This document shows positions 1 through 64,000 of a stretch of DNA of 64,000 nt, piece by piece. Source of the DNA: Candidatus Nomurabacteria bacterium. Its GTDB lineage: Bacteria > Patescibacteriota > Minisyncoccia > Phycocordibacterales > UBA1006. Each line of letters opens with the position of its first letter. Position 1 is the stretch's first letter. The DNA is taken from positions 45,673 to 109,672 of the forward strand of contig JACKGA010000001.1 of the NCBI GenBank assembly GCA_020632195.1, written 5' to 3'. A program made the translations under genes and the position numbers. The notes beneath the pieces are model-generated. The model was not told the DNA's origin, made no database searches, and saw only the letters and a list, made by a program, of their open reading frames with translations.

Positions 1-316
1 GGCGGTCAGCATGTCGCCGCATCATATACACCCCCAGTGCGTGGAAGGTTTTAATTAAAGGAAATGCATAGGGTTCAGTATCTCCCTGCTGATGAAGCAA
101 GTGTTCAATGCGTTCACGCATCTCGGCAGCAGCCTTGTTCGTAAAGGTCACCGCCAAAATTGATGACGGATCATGGCCTTGCTGTACCAAATAAGCAATA
201 CGGTGAGTCAGTGTCCGTGTCTTGCCTGTCCCCGCACCTGCCACAATCAAAAGCGGCCCATTGATATGCTGGACCGCTTTTTGTTGTTCTTTGTTGAGAG
301 AGGAAATGAGATCCAT
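1..316 (-). CDS. UvrD/PcrA-family DNA helicase, N-terminal fragment (continues beyond the left window edge)
   Basis: Minus-strand translation from the ATG at 316 reads [73 protein letters not shown], the superfamily 1 helicase motif I with Walker A GAGTGKT. It is absent from the ORF track because it runs off the window. Confidence 0.8.
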
Positions 317-347
317 AGGAGGATTTTAACATACAAACCTGATTCTG

Positions 348-375
348 TGTCATCCCCGCGGGGGCGTGGATCCAT
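348..375. repeat. Hairpin repeat copy a (TGTC ATCC-stem-loop-stem-GGAT CCA family)
   Basis: tgtcatccccgcgggggcgtggatcca: the conserved TGTCATCC and GGATCCA flanks around a GC stem, lying just upstream of the helicase start. Confidence 0.55.
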
Positions 376-402
376 GGTTCAACTTTCAGTATAAAATCAA
401 AA

Positions 403-822
403 TTAGCCGTCTATTCCTACTGTCACTAGCTCATCATTCTCAAAGTAAATTGTAAGCTGATGTCTGCCCTCGTCTTCCATCATATCGAAGGCTAAGTCCC
501 ACTCGATTGGAGGTTGTTCAAGGTTTAGTATATTTATAGCAACTAAGAGAAATTTTTTACTAAAGTCGTCTATCTTGAAGACCACATTTTCATCCCAATC
601 TTTAATATTTTCTTTAATTAAGTTTGCACTCTTTGCAACCAGATCTTGATAACCTCTCTGTATCTTTATATAGAAGTTTCTCTGTTTGTCCGTGGGTTTT
701 TTCTCAACCGCATCAATAAAATATTCGATATATTTATTCAAAGGTTCAAAAAATACCTCGCCTTCAAAATACTTTATTGCTGAATCCCAGTGTGCTGTCT
801 CTAACATAAGCTCACCAAACAC
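403..822 (-). CDS. hypothetical protein (139 aa)
   Basis: Intact ORF that is co-directional with its neighbours; I recognise no motif. Confidence 0.5.
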   Translation of the reverse strand: MFGELMLETAHWDSAIKYFEGEVFFEPLNKYIEYFIDAVEKKPTDKQRNFYIKIQRGYQDLVAKSANLIKENIKDWDENVVFKIDDFSKKFLLVAINILNLEQPPIEWDLAFDMMEDEGRHQLTIYFENDELVTVGIDG

Positions 823-904
823 ATCGTCTTTCAGGGTTTTCTTTTTGAGCCATCCGAATATAACTTAAATACTAACATAAAAGCGCCTTACGGCGCAGGA
901 GAGG

Positions 905-953
905 TGGATCCAAGATATTTTCTCCGCTTTGCTACGAAAATTCTAGGATGACA
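905..953. repeat. Hairpin repeat copy b (long-loop variant)
   Basis: tggatccaaga-[tattttctccgctttgctacgaaaat]-tctaggatgaca. The flanks TGG ATCC ... GGAT GACA are present and the loop carries the CTCCGCTTTGCTAC motif. The sequence is near-identical to the copy at 12275..12323. Confidence 0.65.
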
Positions 954-979
954 CAGATGAGAGTGTATACGCTTTCTTG

Positions 980-1315
980 CTACTCCATCTCATCCAATTG
1001 TTCCAAAAACAAACGCATTTCGTCGTTCATCAAGTATCCGAAATCAGGATACGTCTCGTCGAGGAAGGCGAGAAATTCTGGTAATGACATACTGTCGAGC
1101 TTTGCATTGAGATCAGCAACCACTGATTCTTCTTGGCTATCCATAAAACGCGCCAAAGCATTCTGGATCACGGTTTCTCCCATCATAGCGATGAGTTCCT
1201 CCTGATCTTCCTCGGGCATGTCTTCAATGTCTAAAACATCTACGAGATCATTTATAACATCAGTAATATTGATTTGTTCATCGAGAGGGTTTATGGGTTC
1301 CATAGGTGTAGTCAT
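980..1315 (-). CDS. hypothetical highly acidic protein (111 aa)
   Basis: Intact ORF very rich in Asp and Glu; no recognisable domain. Confidence 0.5.
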   Translation of the reverse strand: MTTPMEPINPLDEQINITDVINDLVDVLDIEDMPEEDQEELIAMMGETVIQNALARFMDSQEESVVADLNAKLDSMSLPEFLAFLDETYPDFGYLMNDEMRLFLEQLDEME

Positions 1316-1321
1316 TATACT

Positions 1322-1705
1322 CTATTGTCCCTTGCCAAGCATCTGTCCCGTAGCCTGGTCTGCGACGCGTTCGATAAAAGCTGTAATATGCTCTCCGGCA
1401 AAAGGCGTGGCATCGATAGAATTAGCAAGCCGTGCCACCAAATCGCGCAATGTCTGATACGTACCTTGTACCGTTCCCGTCATAAATTCTACAGCATCTC
1501 CTTTGTATTCATTGCCGATCTTTACAGGATCGAGATTCTTGAGGTGACGATACGCAGTATCGGTATACGGGTCCTCCTGCGCAGCAAGTTCAAAAGCGCG
1601 ACGATAGAGTCTTTCCAGAACGAGCTTGGTGGGGTTGGGAGCACTTTGGAGTGTCTGGGTAATCGTTGATGAGTTGACGGTATCCTTCTGAGTATTCATG
1701 GTCAC
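1322..1705 (-). CDS. hypothetical protein (127 aa)
   Basis: Intact ORF, 6 nt upstream of the 980..1315 gene and 32 nt downstream of the 1204-aa gene, consistent with one operon. Confidence 0.5.
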   Translation of the reverse strand: MTMNTQKDTVNSSTITQTLQSAPNPTKLVLERLYRRAFELAAQEDPYTDTAYRHLKNLDPVKIGNEYKGDAVEFMTGTVQGTYQTLRDLVARLANSIDATPFAGEHITAFIERVADQATGQMLGKGQ

Positions 1706-1737
1706 TAGTATATCATGACGATGTACGAAGCTCTAGG

Positions 1738-4700
1738 CTATGATCCGCCAAAAATATCTTTCATGGCTTTCCCGAGATTACGTCCCGCTTGCTGTCCTCC
1801 AGGAATCCTTCGAAAAATATCTTCTGGACCATCTACCATCACGCCTGATTGGTCGGCAACTGGCGTACTTTCACCAGGATTTCCCCCGAAGCTTATTTGG
1901 GTATCTTGAAGGACAGGACCATCTACTCCAATAGTTATGGTTGGTTTAATACTTGCATTCGGATTAGGAATCGTCCTCCCTCCTTTGAAAGTAGTGTTTG
2001 GATTCACATCGGCATGGTTATATGCAGAAGCATCAGGGCTTTTGTAGGTACTATAGCCTTGCCCCGCTTGTGCTACATTCTGGTCACCATAAAATTGCCC
2101 TTGATTATGGAGATATTGTGTCTGATCGAGATGATTGGTTGGCAATGGCCCGCCTGTTTTGATAACCGTTGTGTTGGGAATATTTTGTGGAGTCGCAGCA
2201 TCGAGTTCAGACTGTGGGTAGCGACTCATGTCGCCTTTACTTACGGGGTCTTGGTTAAGCTCGGGGACGCTCTGTGTATGGACACCATCACCCGTACTCC
2301 CTTTAAAATTTGGACCACTTGTATTTTGACCTATCGTCTGTGGCTGATACGTATGCCCCTGCGTAGGTTCTGCGATAGGAATATCGTGATGACTAGATGG
2401 TCCTGGTGTGATATCTACCACTGGTGGATTGGACTGGGGAGGCACTTGTACTTCTGCCACAGGAGGTTGCTGAAATACGGCCTCGTGAGAAACCACAGGA
2501 TCAACATCTACTGGAGTGATAGACTTATGACCAATCACCTCAACTTCAGGGAGCGTTCCGCCATCAATCGTAGCAATAGGAGCGGGACGGTTAAAATCTG
2601 GACGCATGTCGCGCATGTCTGCACGCGAGAGATCAGGTCCTGATGAGGTCAAACTGTGAGCAGTCATACCTCCACCCATAGCCCCCAACATCGTCAGGAT
2701 CAAACGTGCTCGCCAACGACGCACATCTCCACGCTGGATGCGTTCTACTTCTCGCTGGAAGGTAAGGCTATCGATTTCTTTATGAGCGAACTGTTTACTG
2801 AGCTGCTCGATACGACTACGTCCCTCAGCTTTTTGAGCATCCTCTTCAAATTTCATTTTTTTCTGAGTTGCAACGGCAGCTTTGTAATACATATCCTCAT
2901 CAGGATGATAGTCTTTTTCCTTGGTGCGAGCCATATATTCACGATCTTTCAAAGCCCAATCCTGTGCTTTTTGTTTTGCTTTCTGTTGCTGTAAACGAAT
3001 CAATTCCTCGTCATGAAGGTTCATGTTTATTTGGGTGCGTGACTCATTTCCAATGAGATTTTTGATTGATTCATTTTTAGTTACCAAGTTGGCGAAACGA
3101 CTACTTGCGAGACGTCGCGTAATCATGCCGCCAGCAAAGCCACCAAGGTACCCTGGGATATTCAACCCAAACAAAGCTGCGGAAGTCGTATACATCCCCG
3201 CAACCGCAAGCCATGCACCCCCTTGTTTGATCAGACGTGCTTTTTTAGGGTCTTCTTTTTCGAGTTTTGCAAATTTTGCTTGAAGAGTATTCTCGATTTT
3301 GCCATACCAGGTCTCGGCACGCTGTTGACGTAGGGTTTCGCTCCGTACTTCACGCGCAATTCTCTGTTGGTCATAGATAGCGGTAATCCCTACATAACGA
3401 TTTTTGAGTCGTTCGGCTACTTCTTTTTTACGATCTTCGCTCCATCCTTCTTTGTCTTTCAGAAGATGCATGTAGTAATTATTTTTTTCTTGCCCTGCTT
3501 CACGGCGGTATTTTTGATACGCTTCCATGGTTTTGGGAGACATATCTTGCTGTTCGAGCTTGTCGCCTTCCCCACGCCCAAACCAAATACGATTCTTCAA
3601 GCGATGAAAAAAGCCTTGCTGTTGTACTTCTTCTTTGTATTTGGCACGGAAGTCTTCACGTAGTGCTTGCGTACGCTCATGGATATTTTTGTCTTCAAAA
3701 CGCTGTGGCACGGTGAAAGAAATACGTCCTTCTTGAATCAGTCCGCTCAATTCATCATTGATATCAACACGGGTCCGTCTCCCGCCAAAAGAAACCCACA
3801 TGCCATCATCAGACATGGATTCGATTGCGAACTCCTGTCCACGGTAATTCATAACCGGCTTTTCCCCTGCTTTAAATGCATCGCGTACGACAACAGTATC
3901 AGTGGTAGTCAGGTTTTCTGTAACAATCTTTTTGTCTTCAGTAGTTTGAGGCGCTAGTTCTTTTTCTTGCATATCAATTTCTTGTACTTGATTTTCCTCA
4001 AAATGTGGATTCACCGAGCCCACGTGTTCAAGCTTATCTTTCGATATTGCATACGTACGATTACTTCCTGCGGGAGCAACGTTCACAAATCCTTTTTCGA
4101 CATCATCACGATTACCTTCGTAGAGAAGATTCCCCTTTTCGTCTTTAAAAACACGTTGTACGCGTGCAATCTTGTCTGAACCAATAGCATATGTTGGTCC
4201 CGTACCGTCAATAGACTGGACACTCGTATTGCCTTCTTCCATATCATCTCGTGGTACTTCCACCAAGCCGGTATTCTTTTCAAGATGGCGAAAATGCCGA
4301 GGTTCGAGGTTGCTAGAAGGAGAAGGAATGTTTTCTTTTTTATTTTCCACATCTTCTTTGCTCTCGTGTTCTTGTTGGGAGAGATTGCTTCCTATTCCGC
4401 CAAAATCAAGGTCACCTGGTCCAGCCGAGACCCATTCTGGCTGTTCGTAGTCTAGAGGTTGGCTGTCTTCTTGCCCCCCTTCGACAAGACTTTCTTCCTG
4501 AGACAGCGAAGTATTTTCTTTATTTTTCTGTAATTCTTTTTGGATTTTCAACTTGAGCTCCCGCTGGTGCCGTAAGAAATCAGCATCATTATTGATATAG
4601 TTGAGATCTGTTTGAGCAGAATCATACACGGTTTTGGCTGTTGTTTGCTCTTGTGCTTGTGGATGGCTTTCATTCTGATCGGTATTCACACCCAAAGAAG

Positions 4701-5352
4701 CATCATAGAGTGCCCCCATAAGCTTCTGTGCTGCTTGGTCATCAGCTTTTTCTTTTGATTTTTGATATGTTTCATATGCTGACGATGGTACATACTCGGC
4801 GCTTTGCTTTTCAGCATTTTTTTGAGACCATTGCAGACCCTTTTTTGGAAGTGTTCCTGTATAAGATTTATATCCTTTTGGAACTTTGGGCTGCGTATCA
4901 TTCTCTTGTGTCATCTTTTCATTAAATCTCTTCTGAGGAAAATCAGCTGCGAGATTTTCTCCTTGTTGACGAGCAACATAGCCGAGAATAGAGTTCAGAG
5001 AGACTTCGCCCGCGCGAGTCGTTTTGATCCCCGCTTTGTCTTTGAGAAATTGAGTAAGGATTGGTCGATCTTCTTTTGAGAGAATATTTTTAGACTCCAC
5101 AAACTCACGCCACTGACCAAACGTGGGCTTTTGGTGGTATCGCCCATATTGTTCCATGAACTCTTGAAATGCTTTATCAATTTTCTTGAAAGCTTCAGGC
5201 GGGGTTTTGCGATTAGTATCTTTTAATTCTAAATTTGTATTGGTAGATTGCTCTCTATGAGAAGGTTCTGGGTCATCTCCTAAAATAGTAGAAAAAACTT
5301 TTTTAATTTCTTCCTGATTTTTTGAATTGTTTATAGCGTCGCCAAGATTCAT
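1738..5352 (-). CDS. large hypothetical membrane protein (1204 aa, two predicted transmembrane segments, Q/N/T/P-rich, coiled-coil)
   Basis: Uninterrupted 3.6-kb ORF. Hydrophobic segments GGAWLAVAGMYTTSAALFGLNIPGYLGGFAGGMIT and WRARLILTMLGAMGGGMTAHSL. The C-terminal region is Gly/Pro/Asn/Gln-rich and of low complexity. No catalytic motif recognised. Confidence 0.7.
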   Translation of the reverse strand: MNLGDAINNSKNQEEIKKVFSTILGDDPEPSHREQSTNTNLELKDTNRKTPPEAFKKIDKAFQEFMEQYGRYHQKPTFGQWREFVESKNILSKEDRPILTQFLKDKAGIKTTRAGEVSLNSILGYVARQQGENLAADFPQKRFNEKMTQENDTQPKVPKGYKSYTGTLPKKGLQWSQKNAEKQSAEYVPSSAYETYQKSKEKADDQAAQKLMGALYDASLGVNTDQNESHPQAQEQTTAKTVYDSAQTDLNYINNDADFLRHQRELKLKIQKELQKNKENTSLSQEESLVEGGQEDSQPLDYEQPEWVSAGPGDLDFGGIGSNLSQQEHESKEDVENKKENIPSPSSNLEPRHFRHLEKNTGLVEVPRDDMEEGNTSVQSIDGTGPTYAIGSDKIARVQRVFKDEKGNLLYEGNRDDVEKGFVNVAPAGSNRTYAISKDKLEHVGSVNPHFEENQVQEIDMQEKELAPQTTEDKKIVTENLTTTDTVVVRDAFKAGEKPVMNYRGQEFAIESMSDDGMWVSFGGRRTRVDINDELSGLIQEGRISFTVPQRFEDKNIHERTQALREDFRAKYKEEVQQQGFFHRLKNRIWFGRGEGDKLEQQDMSPKTMEAYQKYRREAGQEKNNYYMHLLKDKEGWSEDRKKEVAERLKNRYVGITAIYDQQRIAREVRSETLRQQRAETWYGKIENTLQAKFAKLEKEDPKKARLIKQGGAWLAVAGMYTTSAALFGLNIPGYLGGFAGGMITRRLASSRFANLVTKNESIKNLIGNESRTQINMNLHDEELIRLQQQKAKQKAQDWALKDREYMARTKEKDYHPDEDMYYKAAVATQKKMKFEEDAQKAEGRSRIEQLSKQFAHKEIDSLTFQREVERIQRGDVRRWRARLILTMLGAMGGGMTAHSLTSSGPDLSRADMRDMRPDFNRPAPIATIDGGTLPEVEVIGHKSITPVDVDPVVSHEAVFQQPPVAEVQVPPQSNPPVVDITPGPSSHHDIPIAEPTQGHTYQPQTIGQNTSGPNFKGSTGDGVHTQSVPELNQDPVSKGDMSRYPQSELDAATPQNIPNTTVIKTGGPLPTNHLDQTQYLHNQGQFYGDQNVAQAGQGYSTYKSPDASAYNHADVNPNTTFKGGRTIPNPNASIKPTITIGVDGPVLQDTQISFGGNPGESTPVADQSGVMVDGPEDIFRRIPGGQQAGRNLGKAMKDIFGGS

Positions 5353-5484
5353 ATCAACTATTATACCATAAAACTCCTTACCGGAATATGCTCTGGTGGA
5401 TCTCGTGTACTATTCAGATGTGCTGTCTCTCTTCCCGGCTCTCTGCAGGATCAAAATCTGAAGACATAGGCTGAGATTAGTTGA

Positions 5485-6873
5485 CTAATCAATACCCTGA
5501 TCTCGATATCTTTCAAAAAATTCATCAGTATGAAGAGCGGCGTCAGTCAGCGCTGTAGCAAGTTCTTTTGCGGGGATACGATACGTCTGCTTGGTACGAT
5601 CACTGATAAAAATGATTATTGCATCGTGGTCAGCGGTTGGCTGTTGAATACTCGTAATAATATAAGCGTCAGTATCTCCAGTAATCTTCATCCCTGGGGC
5701 AACCGTACTCTCATCAGTCAAAGCATATGATTCATGTGCAATAGCTTCTGCGCGTGAATGATGATAGTTGTCAATGATCTTCTGCATATCAGCGATATGA
5801 GCACTGCGCTGGCTGACATATTCGGGATAGCGCTCTTTCAAACTCTGGAATTGATTGAAAGCGGAAGTCATAATATTTGAATTTCCCGATGCCACCGCAC
5901 GCGTAAGATACTGCTCCGCAGCATCAAAGTACTTTTTATAGGTCGTCATGCGTTCTTCTCGATGAGCGTTGTGTTCGCGTTCTTCTTTATCAACCATGCT
6001 CTGTGCGGGGGCATACGTCTTGATGACGCCAGGTACATCATAGCGAGATGTGTGAGCAGATCCACCAAATACCGTATCGTAATCTTGTGTCAGTGCTTTA
6101 TCTTGGTCTTCTTCGACCTCTTCTTCTGCCTCACCGAGCTCTCCATTAAGCTGCTCGATGCGTTGGGTGTGAGAAAGATCGTCAAGACGAGGGGTCGTAT
6201 GGGGAATCTCCTTTTCCTGTTCTTCTTTGACAATACGATTAAAACGCTCCCACATATCATCGGCAGGGGTATTTTCTGACGAAGACGGGATGGCTATTTG
6301 GAGGCTTTCAGGAGATGCCTCTTGCTGTTGAGAGAAAGAAGAATGAGCCGCCAGAAGATCATCAAGAGATTGATGAATAGGTGGCGCAGGAGCAGCTTCA
6401 GGTTCCTGTGGGGGCTGAGCATCAGTATCGGCGAGCATCCTCATATCTTGAGAGGGTTCTTGTGGAGGCGCTGTGGGCGGTAGAGGTAGAGGTTTCGTGA
6501 TTGCAGACACGTCAGGAGCGGGAGGAGGAGTTATGAGTGGCTGTGGGGTGGAAGGTGGGGCGGGCGGAGGAGACACGGGAACGGGGGGAAGAGGAGTGCC
6601 CTCTTTCTCTTGTGTATCCTGAGTATGTCTTTCTGATTCTTTGTCTAAAATGTGAGTATCATCTTTCTGTCCCTCAAGCACATGCAAACACTCTTGCTTA
6701 TGTTTTTCATCAATTAAAAGTGAACCGATAATTTGCCGCGCAGTCTCTATCTGCCCCTGTTGCCAGAGTGTAGCTGCAGTATGGAGTGATGTTTCTTCAA
6801 TACTTCCAGGTAAAATACTCTCGGGGTGCTGTTGGATATATTCGCGTATGAGTGAAAGAGGGTCGGTATTCAT
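5485..6873 (-). CDS. hypothetical proline-rich protein (462 aa)
   Basis: Intact ORF with a PPVPVSPPPAPPSTPQPLITPPPAP tract and an acidic linker; no recognised domain. It heads a co-directional gene string. Confidence 0.6.
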   Translation of the reverse strand: MNTDPLSLIREYIQQHPESILPGSIEETSLHTAATLWQQGQIETARQIIGSLLIDEKHKQECLHVLEGQKDDTHILDKESERHTQDTQEKEGTPLPPVPVSPPPAPPSTPQPLITPPPAPDVSAITKPLPLPPTAPPQEPSQDMRMLADTDAQPPQEPEAAPAPPIHQSLDDLLAAHSSFSQQQEASPESLQIAIPSSSENTPADDMWERFNRIVKEEQEKEIPHTTPRLDDLSHTQRIEQLNGELGEAEEEVEEDQDKALTQDYDTVFGGSAHTSRYDVPGVIKTYAPAQSMVDKEEREHNAHREERMTTYKKYFDAAEQYLTRAVASGNSNIMTSAFNQFQSLKERYPEYVSQRSAHIADMQKIIDNYHHSRAEAIAHESYALTDESTVAPGMKITGDTDAYIITSIQQPTADHDAIIIFISDRTKQTYRIPAKELATALTDAALHTDEFFERYRDQGID

Positions 6874-7100
6874 ATGTACTCATTATATCAGAGTACTCCA
6901 GAGAAGGTAGTCTTACGGTATTCTGTATTCAGATAAAATTTGACACTATGTATCAAGTATTGAATAAAAAATGACTCTCTTGACCTCTGTTACATCAATG
7001 CTACCCTTTTAATGTACTGTTTTGGTTCCCACGGAAGAATGAATACATAATCTATGGCATCAGTAAAGCATTATATTATCTCCGTTGCTCCTCGGAACAA

Positions 7101-8252
7101 ATGGTCGGTAATCATAAATGTGCTTTCATTTGTAGGCTTATTTATCTTTCAACACAGGATCCCGAGGGCTCATTACCCCTATCTATCGCGGAGACATATC
7201 TTCTTATACTCATAACATTGGCAGTAAGTGCTGGTGGGTGGATGTTTGGTACACGCATTACTCAATCCTCAATCCTTCTGGGGACGCCTACTCATGGGCA
7301 GACAACAACATCAAAAACCATCGATACTCTCGATGCTCCTTCGCGTATTTCTTTTGACACACCGCAAGCTCTTGTACAAGCTGATACAAAACTTGCTCTG
7401 GTTGATGATGACTTTTCAGCCCTTACCCCAGCCCTTACCACGACTGGCGAGCTCCCTGAGTCGATAACTCCTACCGAAGAATTCGGCGTCAGTGATGAAA
7501 CTCGTTATGTCATTCGTGAAGGCGACACACTTGCAGATATTGCTGAGATTTTCGACATTTCTACTTCTACTATTAAATACAACAATCCTGATACTACCAA
7601 AGGCAAACTCAAAGCTGGTACTGAGTTGATCATCCCACCTATCGATGGTATTTCATACAAAATCCAAAAGGGTGATACTTTTAGCGGTATTGCGAAGAAG
7701 TTCGATGTAGCCGCAGATGATATTGCCGATTTCAACTATATTCTTGATCGTACCAGTGTTGTTGCCGGAACCACCCTCTTTATCCCAAATGGAAAACCTC
7801 TACCAGAAGCAAAAGTAACCATCAAAACATCTTCAGAAAAGACGACAACAGCGAGCGTGCCTTCAAACTATAGCTTTAGCGGATCTCTCGGTCGCCCTGT
7901 AAGCGGACCAATTACCAGTGGCTATGGAATGCGTAGTATGGGTATGCACCGAGGAATTGACTTCGGAGTACCAGTCGGAACTCCTATTCATGCGGCAGGA
8001 AGTGGTTATGTCAAAAAAGCAGCTGGGTCAGGATACAACGGTGGATTTGGTAAAATGGTAGTACTTGGCCATGGTGACTACGATACCCTCTATGCGCACA
8101 TGTCACGTGTCGCAGTGACTGCGGGTCAGTATGTCGAAAAAGGTCAGGTCATCGGATACTCAGGAAATACCGGCCGATCAACAGGCCCACACCTCCACCT
8201 CGAGGTACGTGTTGGTGGAAAACCAGTTAATCCTACTCCTTATTTGAAATAA
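7101..8252 (+). CDS. M23 family metallopeptidase with two LysM domains and an N-terminal membrane anchor
   Basis: Two LysM-like segments (YVIREGDTLADIAEIF... and YKIQKGDTFSGIAKKF...). The C-terminal M23 signature is GMHRGIDFGVPVGTPIHAAGSGYV ... GNTGRSTGPHLHLEV. The exact start is uncertain. Confidence 0.85.
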   Translation: MVGNHKCAFICRLIYLSTQDPEGSLPLSIAETYLLILITLAVSAGGWMFGTRITQSSILLGTPTHGQTTTSKTIDTLDAPSRISFDTPQALVQADTKLALVDDDFSALTPALTTTGELPESITPTEEFGVSDETRYVIREGDTLADIAEIFDISTSTIKYNNPDTTKGKLKAGTELIIPPIDGISYKIQKGDTFSGIAKKFDVAADDIADFNYILDRTSVVAGTTLFIPNGKPLPEAKVTIKTSSEKTTTASVPSNYSFSGSLGRPVSGPITSGYGMRSMGMHRGIDFGVPVGTPIHAAGSGYVKKAAGSGYNGGFGKMVVLGHGDYDTLYAHMSRVAVTAGQYVEKGQVIGYSGNTGRSTGPHLHLEVRVGGKPVNPTPYLK

Positions 8253-8257
8253 CGAAT

Positions 8258-8290
8258 AAACCAAAGCCCCGCAAGGGGCTTTGGTTTATT
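8258..8290 (+). terminator. Rho-independent terminator
   Basis: aaccaaagcccc-gcaa-ggggctttggtt followed by a T-run, immediately after the peptidase stop. Confidence 0.7.
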
Positions 8291-8347
8291 ATAAATAAAA
8301 TTGACATATTATTTATAATATGATACAATATCAAAAAACTTAAAAAC

Positions 8348-8764
8348 ATGAAAAAAGAAAACGAATTCTCAATCCCCAAAAGATCAGTATGGGCATTGAT
8401 ATGTACTCTTGTACTGGGAGTATTTATATACTTTCAAGCAAAGTATTACATAATTCCTGGGTTTCAGGAAATTTTTAATGAAAAAGACCCCACACTAGAA
8501 GCAGTCATGCGACTGATGTGGGTACCCATACTGGCGTACTGTATGATCTCTGCAGGTCTAGTATCCATCTTTAGTATATTTACGAAACTAAAAAAATATA
8601 AAGAGGAGGGGCTTATTGCTGGGCTTATTGCTGGGCTTATTGCTGGGCTTATTGGCGGGCTTACTTGGGGGCTTATTGGCGGGCTTACTTGGGGGCTTAT
8701 TGGCGGGCTTGTTATTGGGCTTGTTATTGGGCTTATTGCTGGGCTTATTGCTGAAAAAAATTAA
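8348..8764 (+). CDS. small membrane protein with a C-terminal (G-L-x-x)12 glycine-zipper repeat
   Basis: N-terminal transmembrane segments, then GLIAGLIAGLIAGLIGGLTWGLIGGLTWGLIGGLVIGLVIGLIAGLIA, encoded by twelve tandem 12-nt units. Confidence 0.55.
   Translation: MKKENEFSIPKRSVWALICTLVLGVFIYFQAKYYIIPGFQEIFNEKDPTLEAVMRLMWVPILAYCMISAGLVSIFSIFTKLKKYKEEGLIAGLIAGLIAGLIGGLTWGLIGGLTWGLIGGLVIGLVIGLIAGLIAEKN
8609..8752 (+). repeat. 12 x 12-nt in-frame tandem repeat (gggcttattgct and variants)
   Basis: Direct reading of the sequence: the units are gggcttattgct x3, gggcttattggc, gggcttacttgg, gggcttattggc, gggcttacttgg, gggcttattggc, gggcttgttatt x2 and gggcttattgct x2. Confidence 0.9.
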
Positions 8765-8854
8765 TGAGGGAAAAAAATATTGATGTGCCTTACGCTAATG
8801 TGTAGGGCACTTTTTCTTGCGCCAATCCTTCTTTCCATGTACACTCGCCTCCAT

Positions 8855-9925
8855 ATGAATATGAAAACACAACTTACAGAAAATAAAGACCAGGGAACCG
8901 TATCTATTGCTGGGACTCTTGCCTGGGATGATTTTGCGCCCCTAGAAAAGACCGCTCTAAAGAATCTTGGCGAAAAAGTCGAGATTGACGGCTTCCGTAA
9001 AGGAAATGTTCCTGCTGATATTTTGAAACAAAAAGTAGGCGATATGGCGCTCCTCGAAGAAATGGCGTCGCTCGCCCTCGTGCACGCATATCCTGATGCC
9101 CTACGCGAACATACGATCGATGCAATTGGTCGCCCCGATGTTGCTCTTACCAAAATTGCCCGTGGTGAAGATCTTGGTTTCACTATCACCACAGCAGTCA
9201 TGCCAAAAATTACTTTGAAAGACTATAAAAAAATAGCTGATGATGTAATGAAAAAGCAAAACAAAGCAGAAGTAACTGATGAAGAATTGGAACACTCTCT
9301 GATGCAGCTCCGCAAAATGCGCAAACAAAGCGAATTGGCCAAAGAGGCTGATGATCCTAAAAATGTCCCTAGTATCAAAGATATTGATGAGAAAGATGTT
9401 CCAGAACTCGACGAAGCCTATGTCAAAGAATTAGGCGATTTTGAAAGCATAGAAGATTTTAAAAATAAATTGAAAGCAAATATGCTTCAAGAAAAAGAGC
9501 AGCAAGCGCTCGAAAAACAACGTGTCGAAATCGTCGAGGCTCTCATCGAAAAAAGCGACGCCGTGATTCCTGATATCCTTGCGAATTTTGAATTAGAAAA
9601 ACTCATGATGCAAATGGAGCATGATATTAGTATGTCGGGCATGAGTTTTGATGATTACCTCAAAGCCATCAATAAGACGAAAGAGGAAGTTACCACAGAG
9701 ATGATGCCCGAAGCACAGAAAAGAAGTCATATGCAGCTGCTGATCAACTATATTGCCGATCAGGAAAACATTGAAGCTGATGCAAAAAAAGTCGAAGAAG
9801 AAATGGAAAAGATCAAAGCCATGTATCAAGATATGAAAGAGTTTGATGAAGATCGCGCTCGCGCATATGTGGAAGGTATGCTGATTAATCAGGGGGTATT
9901 TGAATTCCTTGAAGGAAAGAAATAA
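8855..9925 (+). CDS. tig: trigger factor-like chaperone (short form, 356 aa from the internal ATG)
   Basis: The N-terminal ribosome-binding signature VEIDGFRKGNVPADILKQKVG matches the trigger factor GFRKGKVP motif, and the protein has an acidic helical C-terminus. It is shorter than the canonical protein of about 430 aa, so the PPIase module may be reduced. It lies on the clpP side of the chromosome. Confidence 0.6.
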   Translation: MNMKTQLTENKDQGTVSIAGTLAWDDFAPLEKTALKNLGEKVEIDGFRKGNVPADILKQKVGDMALLEEMASLALVHAYPDALREHTIDAIGRPDVALTKIARGEDLGFTITTAVMPKITLKDYKKIADDVMKKQNKAEVTDEELEHSLMQLRKMRKQSELAKEADDPKNVPSIKDIDEKDVPELDEAYVKELGDFESIEDFKNKLKANMLQEKEQQALEKQRVEIVEALIEKSDAVIPDILANFELEKLMMQMEHDISMSGMSFDDYLKAINKTKEEVTTEMMPEAQKRSHMQLLINYIADQENIEADAKKVEEEMEKIKAMYQDMKEFDEDRARAYVEGMLINQGVFEFLEGKK

Positions 9926-9939
9926 AAGAATTAGGGAAT

Positions 9940-9972
9940 GTAAAAAACTGCTCGCAAGAGTGGTTTTTTATT
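9940..9972 (+). terminator. imperfect Rho-independent terminator after tig
   Basis: aaaaaactgctc-gcaa-gagtggtttttt: a 6-of-8 bp stem followed by a T-run. Confidence 0.4.
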
Positions 9973-9997
9973 ATTTAATAAGTATTAAATTTTAGGC

Positions 9998-10012
9998 AGA
10001 TTTGTGTATAAT
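9998..10012 (+). promoter_or_regulatory. candidate extended -10 promoter element (TGTGTATAAT)
   Basis: tttgtgtataatg lies about 50 nt upstream of the 10063 ORF. Confidence 0.3.
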
Positions 10013-10062
10013 GAATGCGTAACAGTCGAGTTGCGTATATATGAGTGTTATAGAAAATAATT

Positions 10063-10419
10063 ATGGAAAAGTTGAAACCCAAAGCATACATTTTAGATTG
10101 GACAGTTAATGATTATTCAAGTCTGCTTGAGATACTAACTGAACAAGCTATTGATTTTGATATTGAACAGGGGACAAGGAATCTTATTGTTAACATCCCA
10201 TTTACCCAGCTTGATCTTTTTTCTCGTATAATACAACAACAATTAAATAGTCCTGTTAATTATGTGGATATTCAATATCCTGAAATGAAACTAACCGTTA
10301 TCATATTTAAAAGTGAAGTATTTAAAATTAAAACTGAAGAACAAAACAAGGAAATTAAGAAATGGGCTATAAATAATGGACTTCCAGTCCAACAAGCAGA
10401 CTGGGGAGTATCTTTTTAA
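10063..10419 (+). CDS. hypothetical protein (118 aa), low-GC
   Basis: Intact ORF that is markedly AT-richer than the flanking tig and clpP genes. Confidence 0.5.
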   Translation: MEKLKPKAYILDWTVNDYSSLLEILTEQAIDFDIEQGTRNLIVNIPFTQLDLFSRIIQQQLNSPVNYVDIQYPEMKLTVIIFKSEVFKIKTEEQNKEIKKWAINNGLPVQQADWGVSF

Positions 10420-10567
10420 GAACCATAATTACATCCTATAACAGACAATATATGCTCCGCTTCGCTACGGTCTTCGACAAATCTATCACTGCGTGATAGA
10501 CTTCATATATCGTCGGAACGTTGTCGGAAATGATTTTTACCCCTTTTTAATTATTCACGTTTTCAAA

Positions 10568-11095
10568 ATGAGCAACAAAAATTCTATAGATCAAATTAAT
10601 GTTTGTATTCCAGTTGTTTCTGCAATTGTAGAAAGAATTAGAAATGGAGAAAAAGAAATTTTAATCCAAACAAGATGGAAACCAGAAAGAGATCCAGAGT
10701 ATTCAGGAACTATAGAAATACCTGCTGGCTGGATAGATCGTTATGAAAATGTTTACGATGCTTTAAGAAGAGAGGTTTTAGAAGAAACTGGTTTGAAAGT
10801 TACGAAGATAAAACCTGAAACTAAAACAAAACTATATTCTCCAAAAAATGATTTAAATTTTGCTTTTGTTCCTTTTTGCTGTCAACAACAATTGAAAGGT
10901 GGCAAACCTTGGGTTGGTTTTGTTTTTGTATGTGAAGTTGAAGATAAAGAACCAAAGCATCAAGAAGAAGAAACAAGAGATGTTCGTTGGATTAAAATTT
11001 CGGAATTTAAGAAAATATTTGCAGAAACCCCAGAAAAAATATTCACATTACAGCTCGGAGTATTAGAGTATTATTTTGAAAATCACGAGGGGTAA
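10568..11095 (+). CDS. NUDIX hydrolase
   Basis: Nudix box GWIDRYENVYDALRREVLEETGL, which fits G-x5-E-x7-REVxEExG. The start is taken at the internal ATG (MSNKNSIDQ). Confidence 0.75.
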   Translation: MSNKNSIDQINVCIPVVSAIVERIRNGEKEILIQTRWKPERDPEYSGTIEIPAGWIDRYENVYDALRREVLEETGLKVTKIKPETKTKLYSPKNDLNFAFVPFCCQQQLKGGKPWVGFVFVCEVEDKEPKHQEEETRDVRWIKISEFKKIFAETPEKIFTLQLGVLEYYFENHEG

Positions 11096-11389
11096 AAATC
11101 ACTCTCCGCTATCGCTCCTGCCTAAAGGCTCCGACAACAGCTGATATCCGTTCGCTACGCACATCCCGACCATATTGAATTAAATTTTAGTGGAATGGTC
11201 GGGACGTCAGATATCAGCGGACGTTATGTGTAACCATTTTTTTAACAATTTAATGATTTGCAGAGAGATTTTTAAATAAGGAATGAAATTTAATTTTTTT
11301 CTTTATAATAATGAGGGGAATAAAAGGAATTTCTCCGCTATTGCTCCGAAATGAATATATTTATAAATTTTTAATTATTATTAAATATT

Positions 11390-12046
11390 ATGAAACTACT
11401 TTTAACATCACAAGGATTTTCTAATGATTCAATTGTGAATGCTTTTATTGATTTAGTTGGGAAAAAACCGGAAGATACTCACTTGGTTTATGTTCCAACA
11501 TCAATTCATGGAGCTAGAGGTGATAAAAAATGGTTTGTGAGAAATATATCAAATGTTGCAAAATTAAATTTTAAAAAATTTGAGATAATCGATATTGCAG
11601 TTGTTGAAAAAGAAGTTTGGAAATCTAGTTTTGAAAATGCAGATGTGTTGTACTTTGAAGGTGGAAATGCGCAATTTCTTTTACAATGGCTAGAAAATAC
11701 AGGACTAGATAAAGAATTAGCCAAAATAATTGAGAATAAGGTTTATGTTGGTTCAAGTGCTGGATGTATTGTTTTAAGTAAAACTATTTGGGCTGCTTCA
11801 AACTATATTTTAGATTCAGAAATTAAAGATGTTCCAAAAGGATTGGGATTAGTTGATTTTTATTTTAGACCTCATTTTAATTCGGAAGATAAAGCAACTA
11901 TAAATAAAGATTCTCTTTCAGAAGTTTCTAAAAAGAATCTAAAAGAAATGATTTATACAATGGATGATAACTCAGCTTTAAAAGTTATAGATGATAAAAT
12001 CGAAGTAATCAGTGAAGGTGATTGGCTTGTTCTGAATGAGAAATAA
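11390..12046 (+). CDS. peptidase S51 (dipeptidase E-like) family protein
   Basis: YFEGGNAQFLLQWLENTGL ... VYVGSSAGCIV resembles the PepE/cyanophycinase class I amidotransferase-like fold with its Ser nucleophile in a G-S-S-A-G context. Confidence 0.6.
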   Translation: MKLLLTSQGFSNDSIVNAFIDLVGKKPEDTHLVYVPTSIHGARGDKKWFVRNISNVAKLNFKKFEIIDIAVVEKEVWKSSFENADVLYFEGGNAQFLLQWLENTGLDKELAKIIENKVYVGSSAGCIVLSKTIWAASNYILDSEIKDVPKGLGLVDFYFRPHFNSEDKATINKDSLSEVSKKNLKEMIYTMDDNSALKVIDDKIEVISEGDWLVLNEK

Positions 12047-12052
12047 TAAGGT

Positions 12053-12102
12053 GTTTCTATTTTTTCAATTCACCCCTAACCCCTCTTGAAAAAATAGAAA
12101 CG
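12053..12102 (+). terminator. 16-bp perfect inverted repeat hairpin after the peptidase gene
   Basis: gtttctattttttcaa ... ttgaaaaaatagaaac, followed by an A/T-rich run. Confidence 0.45.
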
Positions 12103-12160
12103 AAAAAAATTAAATTTTAGAATAATGATAAAATCTCTCTGCAAAAGAATAATAAGGATA

Positions 12161-12196
12161 AAAAAATGACCCTTTGAAATAAGGGTCATTTTTTAT
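12161..12196 (+). terminator. Rho-independent terminator (bidirectional character)
   Basis: aaaaaaatgaccctt-tgaaat-aagggtcattttttat. Confidence 0.55.
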
Positions 12197-12274
12197 GGAG
12201 ATCGGGGACCCAGAGTCTGACCACAGTTACCTCTCTGAAAAACAGTGTTTTGTCCATTCCGGTTAAAAATAACC

Positions 12275-12323
12275 TGGATCCCAGATATTTTCTCCACGTT
12301 GCTTTGAAAATTCTGGGATGACA
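12275..12323. repeat. Hairpin repeat copy c (long-loop variant)
   Basis: tggatcccaga-[tattttctccacgttgctttgaaaat]-tctgggatgaca, a near-duplicate of copy b at 905..953. Confidence 0.65.
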
Positions 12324-12595
12324 CATCTGGGAGAAGAATTTAAAAACCATATCTTCCCTGTGTAGGCAGAGATCCCGTACAACATAGCCACGTGATATAA
12401 TCCAAGCATATGCATTCAAACCTAGCAAAAAATATTCAAGAGAAATATATTGAATATACAGCTGATTGGATTTTATTTGAAGAAATAAAAAAGAAACACA
12501 ATCTCTCAAGCTTAATCATTTGATTCCCTTGCAATCTCTCTCCCCACCCTTACAATACAACCATTACTATTTCTGATTAATTTCTCTATAATTTT

Positions 12596-13168
12596 ATGCT
12601 TATTCCAACTGTTATTGAAAAAACCCATGAAGGCGAACGCGCGTACGATATTTATTCACGGCTTTTGAAGGATCGTATTATTTTCCTCGGCACTGCTATT
12701 GATAGTGATGTAGCGAATGCAGTGGTAGCCCAGCTTCTACACCTCCAGCAAGAAGACCCGAAAAAAGACATCGTTATGTATATCAATTCCCCTGGCGGAC
12801 ATGTGTCGGCAGGGATGGCGATCTACGATACGATGCAACACATTAGTTGTGATGTATCGACGATCTGTGTCGGTATGGCTGCATCTATGGGAGCTATTCT
12901 CCTTTCGGGCGGTACCAAAGGCAAGCGCTTCGTCCTTCCTCATTCGGAAGTGATGATCCACCAACCCCTAGGAGGCGCCGAGGGGCAAGCATCAGATATC
13001 GAAATCTCTGCTCGTAAAATTCTCCAAACCAAAGACATGCTCTATGATTTGCTCGCCAAGAATACCGGCCAAAAGAAAGCAAAAGTCGAACAAGACGGCG
13101 ACCGTGACTACTGGATGACCGCAAAAGAGGCGGTAGACTATGGCATTGTTGATAAAGTAGTTAAATAA
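12596..13168 (+). CDS. clpP: ATP-dependent Clp protease proteolytic subunit
   Basis: The N-terminus [32 protein letters not shown] and the catalytic-region signature [13 protein letters not shown] ... MIHQPLGG match ClpP. Confidence 0.95.
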
Positions 13169-13186
13169 ATCGCAAGAATTTTAAAT

Positions 13187-13220
13187 AAAAAAACCGCACC
13201 TAAAGGGTACGGTTTTTAAT
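13187..13220. terminator. bidirectional Rho-independent terminator between clpP and the convergent membrane-protein gene
   Basis: aaaaaaaccgcacc-taaag-ggtacggttttt, with one mismatch in the stem. Confidence 0.6.
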
Positions 13221-13227
13221 TTATTTT

Positions 13228-14067
13228 TTATTCCTCTGGATGCGGAGAATGATCTCCCAGAGTTGCTACACGATTCCAAATTGTTTTTCTTAAGACACCA
13301 GCACGGTAGCAGAGAAAATCTAAATATGTATATGGTTGATTATTGTTTTTTGCTTCATTTTTAAACTTACCATAGTCCTCAATGTGATCAATGTATAGAA
13401 TATAAAAGTATATTCCAATAACTGCTATAGCTATGATACCTACGAAAATAATGGTGTATATTATAGCGAATATTGAGGCAAAAGAAGCCACACCAATCAC
13501 CAATATTACAAACATGATGAGTTCTTTTCCTTCCCAGACATCATCCCTAAGAATAAATGCTGCAAGAAATACGAATCCAGCACAGATAGCTAGAAAATAA
13601 CCACAATAGCCTTTATCTTTCATTCGTTCTGTGTGATCCTCATAAGATACTGTTTCACGCTCTAAATGATAGACTCGTATCTGTCTTTCTATCTGAGGAA
13701 AGAAAGTAAAGAAGCCTTTCCGTTCAAGTTCAATTATCTTTTCATAAGATTTATCCCCATAGAGAATATCTTGGATCTCAGCTTTAAATGTTCTTCCGTC
13801 TGAATCAATCAAAATTTTTCGCTTATTACCTGTAGGCTCATATGGCACATATACATCATTGGTTTCGGGGTGTATGTACATAGGCTTTCCTATTTCTGAA
13901 GCTACAAACTCATAAGCTACCCCAGCCTTATAATCATAGACCCATTTTATTTCTCCAACTTCGTACTGCGCTGGTTGGGATTCGTTTAGATTTGCCTGAG
14001 AGCTTGAGACTTGCGCTCTTCCTACTAGAAAAGGAATCAACATGATCAAGAATATTATTTTTTTCAT
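13228..14067 (-). CDS. hypothetical membrane protein with signal peptide (279 aa)
   Basis: N-terminal MKKIIFLIMLIPFLVGRAQ, followed further in by hydrophobic helices. Confidence 0.6.
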   Translation of the reverse strand: MKKIIFLIMLIPFLVGRAQVSSSQANLNESQPAQYEVGEIKWVYDYKAGVAYEFVASEIGKPMYIHPETNDVYVPYEPTGNKRKILIDSDGRTFKAEIQDILYGDKSYEKIIELERKGFFTFFPQIERQIRVYHLERETVSYEDHTERMKDKGYCGYFLAICAGFVFLAAFILRDDVWEGKELIMFVILVIGVASFASIFAIIYTIIFVGIIAIAVIGIYFYILYIDHIEDYGKFKNEAKNNNQPYTYLDFLCYRAGVLRKTIWNRVATLGDHSPHPEE

Positions 14068-14348
14068 AGTTATAAGTTTTAAATTTTAAAATATTTCTGT
14101 CAAATATACTACCAGAAAGAGCCCTGTCAATAGCTCAAAAAAGAAATAGTAAAACGAGGGAACATTTTGTTTCCTTTTTTATTCCCCTACTTCTGTATTT
14201 CTGCTATATTGGATATATCAGATTGGTTGCTAAGGAAGTTACACTGAAGACAAACTGAGGTTACTATTATTTGATCTAATCCACATCCGCGGTTGTTATG
14301 GAAACAATAGAATATTCTGTAATATTCCGACTGGATGATTTCTGACCT

Positions 14349-15833
14349 ATGGCATTCATATGGGCAATACTGGGTATTGTGATTGGGGCAATACTCGGAG
14401 CGCTAGGGCGCATGATGTATACCCAAAATAAGAAAAAGTCGCTTGAGCTCGATATCAAGAAACTTACTCTCGATGCAAAAGAAGAAGCACAGCAGATTAT
14501 CGACAAAGCCGAAAAGAAAGCAGATGAACTGCGTCATGAAGGAAAAGAAAAGGAAGACCGTCTTGTCAAAAAAGAAGAATTCCTTGATTCTCGCCAAAGA
14601 GACCTTGATAAAGAGCGTGAAAAAATTGAAGCGACCAAAAACCAAATTGAAATTGAAAAAGAAAAAGCTGAGCAATTAATAACAGAACAACAAGCTAAGC
14701 TTGAAGCAGTTGCTGGACTCTCTACTGATGAAGCAAAAGCTCAACTGGTACATACCATCGAAAGTCAATTTGAGGAGGATTTAGTTATTCGTCTACGAAA
14801 AATGGAAGAAACGAATACTGAAAAGCTCGAAGAGCGTGCCAAAGATATCCTGACGACATCGATCAATCGCCTCTCTTCATCGGTAACACAAGATGTCAGC
14901 ACAACTACCATTTCCATCCCTAATGACGACATGAAAGGAAAAATCATTGGGAAAGAAGGGAAAAACGTTCGCGCATTTGAACGCGCAGCTGGTGTTGAAG
15001 TGATTATTGATGATACACCAGGCGCCGTGACTCTTTCGAGTTTCGACCCGATTCGTCGTCAGGTGGCTCGTGTCGCACTCGAAAACCTCTTGATCGATGG
15101 ACGCATTCAACCAGCCAAGATTGAAGAGTTCGTTGAGCAAGCTCAAAAAGACATCAATCAGATCATAAAGAAAAAGGGAGAATGGGCCGTACACGAAGTG
15201 GGCGTCTTTAATTTTGACCCACGCCTTGTCTCAATCATTGGACGTCTGTATTTCCGCTATAGTTATGGCCAAAATGTACTCCAACACTCCGTAGAAATGG
15301 CGCATCTTGCGGGAATGCTTGCCGAAGAGGTTGGTGCTGATGTAACTATTGCCAAGGCAGGTGCGCTCGTACACGATATTGGGAAGGCGCTTGATCATGA
15401 AATCCAGGGTACCCATATCGAAATTGGTATCCGTATTTTGCGCAAATTCGGTGTTGATGAGCGTATTATCGATGCTATGAAATCTCACCATGATGACTAT
15501 CCGCATGCATCACTTGAGGCATCAATTGTCCAGACAGCCGATATTATTTCAGGGTCTCGTCCAGGAGCGCGTCGTGATAGCCTCGAAAACTATCTCAAGC
15601 GCCTCGCTGAGCTTGAAGCAGTCGCAACAAGCTTCCCCGGTATCGACAAGGCCTATGCTTTGTCTGCCGGACGTGAAATTCGTGTCTTTGTAAATCCGAC
15701 GGCAGTAAATGATCTCGAAGCTCATCAAGTAGCCCGCGACATGGCAAGCAAGATCGAACAGGAGCTCAAATACCCAGGAGAAATCAAAGTGCATGTTATC
15801 CGAGAAAATCGCGTAGTGACCTTTGCGCGATAG
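14349..15833 (+). CDS. rny: ribonuclease Y
   Basis: N-terminal transmembrane helix, a K/E-rich coiled coil, a KH domain (GKIIGKEGKNVRAFERAAGVEVIIDD) and an HD domain (LVHDIGKALDHE). Confidence 0.95.
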   Translation: MAFIWAILGIVIGAILGALGRMMYTQNKKKSLELDIKKLTLDAKEEAQQIIDKAEKKADELRHEGKEKEDRLVKKEEFLDSRQRDLDKEREKIEATKNQIEIEKEKAEQLITEQQAKLEAVAGLSTDEAKAQLVHTIESQFEEDLVIRLRKMEETNTEKLEERAKDILTTSINRLSSSVTQDVSTTTISIPNDDMKGKIIGKEGKNVRAFERAAGVEVIIDDTPGAVTLSSFDPIRRQVARVALENLLIDGRIQPAKIEEFVEQAQKDINQIIKKKGEWAVHEVGVFNFDPRLVSIIGRLYFRYSYGQNVLQHSVEMAHLAGMLAEEVGADVTIAKAGALVHDIGKALDHEIQGTHIEIGIRILRKFGVDERIIDAMKSHHDDYPHASLEASIVQTADIISGSRPGARRDSLENYLKRLAELEAVATSFPGIDKAYALSAGREIRVFVNPTAVNDLEAHQVARDMASKIEQELKYPGEIKVHVIRENRVVTFAR

Positions 15834-15870
15834 CCCCTACCGGACCTCTTCTGAAAATTGTTATTTTTCC

Positions 15871-15900
15871 TTGTATTTTAAGGTTTTTTTGTATTATAAT
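15871..15900 (+). promoter_or_regulatory. candidate sigma70-type promoter upstream of the HU gene
   Basis: ttgtat - 18 nt - tataat with an upstream TG (tgtattataat). Confidence 0.35.
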
Positions 15901-16020
15901 GTATACATTCATTTCATATTGTTGTGAAATGGGTTATGTACATTACTCATCTGTCTATGGTAACGGATACTTTGGTCGCGATATCCTTCCGAAGTATTCT
16001 CCTATTACCTATTAACTTCT

Positions 16021-16296
16021 ATGAAGAAAACAGACCTTATTGATATGGTTGCTGACATCACAGGCGGCACCAAAGTTATGGCTGGGCAAGTAGTTGAAGG
16101 TATCTTCGATACTATTGCCAGCGAAATGGCTAAAGGTGGCAAGGTAGATATTGCTGGTTTCGGTAAGTTCGAAGGTTCTATGCGCGCAGCTCGTACTGCT
16201 CGCAACCCTCGTACTGGCGAAATGGTAAAAGTTGCTGCTAAACGTGTTCCTAAGTTCAAGGCTGCAAAAGGCCTCAAAGACACCGTCGCTGGATAA
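16021..16296 (+). CDS. hup: DNA-binding protein HU
   Basis: MKKTDLIDMVA...GFGKFEGSMRAARTARNPRTGEMVKVAAKRVPKFKAAKGLKD, the canonical HU/IHF fold signature. Confidence 0.95.
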   Translation: MKKTDLIDMVADITGGTKVMAGQVVEGIFDTIASEMAKGGKVDIAGFGKFEGSMRAARTARNPRTGEMVKVAAKRVPKFKAAKGLKDTVAG

Positions 16297-16314
16297 TACC
16301 ACCGATTTCAGTAA

Positions 16315-16347
16315 ACAAAAAAACACCCGCATGGGTGTTTTTTTGTT
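16315..16347. terminator. bidirectional Rho-independent terminator
   Basis: aaaaaaacacccgc-atg-ggtgtttttttg. Confidence 0.75.
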
Positions 16348-17106
16348 CTATCTTTTAAAGAACGTCTTGAAAAAACTTATGATTGACCAAAACCATTTTT
16401 CTTCACTCTCTCCTAACTGTATATTCATACTCGAATCTTCTGAAATCTGCCCCGTCCAATAAGCTCCTCCAAAATCAATAATGTCTTCTCCATGCCATGC
16501 AAAAGACTCATCTTCCCCTGAGGTACTGAGGGACATGGTATATCTTCCTGTATTCTCTTTGGGGACTGGGATATATACATACACGTCAAAAGATTCATAG
16601 TAGGCACGTTCGGGAATATTGATTGAATCTATATCTATCCCATCTTTAAAAATATGCAAAATCGAAGTGCTCGATTTGTCTGCGTGGGCAAAACGATTTC
16701 TGCTCTGTACAGTAATCTTGCTGAAGATAAAGTTAGCCTCTTCTTTTTCAACAGAGGGGATATCCTCCCGAAATGAATCCAAAGAAAAGAAAGGCGGGTT
16801 GGTCTCAAAATATTTAGGGCCCTGCTCTGTTATCCAAAAATAAAGAATATGGTTTTTACTTTCTACCTCATCTACCCAATCTATATACATACCTGGCTCA
16901 CATTCACCACGCATATATGCCCATGTTTCACACTCACTTCCATCTGGAAAATGACACAGCCCAATATCGACGCTGTCCCCCAACGTCCCACCATTATCTA
17001 TACAGAAGATCGAGGATGGATTTGGCATTGCAGAGAGCCCTTGTGCACCTAAAACAAAGAAGAGTAGAACAAAAACAGCTGTGAAAGATTTTTTAATAAT
17101 TTTCAT
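16348..17106 (-). CDS. secreted protein with an N-terminal DUF333-like (putative hemolysin-like) Cys-rich module
   Basis: Signal peptide, then PSSIFCIDNGGTLGD...GLCHFPDGSECETWAYMRGEC, which resembles the DUF333 motif. Confidence 0.5.
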   Translation of the reverse strand: MKIIKKSFTAVFVLLFFVLGAQGLSAMPNPSSIFCIDNGGTLGDSVDIGLCHFPDGSECETWAYMRGECEPGMYIDWVDEVESKNHILYFWITEQGPKYFETNPPFFSLDSFREDIPSVEKEEANFIFSKITVQSRNRFAHADKSSTSILHIFKDGIDIDSINIPERAYYESFDVYVYIPVPKENTGRYTMSLSTSGEDESFAWHGEDIIDFGGAYWTGQISEDSSMNIQLGESEEKWFWSIISFFKTFFKR

Positions 17107-17137
17107 ATAGGGTTATATTAGCATGAAAATGCTGACA

Positions 17138-17168
17138 GAGAAAAACACCCCCAAGGGGTGTTTTTCTC
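17138..17168 (-). terminator. Rho-independent terminator downstream of csp
   Basis: gagaaaaacaccc-ccaa-ggggtgtttttctc. Confidence 0.7.
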
Positions 17169-17199
17169 ATATAGGTTAGTTCTCTAAAAAGAACTAAGA

Positions 17200-17400
17200 C
17201 TATACACGTTCTACGTTAACGGCAGTAAGACCTTTGTCATTCTCCTCAACGTCAAATTGAACAGCATCTCCTTCACGCAAATCATTGTAATGCGCGTTTG
17301 TAAGAGCTGATGCGTGAAAGAAAACATCTTTCTCAGCACCTTCCTGAGCGATAAAACCGAATCCTTTGTCGGTCAAACGCTTGATAGTTCCTGTTTGCAT
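17200..17400 (-). CDS. cspA: cold-shock protein (CspA family)
   Basis: MQTGTIKRLTDKGFGFIAQEGAEKDVFFHASAL: RNP1/RNP2 motifs of the cold-shock domain. Confidence 0.95.
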   Translation of the reverse strand: MQTGTIKRLTDKGFGFIAQEGAEKDVFFHASALTNAHYNDLREGDAVQFDVEENDKGLTAVNVERV

Positions 17401-17615
17401 ATTTCTTCAACTCGTATTTAAAAAATAAATATGAGTATTGGTTTCTTCGTAAGCGACTTTCTTCGAAAAACTTTTTAATAGTTGTCGCTCATGAGTTCTA
17501 AAAAGACACGATTGACACATCGGGGAGTATACCATGACAGTGGAGAAAAGCGAGGAAAATGAGGAACAAAAAAGCCCCGTTCACAGAACGAGGCTTTTTG
17601 AAAAAATGTCCACTT

Positions 17616-19442
17616 TTATTCTACTGTAACCGCCTTCGCGAGATTGCGAGGGCGATCAATGTCACGACCCAAGATGAGCGCTGTATTGTAGGCAAGCAGT
17701 TGTCCGACAATAGCATGAGGAATGACTCTTAGATCAGGATGAGTGTATTTCATAGTGATTGCTCTATCTGCCTGTTTGATAACCTCATCATCCTTTTCAT
17801 TACAGACAACAATAGTGTATGCCCCTCTACTTTTGATTTGCTGTAATTGATTCAGCATTTTATCTCTCAATTCTTCAGAAAGATTTGCAAGGAACACAAT
17901 ACATGGAACTCCTTCTTCTAAAAGGGCAAAGGTGCCGTGCTTCATTTCCCCTGCCGCAAAAGCTTCTGCATGCACATATGAAACTTCTTTAATTTTTAAA
18001 GCCGTCTCTTGCGCTACTGCAAAATCAAGCTCGCGCCCAATAACAAAAACCTTCTGTTGAGTTGCAAGGTACTGAGCAGCATGCTTGGTCTGATCTATTG
18101 CTAGGATATCAATAATTGAACGTGGAACGAACTCAAGAGCCGGTAGCCAGTCAATCTTTTTATCTGTCTTCTGAGCAAGTAAGGCGGTCCACATGTACAA
18201 AGTGGTCACCTGTGATGTAAAAGCTTTGGTGGATGCTACGCTCCTTTCGGGTCCTGCATGCAAAAGTGTCCCTCCCTCATTCATACGAACCATGGAAGAG
18301 CCAGCCGTATTGCAAATACCCAAAATAAGGGCACCCTTGCTACGAGCATATTTCAACCCAGCAATAGTATCTGCGGTTTCGCCACTTTGTGAAATGCCTA
18401 CCACTACATCCCGTGTAGTAATGAGTGGCTGCTTGGATGCAAACTCTGAGCCAATTTCTGCCCGAGAACGGATTCCTAAATATTTTTCAAATAAATAGGC
18501 TCCTACACACGCTGCATAGTAACTTGTACCGCACGCAAGAAATATGACTTGTTCGGCATCTATAAGCTGCTGAATGGCTTTTCTATTACCATACTCAAGT
18601 CCACCAAGGGTGATGCGCCTACCCTGAACTCGACCGCGCATAGTGGCATCAAGCGTTTCAGGCTGTTCCATAATCTCTTTGAGCATCCAATGCTCATATC
18701 CATTTTTATCAAGACTATCAATTACTTCGCGATCAAGAGGAAGTTTTGTTGGCACTTCTTCTTTTTGATCCTTGATACCATACAAAGAAACCTTATCTGG
18801 ATGTACCACCACAAGAGTTCTTTCCGAAACTTCCGCGTACTGAGTAACCTCAGAAGGAAATGCATCGGGGGTCGAGGCAACAAAATTCCCATGATCTGCA
18901 TATCCGATAATGAGTGGGCTCGTTTGAGTCACTGCATAGATAATATCTTCACCCGTAACACCAATAGCCAGCGCAAACGCTCCCTTTAATTTATTCACTA
19001 CCTCTATGATGGACTGACGTATATCAAGGCCAGTTGATCGATAATAATGAATCAAATGAGGGATCACTTCGGTATCAGTCTCTGAGGAAAATTTGTAACT
19101 ATGCTCAACCAGAAAAGATTTAATCTCTTTATAATTATCAATCTGGCCATTATGCACCACCCAGATATCCCCTGATGAGTGCGGGTGCGCATTCTCTTGG
19201 GTAGCATCTCCGTGGGTTGCCCACCGCGTATGTCCAATTCCACACGTATACTTATGATGTTCTTGAGAAATATACTGCTTGAGAACCGAAGCGCCCCCAA
19301 CAACACGCAAAAGTCTTGCATCTTTCTCGCCAATAAAGACAACTCCGCAAGAATCGTATCCTCGAGGCTCTAATTTCTCCAAGCCTGGGATCAAAATGTC
19401 TGTCGCTGGCTTAAATCCAGCGTAACCTATTATTCCACACAT
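17616..19442 (-). CDS. glmS: glutamine--fructose-6-phosphate aminotransferase (isomerising)
   Basis: N-terminal MCGIIGY with the Cys2 nucleophile, followed by two SIS domains; 608 aa. Confidence 0.95.
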   Translation of the reverse strand: MCGIIGYAGFKPATDILIPGLEKLEPRGYDSCGVVFIGEKDARLLRVVGGASVLKQYISQEHHKYTCGIGHTRWATHGDATQENAHPHSSGDIWVVHNGQIDNYKEIKSFLVEHSYKFSSETDTEVIPHLIHYYRSTGLDIRQSIIEVVNKLKGAFALAIGVTGEDIIYAVTQTSPLIIGYADHGNFVASTPDAFPSEVTQYAEVSERTLVVVHPDKVSLYGIKDQKEEVPTKLPLDREVIDSLDKNGYEHWMLKEIMEQPETLDATMRGRVQGRRITLGGLEYGNRKAIQQLIDAEQVIFLACGTSYYAACVGAYLFEKYLGIRSRAEIGSEFASKQPLITTRDVVVGISQSGETADTIAGLKYARSKGALILGICNTAGSSMVRMNEGGTLLHAGPERSVASTKAFTSQVTTLYMWTALLAQKTDKKIDWLPALEFVPRSIIDILAIDQTKHAAQYLATQQKVFVIGRELDFAVAQETALKIKEVSYVHAEAFAAGEMKHGTFALLEEGVPCIVFLANLSEELRDKMLNQLQQIKSRGAYTIVVCNEKDDEVIKQADRAITMKYTHPDLRVIPHAIVGQLLAYNTALILGRDIDRPRNLAKAVTVE

Positions 19443-19588
19443 AATTATTTTGTTTTTTAGTTTTTAAAAAATTGTTTCACTTTTGAGTATAAAGTACTCA
19501 TGGAAAGAGTCAATTGGCAAATATGCTCATAAATATTGCAACTCCTCCACCCTTCTGCTAGTATGCATGTGCTGCCGAAAAAGCACTT

Positions 19589-19660
19589 GCGGGTGTAGTT
19601 TAGTGGTAGAATACCTGCCTTCCAAGCAGGGGACGGGAGTTCGATTCTCCCCACCCGCAC
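19589..19660 (+). tRNA. tRNA-Gly (anticodon TCC)
   Basis: gcgggtg tagtttagtggtagaat acctgc CTTCCAA gcaggg gacg ggagttcgattctcc cacccgc a folds as a cloverleaf with a TTCGATT T-loop. CCA is not encoded. Confidence 0.9.
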
Positions 19661-19665
19661 ACGAG

Positions 19666-19694
19666 AAAAAGCCCTTAGAAATAAGGGCTTTTTC
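19666..19694 (+). terminator. Rho-independent terminator after tRNA-Gly
   Basis: aaaaagccctt-agaaat-aagggctttttc. Confidence 0.7.
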
Positions 19695-19715
19695 TTATAT
19701 AGGTGAGGAGAAGTT

Positions 19716-20261
19716 TTAAGCCTGGAAATTAGAAACAATATAATTTACAGCATCAGTGAGAGTTTTTGCGGTATATAGCGCATCTTCCGAAACGACATCT
19801 TTATTGGTAGCAGTTTTAACCAAGATGCCACCTTTGCAACCTGCTCTGAGTGCGGCCGTAATATCTGATTGATTATCTCCAACCATATAGACGCTGCCTA
19901 TATCTAGATTGAAGTCCTTAGCAGCATCTAGCAACATGTTTGGCCCAGGCTTACGCCAATCTGAAGCGTCAGGCTTATTCATTTCTCCATTCATATAGGT
20001 TTTGAGAATATTAATTCCACTTTTTTCAAGTTCTTTCACAATGATGTCTTGAATTTTCCAAAACTCTTCTTCACTAAGTCGACCCTCCTCAATGCCAGCT
20101 TGATTGGTAATTATGACAATTGAAAAACCATTCTCTGCTAAAACTGATAGCGCGCTCACACTATCTTCAAAAAACTCAATCTTTTCAATTTTGTCTATTC
20201 GATAATCTTCTGGATCACGAACCAGCACACCATCTCTATCAAAAAATACTACTTTATTCAT
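19716..20261 (-). CDS. HAD-IIIA family phosphatase (GmhB / histidinol-phosphatase-like)
   Basis: FFDRDGVL motif I, ITNQ motif II, RKPGPNML and GDNQSDITAALRAG motif IV. Confidence 0.75.
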   Translation of the reverse strand: MNKVVFFDRDGVLVRDPEDYRIDKIEKIEFFEDSVSALSVLAENGFSIVIITNQAGIEEGRLSEEEFWKIQDIIVKELEKSGINILKTYMNGEMNKPDASDWRKPGPNMLLDAAKDFNLDIGSVYMVGDNQSDITAALRAGCKGGILVKTATNKDVVSEDALYTAKTLTDAVNYIVSNFQA

Positions 20262-20300
20262 ACATCAATTATATCAACTTTCTAATATATTTGTTCGAAC

Positions 20301-20816
20301 TCACCTTGTATTATCACAAAGAAACACAGGAATTGAATCATATTCAAACCCCTCTTCTTCAAGAAGAGCTAGGGCAACTAAACGGTGGAGTCCGTCTACA
20401 TGCTTGAGGGTCTCATTGATTACTGCAAGTGTGATAGTGCTGGTGAACCCATTTTTCTTAATTTGTTGTTTTAGATATTCAATATTGTCAACACAGCCCT
20501 GGCTATAGTCTTTTGGTCGGTTCTTGTACAAATTAACGACCTCGGAAAATGGTGTATCGAGAGTAATGAGGACTAGCTCATCTTCATTAAAAGGATCATG
20601 TCCATGTTGGGGTAAGAGAATATTTTGTATTTGATCTCTGGATAATTCTCCTTGGTACCAAGTGTCTCCATACACTTCACCTAGATGCTTTACGTAGTCA
20701 ATACTCCAACCATTACTCGTAGTAGCCCAGGCTGTGCCATCTTTCTGATTTTCTAAATCGGAAACTACCTCATTGATAGAAATCTTTTTTTCATTTGTAA
20801 GTTTTATTTTTACCAT
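20301..20816 (-). CDS. hypothetical protein with a C-terminal ParB/Srx-like motif
   Basis: KHVDGLHRLVALALL resembles the DGxHR core of ParB-like nuclease domains. The start is taken at the internal MVKIKL. Confidence 0.4.
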   Translation of the reverse strand: MVKIKLTNEKKISINEVVSDLENQKDGTAWATTSNGWSIDYVKHLGEVYGDTWYQGELSRDQIQNILLPQHGHDPFNEDELVLITLDTPFSEVVNLYKNRPKDYSQGCVDNIEYLKQQIKKNGFTSTITLAVINETLKHVDGLHRLVALALLEEEGFEYDSIPVFLCDNTR

Positions 20817-20817
20817 A

Positions 20818-21216
20818 TTATTTATTGTTAATTTGATATAAAGCAACTGTTGTCGCACACGCAACATTTAGAGAAGAAACAGATCCTCTCATTGGGAGCG
20901 AGAGTAGTAAGTCGGCAGAACTCTTTAAAAATGAACTTAATCCCACCGTTTCATTACCCACCAAAAGAATCGTGTGCTTGGGAAATTGATAATTCAATAA
21001 CTGCTGTTCTGACTTTGCAGATGTTCCAATTACCTGAGCTCCTTTTTGTTTCATTCCCAAAATCCATTCTGTAAACTCTTGGTTTGATCCAAAATGCTGA
21101 ACTGGTACAGAAAAACAAGCACCAATACTTGCCCGTATCGTCTTTGGGTCATGTATGTTTGTAGCATGTCCTAAGATAGAGCGAGCACGGGAAAATCTTC
21201 CCAAGTCTTGCAACAT
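20818..21216 (-). CDS. SPOUT (SpoU/TrmH-type) RNA methyltransferase, minimal form (132 aa)
   Basis: Motif II ILLVGNETVGLS and motif III LPMRGSVSSLNVACATTVALYQ. The N-terminal motif I is degenerate (IHDPKTIRASIGA). The 5' end collides with the opposing methyltransferase fragment. Confidence 0.55.
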   Translation of the reverse strand: MLQDLGRFSRARSILGHATNIHDPKTIRASIGACFSVPVQHFGSNQEFTEWILGMKQKGAQVIGTSAKSEQQLLNYQFPKHTILLVGNETVGLSSFLKSSADLLLSLPMRGSVSSLNVACATTVALYQINNK

Positions 21217-21784
21217 AATTTCTTCTGATGTGAAAAGTCTCCCCTATGAAGATGCTTTCTTTGACAAGGTAGTTATTAAAATGGGACTCCATGAAAACCC
21301 TTATATAGACCAGCAGGTTATCGTTAACGAATTTTTTCGTGTACTCAAGCCTGGGGGTAAGTTAATTATCTGGGAACTATATTTGAATGAAAAAACGCAA
21401 CCTATTTTCCAAAAAGTTATTCGTAAGAAAGATCAACTTGCAGGATTTACATCGCTTGTAAAAAAGCGCTATTTTCAAAGAAAAGATGAGATGAAGCATT
21501 TTCTTGATATGGCTGGGTTTATTGATTTTAGAGAGGTGTTTGTATTTAACCCAGCTTTACATACCAAGGTAAGACTTAATGAATTAGTATCACTCGAGAC
21601 AAAAGAAGGAGTGACTGATGTTAACTTACTTGAACTAGCACAATCACGTCTCAACGAACTGAACGAAACACTCCGTTCATTGACTGATGAAGAAAAGGAA
21701 GTTATCGGCATGAAGGACCTTGGCGAAGATATTCTCATTCACAACATTGAGAAGGGTATTGTCACAGCCATGAAACCCAAATAA
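21155..21784 (+). pseudogene. class I SAM-dependent methyltransferase lacking the N-terminal SAM-binding motif I (5'-truncated)
   Basis: The region from post-I to motif III is present (LPYEDAFFDKVV...RVLKPGGKLII), but there is no GxGxG segment, and an in-frame stop sits 57 nt upstream of the first ATG. The 5' end overlaps the SPOUT gene on the opposite strand by 62 nt. Confidence 0.4.
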
Positions 21785-21812
21785 TTATGGAAACTATTCC
21801 GCGTCATGCACT

Positions 21813-21848
21813 AACAAGAACCCTATTTCGTGTAGGGTTCTTGTTGTA
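21813..21848 (+). terminator. hairpin terminator
   Basis: acaagaaccct-atttcgtgt-agggttcttgt. Confidence 0.45.
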
Positions 21849-21884
21849 TGGGTGGAGGGAAATCGAGGAGTAATCGAACTACTG

Positions 21885-22604
21885 CTATTTCTCATTCCAT
21901 ATTACCTCAAAAATCTTCTTAAAAGAATCTGCAATTATTTGATTGATAATAAGCACCCCTACTGGATTTTTCTGATTGAATTGAATAAGAGAAATGCGAT
22001 TGCTATAAATATTTAATTCAATCCCTAGATCATTCAAGCCTTCAACAAATTTCATTTCTCTTAATAAATCCCTTTCTCTTTGGGTATCGTCAACTCCTTT
22101 CTTTGATCGAGCGAGAATACTTTTTACATGAATATTGTGGTTTATACGCTCTGGAAAGTACTCTGTCTCCATAAAATCACCCATAGTTTCATATGCTTTG
22201 TCGTAATCAGTAATAGCATAGATAATTCCTCTCTTGTTATTCCGCCAACTATCATGATAGAGATTTTTTACAGCACTATTCCCTGTAAAATACCGCACTT
22301 CTGGTTTAGTCAGTACATCCTTCTTATTCAATGCGAAATTATCCAACTGACCCAGACTATCCTCTAGTTGTTTAATTTGCTCTATCTTCCACTTCTTGTA
22401 TTCCTCAAAGCTAATTGAAGAAAAAAGGTCGCCCGTTTCAGATTTGCTCCGTATCACTAAGCCTTTGCGTTCTAGGCTTTCGAGCGGTCGATATAATGCC
22501 GTCCTTGATATGTTTGTTTCTTTTGCAAGGCTACTTACTTTGAGTGGAGTAGTTGCTTGAAAAAGTATCGTGATAATTTTTGTCTCTACAGAATCTAAAA
22601 TCAT
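21885..22604 (-). CDS. TrmB-like winged-helix transcriptional regulator
   Basis: N-terminal wHTH VSSLAKETNISRTALYRPLESLERKGLV plus a C-terminal effector-type domain of about 150 aa. Two further paralogous regulators are in the window. Confidence 0.55.
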   Translation of the reverse strand: MILDSVETKIITILFQATTPLKVSSLAKETNISRTALYRPLESLERKGLVIRSKSETGDLFSSISFEEYKKWKIEQIKQLEDSLGQLDNFALNKKDVLTKPEVRYFTGNSAVKNLYHDSWRNNKRGIIYAITDYDKAYETMGDFMETEYFPERINHNIHVKSILARSKKGVDDTQRERDLLREMKFVEGLNDLGIELNIYSNRISLIQFNQKNPVGVLIINQIIADSFKKIFEVIWNEK

Positions 22605-22721
22605 AAAGCAAGTATTACCTTTTACTTTTTTGTTGTCAAGTTGTCACAACATATTTACTAATACGAGCATCTTTGTAATTATAGAAATTGAATACATTTG
22701 ATCATCAAAAAATAAATTATT

Positions 22722-23072
22722 ATGGACATACAACATTATTTACAGAAAAAGAATCTTTCTCCTATTGTTTCAGTTGAAGGAAACGGGATTATTCCCCTTT
22801 CTAAGGAGCAATATGAAGAGATAAGACCAATCACAACGGCACAGACGAGGTTGAAACCTGGGCAACGCACAAAAGCTCACGTGCATAAGGAGACTTCTTT
22901 CTATTTAGTGAAAGGACTAGCATTAGAGCTTTATAAAAATGTGGTTGAATTGCCTCAGCAAGCACTGGTGATAATCAAGCCAGGAGTAGAACACCCGTGG
23001 ATTGCTCATACGAGTGGAGAAGTGTGTGATGTTCCAGCGAATTTCGTACATAAACCTCACATAGTTCTATAA
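22722..23072 (+). CDS. cupin-fold protein
   Basis: KAHVHKETSFYLVKG...IIKPGVEHPW resembles the two-His cupin motif pattern. Confidence 0.5.
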   Translation: MDIQHYLQKKNLSPIVSVEGNGIIPLSKEQYEEIRPITTAQTRLKPGQRTKAHVHKETSFYLVKGLALELYKNVVELPQQALVIIKPGVEHPWIAHTSGEVCDVPANFVHKPHIVL

Positions 23073-23090
23073 AATAGAAAACCCTACGTA

Positions 23091-23122
23091 CAAAACCATC
23101 ACAATAATGTGATGGTTTTTGT
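23091..23122 (+). terminator. Rho-independent terminator
   Basis: caaaaccatcac-aataa-tgtgatggtttttg. Confidence 0.7.
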
Positions 23123-23227
23123 ATGGGAATACTGTGGGATGGGTATTGTGTAGTTTTTTTGTGAAAAATTAAGCAAAAAAAATACGCAACTAGGGATTTC
23201 TCTAGTTGCGATTTTAATTTTTAAGTT

Positions 23228-23452
23228 TTAAAAAACTTCTTTTCTTGGTGGGCTAAATCTTGGCAGATAAATACCGAAATAACCCATAATTGCAGTAAGT
23301 ACACCTCCTACTAAAATAAGTAGAAAAGATGTTCCGAATAGCTTCCAAGTGATTTCTTGATTGCCTTGGTGAGCAAGAGCAACGGTAGCCATTCCTGTAA
23401 TAAAGAAAAGTAGGAAAAGTAACAGAAATGTTATTAAGAATATCTTTTTCAT
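23228..23452 (-). CDS. small membrane protein (74 aa)
   Basis: Two hydrophobic helices. It begins MKKIF, as does the upstream neighbour. Confidence 0.4.
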   Translation of the reverse strand: MKKIFLITFLLLFLLFFITGMATVALAHQGNQEITWKLFGTSFLLILVGGVLTAIMGYFGIYLPRFSPPRKEVF

Positions 23453-23458
23453 CTGTAT

Positions 23459-23776
23459 TTATTTTTTGGTTTTAAATTCGTGATAACTCACATCTCTTTT
23501 ATCTATAATCTGGAAGATATGATATAGCAATCTTTTTCTAAAACAGATTATAAAAGCTAAAGAAGAGATGGAGGAAAAGATAGCAACCCACGAAGAGAGC
23601 AAGCTATTTCCGTCTAAATAGTTATTTGGAAGTACATAATGCTCACCGTTCGTGATAATCAAACTGGCAAAAACAAGAAATGCAAAAGCTAGAGCTACAA
23701 ACAAGACGGTAAAAATTGCTGCAGTCAGCACAAAAGCGTTTTCTTCGCTTAATTTTTTGTTGAATATTTTTTTCAT
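23459..23776 (-). CDS. small membrane protein (105 aa)
   Basis: Two to three hydrophobic helices; tandem with the 74-aa ORF. Confidence 0.45.
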   Translation of the reverse strand: MKKIFNKKLSEENAFVLTAAIFTVLFVALAFAFLVFASLIITNGEHYVLPNNYLDGNSLLSSWVAIFSSISSLAFIICFRKRLLYHIFQIIDKRDVSYHEFKTKK

Positions 23777-23974
23777 ATTTAAAAGAATTTTATTACTTCA
23801 AACTTATCATGTTCACTTGACAAAGTCAACTCTATTCTATGTATTTAAAAAGATTTATATGTTTTCAATGTCGCTGTTTGGATAATGTTCCACATTCTGC
23901 ACAGACATAGAAATCTTCTTTTATGTAGGGTTTTTTCTTATACGCGTGGAGGAAAATTTAGGGCAAATCGAACT

Positions 23975-24012
23975 TAAGTAAAAAAGCACCTCGAACAAAA
24001 TGTGTTCGAGGG
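23975..24012 (-). terminator. Rho-independent terminator downstream of the NUDIX gene
   Basis: On the minus strand the cctcgaac/gttcgagg stem is followed by tgctttttt. Confidence 0.55.
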
Positions 24013-24018
24013 CTTGTG

Positions 24019-24483
24019 TTAAATATTTTCAAGTGTATGACGATGACCGTCTGGAAGATTGAAGTTTTCAAGTTCTTCTCTTGTCAGCCAAATAGCTTCG
24101 TGACGTTCTTTTTCCTCTTGTGAGACTTCAACTTGTTCTTCATCAATCAGTTCAAAGAGAAAACATTTGAAATGGGCAAGACGATTAACTTTTTTACCTC
24201 CGTGGTAAAAAAGAGCGTCATATGGAGGTAATTCCTTAATAAGTGATAGATTTACGTATCCTGTTTCCTCTTTAACTTCTTCTCTTGAGGCTTGTTCTGG
24301 TGTTTGCCCCTCTTCAATGCCTCCCGTTATAAATGTTTCCCAATCGAGTTTTTTCCAGCGCAATGCTAAATACTTTTGATTTTTAGGGTTTCTAACAATA
24401 ACGGTCACAGCATCACGTTCTATCGTTTCAACATCCTCACGTGGTGCGTCTTTTCCTTTGTCTATAAACTTTGGTATATTCAT
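24019..24483 (-). CDS. NUDIX hydrolase
   Basis: Nudix box GGIEEGQTPEQASREEVKEETGY. Confidence 0.8.
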   Translation of the reverse strand: MNIPKFIDKGKDAPREDVETIERDAVTVIVRNPKNQKYLALRWKKLDWETFITGGIEEGQTPEQASREEVKEETGYVNLSLIKELPPYDALFYHGGKKVNRLAHFKCFLFELIDEEQVEVSQEEKERHEAIWLTREELENFNLPDGHRHTLENI

Positions 24484-24648
24484 ATTTTTAATTTGAAATC
24501 ATTTTAACACAAAAAAATAAAGCTGTTTAATATTTTCTTCCAAAATATCTGTTCGAATCGTATCCCAAAGATTGCACATAAAAACATAAAGACTACCCCT
24601 TCGGAGGTAATTTTTAATTAAAAAAAATTTTGATATACTAACTACCAT

Positions 24649-25185
24649 ATGAAACATGCCAAAAAAATACAATCTATCCTGCCTTATATACTAGCAACGC
24701 TGGTTGCTGGTCTTGGAATTGGCTTACTCTTAGCGCTCCTTTTCTTCCCCAAGCCAGCCAAATCTCCTATTTTCCCAGCATTTTCGCCAGAGATTGCACA
24801 GGGAGAGACGTCTGGGTCCCATATGAATATGGCACAGGATCACGATCACGGGGCCTATGACTTCCAGGGCGATATAGACGATGCCCCATCTTTTACCCTC
24901 GAAGCTGAGCGTGACTCTATGAGCGGTATCAATCTGCATATAGTGACACACAACTTCACCTTCACGCCTGAGGTTGTGAATGAGGATCCGGTCGAAAATA
25001 CTGGGCATGCTCACCTTTATATCAACGGCACCAAATTTGGACGTGTTTATAGCGAGTGGTTCTATATCCCCCAATATTTTCTTAATGATGAGGGATTTAA
25101 TACGCTCTGCGTAACACTCAATGCGAATAATCATGATGAATACATGGTCGCTGGGAAGCCCTTGTATACCTGCATCGAACGATAG
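24649..25185 (+). CDS. membrane-anchored His-rich protein (178 aa)
   Basis: N-terminal transmembrane segment, then an extracytoplasmic domain with an HMNMAQDHDHGAYD cluster, possibly metal-binding. Confidence 0.5.
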   Translation: MKHAKKIQSILPYILATLVAGLGIGLLLALLFFPKPAKSPIFPAFSPEIAQGETSGSHMNMAQDHDHGAYDFQGDIDDAPSFTLEAERDSMSGINLHIVTHNFTFTPEVVNEDPVENTGHAHLYINGTKFGRVYSEWFYIPQYFLNDEGFNTLCVTLNANNHDEYMVAGKPLYTCIER

Positions 25186-25444
25186 ATGATATACTAAAAA
25201 ATGTATGTTTAGTATTGATAGTATTGTATTCTTTGTATTACTCGCTGATAGCCTCGTGGCTAACATTATTGCTTGGTTTGGCTCTCGTTGGTATCTTGAT
25301 CATTTTCAGATTATGTCTCGCTGGCTTCCTCTTACCAAGGCATGGTCACTCGGCTATTTTCTCATCGTGTTGTGGGTAGGAAGTATTTTGTTGCGCGCAG
25401 GAGCTTTTTAACATTATTCATGCTATTTTTTATTTTCTCTATCT

Positions 25445-25915
25445 ATGTCAAAGAAAAAAACAAATCAACTCGTCCCTATTATTGTTGCTGTTCTGGCTGT
25501 CTTTCTCGTAGCGGTTATCTTGGTCATGCTGCTGCTAAATAAATCACCCCAACAACTATCACTTGAGCAGGCTGAGCCCGTTCTTGAACTCATGCGAGAG
25601 CGCTTCCCCGATTCGCCAATTTACGAACATATCACTGATCCTACAAGTATTGTCCTTGTTGCAAATCCCAATGGGCTTGCCTGTAATGCGGCGCGCACGT
25701 TTATTACCGAACTTGATTACCCCTACTATCTCTATCAAATCAATGAAGAAGATTATTTGGAAGATATTACCAATCAAGATGATGAATCCTGCCCGATTGA
25801 TGAAGATAACCTTGCTGGATTGAACGCCTACCCCACTATTTTTATAAAAGATACCGTCTTTATCGGCTTCAACAAGAAGGTCAAAAAACAAATCCTTGAG
25901 ATGATCAAATCGTAA
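25445..25915 (+). CDS. membrane-anchored hypothetical protein with a thioredoxin-fold-like C-terminus
   Basis: N-terminal transmembrane segment. VLVANPNGLACNAAR ... AYPTIFIKDTVFIGFNKKVKKQILEMI resembles a glutaredoxin-like fold in which the CxxC is reduced to CNAA. Confidence 0.45.
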   Translation: MSKKKTNQLVPIIVAVLAVFLVAVILVMLLLNKSPQQLSLEQAEPVLELMRERFPDSPIYEHITDPTSIVLVANPNGLACNAARTFITELDYPYYLYQINEEDYLEDITNQDDESCPIDEDNLAGLNAYPTIFIKDTVFIGFNKKVKKQILEMIKS

Positions 25916-25940
25916 AGGATACACAGTATATCTTTGTACG

Positions 25941-25967
25941 AAAAATACCCCGTCAGGGGTATTTTTC
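25941..25967. terminator. bidirectional Rho-independent terminator
   Basis: aaaatacccc-gtca-ggggtattttt, between convergent genes. Confidence 0.75.
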
Positions 25968-25999
25968 TATAGGAAGCTGTCTGAACAAATGCTCTCAAT

Positions 26000-26425
26000 T
26001 TATTTTTTCAAAGCATCACGGATTTCAGTCAAAAGTTCAACTTCGCTCGGGCCTGTTGGTTCTTCTTTTACCGGCTTTTCTTTTTTCATTTTATTAATCG
26101 TTTTTACAACAAAAAACAGTGCCAAAGAAACAAGCAAAAAGGCAATAATTGCATTGATAAAGAGACCATAGCCTAAAGCGACTCCTCCAGCTTCACGAAC
26201 AGCAGCAATCGAAGTCATGTCGACACCCGTCATCACTTCTGGCTTTACCAATACCACAAAAAGATTTGAAAAGTCTGGAACACGAAAGATTCCTGAGATA
26301 AGTGGCATAATCATATCATCTACCAATGATTTCACGACAGTACCAAAGGCGGCACCAATAATGATACCTACCGCCATATCAATCATATTCCCTTTCACTG
26401 CAAATTCTTTAAATTCTTTCAACAT
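26000..26425 (-). CDS. mscL: large-conductance mechanosensitive channel
   Basis: MLKEFKEFAVKGNMIDMAVGIIIGAAFGTVVKSLVDDMIMP matches the MscL N-terminus and TM1. The track's two extra residues (MY) come from a TTG codon, not an ATG. Confidence 0.9.
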   Translation of the reverse strand: MLKEFKEFAVKGNMIDMAVGIIIGAAFGTVVKSLVDDMIMPLISGIFRVPDFSNLFVVLVKPEVMTGVDMTSIAAVREAGGVALGYGLFINAIIAFLLVSLALFFVVKTINKMKKEKPVKEEPTGPSEVELLTEIRDALKK

Positions 26426-26507
26426 ATACAAAAAATAAAAAATAATAATGAATATAGTATATCAATTCTATTGCAATACACACGAGCGTATTCCCCTATA
26501 GCTGATT

Positions 26508-27761
26508 TTATTCATACTGTGGGACAAACTCTCCTGCAGGAACCCATCGATCGGGTTCTCGAGTATTATCAATATTGCCTGTCCCGTTCCCGCCATTAGT
26601 GCCGGAACCGCCGTTGCTTGTATCAGTATCTTCTTGGTCTGGTTGGATATTGGCTACATCAGTCTCGGTGCTCGATGGGGTATATGAGGCAAAGTTAAAG
26701 GCATTGAAATCACTATGACATTCTGGGTCTTGTACATCTACAAGATTATCACCATCATTATCAATACCATCCCCACAACTGTTACCATTGAGGCTCGTCG
26801 TGCTTGACCCGCTTCCACTAGTATTTGTGGTCGTGGTCGTGGTAGTAGTCGTCCCACCAGAAGAAGTATTTGATGATGTGTTCGTGGTGGTACCACTTGA
26901 TGATGCCCCACTAGTCGTAATAGGTGAACCAACCACATAACTCCCACGTCGTTTTTGAAATTCGATCGGAATGGTATAGAGTGTATTCATTTCAGGAATA
27001 GCATTTGCACGCTGAAGTGTAATATATCCATACTTTTTGGCAGGCCAGAACTGATAATCATGAACAATGGCTTGGAAAACGGTAAACTCATCACCATCAA
27101 TTTCCTGCTGAGCAATGGCTGCGCCATAAGCTACGAGATTATCTTTTTTGTCATATACCTGCACAGGAAATTGGCCATTTTCATCATACCAATAGCCACG
27201 CGCCTTCCCAATCACTTGAAATGGTGGTGCGACAACTTGTTCATACAATGGCTGCGAGACGACAATATCGGCGATATTTTGAGTCTGTGAAAAATATGAA
27301 TGACTGCCTCGGCGCCCAAAAAATACGATAATGAAAATAAAAGCAGCAAGCGCAAGGAGCAGGAATCCAATAATCAAAGAACGAAACTGGCGCCGATCCA
27401 TACCACCATGGTGAGTCTTATATTCGGCTGGAGTTGGTGGATAATAGACATGCTCAGGTTGATAGAAAAAAGTCTCAGCTTTACCATCCTGGGACGGGAG
27501 CACATATGGTTGCTGAGCTTGCGGCATAGGCTGCTGCATACCAAAAGAAGAAGATGGTTGTTGCTGAACCAGAGGTTGAGAGATGGGAGAGGGTTGCCCA
27601 GCAGGTGGAGCATATCTCGAGTCGGGAGCAATCGAAGCTGCCTGCGGAGCTACGGAAGCAGAAGAAGCCTGTTCGCCATCAACTACCGCATCCTCGGGAA
27701 GGAATGGCGTGTAGTCATTTTTATTTGGGCTTTGACCATCAGAAGCGCGGAATGTTTGCAT
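26508..27761 (-). CDS. hypothetical single-pass membrane protein with Pro/Gln-rich N-terminus and Ser/Thr-rich extracellular stalk (417 aa)
   Basis: Transmembrane segment LIIGFLLLALAAFIFIIVFF, a poly-Thr/Ser linker and a CGDGIDNDGDNLVDVQDPEC calcium-binding-like motif. Confidence 0.6.
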   Translation of the reverse strand: MQTFRASDGQSPNKNDYTPFLPEDAVVDGEQASSASVAPQAASIAPDSRYAPPAGQPSPISQPLVQQQPSSSFGMQQPMPQAQQPYVLPSQDGKAETFFYQPEHVYYPPTPAEYKTHHGGMDRRQFRSLIIGFLLLALAAFIFIIVFFGRRGSHSYFSQTQNIADIVVSQPLYEQVVAPPFQVIGKARGYWYDENGQFPVQVYDKKDNLVAYGAAIAQQEIDGDEFTVFQAIVHDYQFWPAKKYGYITLQRANAIPEMNTLYTIPIEFQKRRGSYVVGSPITTSGASSSGTTTNTSSNTSSGGTTTTTTTTTNTSGSGSSTTSLNGNSCGDGIDNDGDNLVDVQDPECHSDFNAFNFASYTPSSTETDVANIQPDQEDTDTSNGGSGTNGGNGTGNIDNTREPDRWVPAGEFVPQYE

Positions 27762-27909
27762 GACACTTATTATACCTTGTGTACGATAGTTGGGGCAAGA
27801 AAAAACTATATTTAAAAATCCTCTCGATGCGACTCTTGTCTCGCCCCCTTGGGGACTGCATAAAAAAAGAGCCTCGAATCCTATCGGGTCCGAGACTACT
27901 TTTTATAGG

Positions 27910-27982
27910 TGCCCCCGGAAGGGCTCGAACCTTCGACCGTCAGCTTAAAAGGCTGCTGCTCTACCAGCTGAGCTACAAGGGC
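27910..27982 (-). tRNA. tRNA-Lys (anticodon TTT)
   Basis: The minus-strand sequence gcccttg ta gctcagctggtagagc a gcagc CTTTTAA gctga cggtc gaaggttcgagcccttc cgggggc a folds as a cloverleaf. The acceptor stem has two G-U pairs, there is one mismatch at positions 27-43, and the T-loop is TTCGAGC. Confidence 0.85.
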
Positions 27983-27996
27983 ATGAAATCTGGTGT

Positions 27997-28096
27997 ATAT
28001 CGCATATGTAGTTTCTTCATGGTTTGGACAGCCTTTTCTGAAAAGGCGTTCGTGTGTCCACCGGACACACTCACCTCTCCCAGTGAAACTACAAAA
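27997..28096. other. structured ~100-nt element flanked by 14-nt direct repeats (candidate small RNA or MITE-like insertion)
   Basis: The direct repeat gcatgaaatctggt occurs at 27981..27994 and 28098..28111. Inside, an outer stem tgtagtttc/gaaactaca encloses the hairpins gcctttt-ctg-aaaaggc and gtgtgtcc-acc-ggacacac. Confidence 0.35.
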
Positions 28097-28215
28097 GCAT
28101 GAAATCTGGTACCTCTATGAATTTTCTCAAACCAGATACTCATTATTTCTTTAGTAAAAAATATTACTAAAACACGCGTCACTATACCAACAAATATGAT
28201 AATATCAAGGCATCT

Positions 28216-28695
28216 ATGGAAATCCATCTTGTCCTCAACAATCTGCGTAGCGTCTACAATACGGGATCATTATTCCGCACCGCTGATGCGGCGGGCGTTG
28301 TTCATATACACCTTGTCGGCACAACGCCCGCCCCAACCGACCGTTTTGGTCGCATACGCAAAGACTTTCACAAAACAGCCCTTGGCGCCGAGGCAATAGT
28401 ACCGTGGACATATCACAGAGATTTTGCTTCGTGCGTAGATGAATTGCAGAAAAAAAATATTTCTATTATTGCCATCGAGCAAGATGAAAAATCAATCCCG
28501 TATACCCGCATTCCTTTAGAGGTGCCACTGGCGCTTGTCGTTGGCAACGAGCCAGAAGGATTCTCTCCTGAAGATTTGGCTCTCTGCGATACTGTTGCCG
28601 AGATCCCTCAGTATGGAGAAAAAGAATCACTCAATGTCGCCATTGCAGCGGGGATAGTATTGTTTGATGTGGTGAGGAGAATGAGAGGTGTATAA
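28216..28695 (+). CDS. SPOUT (TrmH/TrmL-like) RNA 2'-O-methyltransferase
   Basis: Motif I LVLNNLRSVYNTGSLFRTADAAGV, motif II LALVVGNEPEGFS, motif III SLNVAIAAGIVLFDV. Confidence 0.85.
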   Translation: MEIHLVLNNLRSVYNTGSLFRTADAAGVVHIHLVGTTPAPTDRFGRIRKDFHKTALGAEAIVPWTYHRDFASCVDELQKKNISIIAIEQDEKSIPYTRIPLEVPLALVVGNEPEGFSPEDLALCDTVAEIPQYGEKESLNVAIAAGIVLFDVVRRMRGV

Positions 28696-28697
28696 TA

Positions 28698-29522
28698 CTA
28701 CCAAAGCTCAAATGCATCGACATCCTCCTTTGGTATATACATATCTTTTGCAATTTTTTTACGAAGCATTTGTGCTTTCTCTTTATTGTGCTCGAGAGAA
28801 AATGTTGCTCGAGAAACCAGGGTGAGAAAATGGATCATTTTTTCTGAGAACGCAATATCAGAACCACCCTCTTCAAACATCTTCTGGATAACTTCTTCGT
28901 CGGACTTGCGCAACTTGGTAATACTTACCAAATCGCCGATAACAAAAACATGAGAACGGGTATCTCCTGAAATGAATGTTTTTTCTACATGGACATACGT
29001 ATGTTTCATCTCCCGAGCAAGTTTTTTATCCAAAGGTGTATCCCCCGCGACGGCATAATACACATGCCTCTGATTATCTTTAAAATACTGATAAAAATCT
29101 TTTTCACTTTCTTGACGCTCTGGGGCAAAAGGCCAAATAGCATGCGGCGCCGACATAAATACCGGCTCCTGAGGATGATCTTCGAGGAGCTGAAAAACCA
29201 CATGTTTCCAAAATGCATCCAGGTGAGATAGGTTACTGAAAACCCAGCGTAGCGATTCACCTTCTCCCAAGTCAAAGGCCGCCTGCGACGGCAATATTTT
29301 TTGGAGGCGCAAAAGCCACTCTTGGCTTACAAATAATTTCTGACTATTTTTGATAAGCACTTCTTGCTCGAGGAGTTTTTTTATTACTTTATGTACGGCT
29401 TGAATAGATATTTTTTCATGTTTGGCTATATCTTCATATATCCCCTTGGCACTCATGCCTGGAGTCTGAAGGAGCTTTTCTATTACCAAATCTTGTGTTG
29501 TGGGACTTTTTGTAGCAAGCAT
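28698..29522 (-). CDS. TrmB-like winged-helix transcriptional regulator (paralog)
   Basis: N-terminal HTH MSAKGIYEDIAKHEKISIQAVHKVIKKLLEQEVL, with a C-terminal domain of the same architecture as the 21885 and 60555 genes. Confidence 0.5.
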   Translation of the reverse strand: MLATKSPTTQDLVIEKLLQTPGMSAKGIYEDIAKHEKISIQAVHKVIKKLLEQEVLIKNSQKLFVSQEWLLRLQKILPSQAAFDLGEGESLRWVFSNLSHLDAFWKHVVFQLLEDHPQEPVFMSAPHAIWPFAPERQESEKDFYQYFKDNQRHVYYAVAGDTPLDKKLAREMKHTYVHVEKTFISGDTRSHVFVIGDLVSITKLRKSDEEVIQKMFEEGGSDIAFSEKMIHFLTLVSRATFSLEHNKEKAQMLRKKIAKDMYIPKEDVDAFELW

Positions 29523-29592
29523 ACATGTTTAATATTAAACTTTTTATTTAAAAAGTAAAGGTATTTACAATATTTTTTTATAATGTCAAGTA

Positions 29593-30300
29593 TTGATGCT
29601 ATTATTCCAATATATGAATACTAACAACACAGCATATACAAAAGAACAAAGTGTCGCGTTCACAGACGCAATCGCAATGGAGACAAAGGCTCATAATCTT
29701 ATGGTTAAAGAAGTGATGAACCAAGCACCACATGGAACACTTCTAGACCTGGGTTGTGGTGATGGTTATTTATTTAAAGAATATAAAAAAATGGGATTTA
29801 AAAATATGATAGGACTAGATGCCTCGCTAGATATTCTTTCAATTGCAAAAGAAAAGCATTCAGATGTTACCTTTATTCATTCTATTCTACCAAATATTAA
29901 TCTCCCTACTGCGTCAATTGATACCCTGGTTTCTATGTATGCAGTGCAAAATATACAGCCTAAAGATATGCAGAAATTCTACCAAGAGTGTTATAGGGTT
30001 CTTAAGCCAGGTGGAACTCTTACTATTTTCACAAAATCACCTATACAGCAATTTTTGAAAAAAATAGAAGATCAGGGGGAAAAAGCAAATTATTTCACTA
30101 GCGAAATGGTTTCTATAAAAATTCTTGATGGAGCACTTACGGTGACTGAGCCTTCTCATACACTGACTGATTATCTATCTCTCGTAGACTGTGGTTTTAC
30201 ATTGACCTCTTTTTCAGAAAATAGCGAGTTCCCTGCATCGCGCAAAATTATGGGAGATGATTACCCGACTTTCATTATATTCTCCGCAACCAAAAAATAA
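29593..30300 (+). CDS. class I SAM-dependent methyltransferase
   Basis: Motif I LLDLGCGDGY, motif II at GLDAS, motif post-II/III RVLKPGGTLTIF. Confidence 0.8.
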   Translation: MMLLFQYMNTNNTAYTKEQSVAFTDAIAMETKAHNLMVKEVMNQAPHGTLLDLGCGDGYLFKEYKKMGFKNMIGLDASLDILSIAKEKHSDVTFIHSILPNINLPTASIDTLVSMYAVQNIQPKDMQKFYQECYRVLKPGGTLTIFTKSPIQQFLKKIEDQGEKANYFTSEMVSIKILDGALTVTEPSHTLTDYLSLVDCGFTLTSFSENSEFPASRKIMGDDYPTFIIFSATKK

Positions 30301-30305
30301 TCAAT

Positions 30306-30839
30306 ATGAATATAGCAATTTTTGGATCTGCCTTATCAGACCCCGAACAAAAAAATATTACTCTTGCATCACATATGGGGAGGGAAGTCGCCAAGCGAAA
30401 GCACACACTCGTGACGGGCGGTTGCGTGGGAATACCATCATATGCAATTGCTGAAGCCTTCAACAATAATGGCGAAACCCATGGGTACTTTCCCGTACAC
30501 AAGGAGGAAGAGATCCATAATCTGGCACATATCTACAACAACGATACGTCTGAAAACTATACCCAAAAAATATTTCTACGTGGATTCTCAAAAAGGAGCA
30601 TCGCTATGATAGAAAACGTGGATGCGGTCATTATCATCAATGGACGCATGGGAACCCTCAGCGAGTTTGCGATGGCCATCGAGGAAGGATTGCCTATTGT
30701 CGTTATGAATGGTTCTGGTGGCATTACTGACCATATCAAAGAAATACTTGCAATGACGGGGCGATCCGATTATGAAAAAATATTTTTTACTGACTCGGCC
30801 ACCTTAGCCATTGACTGGATTGAGTCCTCGCAAAATTAA
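30306..30839 (+). CDS. LOG family / Rossmann-fold nucleotide-binding protein (TIGR00725-like)
   Basis: LVTGGCVGIPS and IIINGRMGTLSEFAMAIEEGLPIV match the GGxGxMG ... PGGxGTxxE pattern of the LOG/YvdD fold. Confidence 0.6.
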   Translation: MNIAIFGSALSDPEQKNITLASHMGREVAKRKHTLVTGGCVGIPSYAIAEAFNNNGETHGYFPVHKEEEIHNLAHIYNNDTSENYTQKIFLRGFSKRSIAMIENVDAVIIINGRMGTLSEFAMAIEEGLPIVVMNGSGGITDHIKEILAMTGRSDYEKIFFTDSATLAIDWIESSQN

Positions 30840-30863
30840 AACCACCCTCTCGGGTGGTTTTAA
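30837..30863. terminator. bidirectional Rho-independent terminator
   Basis: aaaaccaccc-tctc-gggtggtttt. Confidence 0.75.
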
Positions 30864-30864
30864 T

Positions 30865-31488
30865 TTATTTCTTCTTTGTTGTTTTTTTGGGAGCTGGTTT
30901 CTTGGGAGTAGCTTTCTTTTTTGTTGCAGTTGCTTTTTTAGGAGTTGTCTTCTTTTTTGCTGGGGTCTTCTTTGTTGATTTTGGAGATGATTTCTTAGGA
31001 GAAGACTTTTCCTTTGCTGGTGCTTCAATCATAAGTTTTGGCATCGTGATTGTGAGAATCCCATCTTTTACTTCACCGATTGCAGCATCCACATCAATAA
31101 AGTCTGGCAAAGGGATCGTCCGTTCAAAAGAACCAAAATGGCGTTCATAGCTGTAGTAACCTTCATCTTCAGCCTCGTCTTCGTAGTTGGCTACGCCAGC
31201 AATATATACATGGTCTTCGCCTATTTCGATATCGAGCGCCTCTGGGTCGACCCCAGGCACATCAGCCTTTAAAACAATATTCTTACCCGTATCTTTGAGA
31301 TCCACTTGTGGAAATACCAATCCCATGCGTGCCTTGGCATTATCGATGACATCGGCAGTGCGACTTGGTAAATCCCATTGTTCGAACATATCCCATGAGT
31401 CCTGAATCGCATCAGAAACAAGATTGTGTAGGGCTCCACGTAGCGACACCATATTGCGTTCAAAATTTGAAAGTTCATTATTATCCAT
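30865..31488 (-). CDS. Hsp20/alpha-crystallin small heat-shock protein with a Lys/Pro-rich C-terminal tail
   Basis: Alpha-crystallin domain VDLKDTGKNIVLKADVPGVDPEALDIEIGEDHVYIAG...GILTITMPK, followed by about 55 aa of SPKKSSPKSTKKTPAKKKTTPKKATATKKKATPKKPAPKKTTKKK. Confidence 0.85.
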   Translation of the reverse strand: MDNNELSNFERNMVSLRGALHNLVSDAIQDSWDMFEQWDLPSRTADVIDNAKARMGLVFPQVDLKDTGKNIVLKADVPGVDPEALDIEIGEDHVYIAGVANYEDEAEDEGYYSYERHFGSFERTIPLPDFIDVDAAIGEVKDGILTITMPKLMIEAPAKEKSSPKKSSPKSTKKTPAKKKTTPKKATATKKKATPKKPAPKKTTKKK

Positions 31489-32002
31489 ATGAAAAAATAA
31501 GTTATATCTTGATTAATATAAAGGGTAGTATACCAAAAATTTTATGCCTACGTTACTATTTGCATCTCTGTGTTTTCTATGTCCCAATGATTTTCCCCAG
31601 CCTTCATGATTTGCACATGTTGTACACATATGTATATAATGGAGGGGAACGTTATAGCAAACATTTGTAAAAAGTATTTTCAACTGTTTAAACCCATGGC
31701 ACCGGGTAAAAGGTGCGAAATCTTGTAACACAGATTGTAAAAAGAACCTTGCGGGATGTTGCCTATAACACGTTTCAAAATGATCACCTTCGAGTGGACC
31801 CCGAAGATACGTGAATCAAAGCTGAGTATTTTTTCAAACATGAAAGAATATTGTGCTTTGATTCGCGTTGTGTATCTTATTTTTGAACGATAATGTTCTT
31901 TCTTTAGTTCTTTTCACATCTTTTGAAAATAAAATATATTGCACACGCTAATTTAACTTTTTTAGCAGTCATATTTTTCTTTTTTGACTGCAAACATATA
32001 AA

Positions 32003-32035
32003 GCTGTTTCTCTTTCGAGGAGCAGCTTATTTTTT
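32003..32035 (+). terminator. orphan plus-strand hairpin terminator in the long hsp20-holA intergenic region
   Basis: aagctg-tttctctttcgaggag-cagctt followed by attttttatat. No plus-strand CDS lies upstream. Confidence 0.35.
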
Positions 32036-32061
32036 ATATAAAATATAAAAAAGGATTGATA

Positions 32062-32751
32062 CTACGACGCAAGTTTCAACAAAAACTCTTCGAAACGATT
32101 TTCAAGCCCTCCATCAAATCCATAGTGATAGATATCAAGAAGCTCTTGAGATTTACGTATCAGATCCGTGCCTGGATATTTCGCTAGTGCTGCCTTGGCT
32201 TTATCTGCTACAAAAGGCTTGAGCCCATGATTCTGAGGGGACGCCTGGACGAGGAGCATATTTTTCATCTGCCACCAAGCGGTCCCGATCATCTGCTGAA
32301 GGGTGAACCCATCTGCTACCAAGCGCTGATAGGTAAGCCAGGCATTTTTTGGATTACGGTCACGAATGTCATTGGCAAGTGAAAAAATAGCATTATTTTT
32401 TTCTTTATCTTTTTTAAAGATACGTACCTCGCAGTAATCCTCACCGATAGTTTTGGTGATTTTCTGTATCTGGGGAGCGGTAAGGCTCTCTTCGATACAC
32501 ATGATTGGAGCATGAGTATGCTGAGCAAGAGCTTCAGAAACACCATTTTTTGTAAGATATCCATGCAGGATATATGCGCGCTCTTCTCCAAAAAGAGTTT
32601 GGTGAGAGATTGTGTTCATGATCTCGTATTCAGAAGTTTCATCAGAAAAAAAAGAAAGTATTTCGTATTCTTTTTGCTGCCAACGTATGCGCTGTTGTGC
32701 AAGCGCATGCATCCGTGCAGTATAGTCATTTCCAATAAAGATATGAATCAT
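32062..32751 (-). CDS. holA: DNA polymerase III delta subunit-like protein (short)
   Basis: N-terminus MIHIFIGNDYTARMHAL and middle/C-terminal helical segments (FSLANDIRDRNPKNAWLTYQRLVADG..., LLDIYHYGFDGGLENRFEEFLL) match the delta subunit. It is shorter than the canonical protein, hence the uncertainty. Confidence 0.5.
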   Translation of the reverse strand: MIHIFIGNDYTARMHALAQQRIRWQQKEYEILSFFSDETSEYEIMNTISHQTLFGEERAYILHGYLTKNGVSEALAQHTHAPIMCIEESLTAPQIQKITKTIGEDYCEVRIFKKDKEKNNAIFSLANDIRDRNPKNAWLTYQRLVADGFTLQQMIGTAWWQMKNMLLVQASPQNHGLKPFVADKAKAALAKYPGTDLIRKSQELLDIYHYGFDGGLENRFEEFLLKLAS

Positions 32752-32842
32752 GGATATTATTTTAACACGCCTCACCACGAGGAGCGAAAGCAATACGTGC
32801 ATAGTGCTCGAAGGGGCGCTGTGTATTCTCTATATTCAAATA

Positions 32843-33364
32843 TTATAGCCACATGGGGACTTCCTTACGATACTCAGCGTAGTTAGCAAAGTGTCCCATC
32901 AAAATTTCTTCTTCTTTTGGAATAATGAGAAACGTAAATACAAGAAAAAGCACCAAGGCAACAATAAACATAATAATTGAATTAAGAATCAACCCAAGCC
33001 CAACCACAAGAAAAAGAAAAGAAACATACTTGGGGTGACGCGTAAAAGTATACGGCCCTGCTCCCAGCATTTTACATACATGATCTTCTTCGTCGTGATA
33101 ATAGCAGGTCGCACGACTTTCATTCCCCCAAAAAAGAAGCACAGGGGCTACCAAAAGCAAAAACCATCCGAGTGCAATAGCGCGCAAGGTATGGTGGGTA
33201 AATTCCAAAGGAAAGAAAATATTCAGCACGATACCAATAATAATACCTACAAGAAAAATAAGTGGAGAATATGAGATCAGTTGTGTCAGCGAAGAAAGAT
33301 GTCGAAACGTCATACGAGGAGAAAACTGCACAAACACATATGCATTGCTTTCATAATACCCCAA
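32843..33364 (-). CDS. isoprenylcysteine carboxyl methyltransferase (ICMT)/phospholipid methyltransferase family membrane protein
   Basis: Multi-pass transmembrane protein with GPYTFTRHPKYVSFLFLVVGLGLILNS near the C-terminus. Confidence 0.75.
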   Translation of the reverse strand: MGYYESNAYVFVQFSPRMTFRHLSSLTQLISYSPLIFLVGIIIGIVLNIFFPLEFTHHTLRAIALGWFLLLVAPVLLFWGNESRATCYYHDEEDHVCKMLGAGPYTFTRHPKYVSFLFLVVGLGLILNSIIMFIVALVLFLVFTFLIIPKEEEILMGHFANYAEYRKEVPMWL

Positions 33365-33440
33365 GACGGCCGTCTGTCAAAGAAGAATTTCATGATATAA
33401 TAGTATCCATTATTCGAAAGGGATTTTTTAATATATTTAT

Positions 33441-33710
33441 ATGGGAATTTTTGATTCACTCAAAGGAATGTTGGGAGGAACTACTGAAAAAGTAATGAAC
33501 ACTGCAAAAAATGCTGCTGATGATATGATTGATTCTGTCGGTGACAAAGTCGAAGCGGCAACAGGCCTTGGGGGCAAAATGATTGATAACTTGCAAGACA
33601 AGGCGAAAGACCTCGCCCACGATGCAATAGAAAAAGCTGCTGATACGCTCGGCGATGCTGCTGATGCATTGGGCAAAAAGGCAGATGAAATGGAAGAAGA
33701 AAACAAATAA
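33441..33710 (+). CDS. small alpha-helical hypothetical protein (89 aa; stress-protein-like low complexity)
   Basis: Repetitive A/D/K-rich helical sequence. An intrinsic terminator follows immediately. Confidence 0.5.
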   Translation: MGIFDSLKGMLGGTTEKVMNTAKNAADDMIDSVGDKVEAATGLGGKMIDNLQDKAKDLAHDAIEKAADTLGDAADALGKKADEMEEENK

Positions 33711-33725
33711 TTTCTTTCAACAAAG

Positions 33726-33755
33726 AAACTCCCAACTGAAAAGTGGGAGTTTTTA
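33726..33755 (+). terminator. Rho-independent terminator
   Basis: aaactccca-actgaaaag-tgggagttttt. Confidence 0.65.
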
Positions 33756-33884
33756 TGTGCTTTCAAGCTCTGTTGTACGCCACAACACGAACCCTGCTCT
33801 GTGTGTCATCCCAGATAGAGCGACGAGATACGATGAGCGAAAGCCTGAGAGCCATCATTAGTTATATTTCTGACTTAGAATGAA

Positions 33885-33995
33885 GAACCCCGATGCAGAG
33901 CAGTCGGGGTATCTTTTTGGGTTCGCTCATTGCTCACTCTATGTTTTATTCCGAGGCAGAGCCTCGGGGAATATCACCGAGAAGATTGAAGATGA
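33885..33995. repeat. ~105-nt structured repeat, copy X1
   Basis: About 85 percent identical to 47655..47765. It contains the hairpins ccccga-tgcagagcag-tcgggg, ccgagg-cagag-cctcgg and ctcgg-ggaatatcac-cgag. Confidence 0.7.
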
Positions 33996-34017
33996 ACGTA
34001 CTCTAGAAAATTTAAAA

Positions 34018-34044
34018 TGGATCCCTGTTTTCGCAGGGATGACA
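34018..34044. repeat. Hairpin repeat copy e
   Basis: tggatccctg-ttttcg-cagggatgaca, directly downstream of the polA stop. Confidence 0.65.
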
Positions 34045-34074
34045 CAGATGAGAGTTTCGTGTATACGACTTACT

Positions 34075-36483
34075 CTACTTAACCTCGAACCAATTTTTTC
34101 CTACACCATAATCAACCTTGATCGGCAATGCGGGAGTAATATCGATCCAATCTTGGTCGAATGCGGATTGCATAAGCTTCACCAACTCTGGAACGACTTC
34201 TTCTATCTTTTCATCTTTGATTTCAAAAACAATTTCATCATGGACCTGCATGACCATCTTTACCTCCGTTTCAAGTTTATGCTTGGTAATCCATTGATCG
34301 ATTTGATGCATGACAAGCTTGATCAGGTCTGCCTCGGTCCCCTGGATTGGAGCATTGATCGCCATGCGTTCTGCCATAGCACGAATGAAGGGGAGCTTTG
34401 AGGTAATATTACTAAAAAATCGCTTACGGCCAAACATCGTTTCGGTATAACCATGCGTGCGGGCAAATTCTTTGGTATCTTCGAGATACTTGGTAATCGC
34501 AGGAAACTGTTCAAAATAGGCATTGTAAAAAGATTGAGCTTCTTTGCGATCAGTGCCAAGCTGTTTTTGCAAAGCAGTCACTCCCATACCGTAGAGCATG
34601 CCAAAGTTGATAATTTTTGCCCGGCGACGTTGTTCATAATCGATATCTTCTGGATTCACCCCAAACACGCGCGCTGCAACCGCCGCATGAATATCTCCCC
34701 CCTCATTAAAAACACGGGTCATGTATTCATCCTGTGAGAGCATCGCTGCAATACGTAATTCAATTTGCGAGTAATCACAAGCTACGAGTGAGTATCCAGG
34801 AGCTGCGATAAATGCCTTTCGAATCACACGTCCCTGCTCTGATCGAATTGGAATATTCTGTAAGTTTGGATTTTGGGAGGCAAAGCGCCCAGTCACCGTC
34901 CCATCTTGCAAGAGTTCAGAATGGAGCCGTCCATCATCACCGATATGGTCTGCAAGAGGTTCCAGATAGGTCGAGACGAGCTTGTGGAGCTCGCGATACT
35001 CAAGGAGATCTTTGATAATCGCGTGCTCATCGTAGAGCTTTTCGAGAATTGACTCTTTGGTCGAGTACCCGCCCGCTTTTGTTTTTTTAACACCTTTCGT
35101 TGGCAGTCCAAGCTCTTCAAAAAGCACTTCGGATAGTTGCTGGGTCGATCGTACATTGAATTCGTGTCCTGCATGGGTATGGATTTTTTGCTCGAGCTTT
35201 TCGAGAGTTTTTGAATATTCCTGCGCCAAATCAGAAAGTACTTTTCTATCGATCATGACGCCCGTCTCTTGTATTTTCTTCATCAGTGGAAGAAGTGGTT
35301 CTTCAATCTTCGTAAAGACTTTCAACAGATTCATTTCTGTGAGTTTTTTTACCAGTGCTTTTTCTGCTTCCTCTGCGGTAGTCACTCCCATGTGCTCAAA
35401 TACTTCTTCTGCGGTTGGGTGCGTGGTTTCGGGATTCATTACCCATAGCATAACTCCCAAGCGACGGGCTGTGTCTGGACTAAGAGCGTCGGCTGGTTGA
35501 GCCGACGCGGCTTCTTCTGATTGGCCATCGGCAGCCGCGCCGGCTCCCTGTGTAGACTCAGCAAACAACCCTTCAATCCGTGGAACGAGGCTACGGAATT
35601 GATACCGTCGACACATTTCTAATAGGCGGTCTTTGTTCAGCGAATCAATCCAAGTGTCAGAAGGAAATGAGTAGGTTATGGGAGCATCGAGACGAATCGT
35701 CGCGAGCCCTTTAGAAAAAAGAGCCTCCGCCTCATGTTCTTCCAAAAGCTTCACAATGCGTTCTTTTACGCCGTCATCGATGAGCTGTTGTCGATTGGTA
35801 TGAATATGTTCGTAGAGGTTCTCAAGTGATCCATAGAGCACGAGTAGTTGCGTAGCTGTTTTCTCACCAATACCTTTTATTCCAATAATATTATCTGAAG
35901 TATCTCCCCGCAAGCCTTTGTAATCTGTGAGAAGTTCTGGCCCAAAACCAAAACGATCCATGACCGCTTGTTCGTTGTAAATGATGGTATCCTTTATCCC
36001 TTTCCGCAACGTAAAGACACGCACACGATCGCCAGTGATCAACTGCATCAAATCCATATCACCTGTTGCAATAACGATATCAATATCTTGATACTCTTTA
36101 TGTGAAATAACTTGCTCTACAATCGTCCCCACCATATCATCAGCCTCAAATCCTGGAGCGTCAAAAATAGGGATATTGAAAGCTTCGCATACCCCACGCG
36201 ATGATTGCAGTTGATGCTTGAGCGCATCTTCAGTTTCTTTGCGTCCACCTTTATAGTCGGCATACGCTTCATGACGAAAAGTCTTGCCGGGCAGATCATA
36301 GGCAGCCGCGATATAGTCAGGCTTGAATTCTTTTACAACACCCAACAGCATGGTAATCAGACCGAACAAAGCACCTGTTGGCTCTCCATCGGCATTAGAA
36401 AAGTCGGGAAGCGCGTGATACGCACGGTGAATAATCGCGTGAGCATCTAGAAGCACAAGGGTTTCATGAGATGTTTTCTTCAT
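34075..36483 (-). CDS. polA: DNA polymerase I (compact, ~802 aa)
   Basis: The 5'-3' exonuclease N-terminus is MKKTSHETLVLLDAHAIIHRAYHALP. Family A polymerase motifs include RRRAKIINFGMLYGMG and QVHDEIVFE. The start is taken at the internal ATG. Confidence 0.95.
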   Translation of the reverse strand: MKKTSHETLVLLDAHAIIHRAYHALPDFSNADGEPTGALFGLITMLLGVVKEFKPDYIAAAYDLPGKTFRHEAYADYKGGRKETEDALKHQLQSSRGVCEAFNIPIFDAPGFEADDMVGTIVEQVISHKEYQDIDIVIATGDMDLMQLITGDRVRVFTLRKGIKDTIIYNEQAVMDRFGFGPELLTDYKGLRGDTSDNIIGIKGIGEKTATQLLVLYGSLENLYEHIHTNRQQLIDDGVKERIVKLLEEHEAEALFSKGLATIRLDAPITYSFPSDTWIDSLNKDRLLEMCRRYQFRSLVPRIEGLFAESTQGAGAAADGQSEEAASAQPADALSPDTARRLGVMLWVMNPETTHPTAEEVFEHMGVTTAEEAEKALVKKLTEMNLLKVFTKIEEPLLPLMKKIQETGVMIDRKVLSDLAQEYSKTLEKLEQKIHTHAGHEFNVRSTQQLSEVLFEELGLPTKGVKKTKAGGYSTKESILEKLYDEHAIIKDLLEYRELHKLVSTYLEPLADHIGDDGRLHSELLQDGTVTGRFASQNPNLQNIPIRSEQGRVIRKAFIAAPGYSLVACDYSQIELRIAAMLSQDEYMTRVFNEGGDIHAAVAARVFGVNPEDIDYEQRRRAKIINFGMLYGMGVTALQKQLGTDRKEAQSFYNAYFEQFPAITKYLEDTKEFARTHGYTETMFGRKRFFSNITSKLPFIRAMAERMAINAPIQGTEADLIKLVMHQIDQWITKHKLETEVKMVMQVHDEIVFEIKDEKIEEVVPELVKLMQSAFDQDWIDITPALPIKVDYGVGKNWFEVK

Positions 36484-36595
36484 AAAATAATTGTAACACA
36501 CCTACGTATTAAATAATCTGATTTTTGGCAACAAATTTTTTTAAACGCCCCCTCGCCAAACCTAAATGAGCTCAGTGTTTCACAAAAAATAATTA

Positions 36596-38011
36596 TTATG
36601 CTGTTTCATTCATGATCCTAATTACAAATTCTTTTTTTAGGGTCATGAAGAATACAGAGATATTTAAAGTATTTAGACTAGAGTCATCACTTTGATCCAG
36701 TACTTCGAGAGCTTTTTCGTACATCTCTTCAGTAAATTCACTCTGGTAATCCCAAATACCAAGTTGTTCCAGCTCATAGATGGCACCACGTTTATATGCC
36801 TGAATTTCAGTAGGGTCAGAATAATACTCTCGTGCTTTTAAAAGCGCTTCGCTATTGATTTCAGAAGTTCCTGACTGGACTTGTATTTGTAAATTATCCC
36901 AAAATACATTATTGATACCCTCTTGATAGAGTGACAGGGCGTGGGGAGTAATCAAATTTTGAGATACTAATGTTTCCTCGTTTCCAAAAAGATCATCGAC
37001 ATCAACAGATTCATGATCAAATTCATGGGCCGCTACCCCCTCATAGTCTAAAGTCTTTTCATAAGGTAAATGGGTTACCCCCTCTGTTGGGAATCGAACT
37101 GCTTCATTATTAACCCAGGAGCCGCCCTGTCCTTCCGTGGGGTTATAATATGCGAACGCACCATCATCTGAGTCCTCTAGAATGTCCTGATTCATATCAA
37201 GCTGATAGGTTTTATCAGACAAATTTAAAAGTCGCTTTTGGCTATAGAATGTTTCCATCCCAACCATATTCGATTGCGCCAACTCATTGGCTAAACGTGC
37301 TTGATAGGCAGGAGTCATGATCTGATCCTTTGACCAAGCACGCACATCATCATATTGTTTTTTTATCATCTGGTATTCTTCCAAAGCATCAGGCCACAGA
37401 TCAGGGGTTTCATAAAGTTTCTGCCTGGATGGAATATCATTACCCAATGTATACATAGGATCTATTATATTGACCTCTTGCTTGTTCCACGCTGGGGAGT
37501 TGCTCATGAAATCGTAAGTGTCTTCTATACGTTTTTCTCTAACAGGTGCAAAAACAGGTGAGCCAAACTCACCAACAACCTCGTGGTAGAAATTTTTCGA
37601 ATTTTTTGTCATATCCGACCAGCTGGTGGAAATATCTTCAGAAGAGGTTGGTTGTTCTGGTGCAAGACTATTTTGACCAAAACTAGCAGTAGCTACGAAG
37701 AACATGGTCGTGAATACTACTCGCTTGGCAAGAGCATTGTAGTATTGCGTCAGGCTATGCGCCATATTATCAAAATGCCCTTTCAAGATTCCGATTTCTT
37801 GGCACTGCTGACGACTATATGTATCCTGATATATTTCAGCCCCCAGCATTCTAGACGTGAAGCCCTCAGCGCGCTTCTCAAGAGAACGGCTGAATACCTC
37901 AAGTGTTTCATCTTGCGATCTCGCAAGCTCCACTCCTTCTATCGATACCTCTGTGGCTTCTTGGGTATGAGTTTCTTTAGTCTGATATTGTTCGGATATA
38001 TTATTTTTCAT
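36596..38011 (-). CDS. hypothetical membrane-anchored protein with a large extracytoplasmic domain (471 aa); contains an HEFDH motif
   Basis: A cytoplasmic region of about 100 aa, the transmembrane segment VVFTTMFFVATASF, then an acidic domain of about 350 aa. VAAHEFDHES is HExxH-like, but the downstream context is atypical for a zincin. Confidence 0.6.
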   Translation of the reverse strand: MKNNISEQYQTKETHTQEATEVSIEGVELARSQDETLEVFSRSLEKRAEGFTSRMLGAEIYQDTYSRQQCQEIGILKGHFDNMAHSLTQYYNALAKRVVFTTMFFVATASFGQNSLAPEQPTSSEDISTSWSDMTKNSKNFYHEVVGEFGSPVFAPVREKRIEDTYDFMSNSPAWNKQEVNIIDPMYTLGNDIPSRQKLYETPDLWPDALEEYQMIKKQYDDVRAWSKDQIMTPAYQARLANELAQSNMVGMETFYSQKRLLNLSDKTYQLDMNQDILEDSDDGAFAYYNPTEGQGGSWVNNEAVRFPTEGVTHLPYEKTLDYEGVAAHEFDHESVDVDDLFGNEETLVSQNLITPHALSLYQEGINNVFWDNLQIQVQSGTSEINSEALLKAREYYSDPTEIQAYKRGAIYELEQLGIWDYQSEFTEEMYEKALEVLDQSDDSSLNTLNISVFFMTLKKEFVIRIMNETA

Positions 38012-38195
38012 ACGTACGAGGTGTCTCTGTATATGAATCTTGAATATTTATATAGAGGTTTTTAATTTTTTCCTGATCATATGCTTCTGTTTTTTTATGA
38101 AGAATATCCCTGTATCTCTTTTCTAGGAGTGTTAGATTTTGTGAAAATTCTTCTTCTAACTGGGCTAGAAATTGAATCATGTGTGTTTTTTTCAT
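38001..38195 (-). CDS. small hypothetical protein (64 aa)
   Basis: It overlaps the start of the 471-aa gene by 11 nt, which suggests translational coupling. Confidence 0.4.
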   Translation of the reverse strand: MKKTHMIQFLAQLEEEFSQNLTLLEKRYRDILHKKTEAYDQEKIKNLYINIQDSYTETPRTYEK

Positions 38196-38310
38196 AAAAA
38201 AATTATATCATAGAAAAACAAAAAACCCTCCCGCCTGCCTTTGCCGACAAATAGGGGGTTTTACGTTTTTTTGGCATGGAGCCATAATAGCACTAATCCC
38301 CTCTCTGCTG

Positions 38311-38337
38311 TGTCATCCCCGCGTAGGCGGGGACCCA
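38311..38337. repeat. Hairpin repeat copy f
   Basis: tgtcatccccgc-gtag-gcggggaccca, in the divergent intergenic region. Confidence 0.6.
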
Positions 38338-38408
38338 TCTCAATGTTTCCACTATCTCCTTTTTTGTCAGTCTGAATTTATTTTAGGATATATGATAAAA
38401 TTAAACAC

Positions 38409-39113
38409 GTGTTTAAGCCTCTAGAAAATTTCCAATCCAACCGAAACCCGAAGGAGATTATTCTGCGTGCCCTCAAAGAATCAGAGCAATATAAGATTAC
38501 TCCAGAAGATAAAAATGAGTATGGGGAACTTTTGGCATACCCAAATGGCCCAAAATCAAATCTTGAAAACGAACTTCATTGGAAAATGGTACGAACTGAG
38601 GCTTTTAAGGAGTGGTTTGGAGACTGGCAAAATAAACCAGATGAAGCGAGTAGAGTTATAGATAATAATGGAGAACCACTTATCGTTTATCATTCCTCTC
38701 ATGATTCATTTGATGAGTTTGATCCTCAAAAAAGTCAGTATTTTTTGACGCTTGGAAAAGGTTCTTATTTTACCCCCGATCCCTCTTTATCAGAAATATA
38801 TGGAGATAAAAGATATACATGTTTTTTAAATATTAAAAATAATATTTACAAACAAAAAGAGCGCTCGGCTCTTCAGAATGGACTAAGGAATGTATATTAT
38901 TCTCTTATTCGACCTAAAGAATCGGGCTTCATCGAGCCACACGATGAAAGTGAAATTCCAGAGAGAAAACTTTTTGGAGAAGTAAGTCAAGTTTGTGTGC
39001 TTCATAAAGAAGATATTGCGATCATACCAAGTGACATTGAGCATCCTATGGAAAAATATCGCGAAAAGATTGATGGTCACTTTAGAGAAAATGGATCAAG
39101 TCCTAATCTCTAA
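38409..39113 (+). CDS. hypothetical protein with PARP-like (H-Y-E class) ADP-ribosyltransferase-fold motifs
   Basis: EPLIVYHSSHDSFDEF resembles the PARP hydrophobic-H-G-S strand, TLGKGSYFTPDPSLSEIYG resembles the GKGIYFA Tyr motif, and an acidic residue sits in FGEVSQVCVLHKED. The ORF is intact, has lower GC than its neighbours, and is bounded by a hairpin repeat and a terminator. Confidence 0.55.
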   Translation: MFKPLENFQSNRNPKEIILRALKESEQYKITPEDKNEYGELLAYPNGPKSNLENELHWKMVRTEAFKEWFGDWQNKPDEASRVIDNNGEPLIVYHSSHDSFDEFDPQKSQYFLTLGKGSYFTPDPSLSEIYGDKRYTCFLNIKNNIYKQKERSALQNGLRNVYYSLIRPKESGFIEPHDESEIPERKLFGEVSQVCVLHKEDIAIIPSDIEHPMEKYREKIDGHFRENGSSPNL

Positions 39114-39124
39114 CATAAAAAACA

Positions 39125-39150
39125 AAAAACCCTCGCGGGTTTTTTGTTTT
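39125..39150. terminator. bidirectional Rho-independent terminator
   Basis: aaaaaaccctcgc-gggttttttg. Confidence 0.7.
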
Positions 39151-39178
39151 TCTAATACATGAGAATAAGTACGGATAC

Positions 39179-39829
39179 TTATTTCTTCTTAATATCCATA
39201 TCAAGAAGCGTAAACAACCACATCCCAACAATAGAACCAACGATAGGGCCAAGAATATACATTGCATTGAAGTGTCCTACGGCCAAACCAACAGCTGGGT
39301 TAAGAACTCCCGCAGAGCCAATCATCAGCGCTACCAAAAGCCCCATAAAAAGTGATGCTCCGATGATGAATCCAGAAGCACCTTTTTCATTGCGTCCATA
39401 CACCACTGATGCAATCCCAAAGGTAAAGATTACCATACCGATTGCTTCTGCAAGTCCAACACGAATAGTGTTTTCTACGGTTGGAGCAACTTGTGCAAAA
39501 AATGCACCAAGTCCTGGCTCTGGAGCGAACCCAGCAGCAATAGCAAGAGCAACACCAGCACCAGCAAATTGTGCAGCTAGGTAGACAAGAGCATCTTTCC
39601 AATCAATTTTATTGATAAGAAATGCACCAATAGTAACCCCTGGGTTAATATGTGTCCCTGAAATATGACCAATCGTATAGACGAAAAGAGTAAGCGTAAG
39701 CCCCGCAAACAAGGCTACAAGAAGTCCTGGGATACCTGACATCAGTGACATCAAAACTACTAAAGAAAGGATGAGTGTCCCAAACATTTCGGCACCAAAC
39801 TTTTGGATAAATGGAAGAGCTTTTTTCAT
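39179..39829 (-). CDS. aquaporin/MIP family channel
   Basis: Six transmembrane segments, with a first half-helix motif SGTHINPGVT (an NPG variant of NPA) and a second NPAVGLAVG. Confidence 0.9.
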   Translation of the reverse strand: MKKALPFIQKFGAEMFGTLILSLVVLMSLMSGIPGLLVALFAGLTLTLFVYTIGHISGTHINPGVTIGAFLINKIDWKDALVYLAAQFAGAGVALAIAAGFAPEPGLGAFFAQVAPTVENTIRVGLAEAIGMVIFTFGIASVVYGRNEKGASGFIIGASLFMGLLVALMIGSAGVLNPAVGLAVGHFNAMYILGPIVGSIVGMWLFTLLDMDIKKK

Positions 39830-39993
39830 AAATAAAAATTTTGAGGTTCAAAGATTTGTAGCCATCATAGAAAGGACAACCCACAAACCAAAATTCCCTG
39901 CATTAAAATACTAACAATTAATAAATAGTAATGGACGGGACTATTATACCGCACTACAACAAAACGCAAAATGTATTCTTGGATGCTCCACTT

Positions 39994-40971
39994 CTAGATG
40001 AGCCCCAAAATCTTTGCCATAAATACGAGATAGATAAGAAGCATCATAACCCCCTCCCACAGCCTCACCTTGTTATCGGCGGTTACTGCAAAAGCGGTAA
40101 ATGTAGCAAGTGCCAAAAATGGCAGCCCGATCGCAAACGTTGTAGGATCGATATCGAGATTGCCAAAAAATGCCGGGATACTTGTCACGAGGGCAATATT
40201 GAAAATATTTGACCCAAAGACATTACCAATAGCCATCCCATGATTGCCAAGTTTAATAGCCGAAAGTGACGTAAGGATTTCGGGAAGCGAAGTACCAATT
40301 GCCACAACCGAGATAGTCAACACGGAAGAAGAAATACCAAAGAGATCCGAAAGTGTGAGCAAGCTATCGATAAAATATTTTGCAGATACAGCAATCAGTC
40401 CCATGGAAAGAATAATAAGCCCGCTATATTTCACAATCTTTAGAATTTTTATTCTAGAACCTTCGCCATCGTATTCTTCTTTTATTGCTTCCATCTCATC
40501 GGCGTCTTTTTTTTCTGGTTTTGAGGTGATGTTGTACACCATGAAAATGACAAAAAAGAGGAAGAGAAAAATGCCTTCTTGCCATGTCACTACTTTATCC
40601 ATCGCAAAAAAAAGCAAAAGGCCCGCCGAGGTAACAAAAAATGGCAAATCAATATCAATCAGCGAAGTGCTGACCTTGAGGGTTCGTGCTGCGAGTGCCC
40701 CAATCCCAAGGATCAAAAGCGCATTGGCAATATTTGAACCAATCACATTATCAATAACAAAGGTTGTTTGCCCTGTCCCAATCACTGCGTACAGCGAAGA
40801 AACAAGCTCGGGAAGTGAGGTCCCTACCGCCACGATCGTAGCACCAATAATAAAGGAACTCATCCCAAAGAGGAGTCCAAGTTTTTCACTATATTCAGTA
40901 AAATGATCGGCACTTTTTACCAGAACATAAAGTGAGCCAATAAAGGCAATAATCCATACAGCTATTTGCAT
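39994..40971 (-). CDS. CaCA family sodium/calcium exchanger (YrbG-like)
   Basis: Two alpha-repeats, each containing GTSLPEL/GTSLPEI, within a multi-pass membrane protein. Confidence 0.9.
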   Translation of the reverse strand: MQIAVWIIAFIGSLYVLVKSADHFTEYSEKLGLLFGMSSFIIGATIVAVGTSLPELVSSLYAVIGTGQTTFVIDNVIGSNIANALLILGIGALAARTLKVSTSLIDIDLPFFVTSAGLLLFFAMDKVVTWQEGIFLFLFFVIFMVYNITSKPEKKDADEMEAIKEEYDGEGSRIKILKIVKYSGLIILSMGLIAVSAKYFIDSLLTLSDLFGISSSVLTISVVAIGTSLPEILTSLSAIKLGNHGMAIGNVFGSNIFNIALVTSIPAFFGNLDIDPTTFAIGLPFLALATFTAFAVTADNKVRLWEGVMMLLIYLVFMAKILGLI

Positions 40972-41065
40972 ATAGCGATCAGTGTAGTGGAATCAAGAGA
41001 GAAGAGCAAGATACTTGACTCTCTGGTGAAAAATAGTATTTTGAAATAAACAAATTTAAAAAATC

Positions 41066-41992
41066 ATGGAAAAATTAAACATATCGACACTCGATTTCAA
41101 TCACTGGGCGAAGGGAGATCATCAAGAAAAACAGTTATTTCTGAGTTATCTTAGAAGATCATTGCAAGAGCCGGGATTCTTCTTTCTAGACAATCACGGC
41201 ATGGACCAAAAAATCCTAGACGTGAGTGAATCAAAAGCACGGAGTTTTTTCACTCAGATAAGAGAAGAGGAGCGCCTAGGGTATACATATGCTCATCTTC
41301 ATCATCAGATTGGGTATACTCCCAGCGGAGTAGAAAAAGGTGAATTTGCCAAAATTGCTGATACCAAAAAGTTTTGGCAGACGAACCCTAATTATAGTAT
41401 ACCAATAGTGAAAGAAATACCTGGATTTAACCAATTAACCCTTCAGTCTTATTATGAATTTGAAAAAATTTATACTGAACTGATGAAAGCAGTCGCAATG
41501 ACTCTGGAATTGCCAGCAACGTATTTTTCAGACCATATCGGCAATAGTGTGATGAGGGATATTTTTTACCCAGCACACCAGAATCCCGTGGTAGATGACG
41601 GAATGGTTGCCGAGGGAGGGAATGCTTTGGGCATGTGTGCATCTATGCACACGGATATAAATTTCCTGACATTGCTCGAAGCCAAAGAAAAAGGGCTACA
41701 ACTATGGCATGAGGGGAGATGGATGGATATCACTATCACAAAACCAGGATTGATCATTGTAAATTGTGGTGACATGTTACAGCATGTAACTGCGGGGTAC
41801 TATGTGTCTGGGATGCATCGCGTGGTGTGTCAGCCCAACACCCCACGTTACGCGCGACCCTTTTTCGGTCATTTGAAATCCGGGACAAGTATTGTGCCGC
41901 TCTCTCAATTCAGAGATTTTGATGCAAAACGGTTTCGATTTAAAACAACCGATGAATATTTGAATTTCAGACTCAATCAAATTGGCGTCTAA
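41066..41992 (+). CDS. 2-oxoglutarate/Fe(II)-dependent oxygenase superfamily protein
   Basis: H-x-D facial triad in MHTDINFLTLL, distal His in GMHRVV, and the RxS-like segment RPFFGHLKSGTS. Confidence 0.75.
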   Translation: MEKLNISTLDFNHWAKGDHQEKQLFLSYLRRSLQEPGFFFLDNHGMDQKILDVSESKARSFFTQIREEERLGYTYAHLHHQIGYTPSGVEKGEFAKIADTKKFWQTNPNYSIPIVKEIPGFNQLTLQSYYEFEKIYTELMKAVAMTLELPATYFSDHIGNSVMRDIFYPAHQNPVVDDGMVAEGGNALGMCASMHTDINFLTLLEAKEKGLQLWHEGRWMDITITKPGLIIVNCGDMLQHVTAGYYVSGMHRVVCQPNTPRYARPFFGHLKSGTSIVPLSQFRDFDAKRFRFKTTDEYLNFRLNQIGV

Positions 41993-42043
41993 AAGATGAT
42001 AGAAAGAAAATAGAAATAAAAGCCTACACCATTGTGTAGGCTT

Positions 42044-42493
42044 TTACTCTTCAAAAATAATTTCTCGGTCATCTCCATGCTGAAGAATACGGATCTTTAA
42101 CCAATCTTTTTGGTCACGATCTGCTACCTGTTCGGGCCATTCAATCATGATAAGGTTTCGGGGGTCAGAAAAAATCTCATCGAACTTCAGGATTGCAAGC
42201 TCTTGCCATGAGGTCAGCCGGTATGCATCGATATGGATCAGTTGCTTCCAAGGAAAACGAGAGTTGGTAATTTGATAAAACTTCGCAAGAACAAATGTCG
42301 GGCTTATCACTGTTTCAGAAATATCGAGATGGTGTGCCAGCGTCTTGGTCAAAGCAGTTTTGCCAGCCCCTAAATTTCCTGACAGCGCACATACCGTCGC
42401 ACGATGGTGTTGCATAGAAGCTACAAGTTTTTCTAAAATCTCTCCAGCTATTCGATTGGTGTCATCGAGGGAATGTGACGTGTACGTTTGCAT
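42044..42493 (-). CDS. tsaE: tRNA threonylcarbamoyladenosine biosynthesis protein TsaE
   Basis: Walker A GNLGAGKTALTK, SPTFVL and HIDAYRL motifs of the YjeE family. Confidence 0.85.
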   Translation of the reverse strand: MQTYTSHSLDDTNRIAGEILEKLVASMQHHRATVCALSGNLGAGKTALTKTLAHHLDISETVISPTFVLAKFYQITNSRFPWKQLIHIDAYRLTSWQELAILKFDEIFSDPRNLIMIEWPEQVADRDQKDWLKIRILQHGDDREIIFEE

Positions 42494-42511
42494 AGGGATA
42501 ATTTTACCATA

Positions 42512-42541
42512 ACAAAACCCCGCTTTCGCGAGGTTTTGTTA
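42512..42541 (-). terminator. Rho-independent terminator downstream of the large surface-protein gene
   Basis: acaaaaccccgc-tttc-gcgaggttttgt. Confidence 0.6.
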
Positions 42542-42555
42542 TAGTTTTTTAGAAC

Positions 42556-45336
42556 TTAGTTCTGTGATCCATCAAACGGAGCTGGGCGATACACTGTATA
42601 GTCTGGTGTATTGACTGCCTGTGGGGCAGCAGCATGTGCTTGTGGAAGGTTAGCCGGTGCCTGAGCTACAGGAGCTGGGGCATACATTGGCTGTACTGGG
42701 TGCATAGGCTGCATAGGCGCTGCAGGCATCATGTATTGTGGTTGGTGATACATAGGAGCCTGTGCGTATGCTGGCGCATATGCGTATCCATATGATGATC
42801 CTTCGGCACGCTTACCCTGTACATAGAAGTAACGAGCAGCGAGGAGAAGGAGAGCGAGGAGAAGAAGCGTAAGCAACCATCCCCATACACTCGTAAAGAA
42901 TCCTGAGAGAAATGCTGATGCAGATCCGAATCCGATAGCAGCATCATATACTTGGTCGAAGTCGAATTCGATAGCGGTGTCCTGAATACCATTACCGACA
43001 CCGTCACCACCGAGGTTTGCTTCTACGACGACTGCCTGTCCAATATTCGCACCTGGGCGTACACGAACAGTAATCATCATATCTCCCTTTTCTTCTGATT
43101 CAATATCACCAAGATCAATGATCACTGAATGTTCTGTTTTACCTGTATACGTACCACGAGTTGTTGAAAGAAATTCAAGTTCTTTTGCAAGTTTTACATC
43201 AAGGATTGCATCTTCGAAGTCTTGCTTACAGAGGTTTTCCCATTCAACTTCATATACCAATGTCTGTCCGCGGGTTACTCCTTCAACATTGTTGGTAAGG
43301 TTCAAAGCAATACATCCGAGACCAGAACCTGCTTCAAGAGTATTTGAGGTAATCGTTGTAGCAGTATTGGTGTTTACACGAGTAACGGTAGAGGTATTTG
43401 ATGAAACCGTAGAGATCACACGTCCAGGAGTACGGAATGATTCAAAGTCTCCGTATACTGGGATGCCGTTACAGTATCCGACAGCTCGTACATAGTAGGT
43501 CACTCCTGGAGTCAATCCAGAAATTGATTCACGCATGATTCCACTATTGTTTCCACGTGTGACAATACCTGTCGAAACATTCATATTTGAAGTACTGGTT
43601 CCTATCAAGAATTGAGTAGAGAAAGCGCTACAACCATTTGCATTGTATCCAGCGTTCAAAACAGCTGAAGTACCAGTCACTGATGATTCAGGAAGGGTTA
43701 CCACGATAGGATTTACTACTGAGTCAACACCATTGTTTCCTGGCTGGTCGATAGTCACAACTTGGTAGTCAGTATCAGTAACAAATTTTTCTACATCACC
43801 ACATTCCAATGTATCGTCATTATTTTCATCTTCGTACTCAACACAGATACGGAAGTAGTATGTTTCATTCGTATCAAGTCCAGTAACCGTTTTGCGGTAA
43901 TCTTCGTCACCATCAAGGTCGCTGTCAACTCTTACTTTACGGATGTCTTGCCCATCGTTGTCAACATCGCTATAGGTGTCGAAATCATTATCAACATCTT
44001 CAATGTCATTCTTGTTCTGTCCGTATACAAAGAATACAACACCGTTATCAAAGTCATTCATGTCTACTGAACCATTAAGTTTTGCAGAGTCTTCATCAAC
44101 ATCCTCGGCATCATCAGTATCAGCTTTTGGTTCATCATTATTATTGTGAGAACCAGAACTTACATCTACGGATACGTTATCACTTGCTGAAAGACCATAG
44201 TTGTTGGTACAAGTAATTTCAAAATTAGTATCTTCATTAAGTGAATAGGTGTCACTATTGCTTGATGTATAAATACCTGTTTTTCCATCGAAGTAACTCA
44301 AGTTTGGAGTTGCATCATAGATACAGTGATCAGCATTAGTAATTGTCCATGTCACTACTACATTGTCTCCTTCCTGAATAGTACTATCGTTCACAGTAAT
44401 ATCTACCGTTGGCGCAGTGCCCTGATTTCCTCCATTGCTTGTTACGGTAAGCTGGTGAGTATCCTGTACTGGCGTACCATCAAGTCCGATACAATTTGCA
44501 GTAAAGCTATAGGTACCAGCAGAAAGAACATATGAAGATGAGCCAGTAGTTCCAGAGTTGTTGTTCCATTGAGAAACAGTAGGAGAAGAAGTGAAAGTAC
44601 AAGTCGAAACATCATTAGAATTCCAAGAAACATTTGCAGAAGTACCTGCAGGCACTGTAGATGTCCCAGAGACATTTACTGATGGGTTGTAGGTAGGAGC
44701 AGGCGTGTCATTACCGATCTTGAAAATAGCAGTAATGTATACGTAATCACCAATACCGATAGGCTGATTGATATTTTGTCCTGAGCTACCAAACATAGCA
44801 GTGCTGGTAGAGAATGTCCCACTATCTACAGCATTCCCATTATCATAATATACTTCATGATATCGAATATAACTCACAGTCTGGTCTATTCCAGAAATAT
44901 CAAAACCAACTCCGTCATATTCTGTAGAACCTCCATTGTCAGAAAGAGTAACTCCAAAGTCTACTCCTGACTGTGCTGTAGAAGAATTAGGGTTAAAACC
45001 GGTCACCTTAAAGTTTGGACTGGTCATTACTTGGTTACCAATATTCTTCAGTTTGATACGTAGGTTGATAGTATCTCCGGCATTGGCAGTAATATCATTT
45101 TTATTCCAACACAATTCGTATTGGGAATTTGATACAACACCGTATCCACTCGTGTGGTTACCGATTTGGGCCAGAGCACATTCATTAGATGAGTTACCGG
45201 CATCTTGGTTATAACCCAAAGAGCCATTGGCAAACTGTCCCGCTGCAAATGCAGTCGAAACAGAAACCATAGCAATCGCAACGACAGCAAAGGCTGCAAC
45301 AGCGATATATGAGATTGTTTTCATAACGTTTTTCAT
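42556..45336 (-). CDS. large cell-surface protein (926 aa) with signal peptide, repeated beta-rich domains, C-terminal transmembrane anchor and Tyr/Pro/Ala-rich cytoplasmic tail
   Basis: N-terminal MKNVMKTISYIAVAAFAVVAIAMVSVSTAFA and multiple T/S/N-rich Ig-like segments. The C-terminal transmembrane segment FFTSVWGWLLTLLLLALLLLAA is followed by YGYAYAPAYAQAPMYHQPQYMMPAAPMQPMHPVQPMYAPAP. Confidence 0.7.
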   Translation of the reverse strand: MKNVMKTISYIAVAAFAVVAIAMVSVSTAFAAGQFANGSLGYNQDAGNSSNECALAQIGNHTSGYGVVSNSQYELCWNKNDITANAGDTINLRIKLKNIGNQVMTSPNFKVTGFNPNSSTAQSGVDFGVTLSDNGGSTEYDGVGFDISGIDQTVSYIRYHEVYYDNGNAVDSGTFSTSTAMFGSSGQNINQPIGIGDYVYITAIFKIGNDTPAPTYNPSVNVSGTSTVPAGTSANVSWNSNDVSTCTFTSSPTVSQWNNNSGTTGSSSYVLSAGTYSFTANCIGLDGTPVQDTHQLTVTSNGGNQGTAPTVDITVNDSTIQEGDNVVVTWTITNADHCIYDATPNLSYFDGKTGIYTSSNSDTYSLNEDTNFEITCTNNYGLSASDNVSVDVSSGSHNNNDEPKADTDDAEDVDEDSAKLNGSVDMNDFDNGVVFFVYGQNKNDIEDVDNDFDTYSDVDNDGQDIRKVRVDSDLDGDEDYRKTVTGLDTNETYYFRICVEYEDENNDDTLECGDVEKFVTDTDYQVVTIDQPGNNGVDSVVNPIVVTLPESSVTGTSAVLNAGYNANGCSAFSTQFLIGTSTSNMNVSTGIVTRGNNSGIMRESISGLTPGVTYYVRAVGYCNGIPVYGDFESFRTPGRVISTVSSNTSTVTRVNTNTATTITSNTLEAGSGLGCIALNLTNNVEGVTRGQTLVYEVEWENLCKQDFEDAILDVKLAKELEFLSTTRGTYTGKTEHSVIIDLGDIESEEKGDMMITVRVRPGANIGQAVVVEANLGGDGVGNGIQDTAIEFDFDQVYDAAIGFGSASAFLSGFFTSVWGWLLTLLLLALLLLAARYFYVQGKRAEGSSYGYAYAPAYAQAPMYHQPQYMMPAAPMQPMHPVQPMYAPAPVAQAPANLPQAHAAAPQAVNTPDYTVYRPAPFDGSQN

Positions 45337-45837
45337 AATAATGTATAAAAATAATAATTTGGAATAATGATGTTAATTAAACGACTTATTTCTTAATTAA
45401 CACAGTAATTATAGCACAATGGTATAAAAATGTCAAGCATTTAGCAAGACCCTCACCGGCCGAGTTGGCCAGCGTTATACGATGCTCTGATTCCTGTATC
45501 AACTAAACGTCTCCCTCACAACATAGTGGAGAGTGGTGTATATACGTCAATTATGCGCTTTTCTTTCGTAAAGATATGAGAGAATAGCGTAGTATCGCTT
45601 ATTTATAACGAATACAACCACATTTTCTTACAGAACGCAAGTGTTTTTCTTTATTTGTTAAAAAATTTTCCTCGCATCCGCGAGAACATTCCCCTTTCGT
45701 TCGAGATTCGATCAGAAAAATGATCAAATGCCGAATAAAGAGTGGGATCACCAACAGGGATCCCAACTTTAAAACTTTTTACATAACCCAGGGTATCTAC
45801 TCTCATATGATATGATTTCGATACCCTATAAATAACC

Positions 45838-46698
45838 CTACTCCCCAAAGCTTCCGGAAACCCCGCCAGCGCTAGAGCCGGCGCCCTGGCTTCCGGAAAC
45901 CCCACCATTTTCTCCTGAACCATATGATCCAGGTACTCCACCACCATTTGTTGGCGTGTAAATAGTAGGTTGAGGGTTCGAACCACCTTGCGGTACGTAT
46001 ACCGTGTTGGTGGTTTTTCCCCAATCTTTGGAGATTAGTCCTGAGACTACTCCTCCAACAATTGGGCCGACCCAAGATCCAGCGGCAGCCCATTTCTGGG
46101 CTTTGTTGGCGCCTTGTGGTTGTGTTTGTACATAAATCACTTGCGGCTGAGTCGACTGGGTTTCAGGTGTTTTTTTGGCCTGAAACAGATCTATCTTTGG
46201 AAGCGGTTTGATATCGCTTCCGCAGCCACAATCCGCTGGGGCTGGAGCTGGGGTTTCAGTAAATCTTTTTCCCAAATTGATACAGAAATTTGTACCAATC
46301 TTGAAAGAAACCTTGCTCCAGCTTTCATCTTGCGAAAGCCGGTATTCAAAAATTCTTATACCGGCATTTAGATAGCCGGCAGAAAAAATTATTCCGTCCT
46401 TAACCCCATGGTTAAGGATTTTTTCCCCAGCCTGTACGCTTCTGATGCGTACATTTTGAGAAATATTTGGCGACCCTACTGCAGCCACCAATCTACTCCA
46501 TTCCGCCTGTCCAATTTCTTGGATCAGTGCAGTCTGGGTAGACTGCGGCATGCCACCTACCCATGCTTTAAAAGCGCGAATAGTGTCACCATTGTTTGCA
46601 TTCAGCAAATCCCAGCCCCATGGGTTAAATTCCCCAGAAGCTTTAGAATTTAAGAAAAAAAACAATGTACATACGATTAAAAAATTTATTTTTTTCAT
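45838..46698 (-). CDS. secreted Gly-rich hypothetical protein, paralog A
   Basis: Signal peptide. It shares FKAW, AGYLNAGIR, KIGTNFCINLGKR and a C-terminal GGGVPGS...G-rich tail with the 48685..49752 gene. Confidence 0.6.
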   Translation of the reverse strand: MKKINFLIVCTLFFFLNSKASGEFNPWGWDLLNANNGDTIRAFKAWVGGMPQSTQTALIQEIGQAEWSRLVAAVGSPNISQNVRIRSVQAGEKILNHGVKDGIIFSAGYLNAGIRIFEYRLSQDESWSKVSFKIGTNFCINLGKRFTETPAPAPADCGCGSDIKPLPKIDLFQAKKTPETQSTQPQVIYVQTQPQGANKAQKWAAAGSWVGPIVGGVVSGLISKDWGKTTNTVYVPQGGSNPQPTIYTPTNGGGVPGSYGSGENGGVSGSQGAGSSAGGVSGSFGE

Positions 46699-46953
46699 GA
46701 TTTTATGTTTTTGTGCCCATTTCTGAGCGATTTTTAGAATAAAAACATGACCCCTCGCGGATCATGTCCGGCGAATTGGGGTAAAAAACTACTTTTTTAA
46801 CCTTGATTCTCCACTATTATAACATACTCTTTGACAAAAAGCAAGTCTTATTGTATAAATATCTCTAGAAAACCCAAAAATCAACCTGGTTTCTTGTCGT
46901 CTTGAGCTTTACCATCGCTCGTTCTGGTGTCTCATACACTGATAATACGAGCT

Positions 46954-46978
46954 TTGTCCTCCTGAACGTGTTTCAGAA
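46954..46978. repeat. Hairpin repeat copy k1 (degenerate) / first unit of a 2-copy direct repeat
   Basis: ttgtcctcctgaa-cgtgt-ttcagaat. Its 25-nt core is identical to 47006..47030. Confidence 0.55.
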
Positions 46979-47005
46979 TTTAAGTATCCTCTCATCATCT
47001 ACTCT

Positions 47006-47034
47006 TTGTCCTCCTGAACGTGTTTCAGGATCCA
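47006..47034. repeat. Hairpin repeat copy k2
   Basis: ttgtcctcctgaa-cgtgt-ttcaggatcca. Confidence 0.6.
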
Positions 47035-47124
47035 TGGTACTACAGATATTCTCGTGTCTATTGGGAATTCAGCTCATGGTATGAAATATCTTTTCTATCT
47101 CTTTGTTGAACTCTCTTGGATCTC

Positions 47125-47151
47125 TGGATCCCGATTGTCATCGGGATGACA
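47125..47151. repeat. Hairpin repeat copy g
   Basis: tggatcccga-ttgtca-tcgggatgaca. Confidence 0.65.
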
Positions 47152-47205
47152 AGCATTTGTTTGTTTTTAATTGGGTGTTTATAATCCTTCTATTATATTT
47201 ATGTT

Positions 47206-47614
47206 TGTCATCCTGACGCATGTCAGGATCCATACAACTCCAAAGATAATTTGATATACTAGGAATATTACCCATTATTGAAGACTGTGTAATATGAATC
47301 ATAGAGAATACTATGTATACATTATGTGCAACAAAGCTCGTGGCACCTTGTATATAGGCGTTACAAACAATATAGAAGTGCGCGTGCAACAACATCAACA
47401 AGGAAAAGGCAGTGTCTTTACTGCAAAATACCAACTCTATAGACTTGTATATTATGAATCCTTTCAATACATTGATCAGGCAATTATGAGAGAGAAGCAG
47501 CTTAAAAATTGGAGAAGACAATGGAAGATTAATCTTATCGAAGAATATAATCCAATATGGCGAGATCTCAGCTATGAATGGTTTTATGGATCCTGAAATA
47601 AATTCAGGATGACA
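47206..47614 (+). mobile_element. candidate compact mobile cassette: GIY-YIG nuclease gene flanked by 27-bp inverted hairpin repeats
   Basis: The left end is tgtcatcctgacgcatgtcaggatcca (47206..47232). The right end is tggatcctgaaataaattcaggatgaca (47587..47614). Its reverse complement matches the left end except in the loop. The ORF's stop codon lies inside the right repeat. Confidence 0.45.
47294..47596 (+). CDS. GIY-YIG nuclease superfamily protein (100 aa; COG2827/UPF0213-like)
   Basis: MNHREYYVYIMCNKARGTLYIGVTNNIEVRVQQHQQGKG...: GIY-YIG core (YVYIM..GTLYIGVTNN), conserved Arg, His-Gln-x-Gly and a distal Glu/Asn. The terminal codons gga tcc tga sit inside the hairpin repeat. Confidence 0.8.
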   Translation: MNHREYYVYIMCNKARGTLYIGVTNNIEVRVQQHQQGKGSVFTAKYQLYRLVYYESFQYIDQAIMREKQLKNWRRQWKINLIEEYNPIWRDLSYEWFYGS

Positions 47615-47654
47615 AATGAGAAGAATAATGTGTATTCCAAAATATACAGTAAGA

Positions 47655-47765
47655 CTGGAGAAACAACCTCGATGCAAAGCAGTCGAGGTATATTATTGAG
47701 TTCTCTACTTGCTCACTTCTTGTTTTATTCCGAGGCAGAGACTCGAGGAATATCATCGAGAAGAT
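47655..47765. repeat. ~105-nt structured repeat, copy X2
   Basis: Aligns base-for-base with 33885..33995, with compensatory stem changes (cctcga...tcgagg versus ccccga...tcgggg). Confidence 0.7.
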
Positions 47766-47796
47766 TAAACATAAGCTAAAAGCATAAAGTAAAAAA

Positions 47797-47830
47797 TAAC
47801 CAACAAAAAACACCCAGCAACATGTGGGTG
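47797..47830 (-). terminator. Rho-independent terminator downstream of the Tyr/Asn-rich secreted protein gene
   Basis: Minus strand: acaccca-catgttgc-tgggtgt followed by tttttgtt. Confidence 0.55.
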
Positions 47831-47856
47831 TATTTGGCAGGTAAGAAATGACCAAA

Positions 47857-48432
47857 CTATTTTAGCGAAATCCACTCGAGCGGACACCACTGCCTATTCT
47901 GCTGATACCAGCGATCATAGGTGGGACGCGTATTGAATGCAAAACTCGCCTGTAAAAAAAATTTTGCCCCGTTTACCACAATGGTGGCCTTAGGGTTAGA
48001 TCCTCCCATATAGTAGCCCTGATTACCATAGTAGTAATGATACGGGCTGTAATATCGGTAGCCATACTGTTGGTTGTAGTATGGATACACAATATACGGT
48101 GCAACAGGCACTACATTCGTATTACTATTGTTATTGTTGTTGTAATAGTAATAGTTATTTGTAGTTGTGCTTGGAGTCACTGCTTGATTCCCAGGATTAT
48201 AATAAACATCATCATAATGTTTATTATCTCCATGTGAATCGTCAGAAGACTCTTCATCTTCTCGCCCCGGGCAATCCCAACAATCCTCTACAGAATAATC
48301 ATCCACAGTGGGAGGATTAGTCGTAGGAATAGATATCGTAGATGCTACTGGAATTCCATTAGCATTATACGAAACCTGTGCTTGGGCAATTCCTGCGCAC
48401 AGTAAAAATAATACAAAAAATATATATCTCAT
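47857..48432 (-). CDS. secreted Tyr/Asn-rich low-complexity protein (191 aa)
   Basis: Signal peptide MRYIFFVLFLLCAGIAQAQ, then YYYYNNNNNSN and YYSPYHYYYGNQGYY tracts. Confidence 0.5.
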   Translation of the reverse strand: MRYIFFVLFLLCAGIAQAQVSYNANGIPVASTISIPTTNPPTVDDYSVEDCWDCPGREDEESSDDSHGDNKHYDDVYYNPGNQAVTPSTTTNNYYYYNNNNNSNTNVVPVAPYIVYPYYNQQYGYRYYSPYHYYYGNQGYYMGGSNPKATIVVNGAKFFLQASFAFNTRPTYDRWYQQNRQWCPLEWISLK

Positions 48433-48563
48433 GTCTCATTGGTTTTTAGTTGTTAAAATAAAAAATATCATGAATATTAAACCATACTTTGATTAAAAAA
48501 GCAAGTTTTTAGAAAGGTCCGACCATCGATATCCCTAGAACTAGGTTTCGTATGGGGCGATTC

Positions 48564-48590
48564 TGGATCCCCGTTTTCACGGGGATGACA
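48564..48590. repeat. Hairpin repeat copy j
   Basis: tggatccccg-ttttca-cggggatgaca. Confidence 0.65.
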
Positions 48591-48684
48591 GGGGTTTGGG
48601 TTTACTATAAGAATCAAGTTTTTGCACAAACAAAAATACAGGCCCCAAAAGGTTCCTGTATTTTAGATGTAATTGTCAAAAATT

Positions 48685-49752
48685 TTACTGAATATGTACC
48701 TTTACTTTTGGCAACATATTTTGAAAAAATTTCCCGTCACCAATGGTTGTTGTAATCCCAACAGTAAAACCTACTGTTGGTTTATACACCTGGTTTTGGC
48801 TTATATTTATCTCTTCCGCTTGGGGTTCGATAAACATAATTGATGTTGTGTTCGTTGGCGTCATTGTGGGTTGGGTTGTTGCATTTATTGGTGCTCCGTC
48901 CCATTTTCCACCGCCAAAACTACCTGGAGTACCACCAGTTTCATCAGCAAAAGTTCCGCCATCCTCCGATCCTGGAACTCCTCCGCCTCCAGTATTGACC
49001 ACAACAGGCGGTTGTGGGTCCCCTGTAGGAGTGGTTGTTGTAGTAGTAGATTTTGATTTGCCTTTTATTTGGGTCAAACCATAAATACCAGCGCCAAGGA
49101 CTCCAGCCCCGCCAATTCCCGCAAAAGTATAGCCGATGATTTTTCCGGCTTTGCCTTTTGTCTTGTAATTGGTTGTCCCATTATTGCCACCTTGGTCAAA
49201 ATCCCACGACTCTACCTTGATCTCAGGTTCATCGGTGGAATAATCTGCCGGTGGATTAACAATACTGGGCTTGTTATTACCATTACAGCAACAACAGTTG
49301 TTCGGCTGTTGATTATACTCATACCCATTCGGGTTTGAGGGCTGTTTTGGTGATTGTGGAATATCCTTTTTTAAAGGATTAAAACACCAATTGTCGCCCA
49401 GTTTTGCAATTGGGATCGCAACGGTGTTGTTATCCATCGCCCACCAAATACACTCTGTCCCAGCAATAAGCTGAGACGAGTATGTATAACCTTCTTCCCT
49501 GATACCGTGATTCAGGTATCCTGCCGGAGCAGGTCCTACACTGAATACACCACGGCCGGCTTTGATATCATCCCAGGCTGGGCCTAGGATTTTGCGATAT
49601 CCAGCATCAACTTTAGCTGGGCACATTTTCGCCCAAGCTTTGAATTCGGTAATCGGGTCTTTCCCCGGGGTTTTTCCCCTTTTGTAAAATTCCTGTGCTG
49701 ACACTGATGCGAAAGCCAAGAATGTAATCATTAGAAAAAATATATTTTTCAT
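48685..49752 (-). CDS. secreted Gly-rich hypothetical protein, paralog B
   Basis: Signal peptide. The motifs FKAW, AGYLNHGIR, KLGDNWCFNPLKK and GGGGVPGS are shared with paralog A. It also has a CCCC cluster. Confidence 0.6.
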   Translation of the reverse strand: MKNIFFLMITFLAFASVSAQEFYKRGKTPGKDPITEFKAWAKMCPAKVDAGYRKILGPAWDDIKAGRGVFSVGPAPAGYLNHGIREEGYTYSSQLIAGTECIWWAMDNNTVAIPIAKLGDNWCFNPLKKDIPQSPKQPSNPNGYEYNQQPNNCCCCNGNNKPSIVNPPADYSTDEPEIKVESWDFDQGGNNGTTNYKTKGKAGKIIGYTFAGIGGAGVLGAGIYGLTQIKGKSKSTTTTTTPTGDPQPPVVVNTGGGGVPGSEDGGTFADETGGTPGSFGGGKWDGAPINATTQPTMTPTNTTSIMFIEPQAEEINISQNQVYKPTVGFTVGITTTIGDGKFFQNMLPKVKVHIQ

Positions 49753-49789
49753 TTGAATCTCCTTTTTTGTTTAAAATTTAAAAAATTGT

Positions 49790-50383
49790 TTAGTTTTCGC
49801 GAATAGTTTCGCCTTGGATTGTGGTTTCTTTGAGATTTTTTTGTTTCTCTTTAGAATCCACTTCGTGCTGGGCGACCCAATTCAGAGTAATGGCCCCTAA
49901 TTTGATAAAGGTAACTTTTTGGGTTTCTTTATCATAGTAGCCGTAGAATTTATACTCCTTGGTTGAGGAGTATGCACTGGGCTTCCAGGCAAGAATAATC
50001 TCTTCCCCTTCATCTTCAGCCCACAAAATCAACAGTAATCCATCTTGTTCACCATAGAAAACGCCAGAAGTCCCAGCGCATAGCGCAACTGAGGTTACCT
50101 CTTGTTTTTTCTCCTCTACATACACACCGTCAACGTATTTTTTTGCTCCGGGTGTAGTTTTGGTGATCTTAAAGCCAATATTGGCTGACGGAATGTACTC
50201 GATTTTATTCAAGTATCCGTCATGGAAAGTTTTGTCCGCCACTGTGAATGCACGGTAGCCCGGCATTTTGGCATACTTGTTGGGCGGGCATTTCTTTTGG
50301 TCGCCCGTCACTTGAGTACTTTTACAATTTGTTAAAGAAAACAAAATGAAAGACACGAATGAAAATAATACTAATTTTTTCAT
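49790..50383 (-). CDS. hypothetical lipoprotein
   Basis: MKKLVLFSFVSFILFSLTNC: a signal peptide with an L-T-N-C lipobox. The start is taken at this ATG and not at the upstream track start. Confidence 0.55.
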   Translation of the reverse strand: MKKLVLFSFVSFILFSLTNCKSTQVTGDQKKCPPNKYAKMPGYRAFTVADKTFHDGYLNKIEYIPSANIGFKITKTTPGAKKYVDGVYVEEKKQEVTSVALCAGTSGVFYGEQDGLLLILWAEDEGEEIILAWKPSAYSSTKEYKFYGYYDKETQKVTFIKLGAITLNWVAQHEVDSKEKQKNLKETTIQGETIREN

Positions 50384-50566
50384 GATAATAATTTTTTTTA
50401 GTTTACAAATAAATAAAAAGCCCGACACCCCGGGCAACGGGATGTTGAGTTGTTTTTTATTTTTTAACTCATTTGCGCAGAGTATAACATAGCATGCTTG
50501 ACTTGTAAAGTCTTTTTTGCTATAATTGTGGAGAAATAAAATTTAAAAAACAAAAAAATTATTATT

Positions 50567-51055
50567 ATGAAAAAAGTATTTATTATATTAGGCGGATTAT
50601 TTTTATTAACTTTTTCATCTTGTCAAAAAGATGAGGATACTCGCCCAACACAGTTGGACGAGGAGTATATTAATAAAAATGTTTTTTTCAGTATTAGTAA
50701 AAATACTGATGAAACAAATAATGATCCAAACGTACCACTACCCCAGTGGCTAGGTACCGCAGTGGTGTGGGATATGGCACAAGAACCAAAGACTCTTCGC
50801 CTGACTGGCGATCTTTGGTATCCAACCGAGACAGGAGAAGCTGTCTACGAGTTGGATGTAATCTTGTATCCAGAAGATTTTTCATCGTCTAAAAACCATT
50901 TGAAATGGACGAAGACGAATGATGATTTAAATCCCAAAGCCTATCTAGACGGCTCAAATCGTCTACAAGGAAGCTGGGAAGATTTCCAGGCTGTAATTAG
51001 CTGGAAAAATGGTAGCCAAAAAATTAAAAATTTAAAGCTAGAAGTTCTAAACTAG
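50567..51055 (+). CDS. hypothetical lipoprotein
   Basis: MKKVFIILGGLFLLTFSSC: a signal peptide with an F-S-S-C lipobox. Low GC. Confidence 0.55.
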   Translation: MKKVFIILGGLFLLTFSSCQKDEDTRPTQLDEEYINKNVFFSISKNTDETNNDPNVPLPQWLGTAVVWDMAQEPKTLRLTGDLWYPTETGEAVYELDVILYPEDFSSSKNHLKWTKTNDDLNPKAYLDGSNRLQGSWEDFQAVISWKNGSQKIKNLKLEVLN

Positions 51056-51078
51056 AATTTCAGCTTTAAACATACAAG

Positions 51079-51112
51079 AAAAACCCTCGCGCGTTCGCAG
51101 GGTTTTCTTTTT
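51079..51112. terminator. bidirectional Rho-independent terminator
   Basis: aaccctcgcgcg-ttcg-cagggttttcttttt. Confidence 0.65.
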
Positions 51113-51147
51113 GTCTTATTTTTATCTGTATCCTCATGACACATACG

Positions 51148-53307
51148 TTACGCCTTTTTTAATCGTTCGATATTTTTGCGTATCATTTCCAGCTGCTGTG
51201 CAACGCCTTCGCTTGGCTTATCCTGCTGATGCTCACGCAGATCAGCAAGGTCGTTCATGAGAAGATCAATCTCAGCCTCGACGCGTTGCTCATTGGTCTG
51301 CTGGAGAAAAAGATCATGCAGGGGGTTTTTCTTGAGCAACTCAATGATGGTACTTTGCACTTGGGTAATTTTTTGGGCGATGCCTTGTTCGGGATTATTC
51401 CGCTGGTGGTCTTCGAGCATTTTGAGATAATCAACGAGAAGATCAAGCTCCTGCGCGGGGAGAGATTTTTCGGGGTCGGAACTCTTTGGCGGAGCAACTG
51501 CTGGAAGAGGGCTTGCTACTGTGGGGGCGTCTTCTTTGTGGGCAGAGAGGTCATCCTCAGTAGTCGCCGAGCTCTGGTGTGTCACGCCTTCTATGCCGAG
51601 CTCTTCGGCAACGTCTGCGGTAAGATCAACCACGCGCTCGACTTCTTCGTAGGATGTTTTCCCTTGTAAAATTTTGACTACACCATCTTCTGCCATCGTG
51701 AGGATGCCCTGATGCTGAGCTGCACGCTTGACCTGTCGATCCGAAGGATTTTTATCCAAGAGATCCTTGATTACATCATCGATCAAAATCGCTTCGAAAA
51801 CACCCATACGACCTTTGTAGCCTGATTCTGATTTTTCATCAGGGATGGGTTCATAGACCCACATTTCGTCCATATCGTAGGAAAGACCAAAGCGCCCGGG
51901 AATATCCTTGTCGTTGCTTTGGGCTTTTTTCAAAACAGCACGCATGACTTTTTCTTGTTCGGGAGTTGCTTTTACTTTCTTTTTCGCATCGGTAAGGTTA
52001 CGCACCAAACGCTGAGAAAGGGCAACACTCATCGATTGCCCGAGGACTGATGGATTGATTTTGAGACCGAGCAAACGTGGCACTGCTCCTGACGCGTCGT
52101 TGGTGTGAAGCGTAGAAAGGACCAAGTGTCCCGTTTGTGATGCCTGCATAGCAGCAAGGGCGGTTTCATTGTCGCGGATCTCTCCGACAAGAATAATATC
52201 AGGGTCCTGACGCATCGCGGCACGCAACCCCGCCTCAAAATCATAGTGCTGCGCATGATCTACCTGGGTCTGATGAATACCTTCGAGGTGATATTCGATT
52301 GGGTCTTCAATCGTAAGGATCTTGATCTCGGGGTTATAGACGTACTTGAGCAATGAATAGAGCGTGGTCGTTTTCCCCGAACCTGTCGGCCCCGTATTGA
52401 GGATAAGTCCGTGAGGCTTTTCTACTTCGCGCTTAAGAATATCCAAAAGATACGGCTCGATACCGAGTTGCTCAAGCCCTACATTGATACCCGCTGGGTC
52501 GAGAATACGCATCACGACACCCTCGCCGTATGGGCCTGGCACGGTCGAAACACGAATCTCAATTTCGACATTATTAAAATCGATCGTAAAACGTCCATCT
52601 TGGGCGCTTTTGGTTAGGTTGAGTTTCATTCCTGACAAAATCTTGATACGCGACATGATCTGCTTGTATGTGCGATGATCAAAATGCAAAATATCTTGAA
52701 GCATACCGTCCTGACGATACCGCAAACGCACTTCCTCATCCTGAGGTTCGATATGTACATCGGAAGATTTGGTCGCAATCGCCGCTCCCATGATAATCTC
52801 CATCAATCGTGATGTTCGTTTGTTTTCCTCTTCATCGGCAACCGTGTCAAAAAGTTTTTTGATATCATCATTGGTCTTTACCTGATCGACAATGGCTTGC
52901 AACGCGTCTTGAGAAATATCAATAAAGCTCCCATGTGAGCTGTGGGTCATGCGCAGATCATCATATCGCGACCATGCTTTTTCGAGGCTATTTTGTGAAA
53001 CGAGATAGAGGGTAACTTTATAGCCTGCCTTCGTTAATTCTTGAACCAGTCCATCAAGTTCATCAGATGACTCATGCAGCGTGGCAAGGGAAAGATCTTG
53101 TCCCACCAAGTGAAATCCTGCAACCGACAGCGCTTTGGCACGATCTTCATCGACCAGCGCCAATGCATCGGTGGATAGCGACATACCATCGAGATTTACA
53201 TAAGGCATGCTGATTTTTTGTGCACGCAATTGTACCGTTTCTTCTTCCTCTTTGATACGCAAAGATTTGAGGTCTTTTTGTAGTTGTGTGTCGTCGAATT
53301 GAAGCAT
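51148..53307 (-). CDS. pilB: type IV pilus / type II secretion assembly ATPase (PilB/GspE family) with ~170-aa C-terminal extension
   Basis: GspE N-terminal domain, Walker A LILNTGPTGSGKTTTLYSLL, Asp box, Walker B and His box. The start is taken at the internal ATG (MLQFDD). The C-terminal extension contains two copies of a ~30-aa helical repeat. Confidence 0.9.
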   Translation of the reverse strand: MLQFDDTQLQKDLKSLRIKEEEETVQLRAQKISMPYVNLDGMSLSTDALALVDEDRAKALSVAGFHLVGQDLSLATLHESSDELDGLVQELTKAGYKVTLYLVSQNSLEKAWSRYDDLRMTHSSHGSFIDISQDALQAIVDQVKTNDDIKKLFDTVADEEENKRTSRLMEIIMGAAIATKSSDVHIEPQDEEVRLRYRQDGMLQDILHFDHRTYKQIMSRIKILSGMKLNLTKSAQDGRFTIDFNNVEIEIRVSTVPGPYGEGVVMRILDPAGINVGLEQLGIEPYLLDILKREVEKPHGLILNTGPTGSGKTTTLYSLLKYVYNPEIKILTIEDPIEYHLEGIHQTQVDHAQHYDFEAGLRAAMRQDPDIILVGEIRDNETALAAMQASQTGHLVLSTLHTNDASGAVPRLLGLKINPSVLGQSMSVALSQRLVRNLTDAKKKVKATPEQEKVMRAVLKKAQSNDKDIPGRFGLSYDMDEMWVYEPIPDEKSESGYKGRMGVFEAILIDDVIKDLLDKNPSDRQVKRAAQHQGILTMAEDGVVKILQGKTSYEEVERVVDLTADVAEELGIEGVTHQSSATTEDDLSAHKEDAPTVASPLPAVAPPKSSDPEKSLPAQELDLLVDYLKMLEDHQRNNPEQGIAQKITQVQSTIIELLKKNPLHDLFLQQTNEQRVEAEIDLLMNDLADLREHQQDKPSEGVAQQLEMIRKNIERLKKA

Positions 53308-53481
53308 GAAAAAGATTGGCAACCAGAAAAAAATTGGCTCGTATCCTCTAGTAGTATACCCGCAGAAATACAAAATAACCAGACACTTCTATAGAGAAAA
53401 GAGTAACTATCGAGACAACAAAAAAACCCTTACGGGTATTTTGATATATCTTCTGCTTGACCGCATAAATCTCCTAGTAGT

Positions 53482-53503
53482 CCTTTTTGCCAGCTGGCAA
53501 AAA
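53482..53503. promoter_or_regulatory. perfect 22-bp palindrome (candidate operator or bidirectional hairpin)
   Basis: ctttttgccagctggcaaaaag, in the 575-nt intergenic region between pilB and the downstream module. Confidence 0.3.
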
Positions 53504-53882
53504 GTCGAGTACAACGATAAGTAATGCCCCAGTAACTCCTTCCGAAGACGGTAACCAGGAAACCCTTTCGCAACACCTATGCTCCGCATAACGGAGCGAC
53601 ACCTAAGAGATTTATATGGTCAAGTTGTAAAAGATATTATGTAGCGAAGTCGAAAACTTCGACAACGAGGAATACTATAGCGCGTTTACACATTGACAGC
53701 AAGTCCTTAATTGTGAATAAACTGTGTATAGCTCTCTTCCACTGATTGACGAGAAATGATCTGCAATCAACTACATCGTATTCGTATCCCCATACCTTTA
53801 ACTACCCCAAAAGAGATACCAGGGTATTATAGCATATAGAAATATTATGTCAACTATTTTTATGACGCTTATGGGGAAAAGC

Positions 53883-54443
53883 TTACATTTTTGGCGGCTC
53901 ATCAATAAGTCGATACATAATATTGTGAATAATACGCGACAGAGGAAGTGCTTGTTGGTGGGCTTGTTCAGACAGTTGATCGAATAATTGTTTGGGCATG
54001 GTCAAATCAACGCGCTGATGCAGTCCCAGGGCAAAGATACGCACCCACCCTTGTATATGCAAGCAAAAGTCAGTACGGTCATGATAATAGCGCACTTGCA
54101 CCCATGGGTATGCAGCCAGCTCTAGTACGGCCCCATACTTCCGGTATCGATCTTGTATCAAAAGCAAAAGCGGACGCTCTCGTGCAATAATTTTTTGTAG
54201 AAGCAAGCCAAAATAGACGCTTTCTTGAGCATAGTCAAAGATATAAAGATGATTATCCTCTTTTATAGGCTGTGGGGTTATGGTGGATTTCTCTCGCTGG
54301 TACGAAGACATATTTTCAAGTCGCCAGAGAGTAAACTGCTGGCGAAGTGCCCACTCGATACTCTTGCGCACCCATCTAAAGATGGAGTTGGGGCTCCGTC
54401 GAGTAGTAAGAAAAAAGAGATGTGTTTGAGGGGGTTTATTCAT
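53883..54443 (-). CDS. hypothetical protein (186 aa)
   Basis: Intact ORF, 17 nt downstream of the NDT-like gene; no motif recognised. Confidence 0.5.
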   Translation of the reverse strand: MNKPPQTHLFFLTTRRSPNSIFRWVRKSIEWALRQQFTLWRLENMSSYQREKSTITPQPIKEDNHLYIFDYAQESVYFGLLLQKIIARERPLLLLIQDRYRKYGAVLELAAYPWVQVRYYHDRTDFCLHIQGWVRIFALGLHQRVDLTMPKQLFDQLSEQAHQQALPLSRIIHNIMYRLIDEPPKM

Positions 54444-54460
54444 ATATAGCGTAGGTAGTT

Positions 54461-55030
54461 CTACTTATCGCGAGAACTAAGATATTGGTTAATATATTTT
54501 TTAAGTATGTTGTTGATTGATACTCGCTCGTGTGTAGCTGCGCGTTGTATGTTTCGGTAAAGGAGGGTATCCAGATATACCGTGGTGCGATGCAGCGACG
54601 TGCGAATCGAGTCAATAAAATCTCGAATACCTGCGCAGGCTTCATCGGGGTGTAGATAATCTATAGAAGTAAGGTTGTGTGCTTGCCTCAGCAACAAAAA
54701 AATTTCACGCACAGGGCGTGAAAAAGAGAGGTCAGATAAAAGCAGGGTTGGTTTTTTATTGAGCAGGGCATATACGATCTGTTGCCCGAGTCCTGTTGAT
54801 GGATACGAGAGGTCAAAAATAACCCCATCAGCAGTATCAATAGCGCGAAGTACATCTTGGGAGAGACTCGCTTGTGTAGGATGGGTCCCCTGATCAATTT
54901 GTGACAAGGCTGTTTCTACCCAGTCACGAGAAAGCGTGGCTCCTTGGTCCCGAATACAACCTACAAAGGTAAGGTAGGTTTGTTTTTGAGCTGTGAGATG
55001 AGAAAAAGGGCACGCAAAATAAATACGCAT
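54461..55030 (-). CDS. nucleoside 2-deoxyribosyltransferase-like (NDT/Rossmann-like) protein with Gln in place of the catalytic Glu
   Basis: MRIYFACPFS aligns with the IYLAGPFF N-terminus of NDT. ADGVIFDL and STGLGQQIVYALLNKKPTLLL align with the DSGTAFEIGYA region, with E replaced by Q. The start is taken at the internal ATG. Confidence 0.4.
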   Translation of the reverse strand: MRIYFACPFSHLTAQKQTYLTFVGCIRDQGATLSRDWVETALSQIDQGTHPTQASLSQDVLRAIDTADGVIFDLSYPSTGLGQQIVYALLNKKPTLLLSDLSFSRPVREIFLLLRQAHNLTSIDYLHPDEACAGIRDFIDSIRTSLHRTTVYLDTLLYRNIQRAATHERVSINNILKKYINQYLSSRDK

Positions 55031-55243
55031 ACGAATGACGTCAGGCTCTTTTGAAAAAAACAAAAGAAAGAATGACAAAAAGTGAATAATTCAAAAAATA
55101 TAAAATTGGAAGAACAGTCTTCAGGTGATCTTCATAAGTATATGTGTGAGATCTTTTCAAAAACTATACCACCTGTAAATATGTGTTACAATACATGTGC
55201 GATTAGATATATACAGGTTATTCACAGCCTTTTACCTTTTTCC

Positions 55244-56182
55244 ATGACTAAAACACACCAAACACTTGACCAAGAACTACGCCCTACCGCATGGGAGGAT
55301 TATATTGGGCAAGAGCTCATCAAAAAAAACCTACATATTCTTATCACGGCGGCCGGACAACGCAACCAACCGCCCGAGCACATGCTTTTTTATGGCCCGC
55401 CAGGACTGGGCAAGACAACACTTGCTCACCTTATCGCACACGAAACAGGCACGGCAATGAAAATTACCTCTGGCCCTGCTATTGAAAAAGTAGGAGATTT
55501 GGCAAGTATTCTGACAAACCTCAACACAGGAGATATTCTTTTTATCGACGAAATTCATCGATTGAATAAAATGGTAGAAGAGGTACTGTATCCTGCTATG
55601 GAATCGGGAGTATTGGATATTATTATCGGCAAAGGGCCATCTGCTAGGACCGTCCAGCTCGACTTACCGCCCTTTACCCTTATTGCCGCAACCACGCGCA
55701 TTGCGCTTCTGTCGGCGCCACTACGTAGTCGCTTTTCTGGTGGAGTACATCGTCTAGAAATGTATTCTGATGAAGAAATCCAAAAAATCGCCCAGCGCTC
55801 TGCCGACATTCTTGGCATGACACCAGATGCCGATGCGCTGATCGAGATTGCCAAACGAGCACGCTCGACGCCACGTACTGCCAACTATTTCCTCAAACGT
55901 ATTCGTGACTATGCGCAAGTACACGACACGCCAGTAACGCATCAGGTCGTCATTGATGCGCTAGAGCTCCTCGGTATTGATGAACAAGGACTCACTACGA
56001 TCGACCGCATGTATCTCGAGGTGTTGCGCGACAAATTTGGCGGCGGACCTACCGGGCTCAAAACACTTGCCGCAGCGATCAACGAGGATGAGAATACGCT
56101 CGAAGATGTCATTGAGCCGTATCTCCTGCGATTGGGCTTAATCGAAAAAACATCGCGCGGAAGGATGATAGTAGAAAAATAA
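55244..56182 (+). CDS. ruvB: Holliday junction branch migration ATPase RuvB
   Basis: LRPTAWEDYIGQE, Walker A GPPGLGKTTLA, Walker B ILFIDEIHRL, sensor motifs and a winged-helix C-terminus. The start is taken at the internal ATG (MTKTHQTL). Confidence 0.95.
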   Translation: MTKTHQTLDQELRPTAWEDYIGQELIKKNLHILITAAGQRNQPPEHMLFYGPPGLGKTTLAHLIAHETGTAMKITSGPAIEKVGDLASILTNLNTGDILFIDEIHRLNKMVEEVLYPAMESGVLDIIIGKGPSARTVQLDLPPFTLIAATTRIALLSAPLRSRFSGGVHRLEMYSDEEIQKIAQRSADILGMTPDADALIEIAKRARSTPRTANYFLKRIRDYAQVHDTPVTHQVVIDALELLGIDEQGLTTIDRMYLEVLRDKFGGGPTGLKTLAAAINEDENTLEDVIEPYLLRLGLIEKTSRGRMIVEK

Positions 56183-56424
56183 CCAAAGCAAAAACCGAAA
56201 TCAAACATGATTCCGGTTTTTTAGCATCTCTTTCCCGTCAAATAATGTGGCGTAATGAGAGCTTTACGATATTTAATCGAAAAGACTATGTGATAGTGAG
56301 TATTATACGTTGAGTGGTTTGCTGACTTGTTGACCATGGCTCAAGTATATATGAAAACCTTAGGTTTTCATTCTTTCCGAAGAAGAAACCCCTTGGCAAG
56401 CCAAGGGGAATTTTAGGATTTAAA

Positions 56425-56703
56425 TTATTGATGCCTGGTTTTAAACCCAAGAGTTTTTCTATCTTTCCCAAAAGTCATACCTTGGGTTTCCTGGAAAAAA
56501 GTATTTTGAATTTCTTGGATATCTTCCTGTGAAAAATTACCATCTTTCAAAAAATTTCCTATATTCCTCTTTAGAAATTCTCCCTTGAGTAATCCATTAT
56601 TAAAAGCATCTAAAATTGCCCATTTGGCAAGCTTGTAGGCAAGTTGGTTTTCTTCATCGTTAAGATCGGAAAAGTCTTTAAACGTTCCATTTTCATAAAA
56701 CAT
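56425..56703 (-). CDS. hypothetical protein (92 aa)
   Basis: Intact ORF between ruvB and the yebC-like gene; no motif recognised. Confidence 0.4.
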   Translation of the reverse strand: MFYENGTFKDFSDLNDEENQLAYKLAKWAILDAFNNGLLKGEFLKRNIGNFLKDGNFSQEDIQEIQNTFFQETQGMTFGKDRKTLGFKTRHQ

Positions 56704-56810
56704 AATTTATAATTTTAGTTCATGGAAAATATATGATATATGTCAATATCTTGCAACATTTCTCAGCTTATCCTATTCTAACTTTATATTTATCATTCAG
56801 TATTATACCT

Positions 56811-57332
56811 ATGGGATCATCACACAAAAAACAAGGGAAAATTGCCGACAATAATGCTAAAAAGGCAAAATTATTTGGAAAAATTGTAAAACTTATCCAA
56901 GTCGAAGCAAAGCGTTGTAGTGGCGACGAAACTGACCCTGCTTTGCGTACTGTTGTTGAGAAAGCCCGCAAGGCAAATGTACCCAAAGAAACGATCGAGC
57001 GCGCGATCAAAAAAGCTTCTGAAGTAGGAGATCTTTCATCTATGCTCTATGAAGGCTATGGCCCTGCCGGCGTGGGGCTTATCATTACCGCGCTGACCGA
57101 AAATACCAATCGTACGAGCCCAGAGATTAAACATTTATTAAGTAAAAATGGCGCCTCACTCGGTGCGCCCGGATCTGTAGCATGGAACTTTACCAAAAAC
57201 CCAGAAACAGGCGACTGGGAGCCCAACACGACAGTAGACCTTTCATCTGAAGATCAAGACGCACTTTCCGAACTCATCGAACTTTTGGAAGACCATGATG
57301 ATGTACAAGATGTGTATACAAGTGCGAAGTAA
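56811..57332 (+). CDS. YebC/PmpR family protein (short, 173 aa)
   Basis: GKIADNNAKKAKLFGKIVKLIQVEAK ... YEGYGPAGVGLIITALTENTNRTSPEIKHLLSKNGASLGAPGSVAWNF is co-linear with YebC. The start is taken at the internal ATG (MGSSHKK). Confidence 0.8.
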   Translation: MGSSHKKQGKIADNNAKKAKLFGKIVKLIQVEAKRCSGDETDPALRTVVEKARKANVPKETIERAIKKASEVGDLSSMLYEGYGPAGVGLIITALTENTNRTSPEIKHLLSKNGASLGAPGSVAWNFTKNPETGDWEPNTTVDLSSEDQDALSELIELLEDHDDVQDVYTSAK

Positions 57333-57384
57333 AAGTTCCCAATATCTCGACCTTTGGGTCGTGGTAAGAATTCGCCCTATGAAT

Positions 57385-57420
57385 TCCAAAGAATACCCCT
57401 ACGGCTCTGCCTCGGGGATT
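57385..57420. repeat. partial reverse-orientation copy of the X repeat
   Basis: ggctctgcctcgg is the reverse complement of the ccgaggcagagcc core of X1 and X2, and a gaattcgccctatgaattc hairpin lies adjacent. Confidence 0.4.
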
Positions 57421-57514
57421 CTTTATTTGAGATACAGGTTTTGTTTTCATTACTGATTGCACGACCATCTTAAGTACTCTTCCCCTATTACCCCCTTGCC
57501 TTTATACTACTGAC

Positions 57515-58018
57515 ATGACCATTATCATCTCAATCGACCCAGGATACGACCGCTGTGGTATCGCCATTATCAAAAAAGAAATAAAAGAGGAGTTGCTTTT
57601 TTCCGAGTGTTTCATTACCGATCGAGAGCAAGAACTTACCGATCGCGTATATGCTGTCGGGCAGGAAATTGAACGTATTATAAAAAAATTCAAACCCACT
57701 GTCATGGCTATCGAGAACGTCTATTTTCAAAACAATCAAAAAACCATTATCGGGGTTTCGGAAGTAAAAGGGGTGTGCAAATATCTTGCCAAAAACGTGG
57801 GGCTGGAGGTTTATGAATACACTCCGCTACAAATCAAAACTGCCATAACCGGCAATGGTAAAGCAACCAAAAAACAGGTAGCGTGGATGGTCCCTAAACT
57901 CATCGCCTATGACCCTGCACAACGAGCCAAGGAGCTTGGCGGAGCATCATCAGGGATTGATGACGAGATTGATGCTATTGCAGTGGGGCTTACCTATTTT
58001 GCCTATCAAAAAAAATAA
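57515..58018 (+). CDS. ruvC: crossover junction endodeoxyribonuclease RuvC
   Basis: IISIDPGYDRCGIAII matches the ILGIDPG catalytic-Asp motif. Further along are AIENVYF and DAIAVGLTY motifs. Confidence 0.9.
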   Translation: MTIIISIDPGYDRCGIAIIKKEIKEELLFSECFITDREQELTDRVYAVGQEIERIIKKFKPTVMAIENVYFQNNQKTIIGVSEVKGVCKYLAKNVGLEVYEYTPLQIKTAITGNGKATKKQVAWMVPKLIAYDPAQRAKELGGASSGIDDEIDAIAVGLTYFAYQKK

Positions 58019-58099
58019 TCCACATTTCAGGCTTGTCAGATTTTTTGGTATTTGCTATTAATACCAGTATATCAATTTAGTATTTTGAAGCTCATATCT

Positions 58100-58294
58100 A
58101 TGTTTCACGACGAAGAAGAAGTAATGCTTGATCTCTACGACGAAGAAGACGAGGAAGACGGACCTCTTATGGACGAGTTCGGAAATCTTCTCGACCCTGA
58201 TGAAGTATCTGAGGATGAAGAAGATACTGAAGAGGAAGAAGAGATACCTTTGATCGACGCCGATGAATTGTCAGAAGAAGACACCGAAGCCTAA
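58100..58294 (+). CDS. small extremely acidic protein (64 aa)
   Basis: MFHDEEEVMLDLYDEEDEEDGPLMDEF...: more than half the residues are Asp or Glu. A terminator follows. Confidence 0.4.
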   Translation: MFHDEEEVMLDLYDEEDEEDGPLMDEFGNLLDPDEVSEDEEDTEEEEEIPLIDADELSEEDTEA

Positions 58295-58296
58295 GT

Positions 58297-58325
58297 AAAA
58301 ACCTGCCAATATGGCAGGTTTTTAC
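58297..58325. terminator. bidirectional Rho-independent terminator
   Basis: aaaaacctgcc-aatat-ggcaggttttt. Confidence 0.75.
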
Positions 58326-58342
58326 TCTCTTTCTTTAAGAAA

Positions 58343-59575
58343 TTAGTTATGAGGTTTTTCTTCTTGAGCTTCTTTAACAACTTTAATCTTCAAAAATCGC
58401 TTCTTGCCAATCTTCAACGAGCAGTCCTCACGAGCGAGACTTTCGGGGTCAATGAGTTTCTTTTCTTCGAGTTTGCCGTAGATTTTGATGGCGCCACTTT
58501 CTACTAAGCGTCGGAATTCTGTTCGTGATTTTACTAATCCTTCTTTCATGAGAATATCTACCAAAGGCATCTTGATTTTCACTTGGATAGTCTTGGTGTT
58601 GTCTGGAATACCACCTTTTTCAAAGGCTTCTTGCCAGCCTTTTTCAGCCTCTGTCGCTGCACCAGCGCTGTGATACATGGTGACAATTTCTCGTGCGAGG
58701 CGCATTTTGATATCTTTTGGGTTGGTTCCTTGATCGAGCTGATATTGAAGTTCGGTAATCTCAGACAAAGGAACACGAGTCATTAAAACAAAATATTTGA
58801 TAATAAATTCATCTTTCATCGACATAATTTTCCCAAACATATTTTCTGGGGAATCCATCAAATTGACTGTATTGCCCCAACTCGAGCTCATCTTGCGCCC
58901 GTCGAGCCCCTCTACCAACGGTCCCATAACAATCGATTGTGGTCGTTGTCCGAAATATTCCTGCATGGTGCGTCCTGCAAGCAAATTAAAACGCTGGTCC
59001 GTCCCGCCAAGCTCAACGTCTGCCTTTATCGCCACCGAATCGTATCCTTGCATAATCGGATACAAAACTTCGCGCAACGATACACGCCTGCCTTCTTCCA
59101 AACGACGACGGATATTATCCCGCTGGATGAACTGATTGACCGAGAAAATATCAGCGTGTTCGCCAATCTGGTTGTAGTCGAGATCTTTCAGCCACTCGCT
59201 GTTGAATCTGAATTCGGTTTTTTCCATGTCGAGAAGTTTACCGATTTGCTCCTTGTACGTTTCGAGGTTTTTTTTGATGGTTTCATGTGTCAACATGGGG
59301 CGTTCTGCATCCTTGTCAGAGGTATCACCGATCACCGCAGTAAAATCACCTACGATCAGGACAATGGTATGTCCAAGTTCTTGAAAATCACGCAATTTGA
59401 GGAGCTGTACGGCACGACCAAGGTGGAGATTGGGGCTCGTGGGGTCTGTCCCAAATTTTACCCGTAGTGGCACTCCTGAAGTGAGTGCTTTCTCGAGCTC
59501 TTCGCGACCAATCACTTCATCAACCCCGCGATTGAGGAGTTCTTGGATTTTTTTCGGGTCTGTATTTATTTCCAT
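58343..59575 (-). CDS. tyrS: tyrosine--tRNA ligase
   Basis: HIGH-class motif PTSPNLHLGR, KMSKS-class motif KMSSSWGN and a C-terminal S4 domain. Confidence 0.95.
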   Translation of the reverse strand: MEINTDPKKIQELLNRGVDEVIGREELEKALTSGVPLRVKFGTDPTSPNLHLGRAVQLLKLRDFQELGHTIVLIVGDFTAVIGDTSDKDAERPMLTHETIKKNLETYKEQIGKLLDMEKTEFRFNSEWLKDLDYNQIGEHADIFSVNQFIQRDNIRRRLEEGRRVSLREVLYPIMQGYDSVAIKADVELGGTDQRFNLLAGRTMQEYFGQRPQSIVMGPLVEGLDGRKMSSSWGNTVNLMDSPENMFGKIMSMKDEFIIKYFVLMTRVPLSEITELQYQLDQGTNPKDIKMRLAREIVTMYHSAGAATEAEKGWQEAFEKGGIPDNTKTIQVKIKMPLVDILMKEGLVKSRTEFRRLVESGAIKIYGKLEEKKLIDPESLAREDCSLKIGKKRFLKIKVVKEAQEEKPHN

Positions 59576-59657
59576 ATGTTAGGAGTGTAGCAGAAGGCGA
59601 GGAGGAGGTAAATGAAAACCCCAAACAAAAGTTCGGGGTATTTTTCAGATACATTCA

Positions 59658-60410
59658 TCAAAAATATTCAATCGTATCTACAACCTCTGGCAGATCTTTC
59701 GGCTCCGCGTTAAAAATTTGGTATCTAATGATATCTTCGATTTTTAATGTGGCCCTCCACAACCCACCTGATTCAAGAACATATTTTTTAAGAGGCGGAA
59801 TAACCTCTCTAATTTGCTTCCGGCTTCCTTGAATAGTCAAAACCCTGTATACACCATCATGTTTGGGTGATAATGTTCCATACATACCCATTTCATATAG
59901 CATATCTATAGCGCGCGAATCTGAGATTTCATCATGAAAGGTCAGATGTAGTTCTGATTCACGAAATCCTTCCTCTAGAGTTAATTTTCTTCGTTTTACC
60001 AAAAATGGTTTTGGTAAGGACAAAAATGGCTTAAAGTTTAAAAGCTCATCCATGGGAATATATTCACCCTCAAGATATCCTTTAAAGCCAGTTGTTCCTG
60101 CTTTCTTGCAAACAGATTCCCACAATTCTGCAAATATTTTCTTTTCGCTAGTCTTTATTGTCGCATGCTCAAATGGCTCAAAATGGACTCTATTTGGGTC
60201 ATGCTCATGAAGAAAATTAGCCTCAAAACCGCCTAAGTCTTTCCAGTGTTTAATAAAATCTTGTGGCGTAGCGGTGTGTGAGTCTGAATGAATGTGAAAA
60301 GTGTGGGGCGATACTTTTTCCTTTTCTTCTATCCATTGATTTGCCAGCCAAACTTGGTTGGGGGTTAATTTTTTAACTTCTTCTTGTGTTATTTTTTCAA
60401 AATTTTTCAT
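59658..60410 (-). CDS. hypothetical protein (250 aa)
   Basis: Intact ORF; no motif recognised. Confidence 0.5.
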   Translation of the reverse strand: MKNFEKITQEEVKKLTPNQVWLANQWIEEKEKVSPHTFHIHSDSHTATPQDFIKHWKDLGGFEANFLHEHDPNRVHFEPFEHATIKTSEKKIFAELWESVCKKAGTTGFKGYLEGEYIPMDELLNFKPFLSLPKPFLVKRRKLTLEEGFRESELHLTFHDEISDSRAIDMLYEMGMYGTLSPKHDGVYRVLTIQGSRKQIREVIPPLKKYVLESGGLWRATLKIEDIIRYQIFNAEPKDLPEVVDTIEYF

Positions 60411-60554
60411 TTCGTTTACTTTTTTTATTTAACAAATATTTATCTACACTATCTAGCATGTATATTTGTTTGTCATATTTGTCGACAAATAATTATTTTC
60501 TTTCTTTTTTTATTGATATATAATATATTTATGTTGTCTAAAGAATCGACAAAT

Positions 60555-61295
60555 ATGGAAGAATTACAAAAACTCTTACAAACTATTGGCCTCTCTGAGT
60601 ATGAGACACTCGTCTACACCACTGGTCTCCAACTAGGGCCAACCAGTGTCTTGAAGCTTGCGCAGGTTTCTGGAGTAAAGCGAACCACTATTTATTCTAT
60701 AATCGAGTCTTTGAAGCAACGCGGACTAATGCGTATTGATGTGCGTGGTTTTAAAAAAGAATATGCCGTGGAAAGTCCTGAAAAAATTAGTAGCCTCATT
60801 GATTCGTTTAAAAACTCTTTTGAAAAACAACTGCCTCAATTAATGGGTGTGTATAATCTCGGTGGAAAACAAAGCACTATTAAATATTATGATACGCCCG
60901 AATCAATCAAAAATGTATATCTCGACCTTATTCGTGACATCAGGCTGGGGGATGATTATTTAATTATTTCTAGCCTCGAGAAGTTTCTCGATCAAGATAA
61001 AAAGTTCTATCAAGATTTTATAGAGAAGCGGGCTCAACTACCTATCCATATTCGTGTACTTCATCAGGATTCTCCAACCGCTCGTGAACATAAAAAATTC
61101 GAGAGAAATTACAACGAGAGCGTGCGTATTCTTCCCCTCGAAACACAACTCGAGACTAATATTGTAATCACCCCGCAGCGCCTTGTTATCCAGGAGCTGA
61201 AAGATCCTATGATTGCAATTGTTATAGAGAATGATTCTATAATTAAAAGCCACAAGCAATTATTTGAAATACTTTGGAAAAGCATAGAAAAATAA
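60555..61295 (+). CDS. TrmB-like winged-helix transcriptional regulator (paralog)
   Basis: MEELQKLLQTIGLSEYETLVYTTGLQLGPTSVLKLAQVSGVKRTTIYSIIESLKQRGL is a TrmB-type N-terminal domain. The start is taken at the internal ATG. Confidence 0.6.
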   Translation: MEELQKLLQTIGLSEYETLVYTTGLQLGPTSVLKLAQVSGVKRTTIYSIIESLKQRGLMRIDVRGFKKEYAVESPEKISSLIDSFKNSFEKQLPQLMGVYNLGGKQSTIKYYDTPESIKNVYLDLIRDIRLGDDYLIISSLEKFLDQDKKFYQDFIEKRAQLPIHIRVLHQDSPTAREHKKFERNYNESVRILPLETQLETNIVITPQRLVIQELKDPMIAIVIENDSIIKSHKQLFEILWKSIEK

Positions 61296-61320
61296 CACCA
61301 ATACTGTATACTTTACCTAT

Positions 61321-64000
61321 ATGAATTTTTGGCGACGAATACTCCGCGGTATTGATCTGTGGATCGAAAAACAACTTGATAAAAATGACACGGTGAACCC
61401 CCGCACGCGCGACTGGCATCCGCCACACACCATTATCCATGATGTACGCGTCCGAGAAACAAGAAAAAAGAAACAAGAAAGGGATGAGGAACCCGTGTTT
61501 GATGACGAGATGGTGGATGAAAGTCCTCAAAGCGCCCACCCGAACCCCAACATGCATCGAGATATTGATGGGGATGGCATCATAGATGGTGTCCGCGATA
61601 CGCTCGAATCAGGCATTGCATCTCTTGGGCAACACTGGTCAAAGGTAAAAAATTATACATCAAGTATGGTAAAGAAAAAAACAAAACTATCACGCAAAAA
61701 ACTCCTCTTGTGGCTTTTTGGGGGAGTGGTTATTTTCTTCTTGCTCATGGTAGGAATCTTGTTATTGTATGTTGCCTTTTTGAAGATTCCAACCTTCGAT
61801 GAATTCATCGATAGAGAAATCGCCAGCTCCACAAAAATCTATGATCAAACGGGCGAAATATTACTTTTTGATGTTCACGAAGGGGTAAGTCGAACCGTTG
61901 TCCCCCTGGAAGAAATTTCACCTGATATTATCAATGCCCTTATTGCTATTGAGGATGACCAGTTTTATCAACACCATGGGATTGATGTGAAAGCAACCTT
62001 CCGCGCTATTCTCTATACAGGACTTTCAAAAATTGGGCTGCGAAAGGGTGGCACCCAGGGGGGCTCGACACTCACCCAACAAGTTTTGAAAAATACCCTT
62101 TTGACCTCGGAGCGTACCTTCAAACGAAAAATGAAGGAGTGGTTTTTGGCGGTACGCCTTGAGCGCATGCTCACCAAAGATGAAATTCTTGAAAATTATC
62201 TCAATGAGTCACCCTACGGGGGAAGTATGTATGGCGTCGAAACTGCTGCCCAGGCCTTTTTTGGCAAACACGCATCTGAAGTCACCATTGCCGAGGCGGC
62301 CTATCTTGCGGCTATTCCAAATGCCCCTACATACTATTCGCCATATGGAAACCATGAAGATCGCCTTGAGAATCGTAAAAATACGGTTCTACGTCGTATG
62401 CGCCAATTTGACTTTATTACCGAAGCCCAATACCAAGAAGCCCTTGCTGAAAAAGTTGAGTTTCGCCCACGTGAAGAGGGCTTTGCAAAAGCAATTCATT
62501 TTGTTGAATATGTGCGCCAAGAACTGGTCAAACAATATGGCGAAGATATGGTCGACAATGGGGGGTTGCGTGTGATTACCACGCTCAACTATGATCTACA
62601 GAAAAAAGCTGAGGAGGTTGTCGCGAAGCACGCACTTCTCAATGAAGAACAATATAGTGGTTCAAATATGGCCCTCGTGTCTATAGACCCAGCAACGGGC
62701 GGTATTCTGGCAATGGTTGGATCTCGTGGATACTCTGATCCTGATATTGATGGTAAGTTCAATGTGGCGACAGCATATCGCCAGCCAGGTTCTTCTTTTA
62801 AGCCATTTATCTATGCGACCGCTTTAGCAATGGGATATACCGATAAAACAATTCTCTTTGATGTGCAAACACAATTCACGAGCCACTGTACTGCGAACCA
62901 ACCAAGCAACGGCGATTGTTATCGTCCAAATAATCACGATCAGAAATTCCTCGGCCCCATGACCATGAGGAACGCGCTTGCACAATCGCGCAACATTCCT
63001 GCGGTCAAAATGCTGTACTTGGTCGGTATTCAAAATGCTCTAAATACGGCAAAAGTAATGGGTATTACTGGGCTCAAGAATGCTAGTTATTATGGACTCA
63101 CGCTGGTGCTGGGCGGTGGTGAGGTGCGCCTTGTGGATATGACAAGCGCCTATGGTGTCTTTGCTAATGATGGAGTACGTGTGCCCCATACGCCTATTTT
63201 AGAAGTGTATAATCAGGAAGGGGAGCAAATCTATCAGTATAGGCCCGCAGGAGAGCGCGTTATTGATGAGCAGGCGGCACGAACCATTTCAGACATTCTC
63301 GCAGATGACGATGCTCGTGCGCCCCTTTTTGGCTATTCTTCAGCGCTCAACTTTGGCGGGCAGTATGATGTCGCCGGAAAAACGGGTACTACGAACGACA
63401 AACGTGATGGGTGGCTTATCGGTTATAGCCCAAGCATTGCTACAGGTATATGGACAGGAAATAATGATAATACCCCCATGACCAAGGGGTCGACCGTAGC
63501 AGCTCCTGCATGGGATGAGTATATGACCTATGCACTCACCCGGGTGCCAAACCGTCGTTTTATCCCACCGACGCCAGTTGATGAATCTGGACTCAAACCA
63601 ATCCTACGTGGTGTGTGGCAGGGAAATGAAACACTCGTGGTGGATACCGTATCAGGCAAGCTTGCAACCGAACTGACCCCACCAGAAACACGAGCTGAAA
63701 TAATTATGCCCGACGCCCACAATATTCTTCACTGGGTTAATCCATCTAACCCCCGCGGACCAGCGCCCAACCCACCCTCAGATAGACAGTACAACAACTG
63801 GGAAGCCGGTGTACAATCGTGGCTGGTGACCCACCCTATTGATCTGGGAGGGCTTGGGGTAGACCAGCTCGTCGTGCTTCTTGGCGCCCTCAACACACAA
63901 GAAGAGGGCTCTGGGCTTCCTTATGATGATGTACACACCCCCGAAAACCAACCCATCATTACCAGTATTAGCATCACCCCAAGCAACCCTGATCGCTTCG
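61321..64000 (+). CDS. class A penicillin-binding protein (PBP1A-type transglycosylase/transpeptidase), 3'-partial at the window edge
   Basis: Open frame to the end of the window. Glycosyltransferase motifs EDDQFYQHHGID, GGSTLTQQ and RKMKEW. Transpeptidase motifs GSSFKP (SxxK), SRN and KTGT. A transmembrane segment follows a cytoplasmic N-terminal extension of about 95 aa. Confidence 0.9.
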   Translation, partial: MNFWRRILRGIDLWIEKQLDKNDTVNPRTRDWHPPHTIIHDVRVRETRKKKQERDEEPVFDDEMVDESPQSAHPNPNMHRDIDGDGIIDGVRDTLESGIASLGQHWSKVKNYTSSMVKKKTKLSRKKLLLWLFGGVVIFFLLMVGILLLYVAFLKIPTFDEFIDREIASSTKIYDQTGEILLFDVHEGVSRTVVPLEEISPDIINALIAIEDDQFYQHHGIDVKATFRAILYTGLSKIGLRKGGTQGGSTLTQQVLKNTLLTSERTFKRKMKEWFLAVRLERMLTKDEILENYLNESPYGGSMYGVETAAQAFFGKHASEVTIAEAAYLAAIPNAPTYYSPYGNHEDRLENRKNTVLRRMRQFDFITEAQYQEALAEKVEFRPREEGFAKAIHFVEYVRQELVKQYGEDMVDNGGLRVITTLNYDLQKKAEEVVAKHALLNEEQYSGSNMALVSIDPATGGILAMVGSRGYSDPDIDGKFNVATAYRQPGSSFKPFIYATALAMGYTDKTILFDVQTQFTSHCTANQPSNGDCYRPNNHDQKFLGPMTMRNALAQSRNIPAVKMLYLVGIQNALNTAKVMGITGLKNASYYGLTLVLGGGEVRLVDMTSAYGVFANDGVRVPHTPILEVYNQEGEQIYQYRPAGERVIDEQAARTISDILADDDARAPLFGYSSALNFGGQYDVAGKTGTTNDKRDGWLIGYSPSIATGIWTGNNDNTPMTKGSTVAAPAWDEYMTYALTRVPNRRFIPPTPVDESGLKPILRGVWQGNETLVVDTVSGKLATELTPPETRAEIIMPDAHNILHWVNPSNPRGPAPNPPSDRQYNNWEAGVQSWLVTHPIDLGGLGVDQLVVLLGALNTQEEGSGLPYDDVHTPENQPIITSISITPSNPDRF

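Follow-up and report, generated by a model that had tools for sequence, protein, structure and literature searches.

Introduction

The pneumococcal BOX, enterobacterial ERIC and Neisseria Correia elements are structured intergenic repeats of ∼100–150 nt; transcribed together with neighbouring genes, they can terminate or stabilise the RNA. Correia and ERIC elements carry terminal inverted repeats or are long palindromes; BOX is modular, as is the element described here, termed X. None of the three has a known sequence relation to X. Elements of the IS200/IS605 family insert 3' of a fixed tetra- or pentanucleotide and leave no target-site duplication. To our knowledge, REP-like elements and the enzymes that mobilise them are barely documented in the CPR/Patescibacteria.

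A REP hairpin is defined by a basal stem with 7 or more paired bases, an optional bulge of 1–3 nt, a second stem and a loop of 2–5 nt (PMC6006769). REP and BIME sequences are extragenic imperfect palindromes with a basal stem, a bulge, an apical stem and a short loop, and roles in termination and mRNA stabilisation have been proposed for them (PMC3733652; PMC6006769). They are mostly located between convergent or co-directional genes and are joined with spacer motifs into mosaics of ∼100 nt, in which the stems stay paired through compensatory change. The GTAG tag is missing from the REPs that adjoin RAYT subclass 2.6 genes of Bacteroidetes (Quentin et al., 2018, PMC6006769 supplementary table). 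The REP of Flexibacter litoralis reads GCTG-TCGCTTGGC-TCT-GCCGAGTGAC, and a variant with a TTT loop is also listed (PMC6006769 supplementary table).

Results and Discussion

X resembles REP/BIME mosaics

In the 64,000-nt stretch of Candidatus Nomurabacteria (CPR) DNA analyzed here (the window), two full copies of X (X1 and X2) and a solitary hairpin module (X3) were identified. X1 and X2 probably represent a dispersed repeat of the REP/BIME/MITE kind that is short and non-coding. X is similar to REP/BIME sequences in all the features named above, X1 and X2 being located between convergent genes and X3 between co-directional ones, and its first hairpin has the build of a canonical REP hairpin, as an imperfect palindrome (PMC6006769). 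Unlike REPs, X has no GT[AG]G or CGTC/TGTC tag at the hairpin foot; the flanks of the two hairpins, read on both strands, are GAAGA/TAT, AAGAT/TCTTC, TTTTA/TATCA and GATA/TAAAA. It further differs in that its two hairpins are in direct and not in inverted orientation, that only few copies are present in ∼71 kb and that no RAYT gene was found among the window ORFs. Canonical REPs occur in many copies per genome and are mobilised by REP-associated tyrosine transposases (RAYT/TnpA-REP), the cognate Y1/HUH gene being bordered by such hairpins.

Similar to X, the subclass 2.6 REPs lack the GTAG tag and have a stem of 9–11 bp and a 3-nt TCT or TTT loop. On its minus strand, X shares the GGC-TCT-GCC apex with the F. 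litoralis REP, a likeness that is limited to 9 nt, whereas the remainder of the stem and the GCTG foot are different. The host phylum of these REPs is that of most matches to the second hairpin (see below), but the window itself belongs to the CPR and not to the Bacteroidetes.

Two full copies are located between convergent genes

X1 (33881..33992, + strand, core ∼33887–33986) and X2 (47661..47771, + strand, core ∼47666–47766), both given with their flanking direct repeats, scored 127.1 and 120.9 bits, respectively, with the covariance model R1. The initial annotation had described two full copies of about 85% identity, and blastn indeed aligned X1 33886–33987 with X2 47665–47766 at 85.294% identity over 102 nt (E 5.85e-19); in the repeat search (family D2) the likeness stretched to 136 nt at 78%. 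X1 is flanked by an ORF (33441–33710, +) and polA (34075–36501, −), and X2 by a GIY-YIG gene (47294–47596, +) and an orphan ORF (47857–48432, −), for which a protein search returned no homologues. Both copies are intergenic and, as had been noted before, adjoin hairpin-family repeats and terminator-like sites. For each of them the distance from the stop of the minus-strand gene is ∼90 nt.

The core of ∼100 nt has hairpin 1 at its left edge and hairpin 2 ∼20 nt from its right edge, connected by a poorly conserved spacer. X1 and X2 differ at 17 positions, 10 of which are located in the spacer (alignment columns 39–68) and 5 in paired columns. A protein-coding reading was rejected: two frames of the + strand are open in both copies, but the 17 differences alter 10–15 of ∼36 codons, with no synonymous-biased change in any frame. 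ORF 33880–34401, which runs antisense into polA and gave no Pfam match, had been considered an artefact of the repeat; this holds, and the repeat accounts for this spurious 173-codon ORF. No relation of X to tRNA or tmRNA was found.

In total, ∼71 kb of this genome contain two full copies and one partial copy, with no further copy in the ∼7 kb beyond the window (L026, L027). dnaA is located just past the right end and the GC skew is negative; both full copies are oriented alike relative to the inferred replication direction, and with three copies orientation is uninformative.

The hairpins are the conserved parts of the element

Hairpin 1 is located at 33887..33910 (+) in X1, where it reads ACCCCGA-TGC-AGA-GCA-G-TCGGGGT with AATGAAGA upstream and TATCTTTTTGG downstream, and at 47666..47689 (+) in X2, where it reads ACCTCGA-TGC-AAA-GCA-G-TCGAGGT. 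In both copies, and in the Flavobacterium copies described below, it consists of a 7-bp basal stem, a 1-nt 3' bulge, a 3-bp apical stem and a 3-nt loop. Hairpin 2, in which stems of 4 and 5 bp are separated by a 2-nt bulge and capped by a 3-nt loop, reads TTCC-GAGGC-AGA-GCCTC-GG-GGAA in X1 (33949..33971, +) and TTCC-GAGGC-AGA-GACTC-GA-GGAA in X2 (47728..47750, +), where a C-to-A change weakens the apex. The two hairpins are related and have the same orientation, with a GC-AGA-GC apex, a 3' bulge and an AGA loop on the + strand. The sequence form of this hairpin type is TTCCNAGGCAGAGCCTNGGAA.

Three preserved hairpins had originally been proposed. Hairpins 1 and 2 are present in both copies. 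The third (CTCGG-ggaatatca-CCGAG at 33963..33981, +, in X1; CTCGA-ggaatatca-TCGAG at 47742..47760, +, in X2) has one covarying pair between the copies, but uses the 3' arm of hairpin 2 as its 5' arm, so that hairpins 2 and 3 are mutually exclusive; it is missing in the related Flavobacterium elements.

The two compensatory changes reported previously are real. In hairpin 1, CCCCGA/TCGGGG (33888–33893/33904–33909) of X1 is replaced by CCTCGA/TCGAGG in X2, and in hairpin 3, CTCGG/CCGAG (33963–33967/33977–33981) is replaced by CTCGA/TCGAG. When the 17 observed differences were scattered at random over the 104 aligned columns, at least two compensated double changes occurred with P = 0.028, although these may represent one or two events and not two independent ones, since the four covarying sites all share a TCGR/YCGA motif and are fully linked. 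In the same model 5.2 broken pairs were expected and one was seen (at most one broken, P = 0.014), namely the apex of hairpin 2 in X2. Comparison of hairpin 1 between Nomurabacteria and Flavobacterium showed that 3/10 pairs are compensated and that 97.5% of cells are paired.

Hairpin 1 is very stable both as RNA and as DNA, with DNA folds of −9.2 kcal/mol (z −5.1) in X1 and −8.2 kcal/mol (z −5.9) in X2. For hairpin 2 the corresponding values are −8.0 kcal/mol (z −3.9) and −3.9 kcal/mol (z −1.8). It is the hairpins that are conserved in the element. Selection on structure, which had been put forward on the basis of covariation, is supported by the preservation of the stems, the compensation statistics and the three compensated hairpin 1 pairs across phyla, and would act on hairpin formation. 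Compensation alone fits selection at the RNA level or on DNA hairpins alike.

The hairpin 2 module recurs in Bacteroidota

Exact copies of hairpin 2 of X1, TTCCGAGGCAGAGCCTCGRGGAAT, are present in Bacteroidota MAGs and in metagenome contigs. The pattern, with 21 specified bases and ∼0.3 chance matches expected in 596 Gb, was matched at five places in three Bacteroidota MAGs and at 11 low-GC metagenome loci (8 distinct sequences), some of which adjoin genes with type IX secretion sorting domains. The identity between the CPR bacterium and Bacteroidota extends over ∼24–25 nt.

In Cyclobacteriaceae (MAG CATQIH01), the module belongs to a sharply bounded 86-nt unit that is 100% identical at two unrelated loci. 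In Flavobacterium (sp. ES-bin-45, JACMLU01), a likewise sharply bounded 138-nt unit with the two-hairpin layout of X is present at two loci with 97% identity. There it adjoins paralogous PLA1 genes of 92% identity, relative to which the unit is inverted; segmental duplication was rejected because of this inversion and because the elements are closer to each other than the genes are (97% vs 92%). The related Bacteroidota elements have no fixed orientation and were found in both 5' and 3' regions. Lone hairpin 2 copies in other genomes are followed by T runs, and at two loci (L013 and L017) the hairpin and T run point away from the adjoining gene. Pfam searches of the genes adjacent to the hairpins at the other loci identified no transposase, and a literature search by sequence string returned nothing relevant.

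The syntenic locus of a relative lacks X1

In the relative with 82% PolA identity (L025), the syntenic intergenic region between polA and PEMT contains no X1. In all three relatives with PolA identities of 82–84% (L023–L025) the intergenic DNA could not be aligned and no X was found; in L024 this region comprises only 58 nt, with a terminator. The initial annotation had suggested a search with a covariance model, which recovered X1, X2 and X3 and no copy in 5 loci of this genome or of relatives. The element is thus not kept at the syntenic locus of a relative.

These data bear on the possibility that X encodes a small RNA or acts in cis as a structured RNA, such as an element in the 3' UTRs of polA and ORF 47857–48432, both minus-strand genes. 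Compensatory changes and stem preservation would be expected for such an RNA, and a G-T pair at the base of hairpin 1 in one Flavobacterium copy can pair on the + strand only. Also consistent with it are the position of each copy ∼90 nt past the stop of a minus-strand gene, the end of the element on that strand, which consists of the hairpin 1 complement and a T-rich tail, and the RNA folds of X, which are more stable than those of shuffled sequences (z −1.9 to −3.75). The minimum-energy folds of X1 and X2, however, have only the local hairpins in common and differ in their long-range helices, and the apex of hairpin 2 is broken in X2. A promoter-like site is absent from the X1/X2 unit on both strands, the homology beginning 3–5 nt before hairpin 1. 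No Rfam family was found around X1 or the Flavobacterium element, either at the gathering score or with the E limit raised to 10, and in the whole window two tRNAs alone reached the gathering score. Together with the absence of X1 from the syntenic locus and the variable orientation and position of the Bacteroidota elements, this makes an RNA gene or UTR element improbable, and the small RNA family that had been considered for X gained little support.

Hairpin 1 resembles a bidirectional terminator

A G+C-rich stem-loop with a T tract, as in intrinsic terminators, is formed on the + strand by hairpin 1 in X1 and X2, both of which were called terminator-like, and by X3. With its A-rich and T-rich flanks, hairpin 1 resembles a bidirectional terminator.

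A partial copy had been reported near 57.4 kb. The match exists, but X3 (57388..57430, minus strand; AAATAAAGAAT-CCCCGAGGCAGAGCCGTAGGGG-TATTCTTTGG) comprises only the hairpin 1 module and its flanks: it aligned to the hairpin 1 half of R1 with 24.8 bits, and by blastn over 25 nt at 88% (E 0.12). The genes on either side of it, yebC and ruvC, are co-directional. The + strand shows a terminator-like hairpin followed by ATTCTTTATT, 60 nt downstream of yebC, and X3 appears to serve as a terminator or 3'-end stabiliser behind this gene.

X1 and X2 could accordingly be viewed as two (bidirectional) intrinsic terminators of single origin that were duplicated locally without mobility of their own and were kept for termination between convergent genes. 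The terminator-like calls for hairpin 1 and X3, the convergent neighbours of both full copies and the T runs behind lone hairpin 2 copies elsewhere all agree with this. Yet both neighbourhoods already own a terminator (33727–33755, by direct reading, near X1; 47831–47810 near X2), no T tract follows hairpin 2 within X, and the hairpin with its T run points away from the neighbouring gene at L013 and L017. Terminators also need no fixed sequence, whereas ∼24 nt of hairpin 2 are identical between CPR and Bacteroidota and its apex, GGC-AGA-GCC, recurs in hairpin 1. In the Bacteroidota MAGs, moreover, the units are discrete and 97–100% identical at unrelated loci. Local duplication of a terminator is therefore unlikely to explain X.

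The copies are flanked by different direct repeats

X1 is bracketed by the hexamer TGAAGA (33881..33886 and 33987..33992, +) and X2 by the pentamer AAACA (47661..47665 and 47767..47771, +), in both cases with a distance of 106 nt between the repeats. In the window, exact 6-mer matches 106 nt apart occur with a frequency of 3.3e-4. Between X1 and X2 the direct repeat has two differing positions, which are changed alike at both ends. The repeats are A-rich and overlap family-wide motifs, AATAAA at the left and ATTAAA at the right, and part of the match may therefore represent element sequence or a target preference. Conserved A-rich motifs are present across families, with AATAAA outside the left hairpin and GATTAAA at the right tip, and AATAAA-like motifs were found to the left of hairpin 1 in several families. 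A lone hairpin 2 at another locus (L003) is bracketed by AAACTA repeats, while the flanks of the Cyclobacteriaceae copies match only as AAA-type, with one mismatch.

Terminal inverted repeats were not found: by direct reading, ACCCCGATGC... at the left end does not match ATCTTCTCGG..., the right end in reverse complement. A classical MITE, moved by a DDE transposase, was rejected for this reason; such elements also have target-site duplications of fixed length. The structured MITE proposed in the initial annotation nevertheless fits X better than the small RNA put forward beside it, in view of the bounded near-identical units in Bacteroidota, the syntenic absence and the direct repeats of each copy.

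The lack of inverted repeats would also fit a decayed two-end remnant of a deleted IS200/IS605-family IS (PATE-like), of which hairpin 1 would be the left-end and hairpin 2 the right-end hairpin. Palindrome-associated miniature elements of this family are, as X is, ∼100 nt long, with a hairpin close to each end on the same strand and without terminal inverted repeats. In X the two subterminal hairpins are related, the left AATAAA and the GATTAAA at the right tip could represent the target and the right-end cleavage motif, and both full copies share their orientation relative to the inferred replication direction. On the other hand, the copy-specific direct repeats are not made by the IS200/IS605 family, and X3 has the opposite orientation. 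The left hairpin of X is located only ∼2 nt from the boundary, and in IS608 this distance is much larger. Pfam analysis of the ∼50 window ORFs identified no transposase, Y1/HUH or TnpB, and neither tnpA nor tnpB is present in the window. No parent IS or longer element with these ends was found in the genome, metagenome, viral, phage and plasmid collections, in searches that required an exact hairpin 2 or BLAST-level similarity. An IS remnant is thus considered a doubtful origin of X.

X as a probable mobile hairpin repeat

With moderate confidence, it is proposed that X represents a new family of REP/BIME-like mosaic repeats, which is probably mobilised in trans. An enzyme supplied in trans would recognise the folded hairpins and copy the element, or its hairpin modules, to new intergenic sites. 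The likeliest candidate would be an HUH/Y1 enzyme that acts on single-stranded DNA, either REP-associated (RAYT) or of the IS200/IS605 type, and the flanking direct repeats leave room for a mechanism that would duplicate an A-rich target. Once inserted, hairpin 1 with its flanks (A-rich, hairpin, T-rich) would probably act as a bidirectional terminator or 3'-end stabiliser on read-through transcripts. No known mechanism fits cleanly, as the direct repeats are unexpected for IS200/IS605/RAYT and the missing inverted repeats are unlike a DDE-type MITE. We infer mobility in this lineage indirectly, since no clean empty site was recovered.

The presence of a hairpin module identical to one of Flavobacteriia/Cytophagia is unexpected in so reduced a genome, and this sharing between CPR and Bacteroidota is the unusual point. 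If it is the result of transfer, the module could indicate ecological partners. It is conceivable, though rather unlikely, that the modules with a GGC-AGA-GCC apex form an undescribed, horizontally spreading, hairpin-only mobile family without inverted repeats and with A-rich target duplication that crosses the CPR (Nomurabacteria)/Bacteroidota boundary. This would imply either a new mechanism, in which a hairpin-recognising enzyme still leaves flanking repeats, or a passage of DNA between an episymbiotic CPR bacterium and its Bacteroidota host, in which case the 24–25-nt module could hint at the host.

For structure screens X calls for caution: two compensatory changes between two copies mimic RNA covariation, and DNA hairpins that a transposase recognises or that serve as terminators should show them just as readily.

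The abundant hairpin family of the window (TGTC-ATCCC...GGGAT-CCA) belongs to the CGTC/TGTC-tagged REPs (Di Nocera et al., 2013, PMC3733652). X, which is found in the same intergenic clusters, is a separate family that differs from it in hairpin, tag and tail. These clusters mark repeat-rich intergenic 'junkyards' in a small CPR genome, with at least two unrelated hairpin-repeat families.

Two Diverged Copies of the Element Share Compensated Hairpins

The two full copies of the repeat, X1 (33881-33992) and X2 (47661-47771), aligned by blastn with 85.294% identity over 102 nt (33886-33987 versus 47665-47766, E 5.85e-19), in agreement with the ∼85% of the initial annotation, and the pair was also recovered as repeat family D2 in a repeat search of the window. 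In the MAFFT alignment, the 104 aligned columns contain 17 differences, of which 9 are transitions and 8 are transversions. Both compensatory changes described initially are present: the stem of hairpin 1 (H1) changes from CCCCGA/TCGGGG in X1 to CCTCGA/TCGAGG in X2, and the helix of hairpin 3 from CTCGG/CCGAG to CTCGA/TCGAG. When the 17 observed differences were scattered randomly over the element, at least two compensated double changes occurred by chance with P = 0.028, and one broken pair was observed versus 5.2 expected (P = 0.014). The four covarying sites are a single repeated motif, TCGR/YCGA, in complete linkage, and may therefore stem from one or two events. The compensatory changes are not specific for RNA.

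H1 is very stable on both strands, with folding energies as DNA of -9.2 (X1) and -8.2 (X2) kcal/mol and z scores of -5.1 and -5.9. Hairpin 2 (H2) is stable in X1, and its apex is broken by a C-to-A change in X2 (z -1.8). Hairpin 3 shares the 3' arm of H2, so that the three hairpins initially described as preserved cannot form simultaneously. The partial copy X3 (57388-57430, minus strand) is a lone H1-type module; its covariance-model score of 24.8 bits was obtained by alignment to the H1 half only.

The window belongs to a Candidatus Nomurabacteria bacterium (CPR/Patescibacteria). The full copies are intergenic, as annotated, and each is embedded in a cluster of a second hairpin repeat that is more abundant. 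The neighbours of X1 are an 89-codon ORF (33441-33710, plus strand), which has its own hairpin and T run at 33727-33755, and polA (minus strand), whose product (34075-36501) matches NCBI protein H6776_00450 with 100% identity and has CPR PolA proteins as next-best matches. X2 lies between a GIY-YIG gene (47294-47596, plus strand) and an orphan ORF (47857-48432, minus strand) with its own terminator at 47831-47810, and X3 is flanked by yebC and ruvC. An ORF at 33880-34401, beginning within X1 and antisense to polA, had been regarded as an artefact of the repeat; it has no Pfam match, and synonymous-biased change is absent from every reading frame of X.

The Hairpins Recur in Bacteroidota as Parts of Discrete Units

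The exact H2 pattern TTCCGAGGCAGAGNCTCGNGGAA, for which ∼0.3 chance matches are expected in 596 Gb, was found in five places, all in Bacteroidota MAGs (Cyclobacteriaceae, Flavobacteriaceae and Flavobacterium). A slightly shorter pattern matched 16 metagenome loci, 11 of which have a low-GC, non-coding context and comprise 8 distinct sequences, three of them from two samples each; the five high-GC matches look like chance. Genes adjoining two of the low-GC loci encode type IX secretion sorting domains, which marks these loci as Bacteroidota. The window's own genome is absent from both scanned collections.

A Flavobacterium MAG carries a 138-nt unit with an X-like layout, H1-GGTAT-spacer-TT-H2-AAT-tail, ending in GA(A/T)TAAA. 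Its two copies (L005 2215-2352 and L006 2676-2813) are 97% identical and are inverted relative to the neighbouring PLA1 paralogues, which are themselves only 92% identical. In the Cyclobacteriaceae MAG two unrelated loci (L002 5615-5700 and L004 400-485) carry an 86-nt unit without H1 at 100% identity, and a 90% relative occurs in a metagenome contig. Compared with the Flavobacterium unit, H1 seems to be precisely lacking between AATAAAAG and GTATTAA, which suggests that each hairpin is a separable module. In five further contigs H2 occurs alone and is followed by a T run. Conservation is therefore of the hairpin modules; the spacers are specific to each family. When X1, X2 and both Flavobacterium copies are compared, 97.5% of the H1 pairs are kept and 3 of 10 pairs are changed on both sides; H2 is invariant, but was chosen by the search pattern.

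Related hairpin clusters were observed in metagenome contigs of 44-51% GC (L012 650-790, with the same sequence in L015, and L021 150-210). Their hairpins, TTCCAAGGCAGAGCCTTGGAACGAG, TCCGAGGCAGAGCCTCGGGGA, CCCCAGGCTGGAGCCTGGGAACGAG and TTCCCACGCAGAGCATGGGAACGAG, are each followed by a CGAGAT tail, and the middle stem base varies with compensation. These clusters suggest a wider superfamily of GGCAGAGCC-apex hairpins. CGAGAAGAT also occurs downstream of H2 in X.

H1 and its flanks read as A-rich, hairpin, T-rich, and H1 was predicted to be terminator-like in X1 and X2, as was X3 on the opposite strand, behind yebC. For these reasons an insertion would likely act as a bidirectional terminator or stabilize the 3' ends of read-through transcripts between convergent genes. 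It is improbable that X represents plain duplicated terminators, as this would explain neither the exact sequence identity across phyla nor the discrete units elsewhere.

An Independent RNA Finds Little Support

With Rfam 15 at gathering score, only two tRNAs were identified in the whole window, and searches with E up to 10 around X1 and the related Flavobacterium element gave nothing credible. Promoter-like sites were not found within X1 or X2, their similarity begins just 3-5 nt ahead of H1, and their minimum-energy folds have local hairpins alone in common. A relative with an 82%-identical PolA has the same polA/small-ORF/PEMT order, with a 408-nt intergenic region that contains other repeats instead of X; another relative has 58 nt after polA, with a plain terminator. 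A covariance model built from X1, X2 and the two Flavobacterium elements scored X1, X2 and the partial X3, but the further copies sought were found neither in the window, nor in 7 kb of extra same-genome sequence, nor in the relatives' loci.

Of the two initial proposals, a small RNA family or a structured MITE, the latter fits better; there is no support for X as a known or independent RNA. Stem conservation and the similar distance of X1 and X2 from two minus-strand stop codons are all that favors a small RNA or 3'-UTR element, which is considered very unlikely.

Flanking Repeats, Element Class and Possible Mobility

X has no terminal inverted repeats. Direct repeats 106 nt apart flank X1 (TGAAGA, 33881-33886 and 33987-33992) and X2 (AAACA, 47661-47665 and 47767-47771), and at the two positions that distinguish the X1 from the X2 repeats, the left and right ends show the same difference. 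Within the window, exact hexamer matches with this spacing have a frequency of 3.3e-4. A lone H2 (L003) is bracketed by AAACTA, the Flavobacterium copies by AAAG/AAAG and AAAC/AAAC; of the two Cyclobacteriaceae copies, one agrees with this pattern (AAAG/AAAG) and one does not (AAAG/AAAT). The repeats are suggestive of target-site duplications at an A-rich target, a reading weakened by their overlap with motifs that the whole family conserves, AATAAA left of H1 and GATTAAA at the right tip.

By anatomy and distribution, X fits among the dispersed intergenic repeats of the REP/BIME/MITE class. Its hairpin geometry agrees with the operational criteria published for 'long' REP hairpins (at least 7 in the basal stem, bulge of 1-3 nt, second stem, loop of 2-5 nt; PMC6006769), but X lacks the defining tag, GT[AG]G or CGTC, and is therefore not filed as a canonical REP. 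Atypical hairpins without a tag are reported to flank RAYT subclass 2.6, whose members are mostly from Bacteroidetes; an example is GCTG-TCGCTTGGC-TCT-GCCGAGTGAC, with a TTT-loop variant, in Flexibacter litoralis (PMC6006769). Read on the minus strand, X shares with the F. litoralis hairpin the GGC-TCT-GCC apex and the alternation of TCT and TTT loops, which is a lead.

X or its hairpin modules are probably copied in trans by a hairpin-recognizing enzyme. A Y1/HUH enzyme would be the most plausible candidate, although the flanking repeats do not fit its mechanism cleanly. No transposase gene was found among the ∼50 window ORFs, nor adjoining the hairpins in the other loci examined. A more specific version of mobility, in which X is the remnant of an IS200/IS605 end, would agree with the hairpins lying on the same strand, but appears doubtful given the flanking repeats and the lack of a parent element.

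It is concluded that X represents a hitherto uncatalogued family within a well-known type of element. As an element it is ordinary; what is unusual is the presence, in a reduced CPR genome, of a hairpin module that occurs in identical form in Flavobacteriia and Cytophagia. There is a small chance that the family moves between CPR bacteria and Bacteroidota, or relies on a new mechanism that is based on hairpins and produces target duplications.

The TGTC-Type Repeat Family and Other Features of the Window

The abundant second family has the form TGTC-ATCCC(N)...(N)GGGAT-CCA. Copies lie at 345-375(-), 905-963(+), 12275-12333(+), 33790-33870(-), 34017-34048(+), 38308-38338(-), 47005-47035(-), 47123-47159(+), 47203-47233(-), 47586-47616(+) and 48562-48598(+). 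The short form measures ∼32 nt; the long form, whose loop is ∼30 nt, occurs at 905-963, 12275-12333 and 33790-33870. Copies are clustered in a few intergenic regions, with X1 between two in inverted orientation. The family fits the published description of CGTC/TGTC-tagged REPs, whose stem begins with AT and whose tail is CCA, and which were described from five phyla, CPR not among them (PMC3733652). In a 37%-GC metagenome contig (L017 823-904) a GTCATCC...GGATGAC hairpin resembles this family, and an exact H2 with a T run follows ∼35 nt beyond it, 6 nt past the stop of a primase-like gene; judged from this stretch, the contig may be from a second CPR-like genome with both repeat families.

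The GIY-YIG nuclease gene (100 codons, Pfam E 1.4e-17, within 47294-47616) has its stop codon inside the TGTC-type repeat 47586-47616, and lies with X2 in a 1.1-kb repeat-rich stretch at 46.9-47.8 kb; small GIY-YIG genes may be linked to these repeats. Directly adjoining the repeat 38308-38338 is a 234-residue ORF (38409-39113, plus strand) with an ART-PolyVal domain (ADP-ribosyltransferase of polyvalent proteins, Pfam E 1.9e-10). Pfam gave no family for minus-strand ORFs 47857-48432, 36596-38011, 42556-45336 and 1738-5352 (191, 471, 926 and 1204 residues). The first, beside X2, is called with 149 residues by NCBI, versus 191 here, and had no homologue except itself among 5.8 billion proteins. 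ORF 8348-8764 (plus strand) contains a GGGCTTATTGCT-like 12-nt tandem repeat of ∼15 units (8585-8774), which encodes the C-terminal (GLIA/GLIG/GLTW)n run of a 138-residue predicted membrane protein.

Immediately beyond the right end of the window are dnaA and dnaN (L027 3129-5901, equivalent to ∼64.5-67.3 kb), followed at a greater distance by rnpA and yidC. The cumulative GC skew declines steadily over 1-64000, so that the window probably starts near the replication origin and is replicated from right to left.

Follow-up and report, generated by a model that had tools for sequence, protein, structure and literature searches.

PilN and PilO are anchored at their N-terminus. Caulobacter CdzC and CdzD are glycine-zipper bacteriocins, and pairs of a major and a minor subunit occur in both Cdz and curli. 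In the VARTIG loci of Thermococcales, a large Ig-domain surface protein sits beside hypervariable gene modules; roles in conflict or recognition have been proposed for VARTIG (Makarova et al., 2021; PMC8416519).

Here we compare with these systems a locus from Candidatus Nomurabacteria (Patescibacteria/CPR), an ultra-small uncultured bacterium, in a contig stretch of 64,000 nucleotides (the window). Its region at 45.8–51.1 kb encodes lipoproteins 1 and 2 (lipo1 and lipo2), a Tyr/Asn-rich protein (YN) and two Gly-rich paralogs, A and B (H6776_00495 and H6776_00510 of Candidatus Nomurabacteria at NCBI). All five products look exported or lipid-anchored, as a preliminary description had also proposed; signal peptides and lipoboxes, and with them localization and topology, were called from hydropathy and by eye only. 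Every ORF of that description was recovered at its coordinates. Its interpretation, an accessory island whose variability goes with a high density of mobile elements, gave way to a different one. It is fairly probable, in our judgment, that the region is a vertically inherited chromosomal slot, running from a PilB-like ATPase to a 926-aa protein and filled with five fast-evolving exported envelope proteins.

Results

Gene order and divergence among relatives

The genes follow the order PilB-like ATPase, lipo2, lipo1, B, YN, A and the large surface protein, and this order recurs in independent metagenome assemblies (L008, L005, L001/L002/L003 and L007). The related loci include L008 (15.5 kb, ENA), L005 (7.9 kb, Logan) and L001/L002 (ENA/JGI); L005 and the window derive from one sample, and L005 may represent another locus of the window's own genome. 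On one side, the slot is bordered by the gene for a PilB-like T2SSE ATPase of 741 aa with a C-terminal extension (51148–53373, minus strand), which is 80% identical in L008 and, over its C-terminal part, 70% identical in L005. On the other side lies the gene for the 926-aa surface protein (42556–45336, minus strand), always directly downstream of A. Its product consists of a signal peptide, repeated β-rich modules, an acidic central domain and a C-terminal end with a TM helix and a Pro-rich tail, and is 61–63% identical in relatives (63% in L008, 62% in L005). The neighboring genes are housekeeping genes (RuvB, YebC, RuvC, TyrRS, PolA and TsaE); of these close loci, only L008 extends out to RuvB and TsaE, the outer flanks, with TsaE 59% identical.

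The interior diverges much faster, with 27–66% identity for the five inner genes against 59–80% for the flanks. Relative to L008 and L005, respectively, identities are 31/42% for lipo2 (partial), 66/27% for lipo1, 46/36% for B, 33/31% for YN and 47/34% for A. Content differs as well. In L035, A is missing or has been replaced: a B-like gene is followed by the gene for an unrelated 195-aa exported protein and then by that for the large protein. In two distant Patescibacteria (L010 and L027), the backbone of RuvB, PilB, a 3.3–3.7 kb slot, large protein and TsaE is kept, and flank synteny extends as far as Campbellbacteria. The slot of L010 and L027 encodes a lipoprotein and two further proteins, both with a signal peptide, a glycine-zipper segment and a tail of low complexity; homology of these occupants to the window's slot proteins is not detectable, yet their architecture is alike. 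Slot content thus changes with phylogenetic distance, and the suspicion that this is an unusually variable locus, not an invariant one, was borne out.

YN (47857–48432, minus strand; 191 aa) is a low-complexity exported protein with 13.6% Tyr and 11% Asn. Its positional orthologs diverge fast (162 aa in L008, 178 aa in L005) and have in common the motif YD(D/N)VYY(N/T)PG and, at the C-terminus, a Trp/Cys end. Lipo2 (50567–51055, plus strand; 162 aa) is divergently transcribed and bears the lipobox FSSC followed by QKDED; with its positional orthologs in L008 and L005, the lipoboxes are FSSC, LTSC and LVSC. The ORF of lipo1 was called at 49790–50437 on the minus strand, and its start is most likely the ATG at 50383 (MKKLVLFSF...LTNC) rather than the TTG at 50437, giving a product of 197 aa (49790–50383). 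By the pattern [LVI][ASTVI][GAS]C closing the signal peptide, these proteins belong with bacterial lipoproteins, lipo1 of the window being atypical at position −1 (LTNC; IAGC and LYGC in orthologs). Since only 37 nt separate lipo1 from B and AAGGAG precedes the ATG of B, the two are probably co-transcribed.

Slot genes each have their own promoter and terminator, so only their conserved adjacency suggests a common function. A conserved region upstream of A (46743–46844, minus strand) contains the promoter TTGCTT-17-TGTTATAAT with an extended −10 (46816–46844), in a block conserved in L008 and L005, followed by a leader with a terminator-like hairpin (46743–46769) that is kept in L008. The 926-aa gene has a perfect sigma-70-type promoter, TTGACA-17-TATAAT with TG (45408–45436, minus strand), and the intergenic DNA around it is better conserved than the adjacent proteins.

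The GIY-YIG cassette and the spacer insertion

The spacer between YN and A holds a 100-aa ORF (47294–47596, plus strand) that belongs to the GIY-YIG superfamily (Pfam PF01541, E=1.4e-17; 64.2 bits against a cut-off of 22.6) and has weak PHROG homing-endonuclease matches. In an alignment of spacers, a block of ~0.93 kb (~46929–47856) is present in the window only and missing from the YN–A spacer of relatives. This block contains the GIY-YIG ORF, hairpin and direct repeats and the terminator-like hairpin of YN (47810–47831). Hairpin repeats of the form GGATCC-stem-loop-GATGACA lie at 47126–47151, 47206–47231, 47588–47614 and 48565–48590, and a 28-nt direct repeat starts at 46952 and 47004 (block entries 46952–46979 and 47004–47035). 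The hairpin at 48565–48590 (plus strand) is a solitary GGATCC...GGGGATGACA copy in the B–YN spacer, which is longer in the window (252 nt) than in L008 (121 nt) or L005 (109 nt). The GIY-YIG gene is absent from all related loci examined (L008, L005 and L001/L002), and the insertion spares A's own promoter region. The GIY-YIG and hairpin DNA is therefore a secondary, later intergenic insertion that left genes and promoters intact, a late passenger rather than the cause of the locus.

This arrangement bears directly on the idea that the secreted-protein genes are cargo of the GIY-YIG and repeat elements, that is, a mobile or horizontally acquired island with presence/absence variation between strains. 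The GIY-YIG ORF and at least six hairpin or direct repeats are indeed packed between A and B, the A/B family is extremely rare, and one relative, L035, is without A. Against this stand the same gene order in relatives that have no GIY-YIG gene, the confinement of the insertion to ~0.93 kb of spacer, and housekeeping flanks that are syntenic out to Campbellbacteria; the GATGACA hairpins that bracket the ORF are dispersed over the whole window and are not specific to the locus. Synteny largely refutes the mobile island, and we regard it as very unlikely.

A genomic island was also rejected on its own terms. By placement, genes occupy the same order and position in L008, L005, L001/2/3 and L007, leaving only the ~0.93-kb block specific to the window. 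By composition and borders, GC across the region (0.37–0.43) is within the window's range, the flanks are PilB, RuvB and TsaE, and neither a tRNA nor an integrase lies at the borders (the window's tRNAs lie only at 19.6 and 27.9 kb). A search for viral-contig, phage or plasmid relatives of the locus found none, and PADLOC and PHROG models gave 0 matches for A, B, YN, lipo1, lipo2 and the 926-aa protein.

Homology of A and B

A (45838–46698, minus strand; 286 aa) has the orthologs P0003 (60% identity) and P0004 (41%), and B (48685–49752, minus strand; 355 aa) the orthologs P0005 and P0008 and a partial copy in L035. The paralogy proposed for them was upheld. BLASTP aligns the two colinearly over their full length at 25% identity (E=0.003), and composition-preserving shuffles separate the mature N-domain (Smith–Waterman score 71 against 27±4.6 shuffled, z=9.6), the C-terminal half (z=9.0) and the whole mature protein (z=16) from chance, with none of 2000 shuffles reaching the observed score. 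Family alignments contain invariant G, N-H-G, K-x-G and C-x-N positions and the invariant motif K-[IL]-G-x-N-x-C-x-N. The preliminary description had listed four shared blocks, and A-type and B-type orthologs elsewhere do retain these blocks; one pairing, AGYLN-A/H-GIR, is out of register. Judged by the family alignments and by the spacing to K-[IL]-G-x-N-x-C-x-N, AGYLNHGIR of B aligns with EKILNHGVK of A, which bears the invariant N-H-G, and AGYLNAGIR of A sits 14 residues downstream of it.

One might still ask whether the likeness is compositional or an artefact of gene calling, with ORFs that are not real genes. The BLASTP score is marginal and the tails are of low complexity, but shuffles fail to reach the observed scores even for the non-repetitive N-domain alone, full-length orthologs of both ORFs occur at 34–60% identity in other assemblies, and the N-domain folds confidently. 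Shuffles, profile-search orthologs and the N-domain model have already refuted this explanation, whose probability we consider negligible. A and B are thus true but ancient paralogs, homologous beyond composition. The longest DNA word they have in common is 11 nt, and they have not undergone gene conversion recently. Bootstrap support for the A-type clade is 99% and, as counted in our dating of the split, both positions are occupied in every genome (yet L035 is without A); on these grounds the duplication is older than the divergence of the known genomes.

The family is small. A profile search of all 1.84e9 representative proteins returned six clusters at E<=1e-3, to which word-indexed searches of 5.8e9 clusters contributed just P0003 and P0008. 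The window has no further copy besides A and B, and 0 of 24 GTDB Patescibacteria loci contain a member. At E<=1, no Pfam family matched any of the eight members, and searches for NCBIfam, PDB, phage and defence matches gave none. A and B constitute a previously undescribed, very rare, clade-restricted family.

Architecture of A and B

A and B follow a common plan: a compact α/β N-domain of ~115 aa, a Cys/Pro linker, a glycine-zipper segment and a disordered Gly/aromatic tail. In A, the signal peptide is followed by an N-domain of ~120 aa (residues ~27–142), a DCGC/Pro linker, a hydrophobic glycine-zipper segment (residues 204–222, GSWVGPIVGGVVS) and a disordered tail with three GGV(P/S)GS(Y/Q/F) repeats. 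In B, the signal peptide precedes the N-domain (residues ~20–130), a CCCC/Pro linker, a hydrophobic glycine-zipper segment (residues 205–227), a Gly-rich tail and a C-terminal extension of ~75 aa with the motif KPxVGFxxGxxTTIGxGKF. The model of the B N-domain (pLDDT 83.6, pTM 0.77) contains three helices and six strands, and that of A (pLDDT 70–85) has the same helices-then-six-strands layout with extra N-terminal helices; the A tail is modeled at pLDDT <35. Foldseek against the PDB found no match for this fold (best E 0.32, TM <=0.27) and no pilus proteins.

Most members, and the distant positional analogues too, carry a GxxxGxxxG zipper in their hydrophobic segment; both segment and zipper are missing from two A-position orthologs. 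The segment is borderline as a TM helix (Kyte–Doolittle 1.5–1.65). Basic residues flank it on both sides, or mainly on the N side in the distant analogues, a pattern at odds with a simple N-out/C-in topology.

These zippers, the long disordered Gly/aromatic-rich tails and the Tyr and Asn content of YN would suit self-assembling proteins of a surface matrix or a contact weapon, with YN as an aromatic/Asn-rich partner of A and B, forming aggregates or membrane-inserting oligomers in the manner of functional amyloids or of CdzC/CdzD, and by analogy the paralog pair may resemble the major/minor subunit pairs. But no member matches curlin, Fap, chaplin or the glycine-zipper Pfam families (PF13488, PF13441 and PF05433; no match at E<=1 in eight members), the zipper is absent from two A-position orthologs, and neither an immunity-like gene nor a dedicated exporter was identified. 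We think self-assembly of this kind quite unlikely.

A possible link to the PilB-like ATPase

The slot proteins could also be accessory pilus or secretion parts, driven by the PilB-like ATPase, for assembling or anchoring either a filament or the 926-aa protein. Wherever a locus is long enough to show it, L010 and L027 included, the ATPase adjoins the slot, and in those two it scores about 665–673 phmmer bits; no other pil genes lie near it, and the make-up of the slot, two paralogous membrane-associated proteins with one or more lipoproteins, would suit such parts. Yet none of the eight members has a Pfam match to PilN, PilO, PilP (PF05137, PF04350, PF04351) or others at E<=1, and neither PilN/PilO structures nor the ferredoxin-like PilO fold were among the Foldseek PDB matches. 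A regular-expression search of all six-frame ORFs in the window for the prepilin leader G|(F/M)T(L/I)(I/V)E found none, which places no product among type IV pilins or pseudopilins. In A and B, a signal peptide that looks cleavable opens the protein, a globular domain makes up the N-terminal part and the hydrophobic segment is central, a topology unlike that of the N-terminally anchored PilN and PilO. Finally, components of a conserved machine normally do not diverge to undetectability while their ATPase stays similar, whereas the slot proteins did so beside a strongly similar ATPase. We therefore judge a role as pilus parts unlikely.

Discussion

The inherited slot between the PilB-like ATPase and the 926-aa protein would represent a lineage-specific cell-surface module, as far as its sequences indicate. 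Its proteins would be translocated by Sec, with those of the B type held at the membrane through the glycine-zipper segment and the lipoproteins through their lipid. At the cell surface they may then work alongside the large adhesin-like neighbor, and possibly also with the ATPase. Rapid divergence would come from selection, diversifying or relaxed, on exposed parts, which might serve contact with host or partner cells or escape from phages; relaxed constraint instead of diversifying selection could account for it.

Comparison with known systems places the locus close to several and within none. The window's GIY-YIG ORF, bracketed by GGATCC...GATGACA hairpins, is like the small stand-alone GIY-YIG proteins (PF01541) that are associated with palindromic repeats, and is a spacer passenger outside the conserved protein cluster. 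The type IV pilus alignment proteins PilN/PilO, with the lipoprotein PilP, likewise combine two membrane-associated paralogs and lipoprotein(s) beside a PilB-type ATPase, but A and B are without sequence or fold similarity to PilN/PilO, their anchor and globular domain come in the opposite order, and the slot proteins evolve far faster than expected for machine components. With Gly-zipper_Omp (PF13488), Gly-zipper_YMGG (PF13441), Rick_17kDa_Anti (PF05433) and CdzC/CdzD, A and B have in common export and a short hydrophobic GxxxGxxxG segment; unlike these, they add a globular N-domain of ~115 aa and a disordered tail of 60–130 aa, and the zipper is not universal among members. The likeness to VARTIG, which is conceptual only, lies in a large multi-domain extracytoplasmic protein beside small genes that change between relatives. 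No evidence of recombination or shuffling and no Ig or toxin domains were found in the slot, and its host is a bacterium of the CPR rather than an archaeon. Here, unlike in VARTIG, the large protein is the conserved partner (61–63% identity), and the variable small genes lie upstream of its gene.

A fixed set of exported-protein genes

Five genes for exported proteins, which we call the slot, lie between the gene of a PilB-like T2SSE ATPase (PilB) and that of a 926-amino-acid protein, the big protein. Two of them encode the Gly-rich proteins A (45838-46698, minus strand; 286 amino acids; database name H6776_00495) and B (48685-49752, minus strand; 355 amino acids; H6776_00510), which flank the Tyr/Asn-rich protein YN (47857-48432, minus strand; 13.6% Tyr, 11% Asn). 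The database names of A and B point to a 146.6-kb contig from a Candidatus Nomurabacteria MAG, within the CPR/Patescibacteria. Beside B lie two lipoprotein genes, lipo1 (49790-50437 as an ORF, minus strand; the likeliest start is the ATG at 50383, giving MKKLVLFSF...LTNC) and the divergent lipo2 (50567-51055, plus strand). The spacer between YN and A also holds a GIY-YIG ORF (47294-47596, plus strand; 100 amino acids), which is the only protein of the locus that can be assigned to a known family (PF01541, E=1.4e-17). All genes named in the preliminary description are present in the ORF list. A, B, YN, lipo1, lipo2 and the 926-amino-acid protein have no match in Pfam, PHROGs or PADLOC, and NCBIfam returned nothing for the slot proteins other than a signal-peptide model on lipo2 far under threshold (E 0.0099, 16.6 bits against a cut-off of 50). 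Tests for membership in glycine-zipper Pfam families, pilins, PilN/O/P, defence systems and phage families were negative.

Read on its minus strand, the window runs RuvB (55082-56182), PilB, lipo2, lipo1, B, YN, A, 926-amino-acid protein, TsaE (42044-42493). The same order is found on L008, a contig of 15.5 kb from ENA that encodes an A-like protein with 47% identity to A: RuvB on the minus strand, then T2SSE ATPase, a 169-amino-acid lipoprotein on the minus strand, a 201-amino-acid lipoprotein, B-like, YN-like and A-like proteins, a 1010-amino-acid protein and TsaE. From PilB to the big protein, the order in L005 (7.9 kb, Logan) is also identical to that of the window; three further loci (L001, L002 and L003) show B-YN-A-big protein, and L007 has a family member in the A position followed by the big protein. 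The GIY-YIG gene is absent from all six. Housekeeping genes make up the wider neighbourhood (RuvB, YebC, RuvC, TyrRS, PolA, TsaE), the GC content of the locus is ordinary, and no tRNA or integrase was found adjoining it. The preliminary description had proposed an accessory island around the GIY-YIG cassette. That claim fails on these observations, and a mobile island, contradicted by the synteny among related loci, is very unlikely. Comparison between relatives instead shows the slot to be a vertically inherited, positionally fixed set of exported envelope proteins.

Two other origins were rejected. The A/B family has no matches in phage records, plasmid records or IMG/VR, which argues against a phage, plasmid or viral-contig source. 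Chimeric assembly or Bacteroidota contamination, a concern prompted by SD-less starts and an 'SC-QKDED' lipoprotein, is countered by the recurrence of the same junctions in ENA, JGI and Logan assemblies.

The GIY-YIG cassette is an intergenic passenger

Hairpins of the form GGATCC-stem-loop-GATGACA and a 28-nt direct repeat sit in the YN-A and B-YN spacers. When the YN-A spacers were aligned, about 0.93 kb (~46929-47856) proved unique to the window, and the ~200 nt upstream of A proved conserved, with a TTGCTT-17-TGTTATAAT element and a leader hairpin. The B-YN spacer is ~130 nt longer than in the relatives and carries a solitary hairpin copy. The comparison thus identifies the GIY-YIG/hairpin DNA as a late, putatively mobile passenger of intergenic regions; for annotation, the lesson is that such elements do not mark an island here.

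The hairpin family is spread across the window (348-373, 905-963, 12275-12333, 34019-34044, 38308-38338, 47126-47614 and 48565-48590), which has only one GIY-YIG gene despite these dispersed copies. A 136-nt stretch 3' of that gene (47662-47797) recurs with 78% identity at 33883-34018, beside another hairpin, in what looks like a gene-less (MITE-like) copy. Elsewhere, a 36-nt segment (27959-27994) overlaps the end of tRNA-Lys (27908-27982) and is repeated 116 nt away at 28075-28110 with 81% identity; it could be an integration-site remnant. A tandem array of 12-nt period at 8597-8774 (GGGCTTATTGCT and variants, ~12-15 units), inside the ORF 8348-8764, encodes a GLIA/GLLG-type repeat. About 3.5 kb past TsaE, 38409-39113 (plus strand) has a precomputed match to the ADP-ribosyltransferase ART-PolyVal (PF18760; annotation of locus L004).

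A and B form a new, clade-restricted family

A and B are colinear across their full length, and BLASTP aligns them with 25% identity at a marginal E of 0.003. Could this resemblance be merely compositional? In composition-preserving shuffles, the mature N-terminal domains scored 71 against 27±4.6 (z=9.6), the C-terminal halves gave z=9.0 and the whole mature proteins z=16. Because none of 2000 shuffles attained the observed score, the homology is real and goes beyond composition. Together with a family profile search and a confident N-domain model, both described below, these tests refute the compositional reading, which we regard as exceedingly improbable. The paralogy claimed earlier is also borne out by positions that are invariant in orthologs from other assemblies, namely G, N-H-G, K-x-G-x-N-x-C-x-N, a Cys cluster and PQP; the tail repeats GG(V/T)xG(G/S)(Y/F/W) are likewise kept. 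The proposed shared block AGYLN(A/H)GIR, by contrast, is not homologous in register. The B copy, AGYLNHGIR, lies opposite EKILNHGVK of A, as the distance to the K-x-G motif, conserved at 36 versus 37 residues, indicates, and A's own AGYLNAGIR sits 14 residues downstream of EKILNHGVK. Recent gene conversion between A and B was rejected, the longest DNA word that they share being 11 nt.

A profile built from A, B and two orthologs and scored on all 1.84 billion representative proteins retrieved six clusters at E<=1e-3 (A, B and P0004 to P0007); word-indexed searches across 5.8 billion clusters extended this set by P0003 and P0008 alone. The window contains no third copy, none of 24 GTDB Patescibacteria loci has a member, none of the eight members matches Pfam at E<=1, and the best PDB hit by sequence profile has an E of 0.44. 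The alignment and the member search suggested in the preliminary description therefore yield a similarity that is not merely compositional and a family that is very rare; A and B are members of a new, clade-restricted protein family. A neighbor-joining tree over the N-domains resolves three groups: the B types of the window, L008 and L005; the A-position proteins of L005 and L007; and a derived A type of the window, P0003 and L008 (99% bootstrap). Both positions are therefore represented in each genome, and the duplication predates these lineages.

AlphaFold2 models were built from the eight-sequence family alignment. The N-domain of B is predicted as three helices followed by six strands (pLDDT 83.6, pTM 0.77); that of A has the same helices-then-six-strands order with extra N-terminal helices (pLDDT 70-85), and pLDDT below 35 indicates that A residues 143-286 are disordered. 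Foldseek found nothing significant for full-length A against PDB (best E 0.38), or for the B N-domain against PDB (best E 0.32, TM <=0.27) and BFVD (best E 0.09, TM 0.32). Modeling of the shared core, also suggested earlier, thus produced a confident N-domain without a detected relative in either database, and as such it defines a new small domain.

C-terminal to the N-domain come a linker rich in Pro that carries a DCGC or CCCC cluster, then a hydrophobic segment built on GxxxGxxxG (Kyte-Doolittle 1.5-1.65) with basic residues on both sides, and a Gly/aromatic tail; B types of the window, L008 and L035 (a further related locus, described below) add a C-terminal motif, KPxVGFxxGxxTTIGxGKF. The GxxxGxxxG motif would fit self-assembling or membrane-inserting glycine-zipper proteins. 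The segment is found in A, P0003, all B types, P0007 and L035, but L008 and L005 lack it in their A-position proteins, and no glycine-zipper family matches, making this reading quite improbable.

The slot diverges and turns over between conserved flanks

Identity of the flanking proteins between the window and L008 is 80% for PilB, 63% for the big protein and 59% for TsaE; within the slot it is 31% for lipo2, 66% for lipo1, 46% for B, 33% for YN and 47% for A. Against L005, which may represent another genome or a further locus in the same one, the values are 70% (PilB), 62% (big protein), 42% (lipo2, partial), 27% (lipo1), 36% (B), 31% (YN) and 34% (A), with TsaE not covered.

Further loci were sought with an alignment scan of the 926-amino-acid protein and a search for the DNA pattern of its gene's conserved promoter. 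The promoter located L035, which runs from a diverged B-like gene (hydrophobic segment matching B at E=3e-5) through one unrelated 195-amino-acid exported protein to the big gene, with no A-type gene; nothing supported reading the 195-amino-acid protein as a divergent form of YN or A. L010 (a Campbellbacteria MAG) and L027 retain RuvB (minus strand)-PilB-[3.3-3.7 kb]-big protein-TsaE. Their slots hold a lipoprotein and two proteins, both of which combine a signal peptide with a hydrophobic glycine-zipper segment and a tail rich in Gly, Pro and Asp. We rejected these as remote A/B homologs, since the hhalign probability of 18% came from signal peptides only.

Slot genes thus diverge fast, and their content turns over with phylogenetic distance. 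Order is conserved among relatives, and the locus is not invariant in rate, content or turnover. Of the variable surface-protein locus first proposed, the variability stands, in the form of faster inner divergence, content change and deep turnover; its tie to mobile elements does not.

Both flanks carry features of their own. No other pilus genes lie near the PilB-like ATPase (window 51148-53373, minus strand; L010 3378-5546; L027 2216-4360), whose C-terminal extension of ~150 amino acids (motif LLVDYLKxLE) is conserved even in distant Patescibacteria loci. Residues ~390-525 of the 926-amino-acid protein (42556-45336, minus strand) form an acidic central module (DMNDFDNG...FFVYGQ...TYYFRICVEY) that has no Pfam model and recurs in proteins across many Patescibacteria lineages (Campbell-, Kaiser- and Saccharibacteria-labelled MAGs). 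Patescibacteria-type homologs of the big protein also occur in L011 and L030 (GTDB MAG labelled Crocinitomicaceae, JBLIKX01, Bacteroidota bin), the former with TsaE and the latter with a weak GIY-YIG match; these probably reflect CPR binning contamination.

Transcription signals and conserved intergenic DNA

Consensus scans predict a perfect TTGACA-17-TATAAT promoter 5' of the 926-amino-acid gene (45436-45408, minus strand). It lies in the intergenic region that follows A (window 45337-45837, minus strand; L008 11196-11604; L005 4630-5033; L007 1035-1394), whose DNA is conserved more strongly than the flanking proteins: in the TTGACA-17-TGCTATAAT promoter and ~50 nt of leader the window is near-identical to L008, with which its proteins share only 41-63% identity. 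Additional conserved blocks (TGTAAGAAAATGTGGTTnTATnCGTTATAA; CTTTATTCGGnATTTGATCA...TGATCGAATnTCGAA) could belong to a small RNA or a regulatory leader; Rfam gave no match to the region at E<=1.

Divergent promoters are predicted between lipo1 and lipo2, and terminator-like hairpins lie 3' of YN (47831-47810) and of A (45686-45669). Similar hairpins with a U-run sit between predicted promoter and start codon in the leaders of A (46769-46743, minus strand; conserved in L008) and lipo1 (~50420-50445, minus strand), which suggests attenuation-type or stabilising leaders. The gap between lipo1 and B is 37 nt, and AAGGAG precedes B. Rather than forming a single tight operon, the genes are likely transcribed as the units lipo1-B, YN, A and big gene.

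Discussion

The backbone of PilB-like ATPase, slot and giant membrane-anchored protein is kept from Nomurabacteria to Campbellbacteria-like Patescibacteria. The ATPase and the giant surface protein fix the position, and the exported occupants turn over past recognition while their architecture is kept. Adjacency to the ATPase would also fit a pilus or secretion accessory complex of PilN/O/P type. Sequence and fold searches gave this no support, and a prepilin motif is absent throughout the window; we consider it unlikely.

Rather, the slot proteins probably act at the cell surface with the neighbouring adhesin-like 926-amino-acid protein, and perhaps with the PilB-like ATPase, and their divergence would reflect selection, adaptive or relaxed, acting on exposed regions that face a partner or phage. 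Taken further, ATPase, glycine-zipper proteins with lipoproteins, and giant adhesin might form an undescribed host-contact apparatus of these episymbiotic bacteria, in which the slot proteins, including the α/β N-domain of A and B, would set partner specificity or enter the partner envelope and the ATPase would power deployment. This is a speculative proposal, and a rather improbable one as a whole.

Partner recognition and attachment in CPR/Patescibacteria are largely unknown beyond a few cultivated Saccharibacteria, and the locus is a source of candidate specificity and contact determinants. CPR genomes commonly encode fast-evolving orphan envelope proteins that are exported, and the slot could equally be another such set.

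Closest in concept among known systems is VARTIG of the Thermococcales (PMC8416519), a hypervariable gene module beside a large surface protein. In VARTIG, it is the large protein that varies, and there is evident recombination (PMC8416519). The slot differs on both counts: recombination is not evident, and the large protein is not the variable partner.

What the first reader, a model, noticed from the sequence alone, without database searches (positions are those of the whole stretch)
46954..47232. Hotspot of stacked hairpin-repeat insertions plus a 25-nt direct duplication upstream of the GIY-YIG gene
Four hairpin copies sit within 280 bp at 46954, 47006, 47125 and 47206, and they alternate in orientation. 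The copies at 46954 and 47006 share an identical 25-nt core (ttgtcctcctgaacgtgtttcag), spaced 52 nt apart. Such clustering is typical of repeat elements that insert preferentially into or beside existing copies, and it marks this intergenic region as recombinationally active.
Basis: seen in the sequence. Interest (0 to 1): 0.55.

Follow-up and report, generated by a model that had tools for sequence, protein, structure and literature searches.

The report
Hairpin repeats of an Ssn nuclease
The clustered hairpins are the recognition repeats of the small GIY-YIG nuclease gene beside them, a single-strand-DNA cutting system (Ssn/SRM) described in 2025, seen here in a candidate-phyla bacterium where the gene and repeats look like an inserted cassette.

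Summary
The hairpins are real and far beyond chance. Each has the form TGTC, an 8-bp palindrome starting AT, a 4-6 nt loop, then CCA. That matches the CGTC/TGTC-tagged REP class (Di Nocera 2013), called NTS/SRM by Chenal et al. 2025. SRMs are the ssDNA recognition hairpins of Ssn, a family of ~94-100 aa single-domain GIY-YIG endonucleases.

The adjacent ORF (47294-47596) belongs to this family. It is 48% identical (E 2e-27) to the NTS-flanked 94-aa N. gonorrhoeae ssnA-type protein and keeps the catalytic Tyr, Tyr and Glu. It is bracketed by inverted SRMs, the downstream one supplying its stop codon.

In 80 homologous loci from many phyla, 48 show the same bracket, and repeat density within 100 nt of the gene is about 100 times background.

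New here: two other CPR genomes share only the SRM-gene-SRM cassette, with homology ending at the outer SRM ends. A syntenic locus in a distant relative lacks the gene and all repeats.

Verdict: a new member of a known system. Interest is modest, with useful hints that the cassette is mobile.

The parts
46955..46979 (+). SRM copy A, decayed. It has TGTC and the 5' arm, but the 3' arm carries G>A and the GGATCCA flank is lost.
   Evidence: (DNA fold -2.6 kcal/mol, 5-bp stem), alignment A4
47007..47034 (+). SRM copy B: TGTC-CTCCTGAA-CGTGT-TTCAGGAT-CCA. It shares the GTCC variant and the loop with A.
   Evidence: -5.3 kcal/mol
47125..47151 (-). SRM copy C (stem ATCCCGAT), head-to-head with D
   Evidence: I2; -7.6 kcal/mol
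47206..47232 (+). SRM copy D, the left terminal hairpin (SRM-L) of the ssnA cassette: TGTC-ATCCTGAC-GCAT-GTCAGGAT-CCA
   Evidence: -8.7 kcal/mol, z -4.7. Homology with L082 and L086 starts here.
47233..47293 (+). Conserved leader of the cassette, with a -10-like TGATATACT (a TG precedes it in the window and in L082, not in L086)
   Evidence: alignment A3. One promoter-like consensus match at 47251-47278. Promoter function is inferred.
47294..47596 (+). ssnA-like gene: a 100-aa single-domain GIY-YIG nuclease of the Ssn family
   Evidence: Pfam PF01541 E 1.4e-17. 48% identity, E 2e-27, to the NTS-flanked 94-aa N. gonorrhoeae protein. Y9, Y20 and E67 align with Y6, Y17 and E64.
47587..47614 (-). 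SRM copy E, the right terminal hairpin (SRM-R). It encodes the last codons and the TGA stop of ssnA. Its outer 13 nt are perfectly complementary to those of SRM-L.
   Evidence: I7: TTTGTCATCCTGA / TCAGGATGACAAA; -6.2 kcal/mol
46860..47800 (.). Block of about 940 nt (spacer, copies A-C, cassette, 115-nt element) that has no counterpart in the syntenic locus L087/L091
   Evidence: (homology resumes at 46859)
348..374 (+). Solo SRM with an imperfect GC-rich stem
12275..12323 (-). Solo SRM with a 30-nt loop
   Evidence: -9.7 kcal/mol
34018..34044 (-). Solo SRM just 3' of polA
38311..38338 (+). Solo SRM that matches the published SRM search pattern
48563..48590 (-). Solo SRM that matches the published SRM search pattern. 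It lies in the 355-aa/191-aa spacer and is absent from the L091 orthologous spacer.

Best explanation
The four hairpins are copies of an Ssn-related motif (SRM, the same class as the CGTC/TGTC-tagged REPs and Neisseria NTS/dRS3). The GIY-YIG gene beside them is their cognate nuclease, an Ssn-family site-specific single-stranded-DNA endonuclease.

Mechanism, as shown for four homologues in PMC11893778 and inferred here. When DNA is single-stranded (incoming transforming DNA, replication, repair), the strand reading GTC-palindrome-C folds into a hairpin. Ssn binds the hairpin together with its 3' C and 5' GTC, and cuts that strand a few nucleotides 5' of the motif. dsDNA, RNA and the complementary strand are not cut.

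In the window, copy D and copy E are the inverted terminal hairpins of a 411-nt cassette (about 47204-47614, with flanking A/T to 47616). The cassette consists of SRM-L, a 61-nt leader, the gene, and SRM-R, which supplies the stop codon. Copies A, B and C are extra solo copies made locally: A and B by duplication, and C as a head-to-head partner of D. The whole block appears to be a lineage-specific insertion between two conserved genes for secreted proteins.

The tags lie at the outer ends of the cassette, so the predicted cuts fall just outside both ends on opposite strands. That is where homology between cassettes in different genomes stops. This step is inference.
For: Repeat anatomy and statistics.

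Gene. PF01541 single domain, 100 aa. tblastn E 1e-17 and BLASTP E 2e-27, 48% identity, to the only homologue in an N. gonorrhoeae chromosome. That homologue is a 94-aa ORF flanked by canonical NTS (CCGTCATTCCCGCGCAGGCGGGAATCTAG) and carries Y6, Y17 and E64, the residues mutated in Nm SsnA. The window equivalents Y9, Y20 and E67 are invariant in 25 homologues.

Family-wide association. Of 80 loci from Flavobacteriia, Alphaproteobacteria, Saccharimonadales, Ignavibacteria, Bdellovibrionales, Omnitrophota and other groups, 48 have an upstream (+) and a downstream (-) copy within 300 nt, and 68 have at least one. Density is 4-7 per kb within 100 nt against about 0.04 per kb beyond 2 kb. The 7-nt arms of the two flanking copies are identical in 30 of 48 loci, against 8.7% between loci.

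Literature. PMC11893778 gives the biochemistry, the NTS-ssnA-NTS architecture and the effect on transformation. PMC3733652 describes the TGTC tag, 8-9 bp stems starting AT, 4-5 nt loops, the CCA tail and head-to-head dimers.

Cassette and insertion. Homology among the window, L082 and L086 (72-79% protein identity, different neighbours) starts at TTGTCATCC and ends at GGATGACAAA. The syntenic trio in L087/L091 lacks the gene and all SRMs. Bradyrhizobium L017 and L040 share 89.7% identity only from -48 to +84 around the gene.
Against: No biochemistry exists for this protein, so cleavage and strand specificity are extrapolated from enzymes 46-48% identical.

Only 2 of the 10 window copies, and none of the four in the finding, match the published degenerate SRM search pattern, because their stems are AT-richer (CCTGAC, CCTGAA).

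Stems differ between window copies. In Nm, changing the palindrome while keeping the hairpin abolished activity. One enzyme may therefore not serve all copies, and no second ssn gene is present in the window.

The empty-site comparison is with a distant relative (38-41% protein identity; the middle gene matches only at E 4e-4), so loss there rather than gain here is not excluded.

The only near-identical assembly (L001) shows no variation.

CDD cd10448 membership could not be run.
Confidence: 0.85

Rival explanations
1. This is a generic hotspot of replication slippage or recombination between palindromes. The repeats multiply by insertion next to one another, and the GIY-YIG gene is an unrelated neighbour.
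For: A and B are a local duplication 52 nt apart sharing a private substitution. The loops of some copies carry insertions.
Against: The same repeat class brackets homologous genes in 48 of 80 loci from many phyla at about 100 times background density, and arm sequences match within each locus. Published biochemistry links the protein family to the motif.
Confidence: 0.05
2. The hairpins act at the RNA level or in transcription, as intrinsic terminators, mRNA-stabilising 3' structures or a cis-regulatory leader of the GIY-YIG gene, like classical views of REP elements.
For: All copies are intergenic. Some lie just 3' of genes in sense orientation (34018 after polA, 48563 after the 355-aa gene). 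Stems covary. Di Nocera 2013 proposed RNA roles for many REPs.
Against: None of the SRMs is followed by a T-run. The four terminator-like sites found in 46600-47900 all lie elsewhere. Copies occur in both orientations relative to flanking genes. There is no Rfam family. Nm SsnA does not bind RNA, whereas the asymmetric GTC and C flanks that are conserved here are the ssDNA recognition determinants.
Confidence: 0.05
3. The gene is a classical GIY-YIG homing endonuclease or a restriction-like dsDNA nuclease, and the hairpins are its double-stranded target or terminal inverted repeats of an ordinary transposon.
For: The cassette is bounded by inverted repeats and sits in different contexts. GIY-YIG enzymes include homing endonucleases. 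The weak T5orf172 and TIGR01453 hits point the same way.
Against: The protein is 100 aa, catalytic domain only, with no DNA-binding extension. There is no intron or intein context. The closest characterised relatives do not cut dsDNA. There is no transposase. The TIGR01453 score of 17.9 is far below the cut-off of 56.
Confidence: 0.05

Closest known systems
Ssn nucleases with NTS/SRM repeats (Chenal et al. 2025, Nat Commun 16:2388; PMC11893778)
   Same: A single-domain GIY-YIG protein of about 94-100 aa with the conserved Tyr, Tyr and Glu. The hairpin repeat has a 5' GTC, a palindrome and a 3' C. The gene is bracketed by inverted repeats (NTS-ssnA-NTS). The repeats are intergenic and clustered, here among genes for secreted or surface proteins, as in Neisseria.
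   Different: The host is a CPR bacterium (Candidatus Nomurabacteria). Text searches of the paper for 'Patescibacteria' and 'Candidate' found nothing. Stems are AT-richer and ATCC-based, so 8 of 10 copies escape the published SRM search pattern. The downstream repeat supplies the stop codon. Activity is untested.
CGTC/TGTC-tagged REPs (Di Nocera et al. 2013, BMC Genomics 14:522; PMC3733652), including Neisseria dRS3 and Rickettsia RPE-4 and RPE-6
   Same: The TGTC tag, the 8-bp stem whose first two pairs are A-T and T-A, loops of 4-5 nt, the CCA tail and a head-to-head dimer (C/D).
   Different: That paper found no dedicated enzyme for the class and did not include CPR. In the window the cognate gene is adjacent.
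REP/RAYT and REPIN systems (GTAG REPs with an IS200/IS605-like Y1 transposase)
   Same: It works alike in outline. A single-copy nuclease gene is bracketed by its own palindromic repeats, which are recognised as ssDNA hairpins, and the repeats are dispersed intergenically and form dimers.
   Different: The repeats have no GTAG tag. The enzyme is a GIY-YIG hydrolytic nuclease, not a HUH/Y1 transposase, so it has no known strand-transfer chemistry.
Neisseria intergenic mosaic elements (NIME) and enterobacterial BIME
   Same: Several hairpin repeats in mixed orientation are separated by 50-120 nt spacers within one intergenic region.
   Different: The array is small (4-5 copies). The spacers are not repeated elsewhere in the window, apart from one 115-nt element.

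Membership tests
Ssn (cd10448) GIY-YIG ssDNA endonucleases | Small single-domain GIY-YIG protein (about 94 aa in Nm) | tested here: met
   100 aa. PF01541 covers residues 6-80 with E 1.4e-17, and there is no other domain.
Ssn (cd10448) GIY-YIG ssDNA endonucleases | Homology to SsnA at E < 1e-10 (the paper's criterion) | tested here: met
   tblastn E 1e-17 and BLASTP E 2e-27 at 48% identity, against the 94-aa NTS-flanked N. gonorrhoeae protein. The Nm protein itself was not available. The Ng ORF has the same length and the same Y6/Y17/E64 numbering as Nm SsnA.
Ssn (cd10448) GIY-YIG ssDNA endonucleases | Catalytic residues equivalent to Y6, Y17 and E64 | tested here: met
   Y9, Y20 and E67 align and are invariant in A2.
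Ssn (cd10448) GIY-YIG ssDNA endonucleases | Assignment to CDD cd10448 rather than cd10456 (UPF0213) | not testable with these tools
   There is no CDD search. The UPF0213 structures 1zg2 and 1ywl match only weakly (E 7e-7 and 6e-4), against 1e-17 to the Neisseria protein.
Ssn (cd10448) GIY-YIG ssDNA endonucleases | Site-specific cleavage of ssDNA only, 5' of the motif | not testable with these tools
   This needs purified protein and oligonucleotides.
SRM / NTS repeats | Match to the published pattern HGTCWYN(0-2)YYVSBRHN(0-5)WNVSBRGN(0-2)RNCYNB | tested here: not met
   Only 38311-38338 and 48563-48590 match (2 against 0.16 in shuffles). Copies A-E fail at 'YYVSBRH' because of their CCTGA stems. 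The pattern is a search heuristic, not a functional definition.
SRM / NTS repeats | Oriented hairpin: 5' GTC, then a palindrome, then a 3' C directly after it | tested here: met
   Nine of ten window copies fit; copy A lacks the 3' C. In Nm these positions govern cutting and binding.
SRM / NTS repeats | Flanks the ssn gene on both sides and is enriched in the genome | tested here: met
   Copies D (+) and E (-) flank the gene. The strict motif occurs 7 times against 0.71 expected. Five of ten copies lie within 660 nt of the gene.
CGTC/TGTC-tagged REPs | Tag CGTC or TGTC, 8-9 bp stem beginning AT, loop of 4-5 nt, tail CCA | tested here: met
   Alignment A4 compared with the description in PMC3733652. 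Loops are 4-6 nt, and the CCA tail is present in 8 of the 9 copies in A4 (all but the decayed copy A).
REP/RAYT (REPIN) | GTAG tag and an adjacent Y1/HUH transposase | tested here: not met
   The tag is TGTC and the bracketed gene is GIY-YIG.
Intrinsic terminators | GC-rich stem followed by a T-run | tested here: not met
   The terminator-like sites in 46600-47900 lie at 46743-46769, 47409-47424, 47666-47689 and 47810-47831. None coincides with an SRM.
GIY-YIG homing endonucleases | Catalytic domain plus a C-terminal DNA-binding domain, in an intron or free-standing phage context | tested here: not met
   The protein is 100 aa with the catalytic domain only. TIGR01453 scores 17.9 bits against a cut-off of 56.

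The most novel reading that the evidence does not exclude
The SRM-ssnA-SRM unit is an autonomous mobile element of a new mechanistic type. Its ends would be defined by Ssn cuts on opposite strands just outside the two outward-facing GTC tags. The solo hairpins and head-to-head dimers would be its non-autonomous progeny, a GIY-YIG analogue of REPIN/RAYT. The occupied sites in the window, L082 and L086, and the empty site in L087/L091, would then be the first comparative footprints of its movement. The 2025 paper raised this idea only as a hypothesis.
Probability: 0.3. Interest if true: 0.7.

Novelty: new member of a known kind. Interest (0 to 1): 0.35.

Why it matters
The finding is explained by a system published in 2025, so the cluster itself is not a discovery. 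Three points have some value.

1. The Ssn/SRM pairing extends to a CPR (Nomurabacteria) genome. Its AT-richer motif is missed by the published search pattern, so surveys based on that pattern undercount the system in low-GC lineages.

2. Precise cassette boundaries in three unrelated contexts, plus a syntenic empty site, give testable comparative support to the idea that SRM-ssnA-SRM moves as a unit.

3. CPR bacteria are thought to depend on DNA uptake (my own knowledge, not tested here). A nuclease that cuts incoming ssDNA at self-marked sites next to surface-protein genes would therefore be relevant to how these reduced genomes manage gene flow.

Tried and rejected
- My first fixed-spacing pattern search found nothing real because the spacing was wrong. 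A flank-only regex and a strict GTC-arm-arm-C scan replaced it.
- Rfam at gathering threshold gave only two tRNAs in the window. At E<=1 it gave one spurious miRNA hit across copies C and D.
- NCBIfam gave no family. The PDB had no Ssn structure, only weak UPF0213 matches.
- No supplementary files were held for the Ssn paper, so Nm SsnA itself could not be compared. A gonococcal chromosome mislabelled as a plasmid in PLSDB was used instead.
- L001 is the same sequence as the window, so it says nothing about conservation.
- The 286-aa neighbour has only two non-self homologues in 5.8 billion proteins. One of them gave the syntenic locus.
- A metagenome scan with the conserved 22-mer of the neighbour's leader returned only that same organism.
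- The neighbours of the L082 cassette have no counterparts in the window apart from a Peptidase_S51, so no reciprocal empty-site test was possible.
- I looked for longer shared units around the solo SRMs. None was found except a 115-nt element present twice.
- GC skew gives no replication-strand signal across the window. SRM strand use is 5:5.
- A literature search for follow-ups on Ssn found none.

Full report
**Observation**

The sequence at 46950-47240 holds four copies of one short hairpin element.
- Copy A: 46955-46979, + strand.
- Copy B: 47007-47034, + strand.
- Copy C: 47125-47151, - strand.
- Copy D: 47206-47232, + strand.

The quoted string has only 23 letters. Beyond the hairpin the two 52-nt units diverge, so this is not a tandem duplication of the whole unit.

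The element is asymmetric: 5' TGTC, an 8-bp palindrome beginning AT, a 4-6 nt loop, and 3' CCA. By that asymmetry the orientations are +,+,-,+, so they do not alternate. Copy A is decayed. Its 3' arm carries a G>A change and the GGATCCA flank is gone. As DNA it folds at only -2.6 kcal/mol, against -5.3 to -8.7 for B, C and D.

**Census in the window**

A flank-only regex and a strict scan for GTC, a 7-nt arm, 0-30 nt, the reverse-complement arm and C find further copies:
- 47587-47614 (-), which overlaps the stop codon of the GIY-YIG ORF;
- 348-374 (+);
- 12275-12323 (-), with a 30-nt loop;
- 34018-34044 (-);
- 38311-38338 (+);
- 48563-48590 (-).

All ten are intergenic, except that copy E overlaps the last codons of the GIY-YIG ORF. 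Five of the ten lie within 660 nt around the GIY-YIG gene. The strict motif occurs 7 times against 0.71 +/- 0.78 in 200 dinucleotide shuffles.

The stems differ between copies but stay complementary: CCTGAC/GTCAGG, CCCGAT/ATCGGG, CCCCGC/GCGGGG, CCCCGT/ACGGGG. On the nine-copy alignment A4, 87.5% of cells pair. Four of eight pairs have changes on both sides, and no shuffle out of 500 reaches the observed covariation. Sliding the partner column drops pairing to 18-51%.

**The neighbouring gene**

ORF 47294-47596 encodes 100 aa consisting only of a GIY-YIG catalytic domain (PF01541, E 1.4e-17). The exact protein is recorded by NCBI from a Candidatus Nomurabacteria bacterium.

Copy D lies 61 nt upstream in + orientation. 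Copy E lies in - orientation and provides the codons Y-G-S and the TGA stop. Their outer 13 nt, TTTGTCATCCTGA, are perfectly complementary (I7). The C-termini of many homologues are visibly repeat-encoded, for example MLKQVQHD, SEINSE and RNDK.

**Is the association general?**

I fetched 80 loci encoding homologues from Flavobacteriia, Bradyrhizobium and other Alphaproteobacteria, Saccharimonadales, Ignavibacteria, Bdellovibrionales, Omnitrophota, Coxiellaceae and others.
- By eye and by the strict scan, 48 of 80 have a + copy within 300 nt upstream and a - copy within 300 nt downstream. 68 of 80 have at least one.
- Density is 4-7 copies per kb per locus within 100 nt of the gene, against about 0.04 beyond 2 kb.
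- The stem sequence is genome-specific, but the two flanking copies of a locus agree. The 7-nt arm is identical in 30 of 48 loci, against 8.7% for pairs taken from different loci.
- 38 of 80 loci carry three or more copies within 500 nt. Stacking of hairpins next to this gene is therefore a family trait, not a peculiarity of this window.

**What is known**

A full-text search led to Chenal et al. 2025 (PMC11893778).

They show that the Neisseria dRS3 repeat is part of a longer oriented element, NTS (CGTCATTCCCGCGMAVGCGGGAATCYRG). NTS-like 'Ssn-related motifs' (SRM) flank homologues of NMV_0044 (ssnA), a 94-aa cd10448 GIY-YIG protein, across phyla: 71% of homologues have at least one SRM and 42% have one on both sides.

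Purified SsnA from four species binds the motif only as ssDNA and cuts a few nucleotides upstream of it. It does not cut dsDNA, RNA or the reverse strand. The C just after the palindrome matters most for binding, and the three nucleotides before the palindrome matter most for cutting. In N. meningitidis, SsnA lowers transformation by NTS-bearing DNA about five-fold.

The authors note that NTS-ssnA-NTS looks like an insertion sequence and resembles REP/RAYT. They propose domestication as a hypothesis.

Earlier, Di Nocera et al. 2013 (PMC3733652) catalogued the same repeats as CGTC-tagged REPs. They describe the tag as often TGTC, stems of 8-9 bp whose first two pairs are A-T and T-A, loops of 4-5 nt, a CCA tail, mostly head-to-head dimers, and 'no dedicated transposase'. 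The window element fits that description letter by letter, and C/D is a head-to-head dimer.

**Membership tests**

PLSDB, however, contains a 2.17-Mb N. gonorrhoeae chromosome labelled as a plasmid. Its single homologue is a 94-aa ORF flanked by canonical NTS. It carries Y6, Y17 and E64, the residues mutated in the paper.
- The window protein aligns to that ORF at 48% identity over 90 residues, E 2e-27 (tblastn 1e-17). Y9, Y20 and E67 sit at those positions, and all three are invariant among 25 homologues.
- The published degenerate SRM pattern matches only two window copies (38311 and 48563; 2 against 0.16 expected) and none of A-E. The AT-richer CCTGA stems violate its 'YYVSBRH' segment. I read this as a limit of a hand-made search pattern, since the functional determinants (GTC, palindrome, C) are present. 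Literal membership by that pattern is nevertheless not met, and I say so.
- CDD assignment and enzymatic activity could not be tested.

**New comparative evidence**

The closest homologues are P0003 (79% identity, L082) and P0004 (72%, L086). Both come from other CPR-like metagenome contigs with entirely different neighbouring genes: ExoX-like, RmuC and YqeY in L082.

Aligned with the window (A3), similarity begins at TTGTCATCC of the upstream hairpin. It continues through a conserved leader with a TATACT box and through the ORF. It ends at GGATGACAAA of the downstream hairpin, and both outer flanks are unrelated. The unit is therefore a discrete cassette of about 411 nt. In L082 and L086 the upstream hairpin carries 56-nt and 24-nt insertions in its loop.

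Elsewhere, Bradyrhizobium L017 and L040 share 89.7% identity only from -48 to +84 around the gene, while other Bradyrhizobium pairs are syntenic over 3 kb.

**An orthologous empty site**

The 286-aa neighbour has only two non-self homologues in the protein database. One of them, P0123, lies on contigs L087 and L091, which carry a syntenic trio of 369, 162 and 299 aa. These correspond to the window's 355-aa, 191-aa and 286-aa genes (E 3e-65, 4e-4 and 3.5e-52).

The non-coding leader of the 286-aa gene is 71% identical between the two. It holds a TTGCTT-17-TATAAT box and a hairpin with a T-run. This homology stops at window position 46859.

In L087/L091 the 162/299 spacer is 236 nt and holds neither a GIY-YIG gene nor any hairpin repeat. 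The window spacer is 1158 nt. The 369/162 spacer likewise lacks the copy that the window has at 48563-48590.

At shallow depth nothing can be said, because the only other assembly of this organism (L001) is 100% identical. Loss in the relative, rather than gain here, is not formally excluded.

**Mechanism, and what is shown versus inferred**

Shown here:
- the motif, its pairing and covariation;
- its enrichment;
- the bracket around the gene;
- homology of the protein to the NTS-flanked Neisseria protein and conservation of its catalytic residues;
- the cassette boundaries;
- the empty syntenic site.

Taken from the literature: ssDNA-only, oriented, site-specific cleavage 5' of the motif, and the reduction of transformation.

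Inferred:
- this protein cuts ssDNA next to copies B, D (top strand) and C, E (bottom strand);
- copy A, lacking the 3' C, is no longer bound;
- because the tags face outward in the cassette, the cuts fall just outside its ends, where homology breaks;
- the solo copies arose by local copying.

How a hydrolytic GIY-YIG nuclease without ligase or transposase chemistry would spread repeats is unknown.

**Rivals**

- Terminators: none of the SRMs has a T-run, and the four terminator-like sites nearby are elsewhere.
- RNA elements: there are no Rfam matches, the copies lie in both orientations relative to genes, and the conserved asymmetric flanks are ssDNA determinants.
- Classical homing endonuclease or transposon: the protein has the catalytic domain only, there is no transposase, and TIGR01453 scores far below its cut-off.
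- Generic slippage hotspot: this explains A/B but not the cross-phylum bracket.

**Verdict**

The finding is a genuine and correctly located repeat cluster. Its explanation is an already described system, so this is a new member (a CPR host with an AT-richer motif) of a known kind. Its residual interest lies in the cassette boundaries and the empty site, which bear on the open question of whether SRM-ssnA-SRM is mobile.

Noticed in passing
window 47662-47780 and 33883-34000: A second repeat of about 115 nt, 84% identical between its two copies. It has two to four predicted hairpins and two compensatory base-pair changes. Each copy lies 20-50 nt from an SRM. There is no Rfam match and no copy in the fetched loci. 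One of its hairpins (ATTCCGAG...CTCGGGGAAT) is dRS3-like but lacks the GTC tag.
   Followed up: partly
window 46699-46859 (- strand); L087 1706-1855: The 5' leader of the 286-aa secreted-protein gene is 71% identical to that of a homologue whose protein is only 41% identical. It holds a TTGCTT-17-TATAAT box followed by a conserved hairpin with a T-run (46743-46769) just before the start codon. It looks like an attenuator or another cis-regulatory leader.
   Followed up: partly
window 42556-50437: Five consecutive genes on the - strand (926, 286, 191, 355 and 215 aa) have signal-peptide-like N-termini and no Pfam domain. The 355/191/286 trio is syntenic in L087/L091. The 286-aa and 355-aa proteins are weak paralogues (E 0.003). 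SRMs sit in the spacers between them, which recalls the NTS clusters beside surface-protein genes in Neisseria.
   Followed up: partly
window 12275-12323; L082 5859-5938; L086 1727-1775: Some SRM hairpins carry long loops or insertions (30, 56 and 24 nt; the last is itself a GC-rich palindrome) while the stem and flanks stay intact. This fits the published finding that the loop is dispensable, and it suggests that loops are insertion sites.
   Followed up: no
L082 6001-6320: The closest homologue (P0003) has a premature stop (TGG TAG where the window has TGG CGA) 11 codons before the ancestral stop inside the downstream hairpin. The identical 89-aa product is nevertheless seen on 6 contigs from several samples.
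   Followed up: no
window 46871-46880 and about 47803-47814 (- strand reading): TTTTTGGGTT and TTTTTGTTGGTT lie near the two ends of the ~940-nt block absent from L087, which has a single TTTTTGGGTTATTTT after the upstream gene's terminator. This may be a target duplication, but the sequence is T-rich and the evidence is weak. The exact 10-mer occurs 3 times in the window against 0.4 expected.
   Followed up: partly
window-wide: The published degenerate SRM search pattern finds only 2 of the 10 copies in this 41% GC genome. AT-richer stems such as CCTGAC, and probably the flavobacterial GCTGAAC type, fall outside it, so pattern-based surveys undercount such lineages.
   Followed up: yes
window 348-374, 34018-34044, 38311-38338, 48563-48590 versus 46955-47614: There are two stem subfamilies in one genome. 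The copies around the gene have CCTGA or CCCGA stems, and the distant solo copies have CCC[CT]G stems. In Nm, changing the palindrome abolishes activity, and no second ssn gene is in the window. Whether one enzyme serves both subfamilies is unexplained.
   Followed up: no
L013 versus L022; L090: Two database oddities. The 'Candidatus Nitrotoga' contig L013 is about 90% identical over 1.8 kb to a Flavobacteriaceae contig (L022) and is probably mis-binned. PLSDB record NZ_CP119140.1, labelled a plasmid, is a 2.17-Mb N. gonorrhoeae chromosome.
   Followed up: no
L034 and L039 (Atrimonadaceae CP184673.1); L006 and L036 (Gelatiniphilus marinus): Some genomes carry two ssn paralogues. In G. marinus each has its own hairpin type (GTCATTCTGCGC... 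against GTCATTCCTGCG...). The two Atrimonadaceae copies lie 17 kb apart and are 85% identical over about 900 nt. This suggests matched enzyme-repeat pairs and duplication of the cassette.
   Followed up: no
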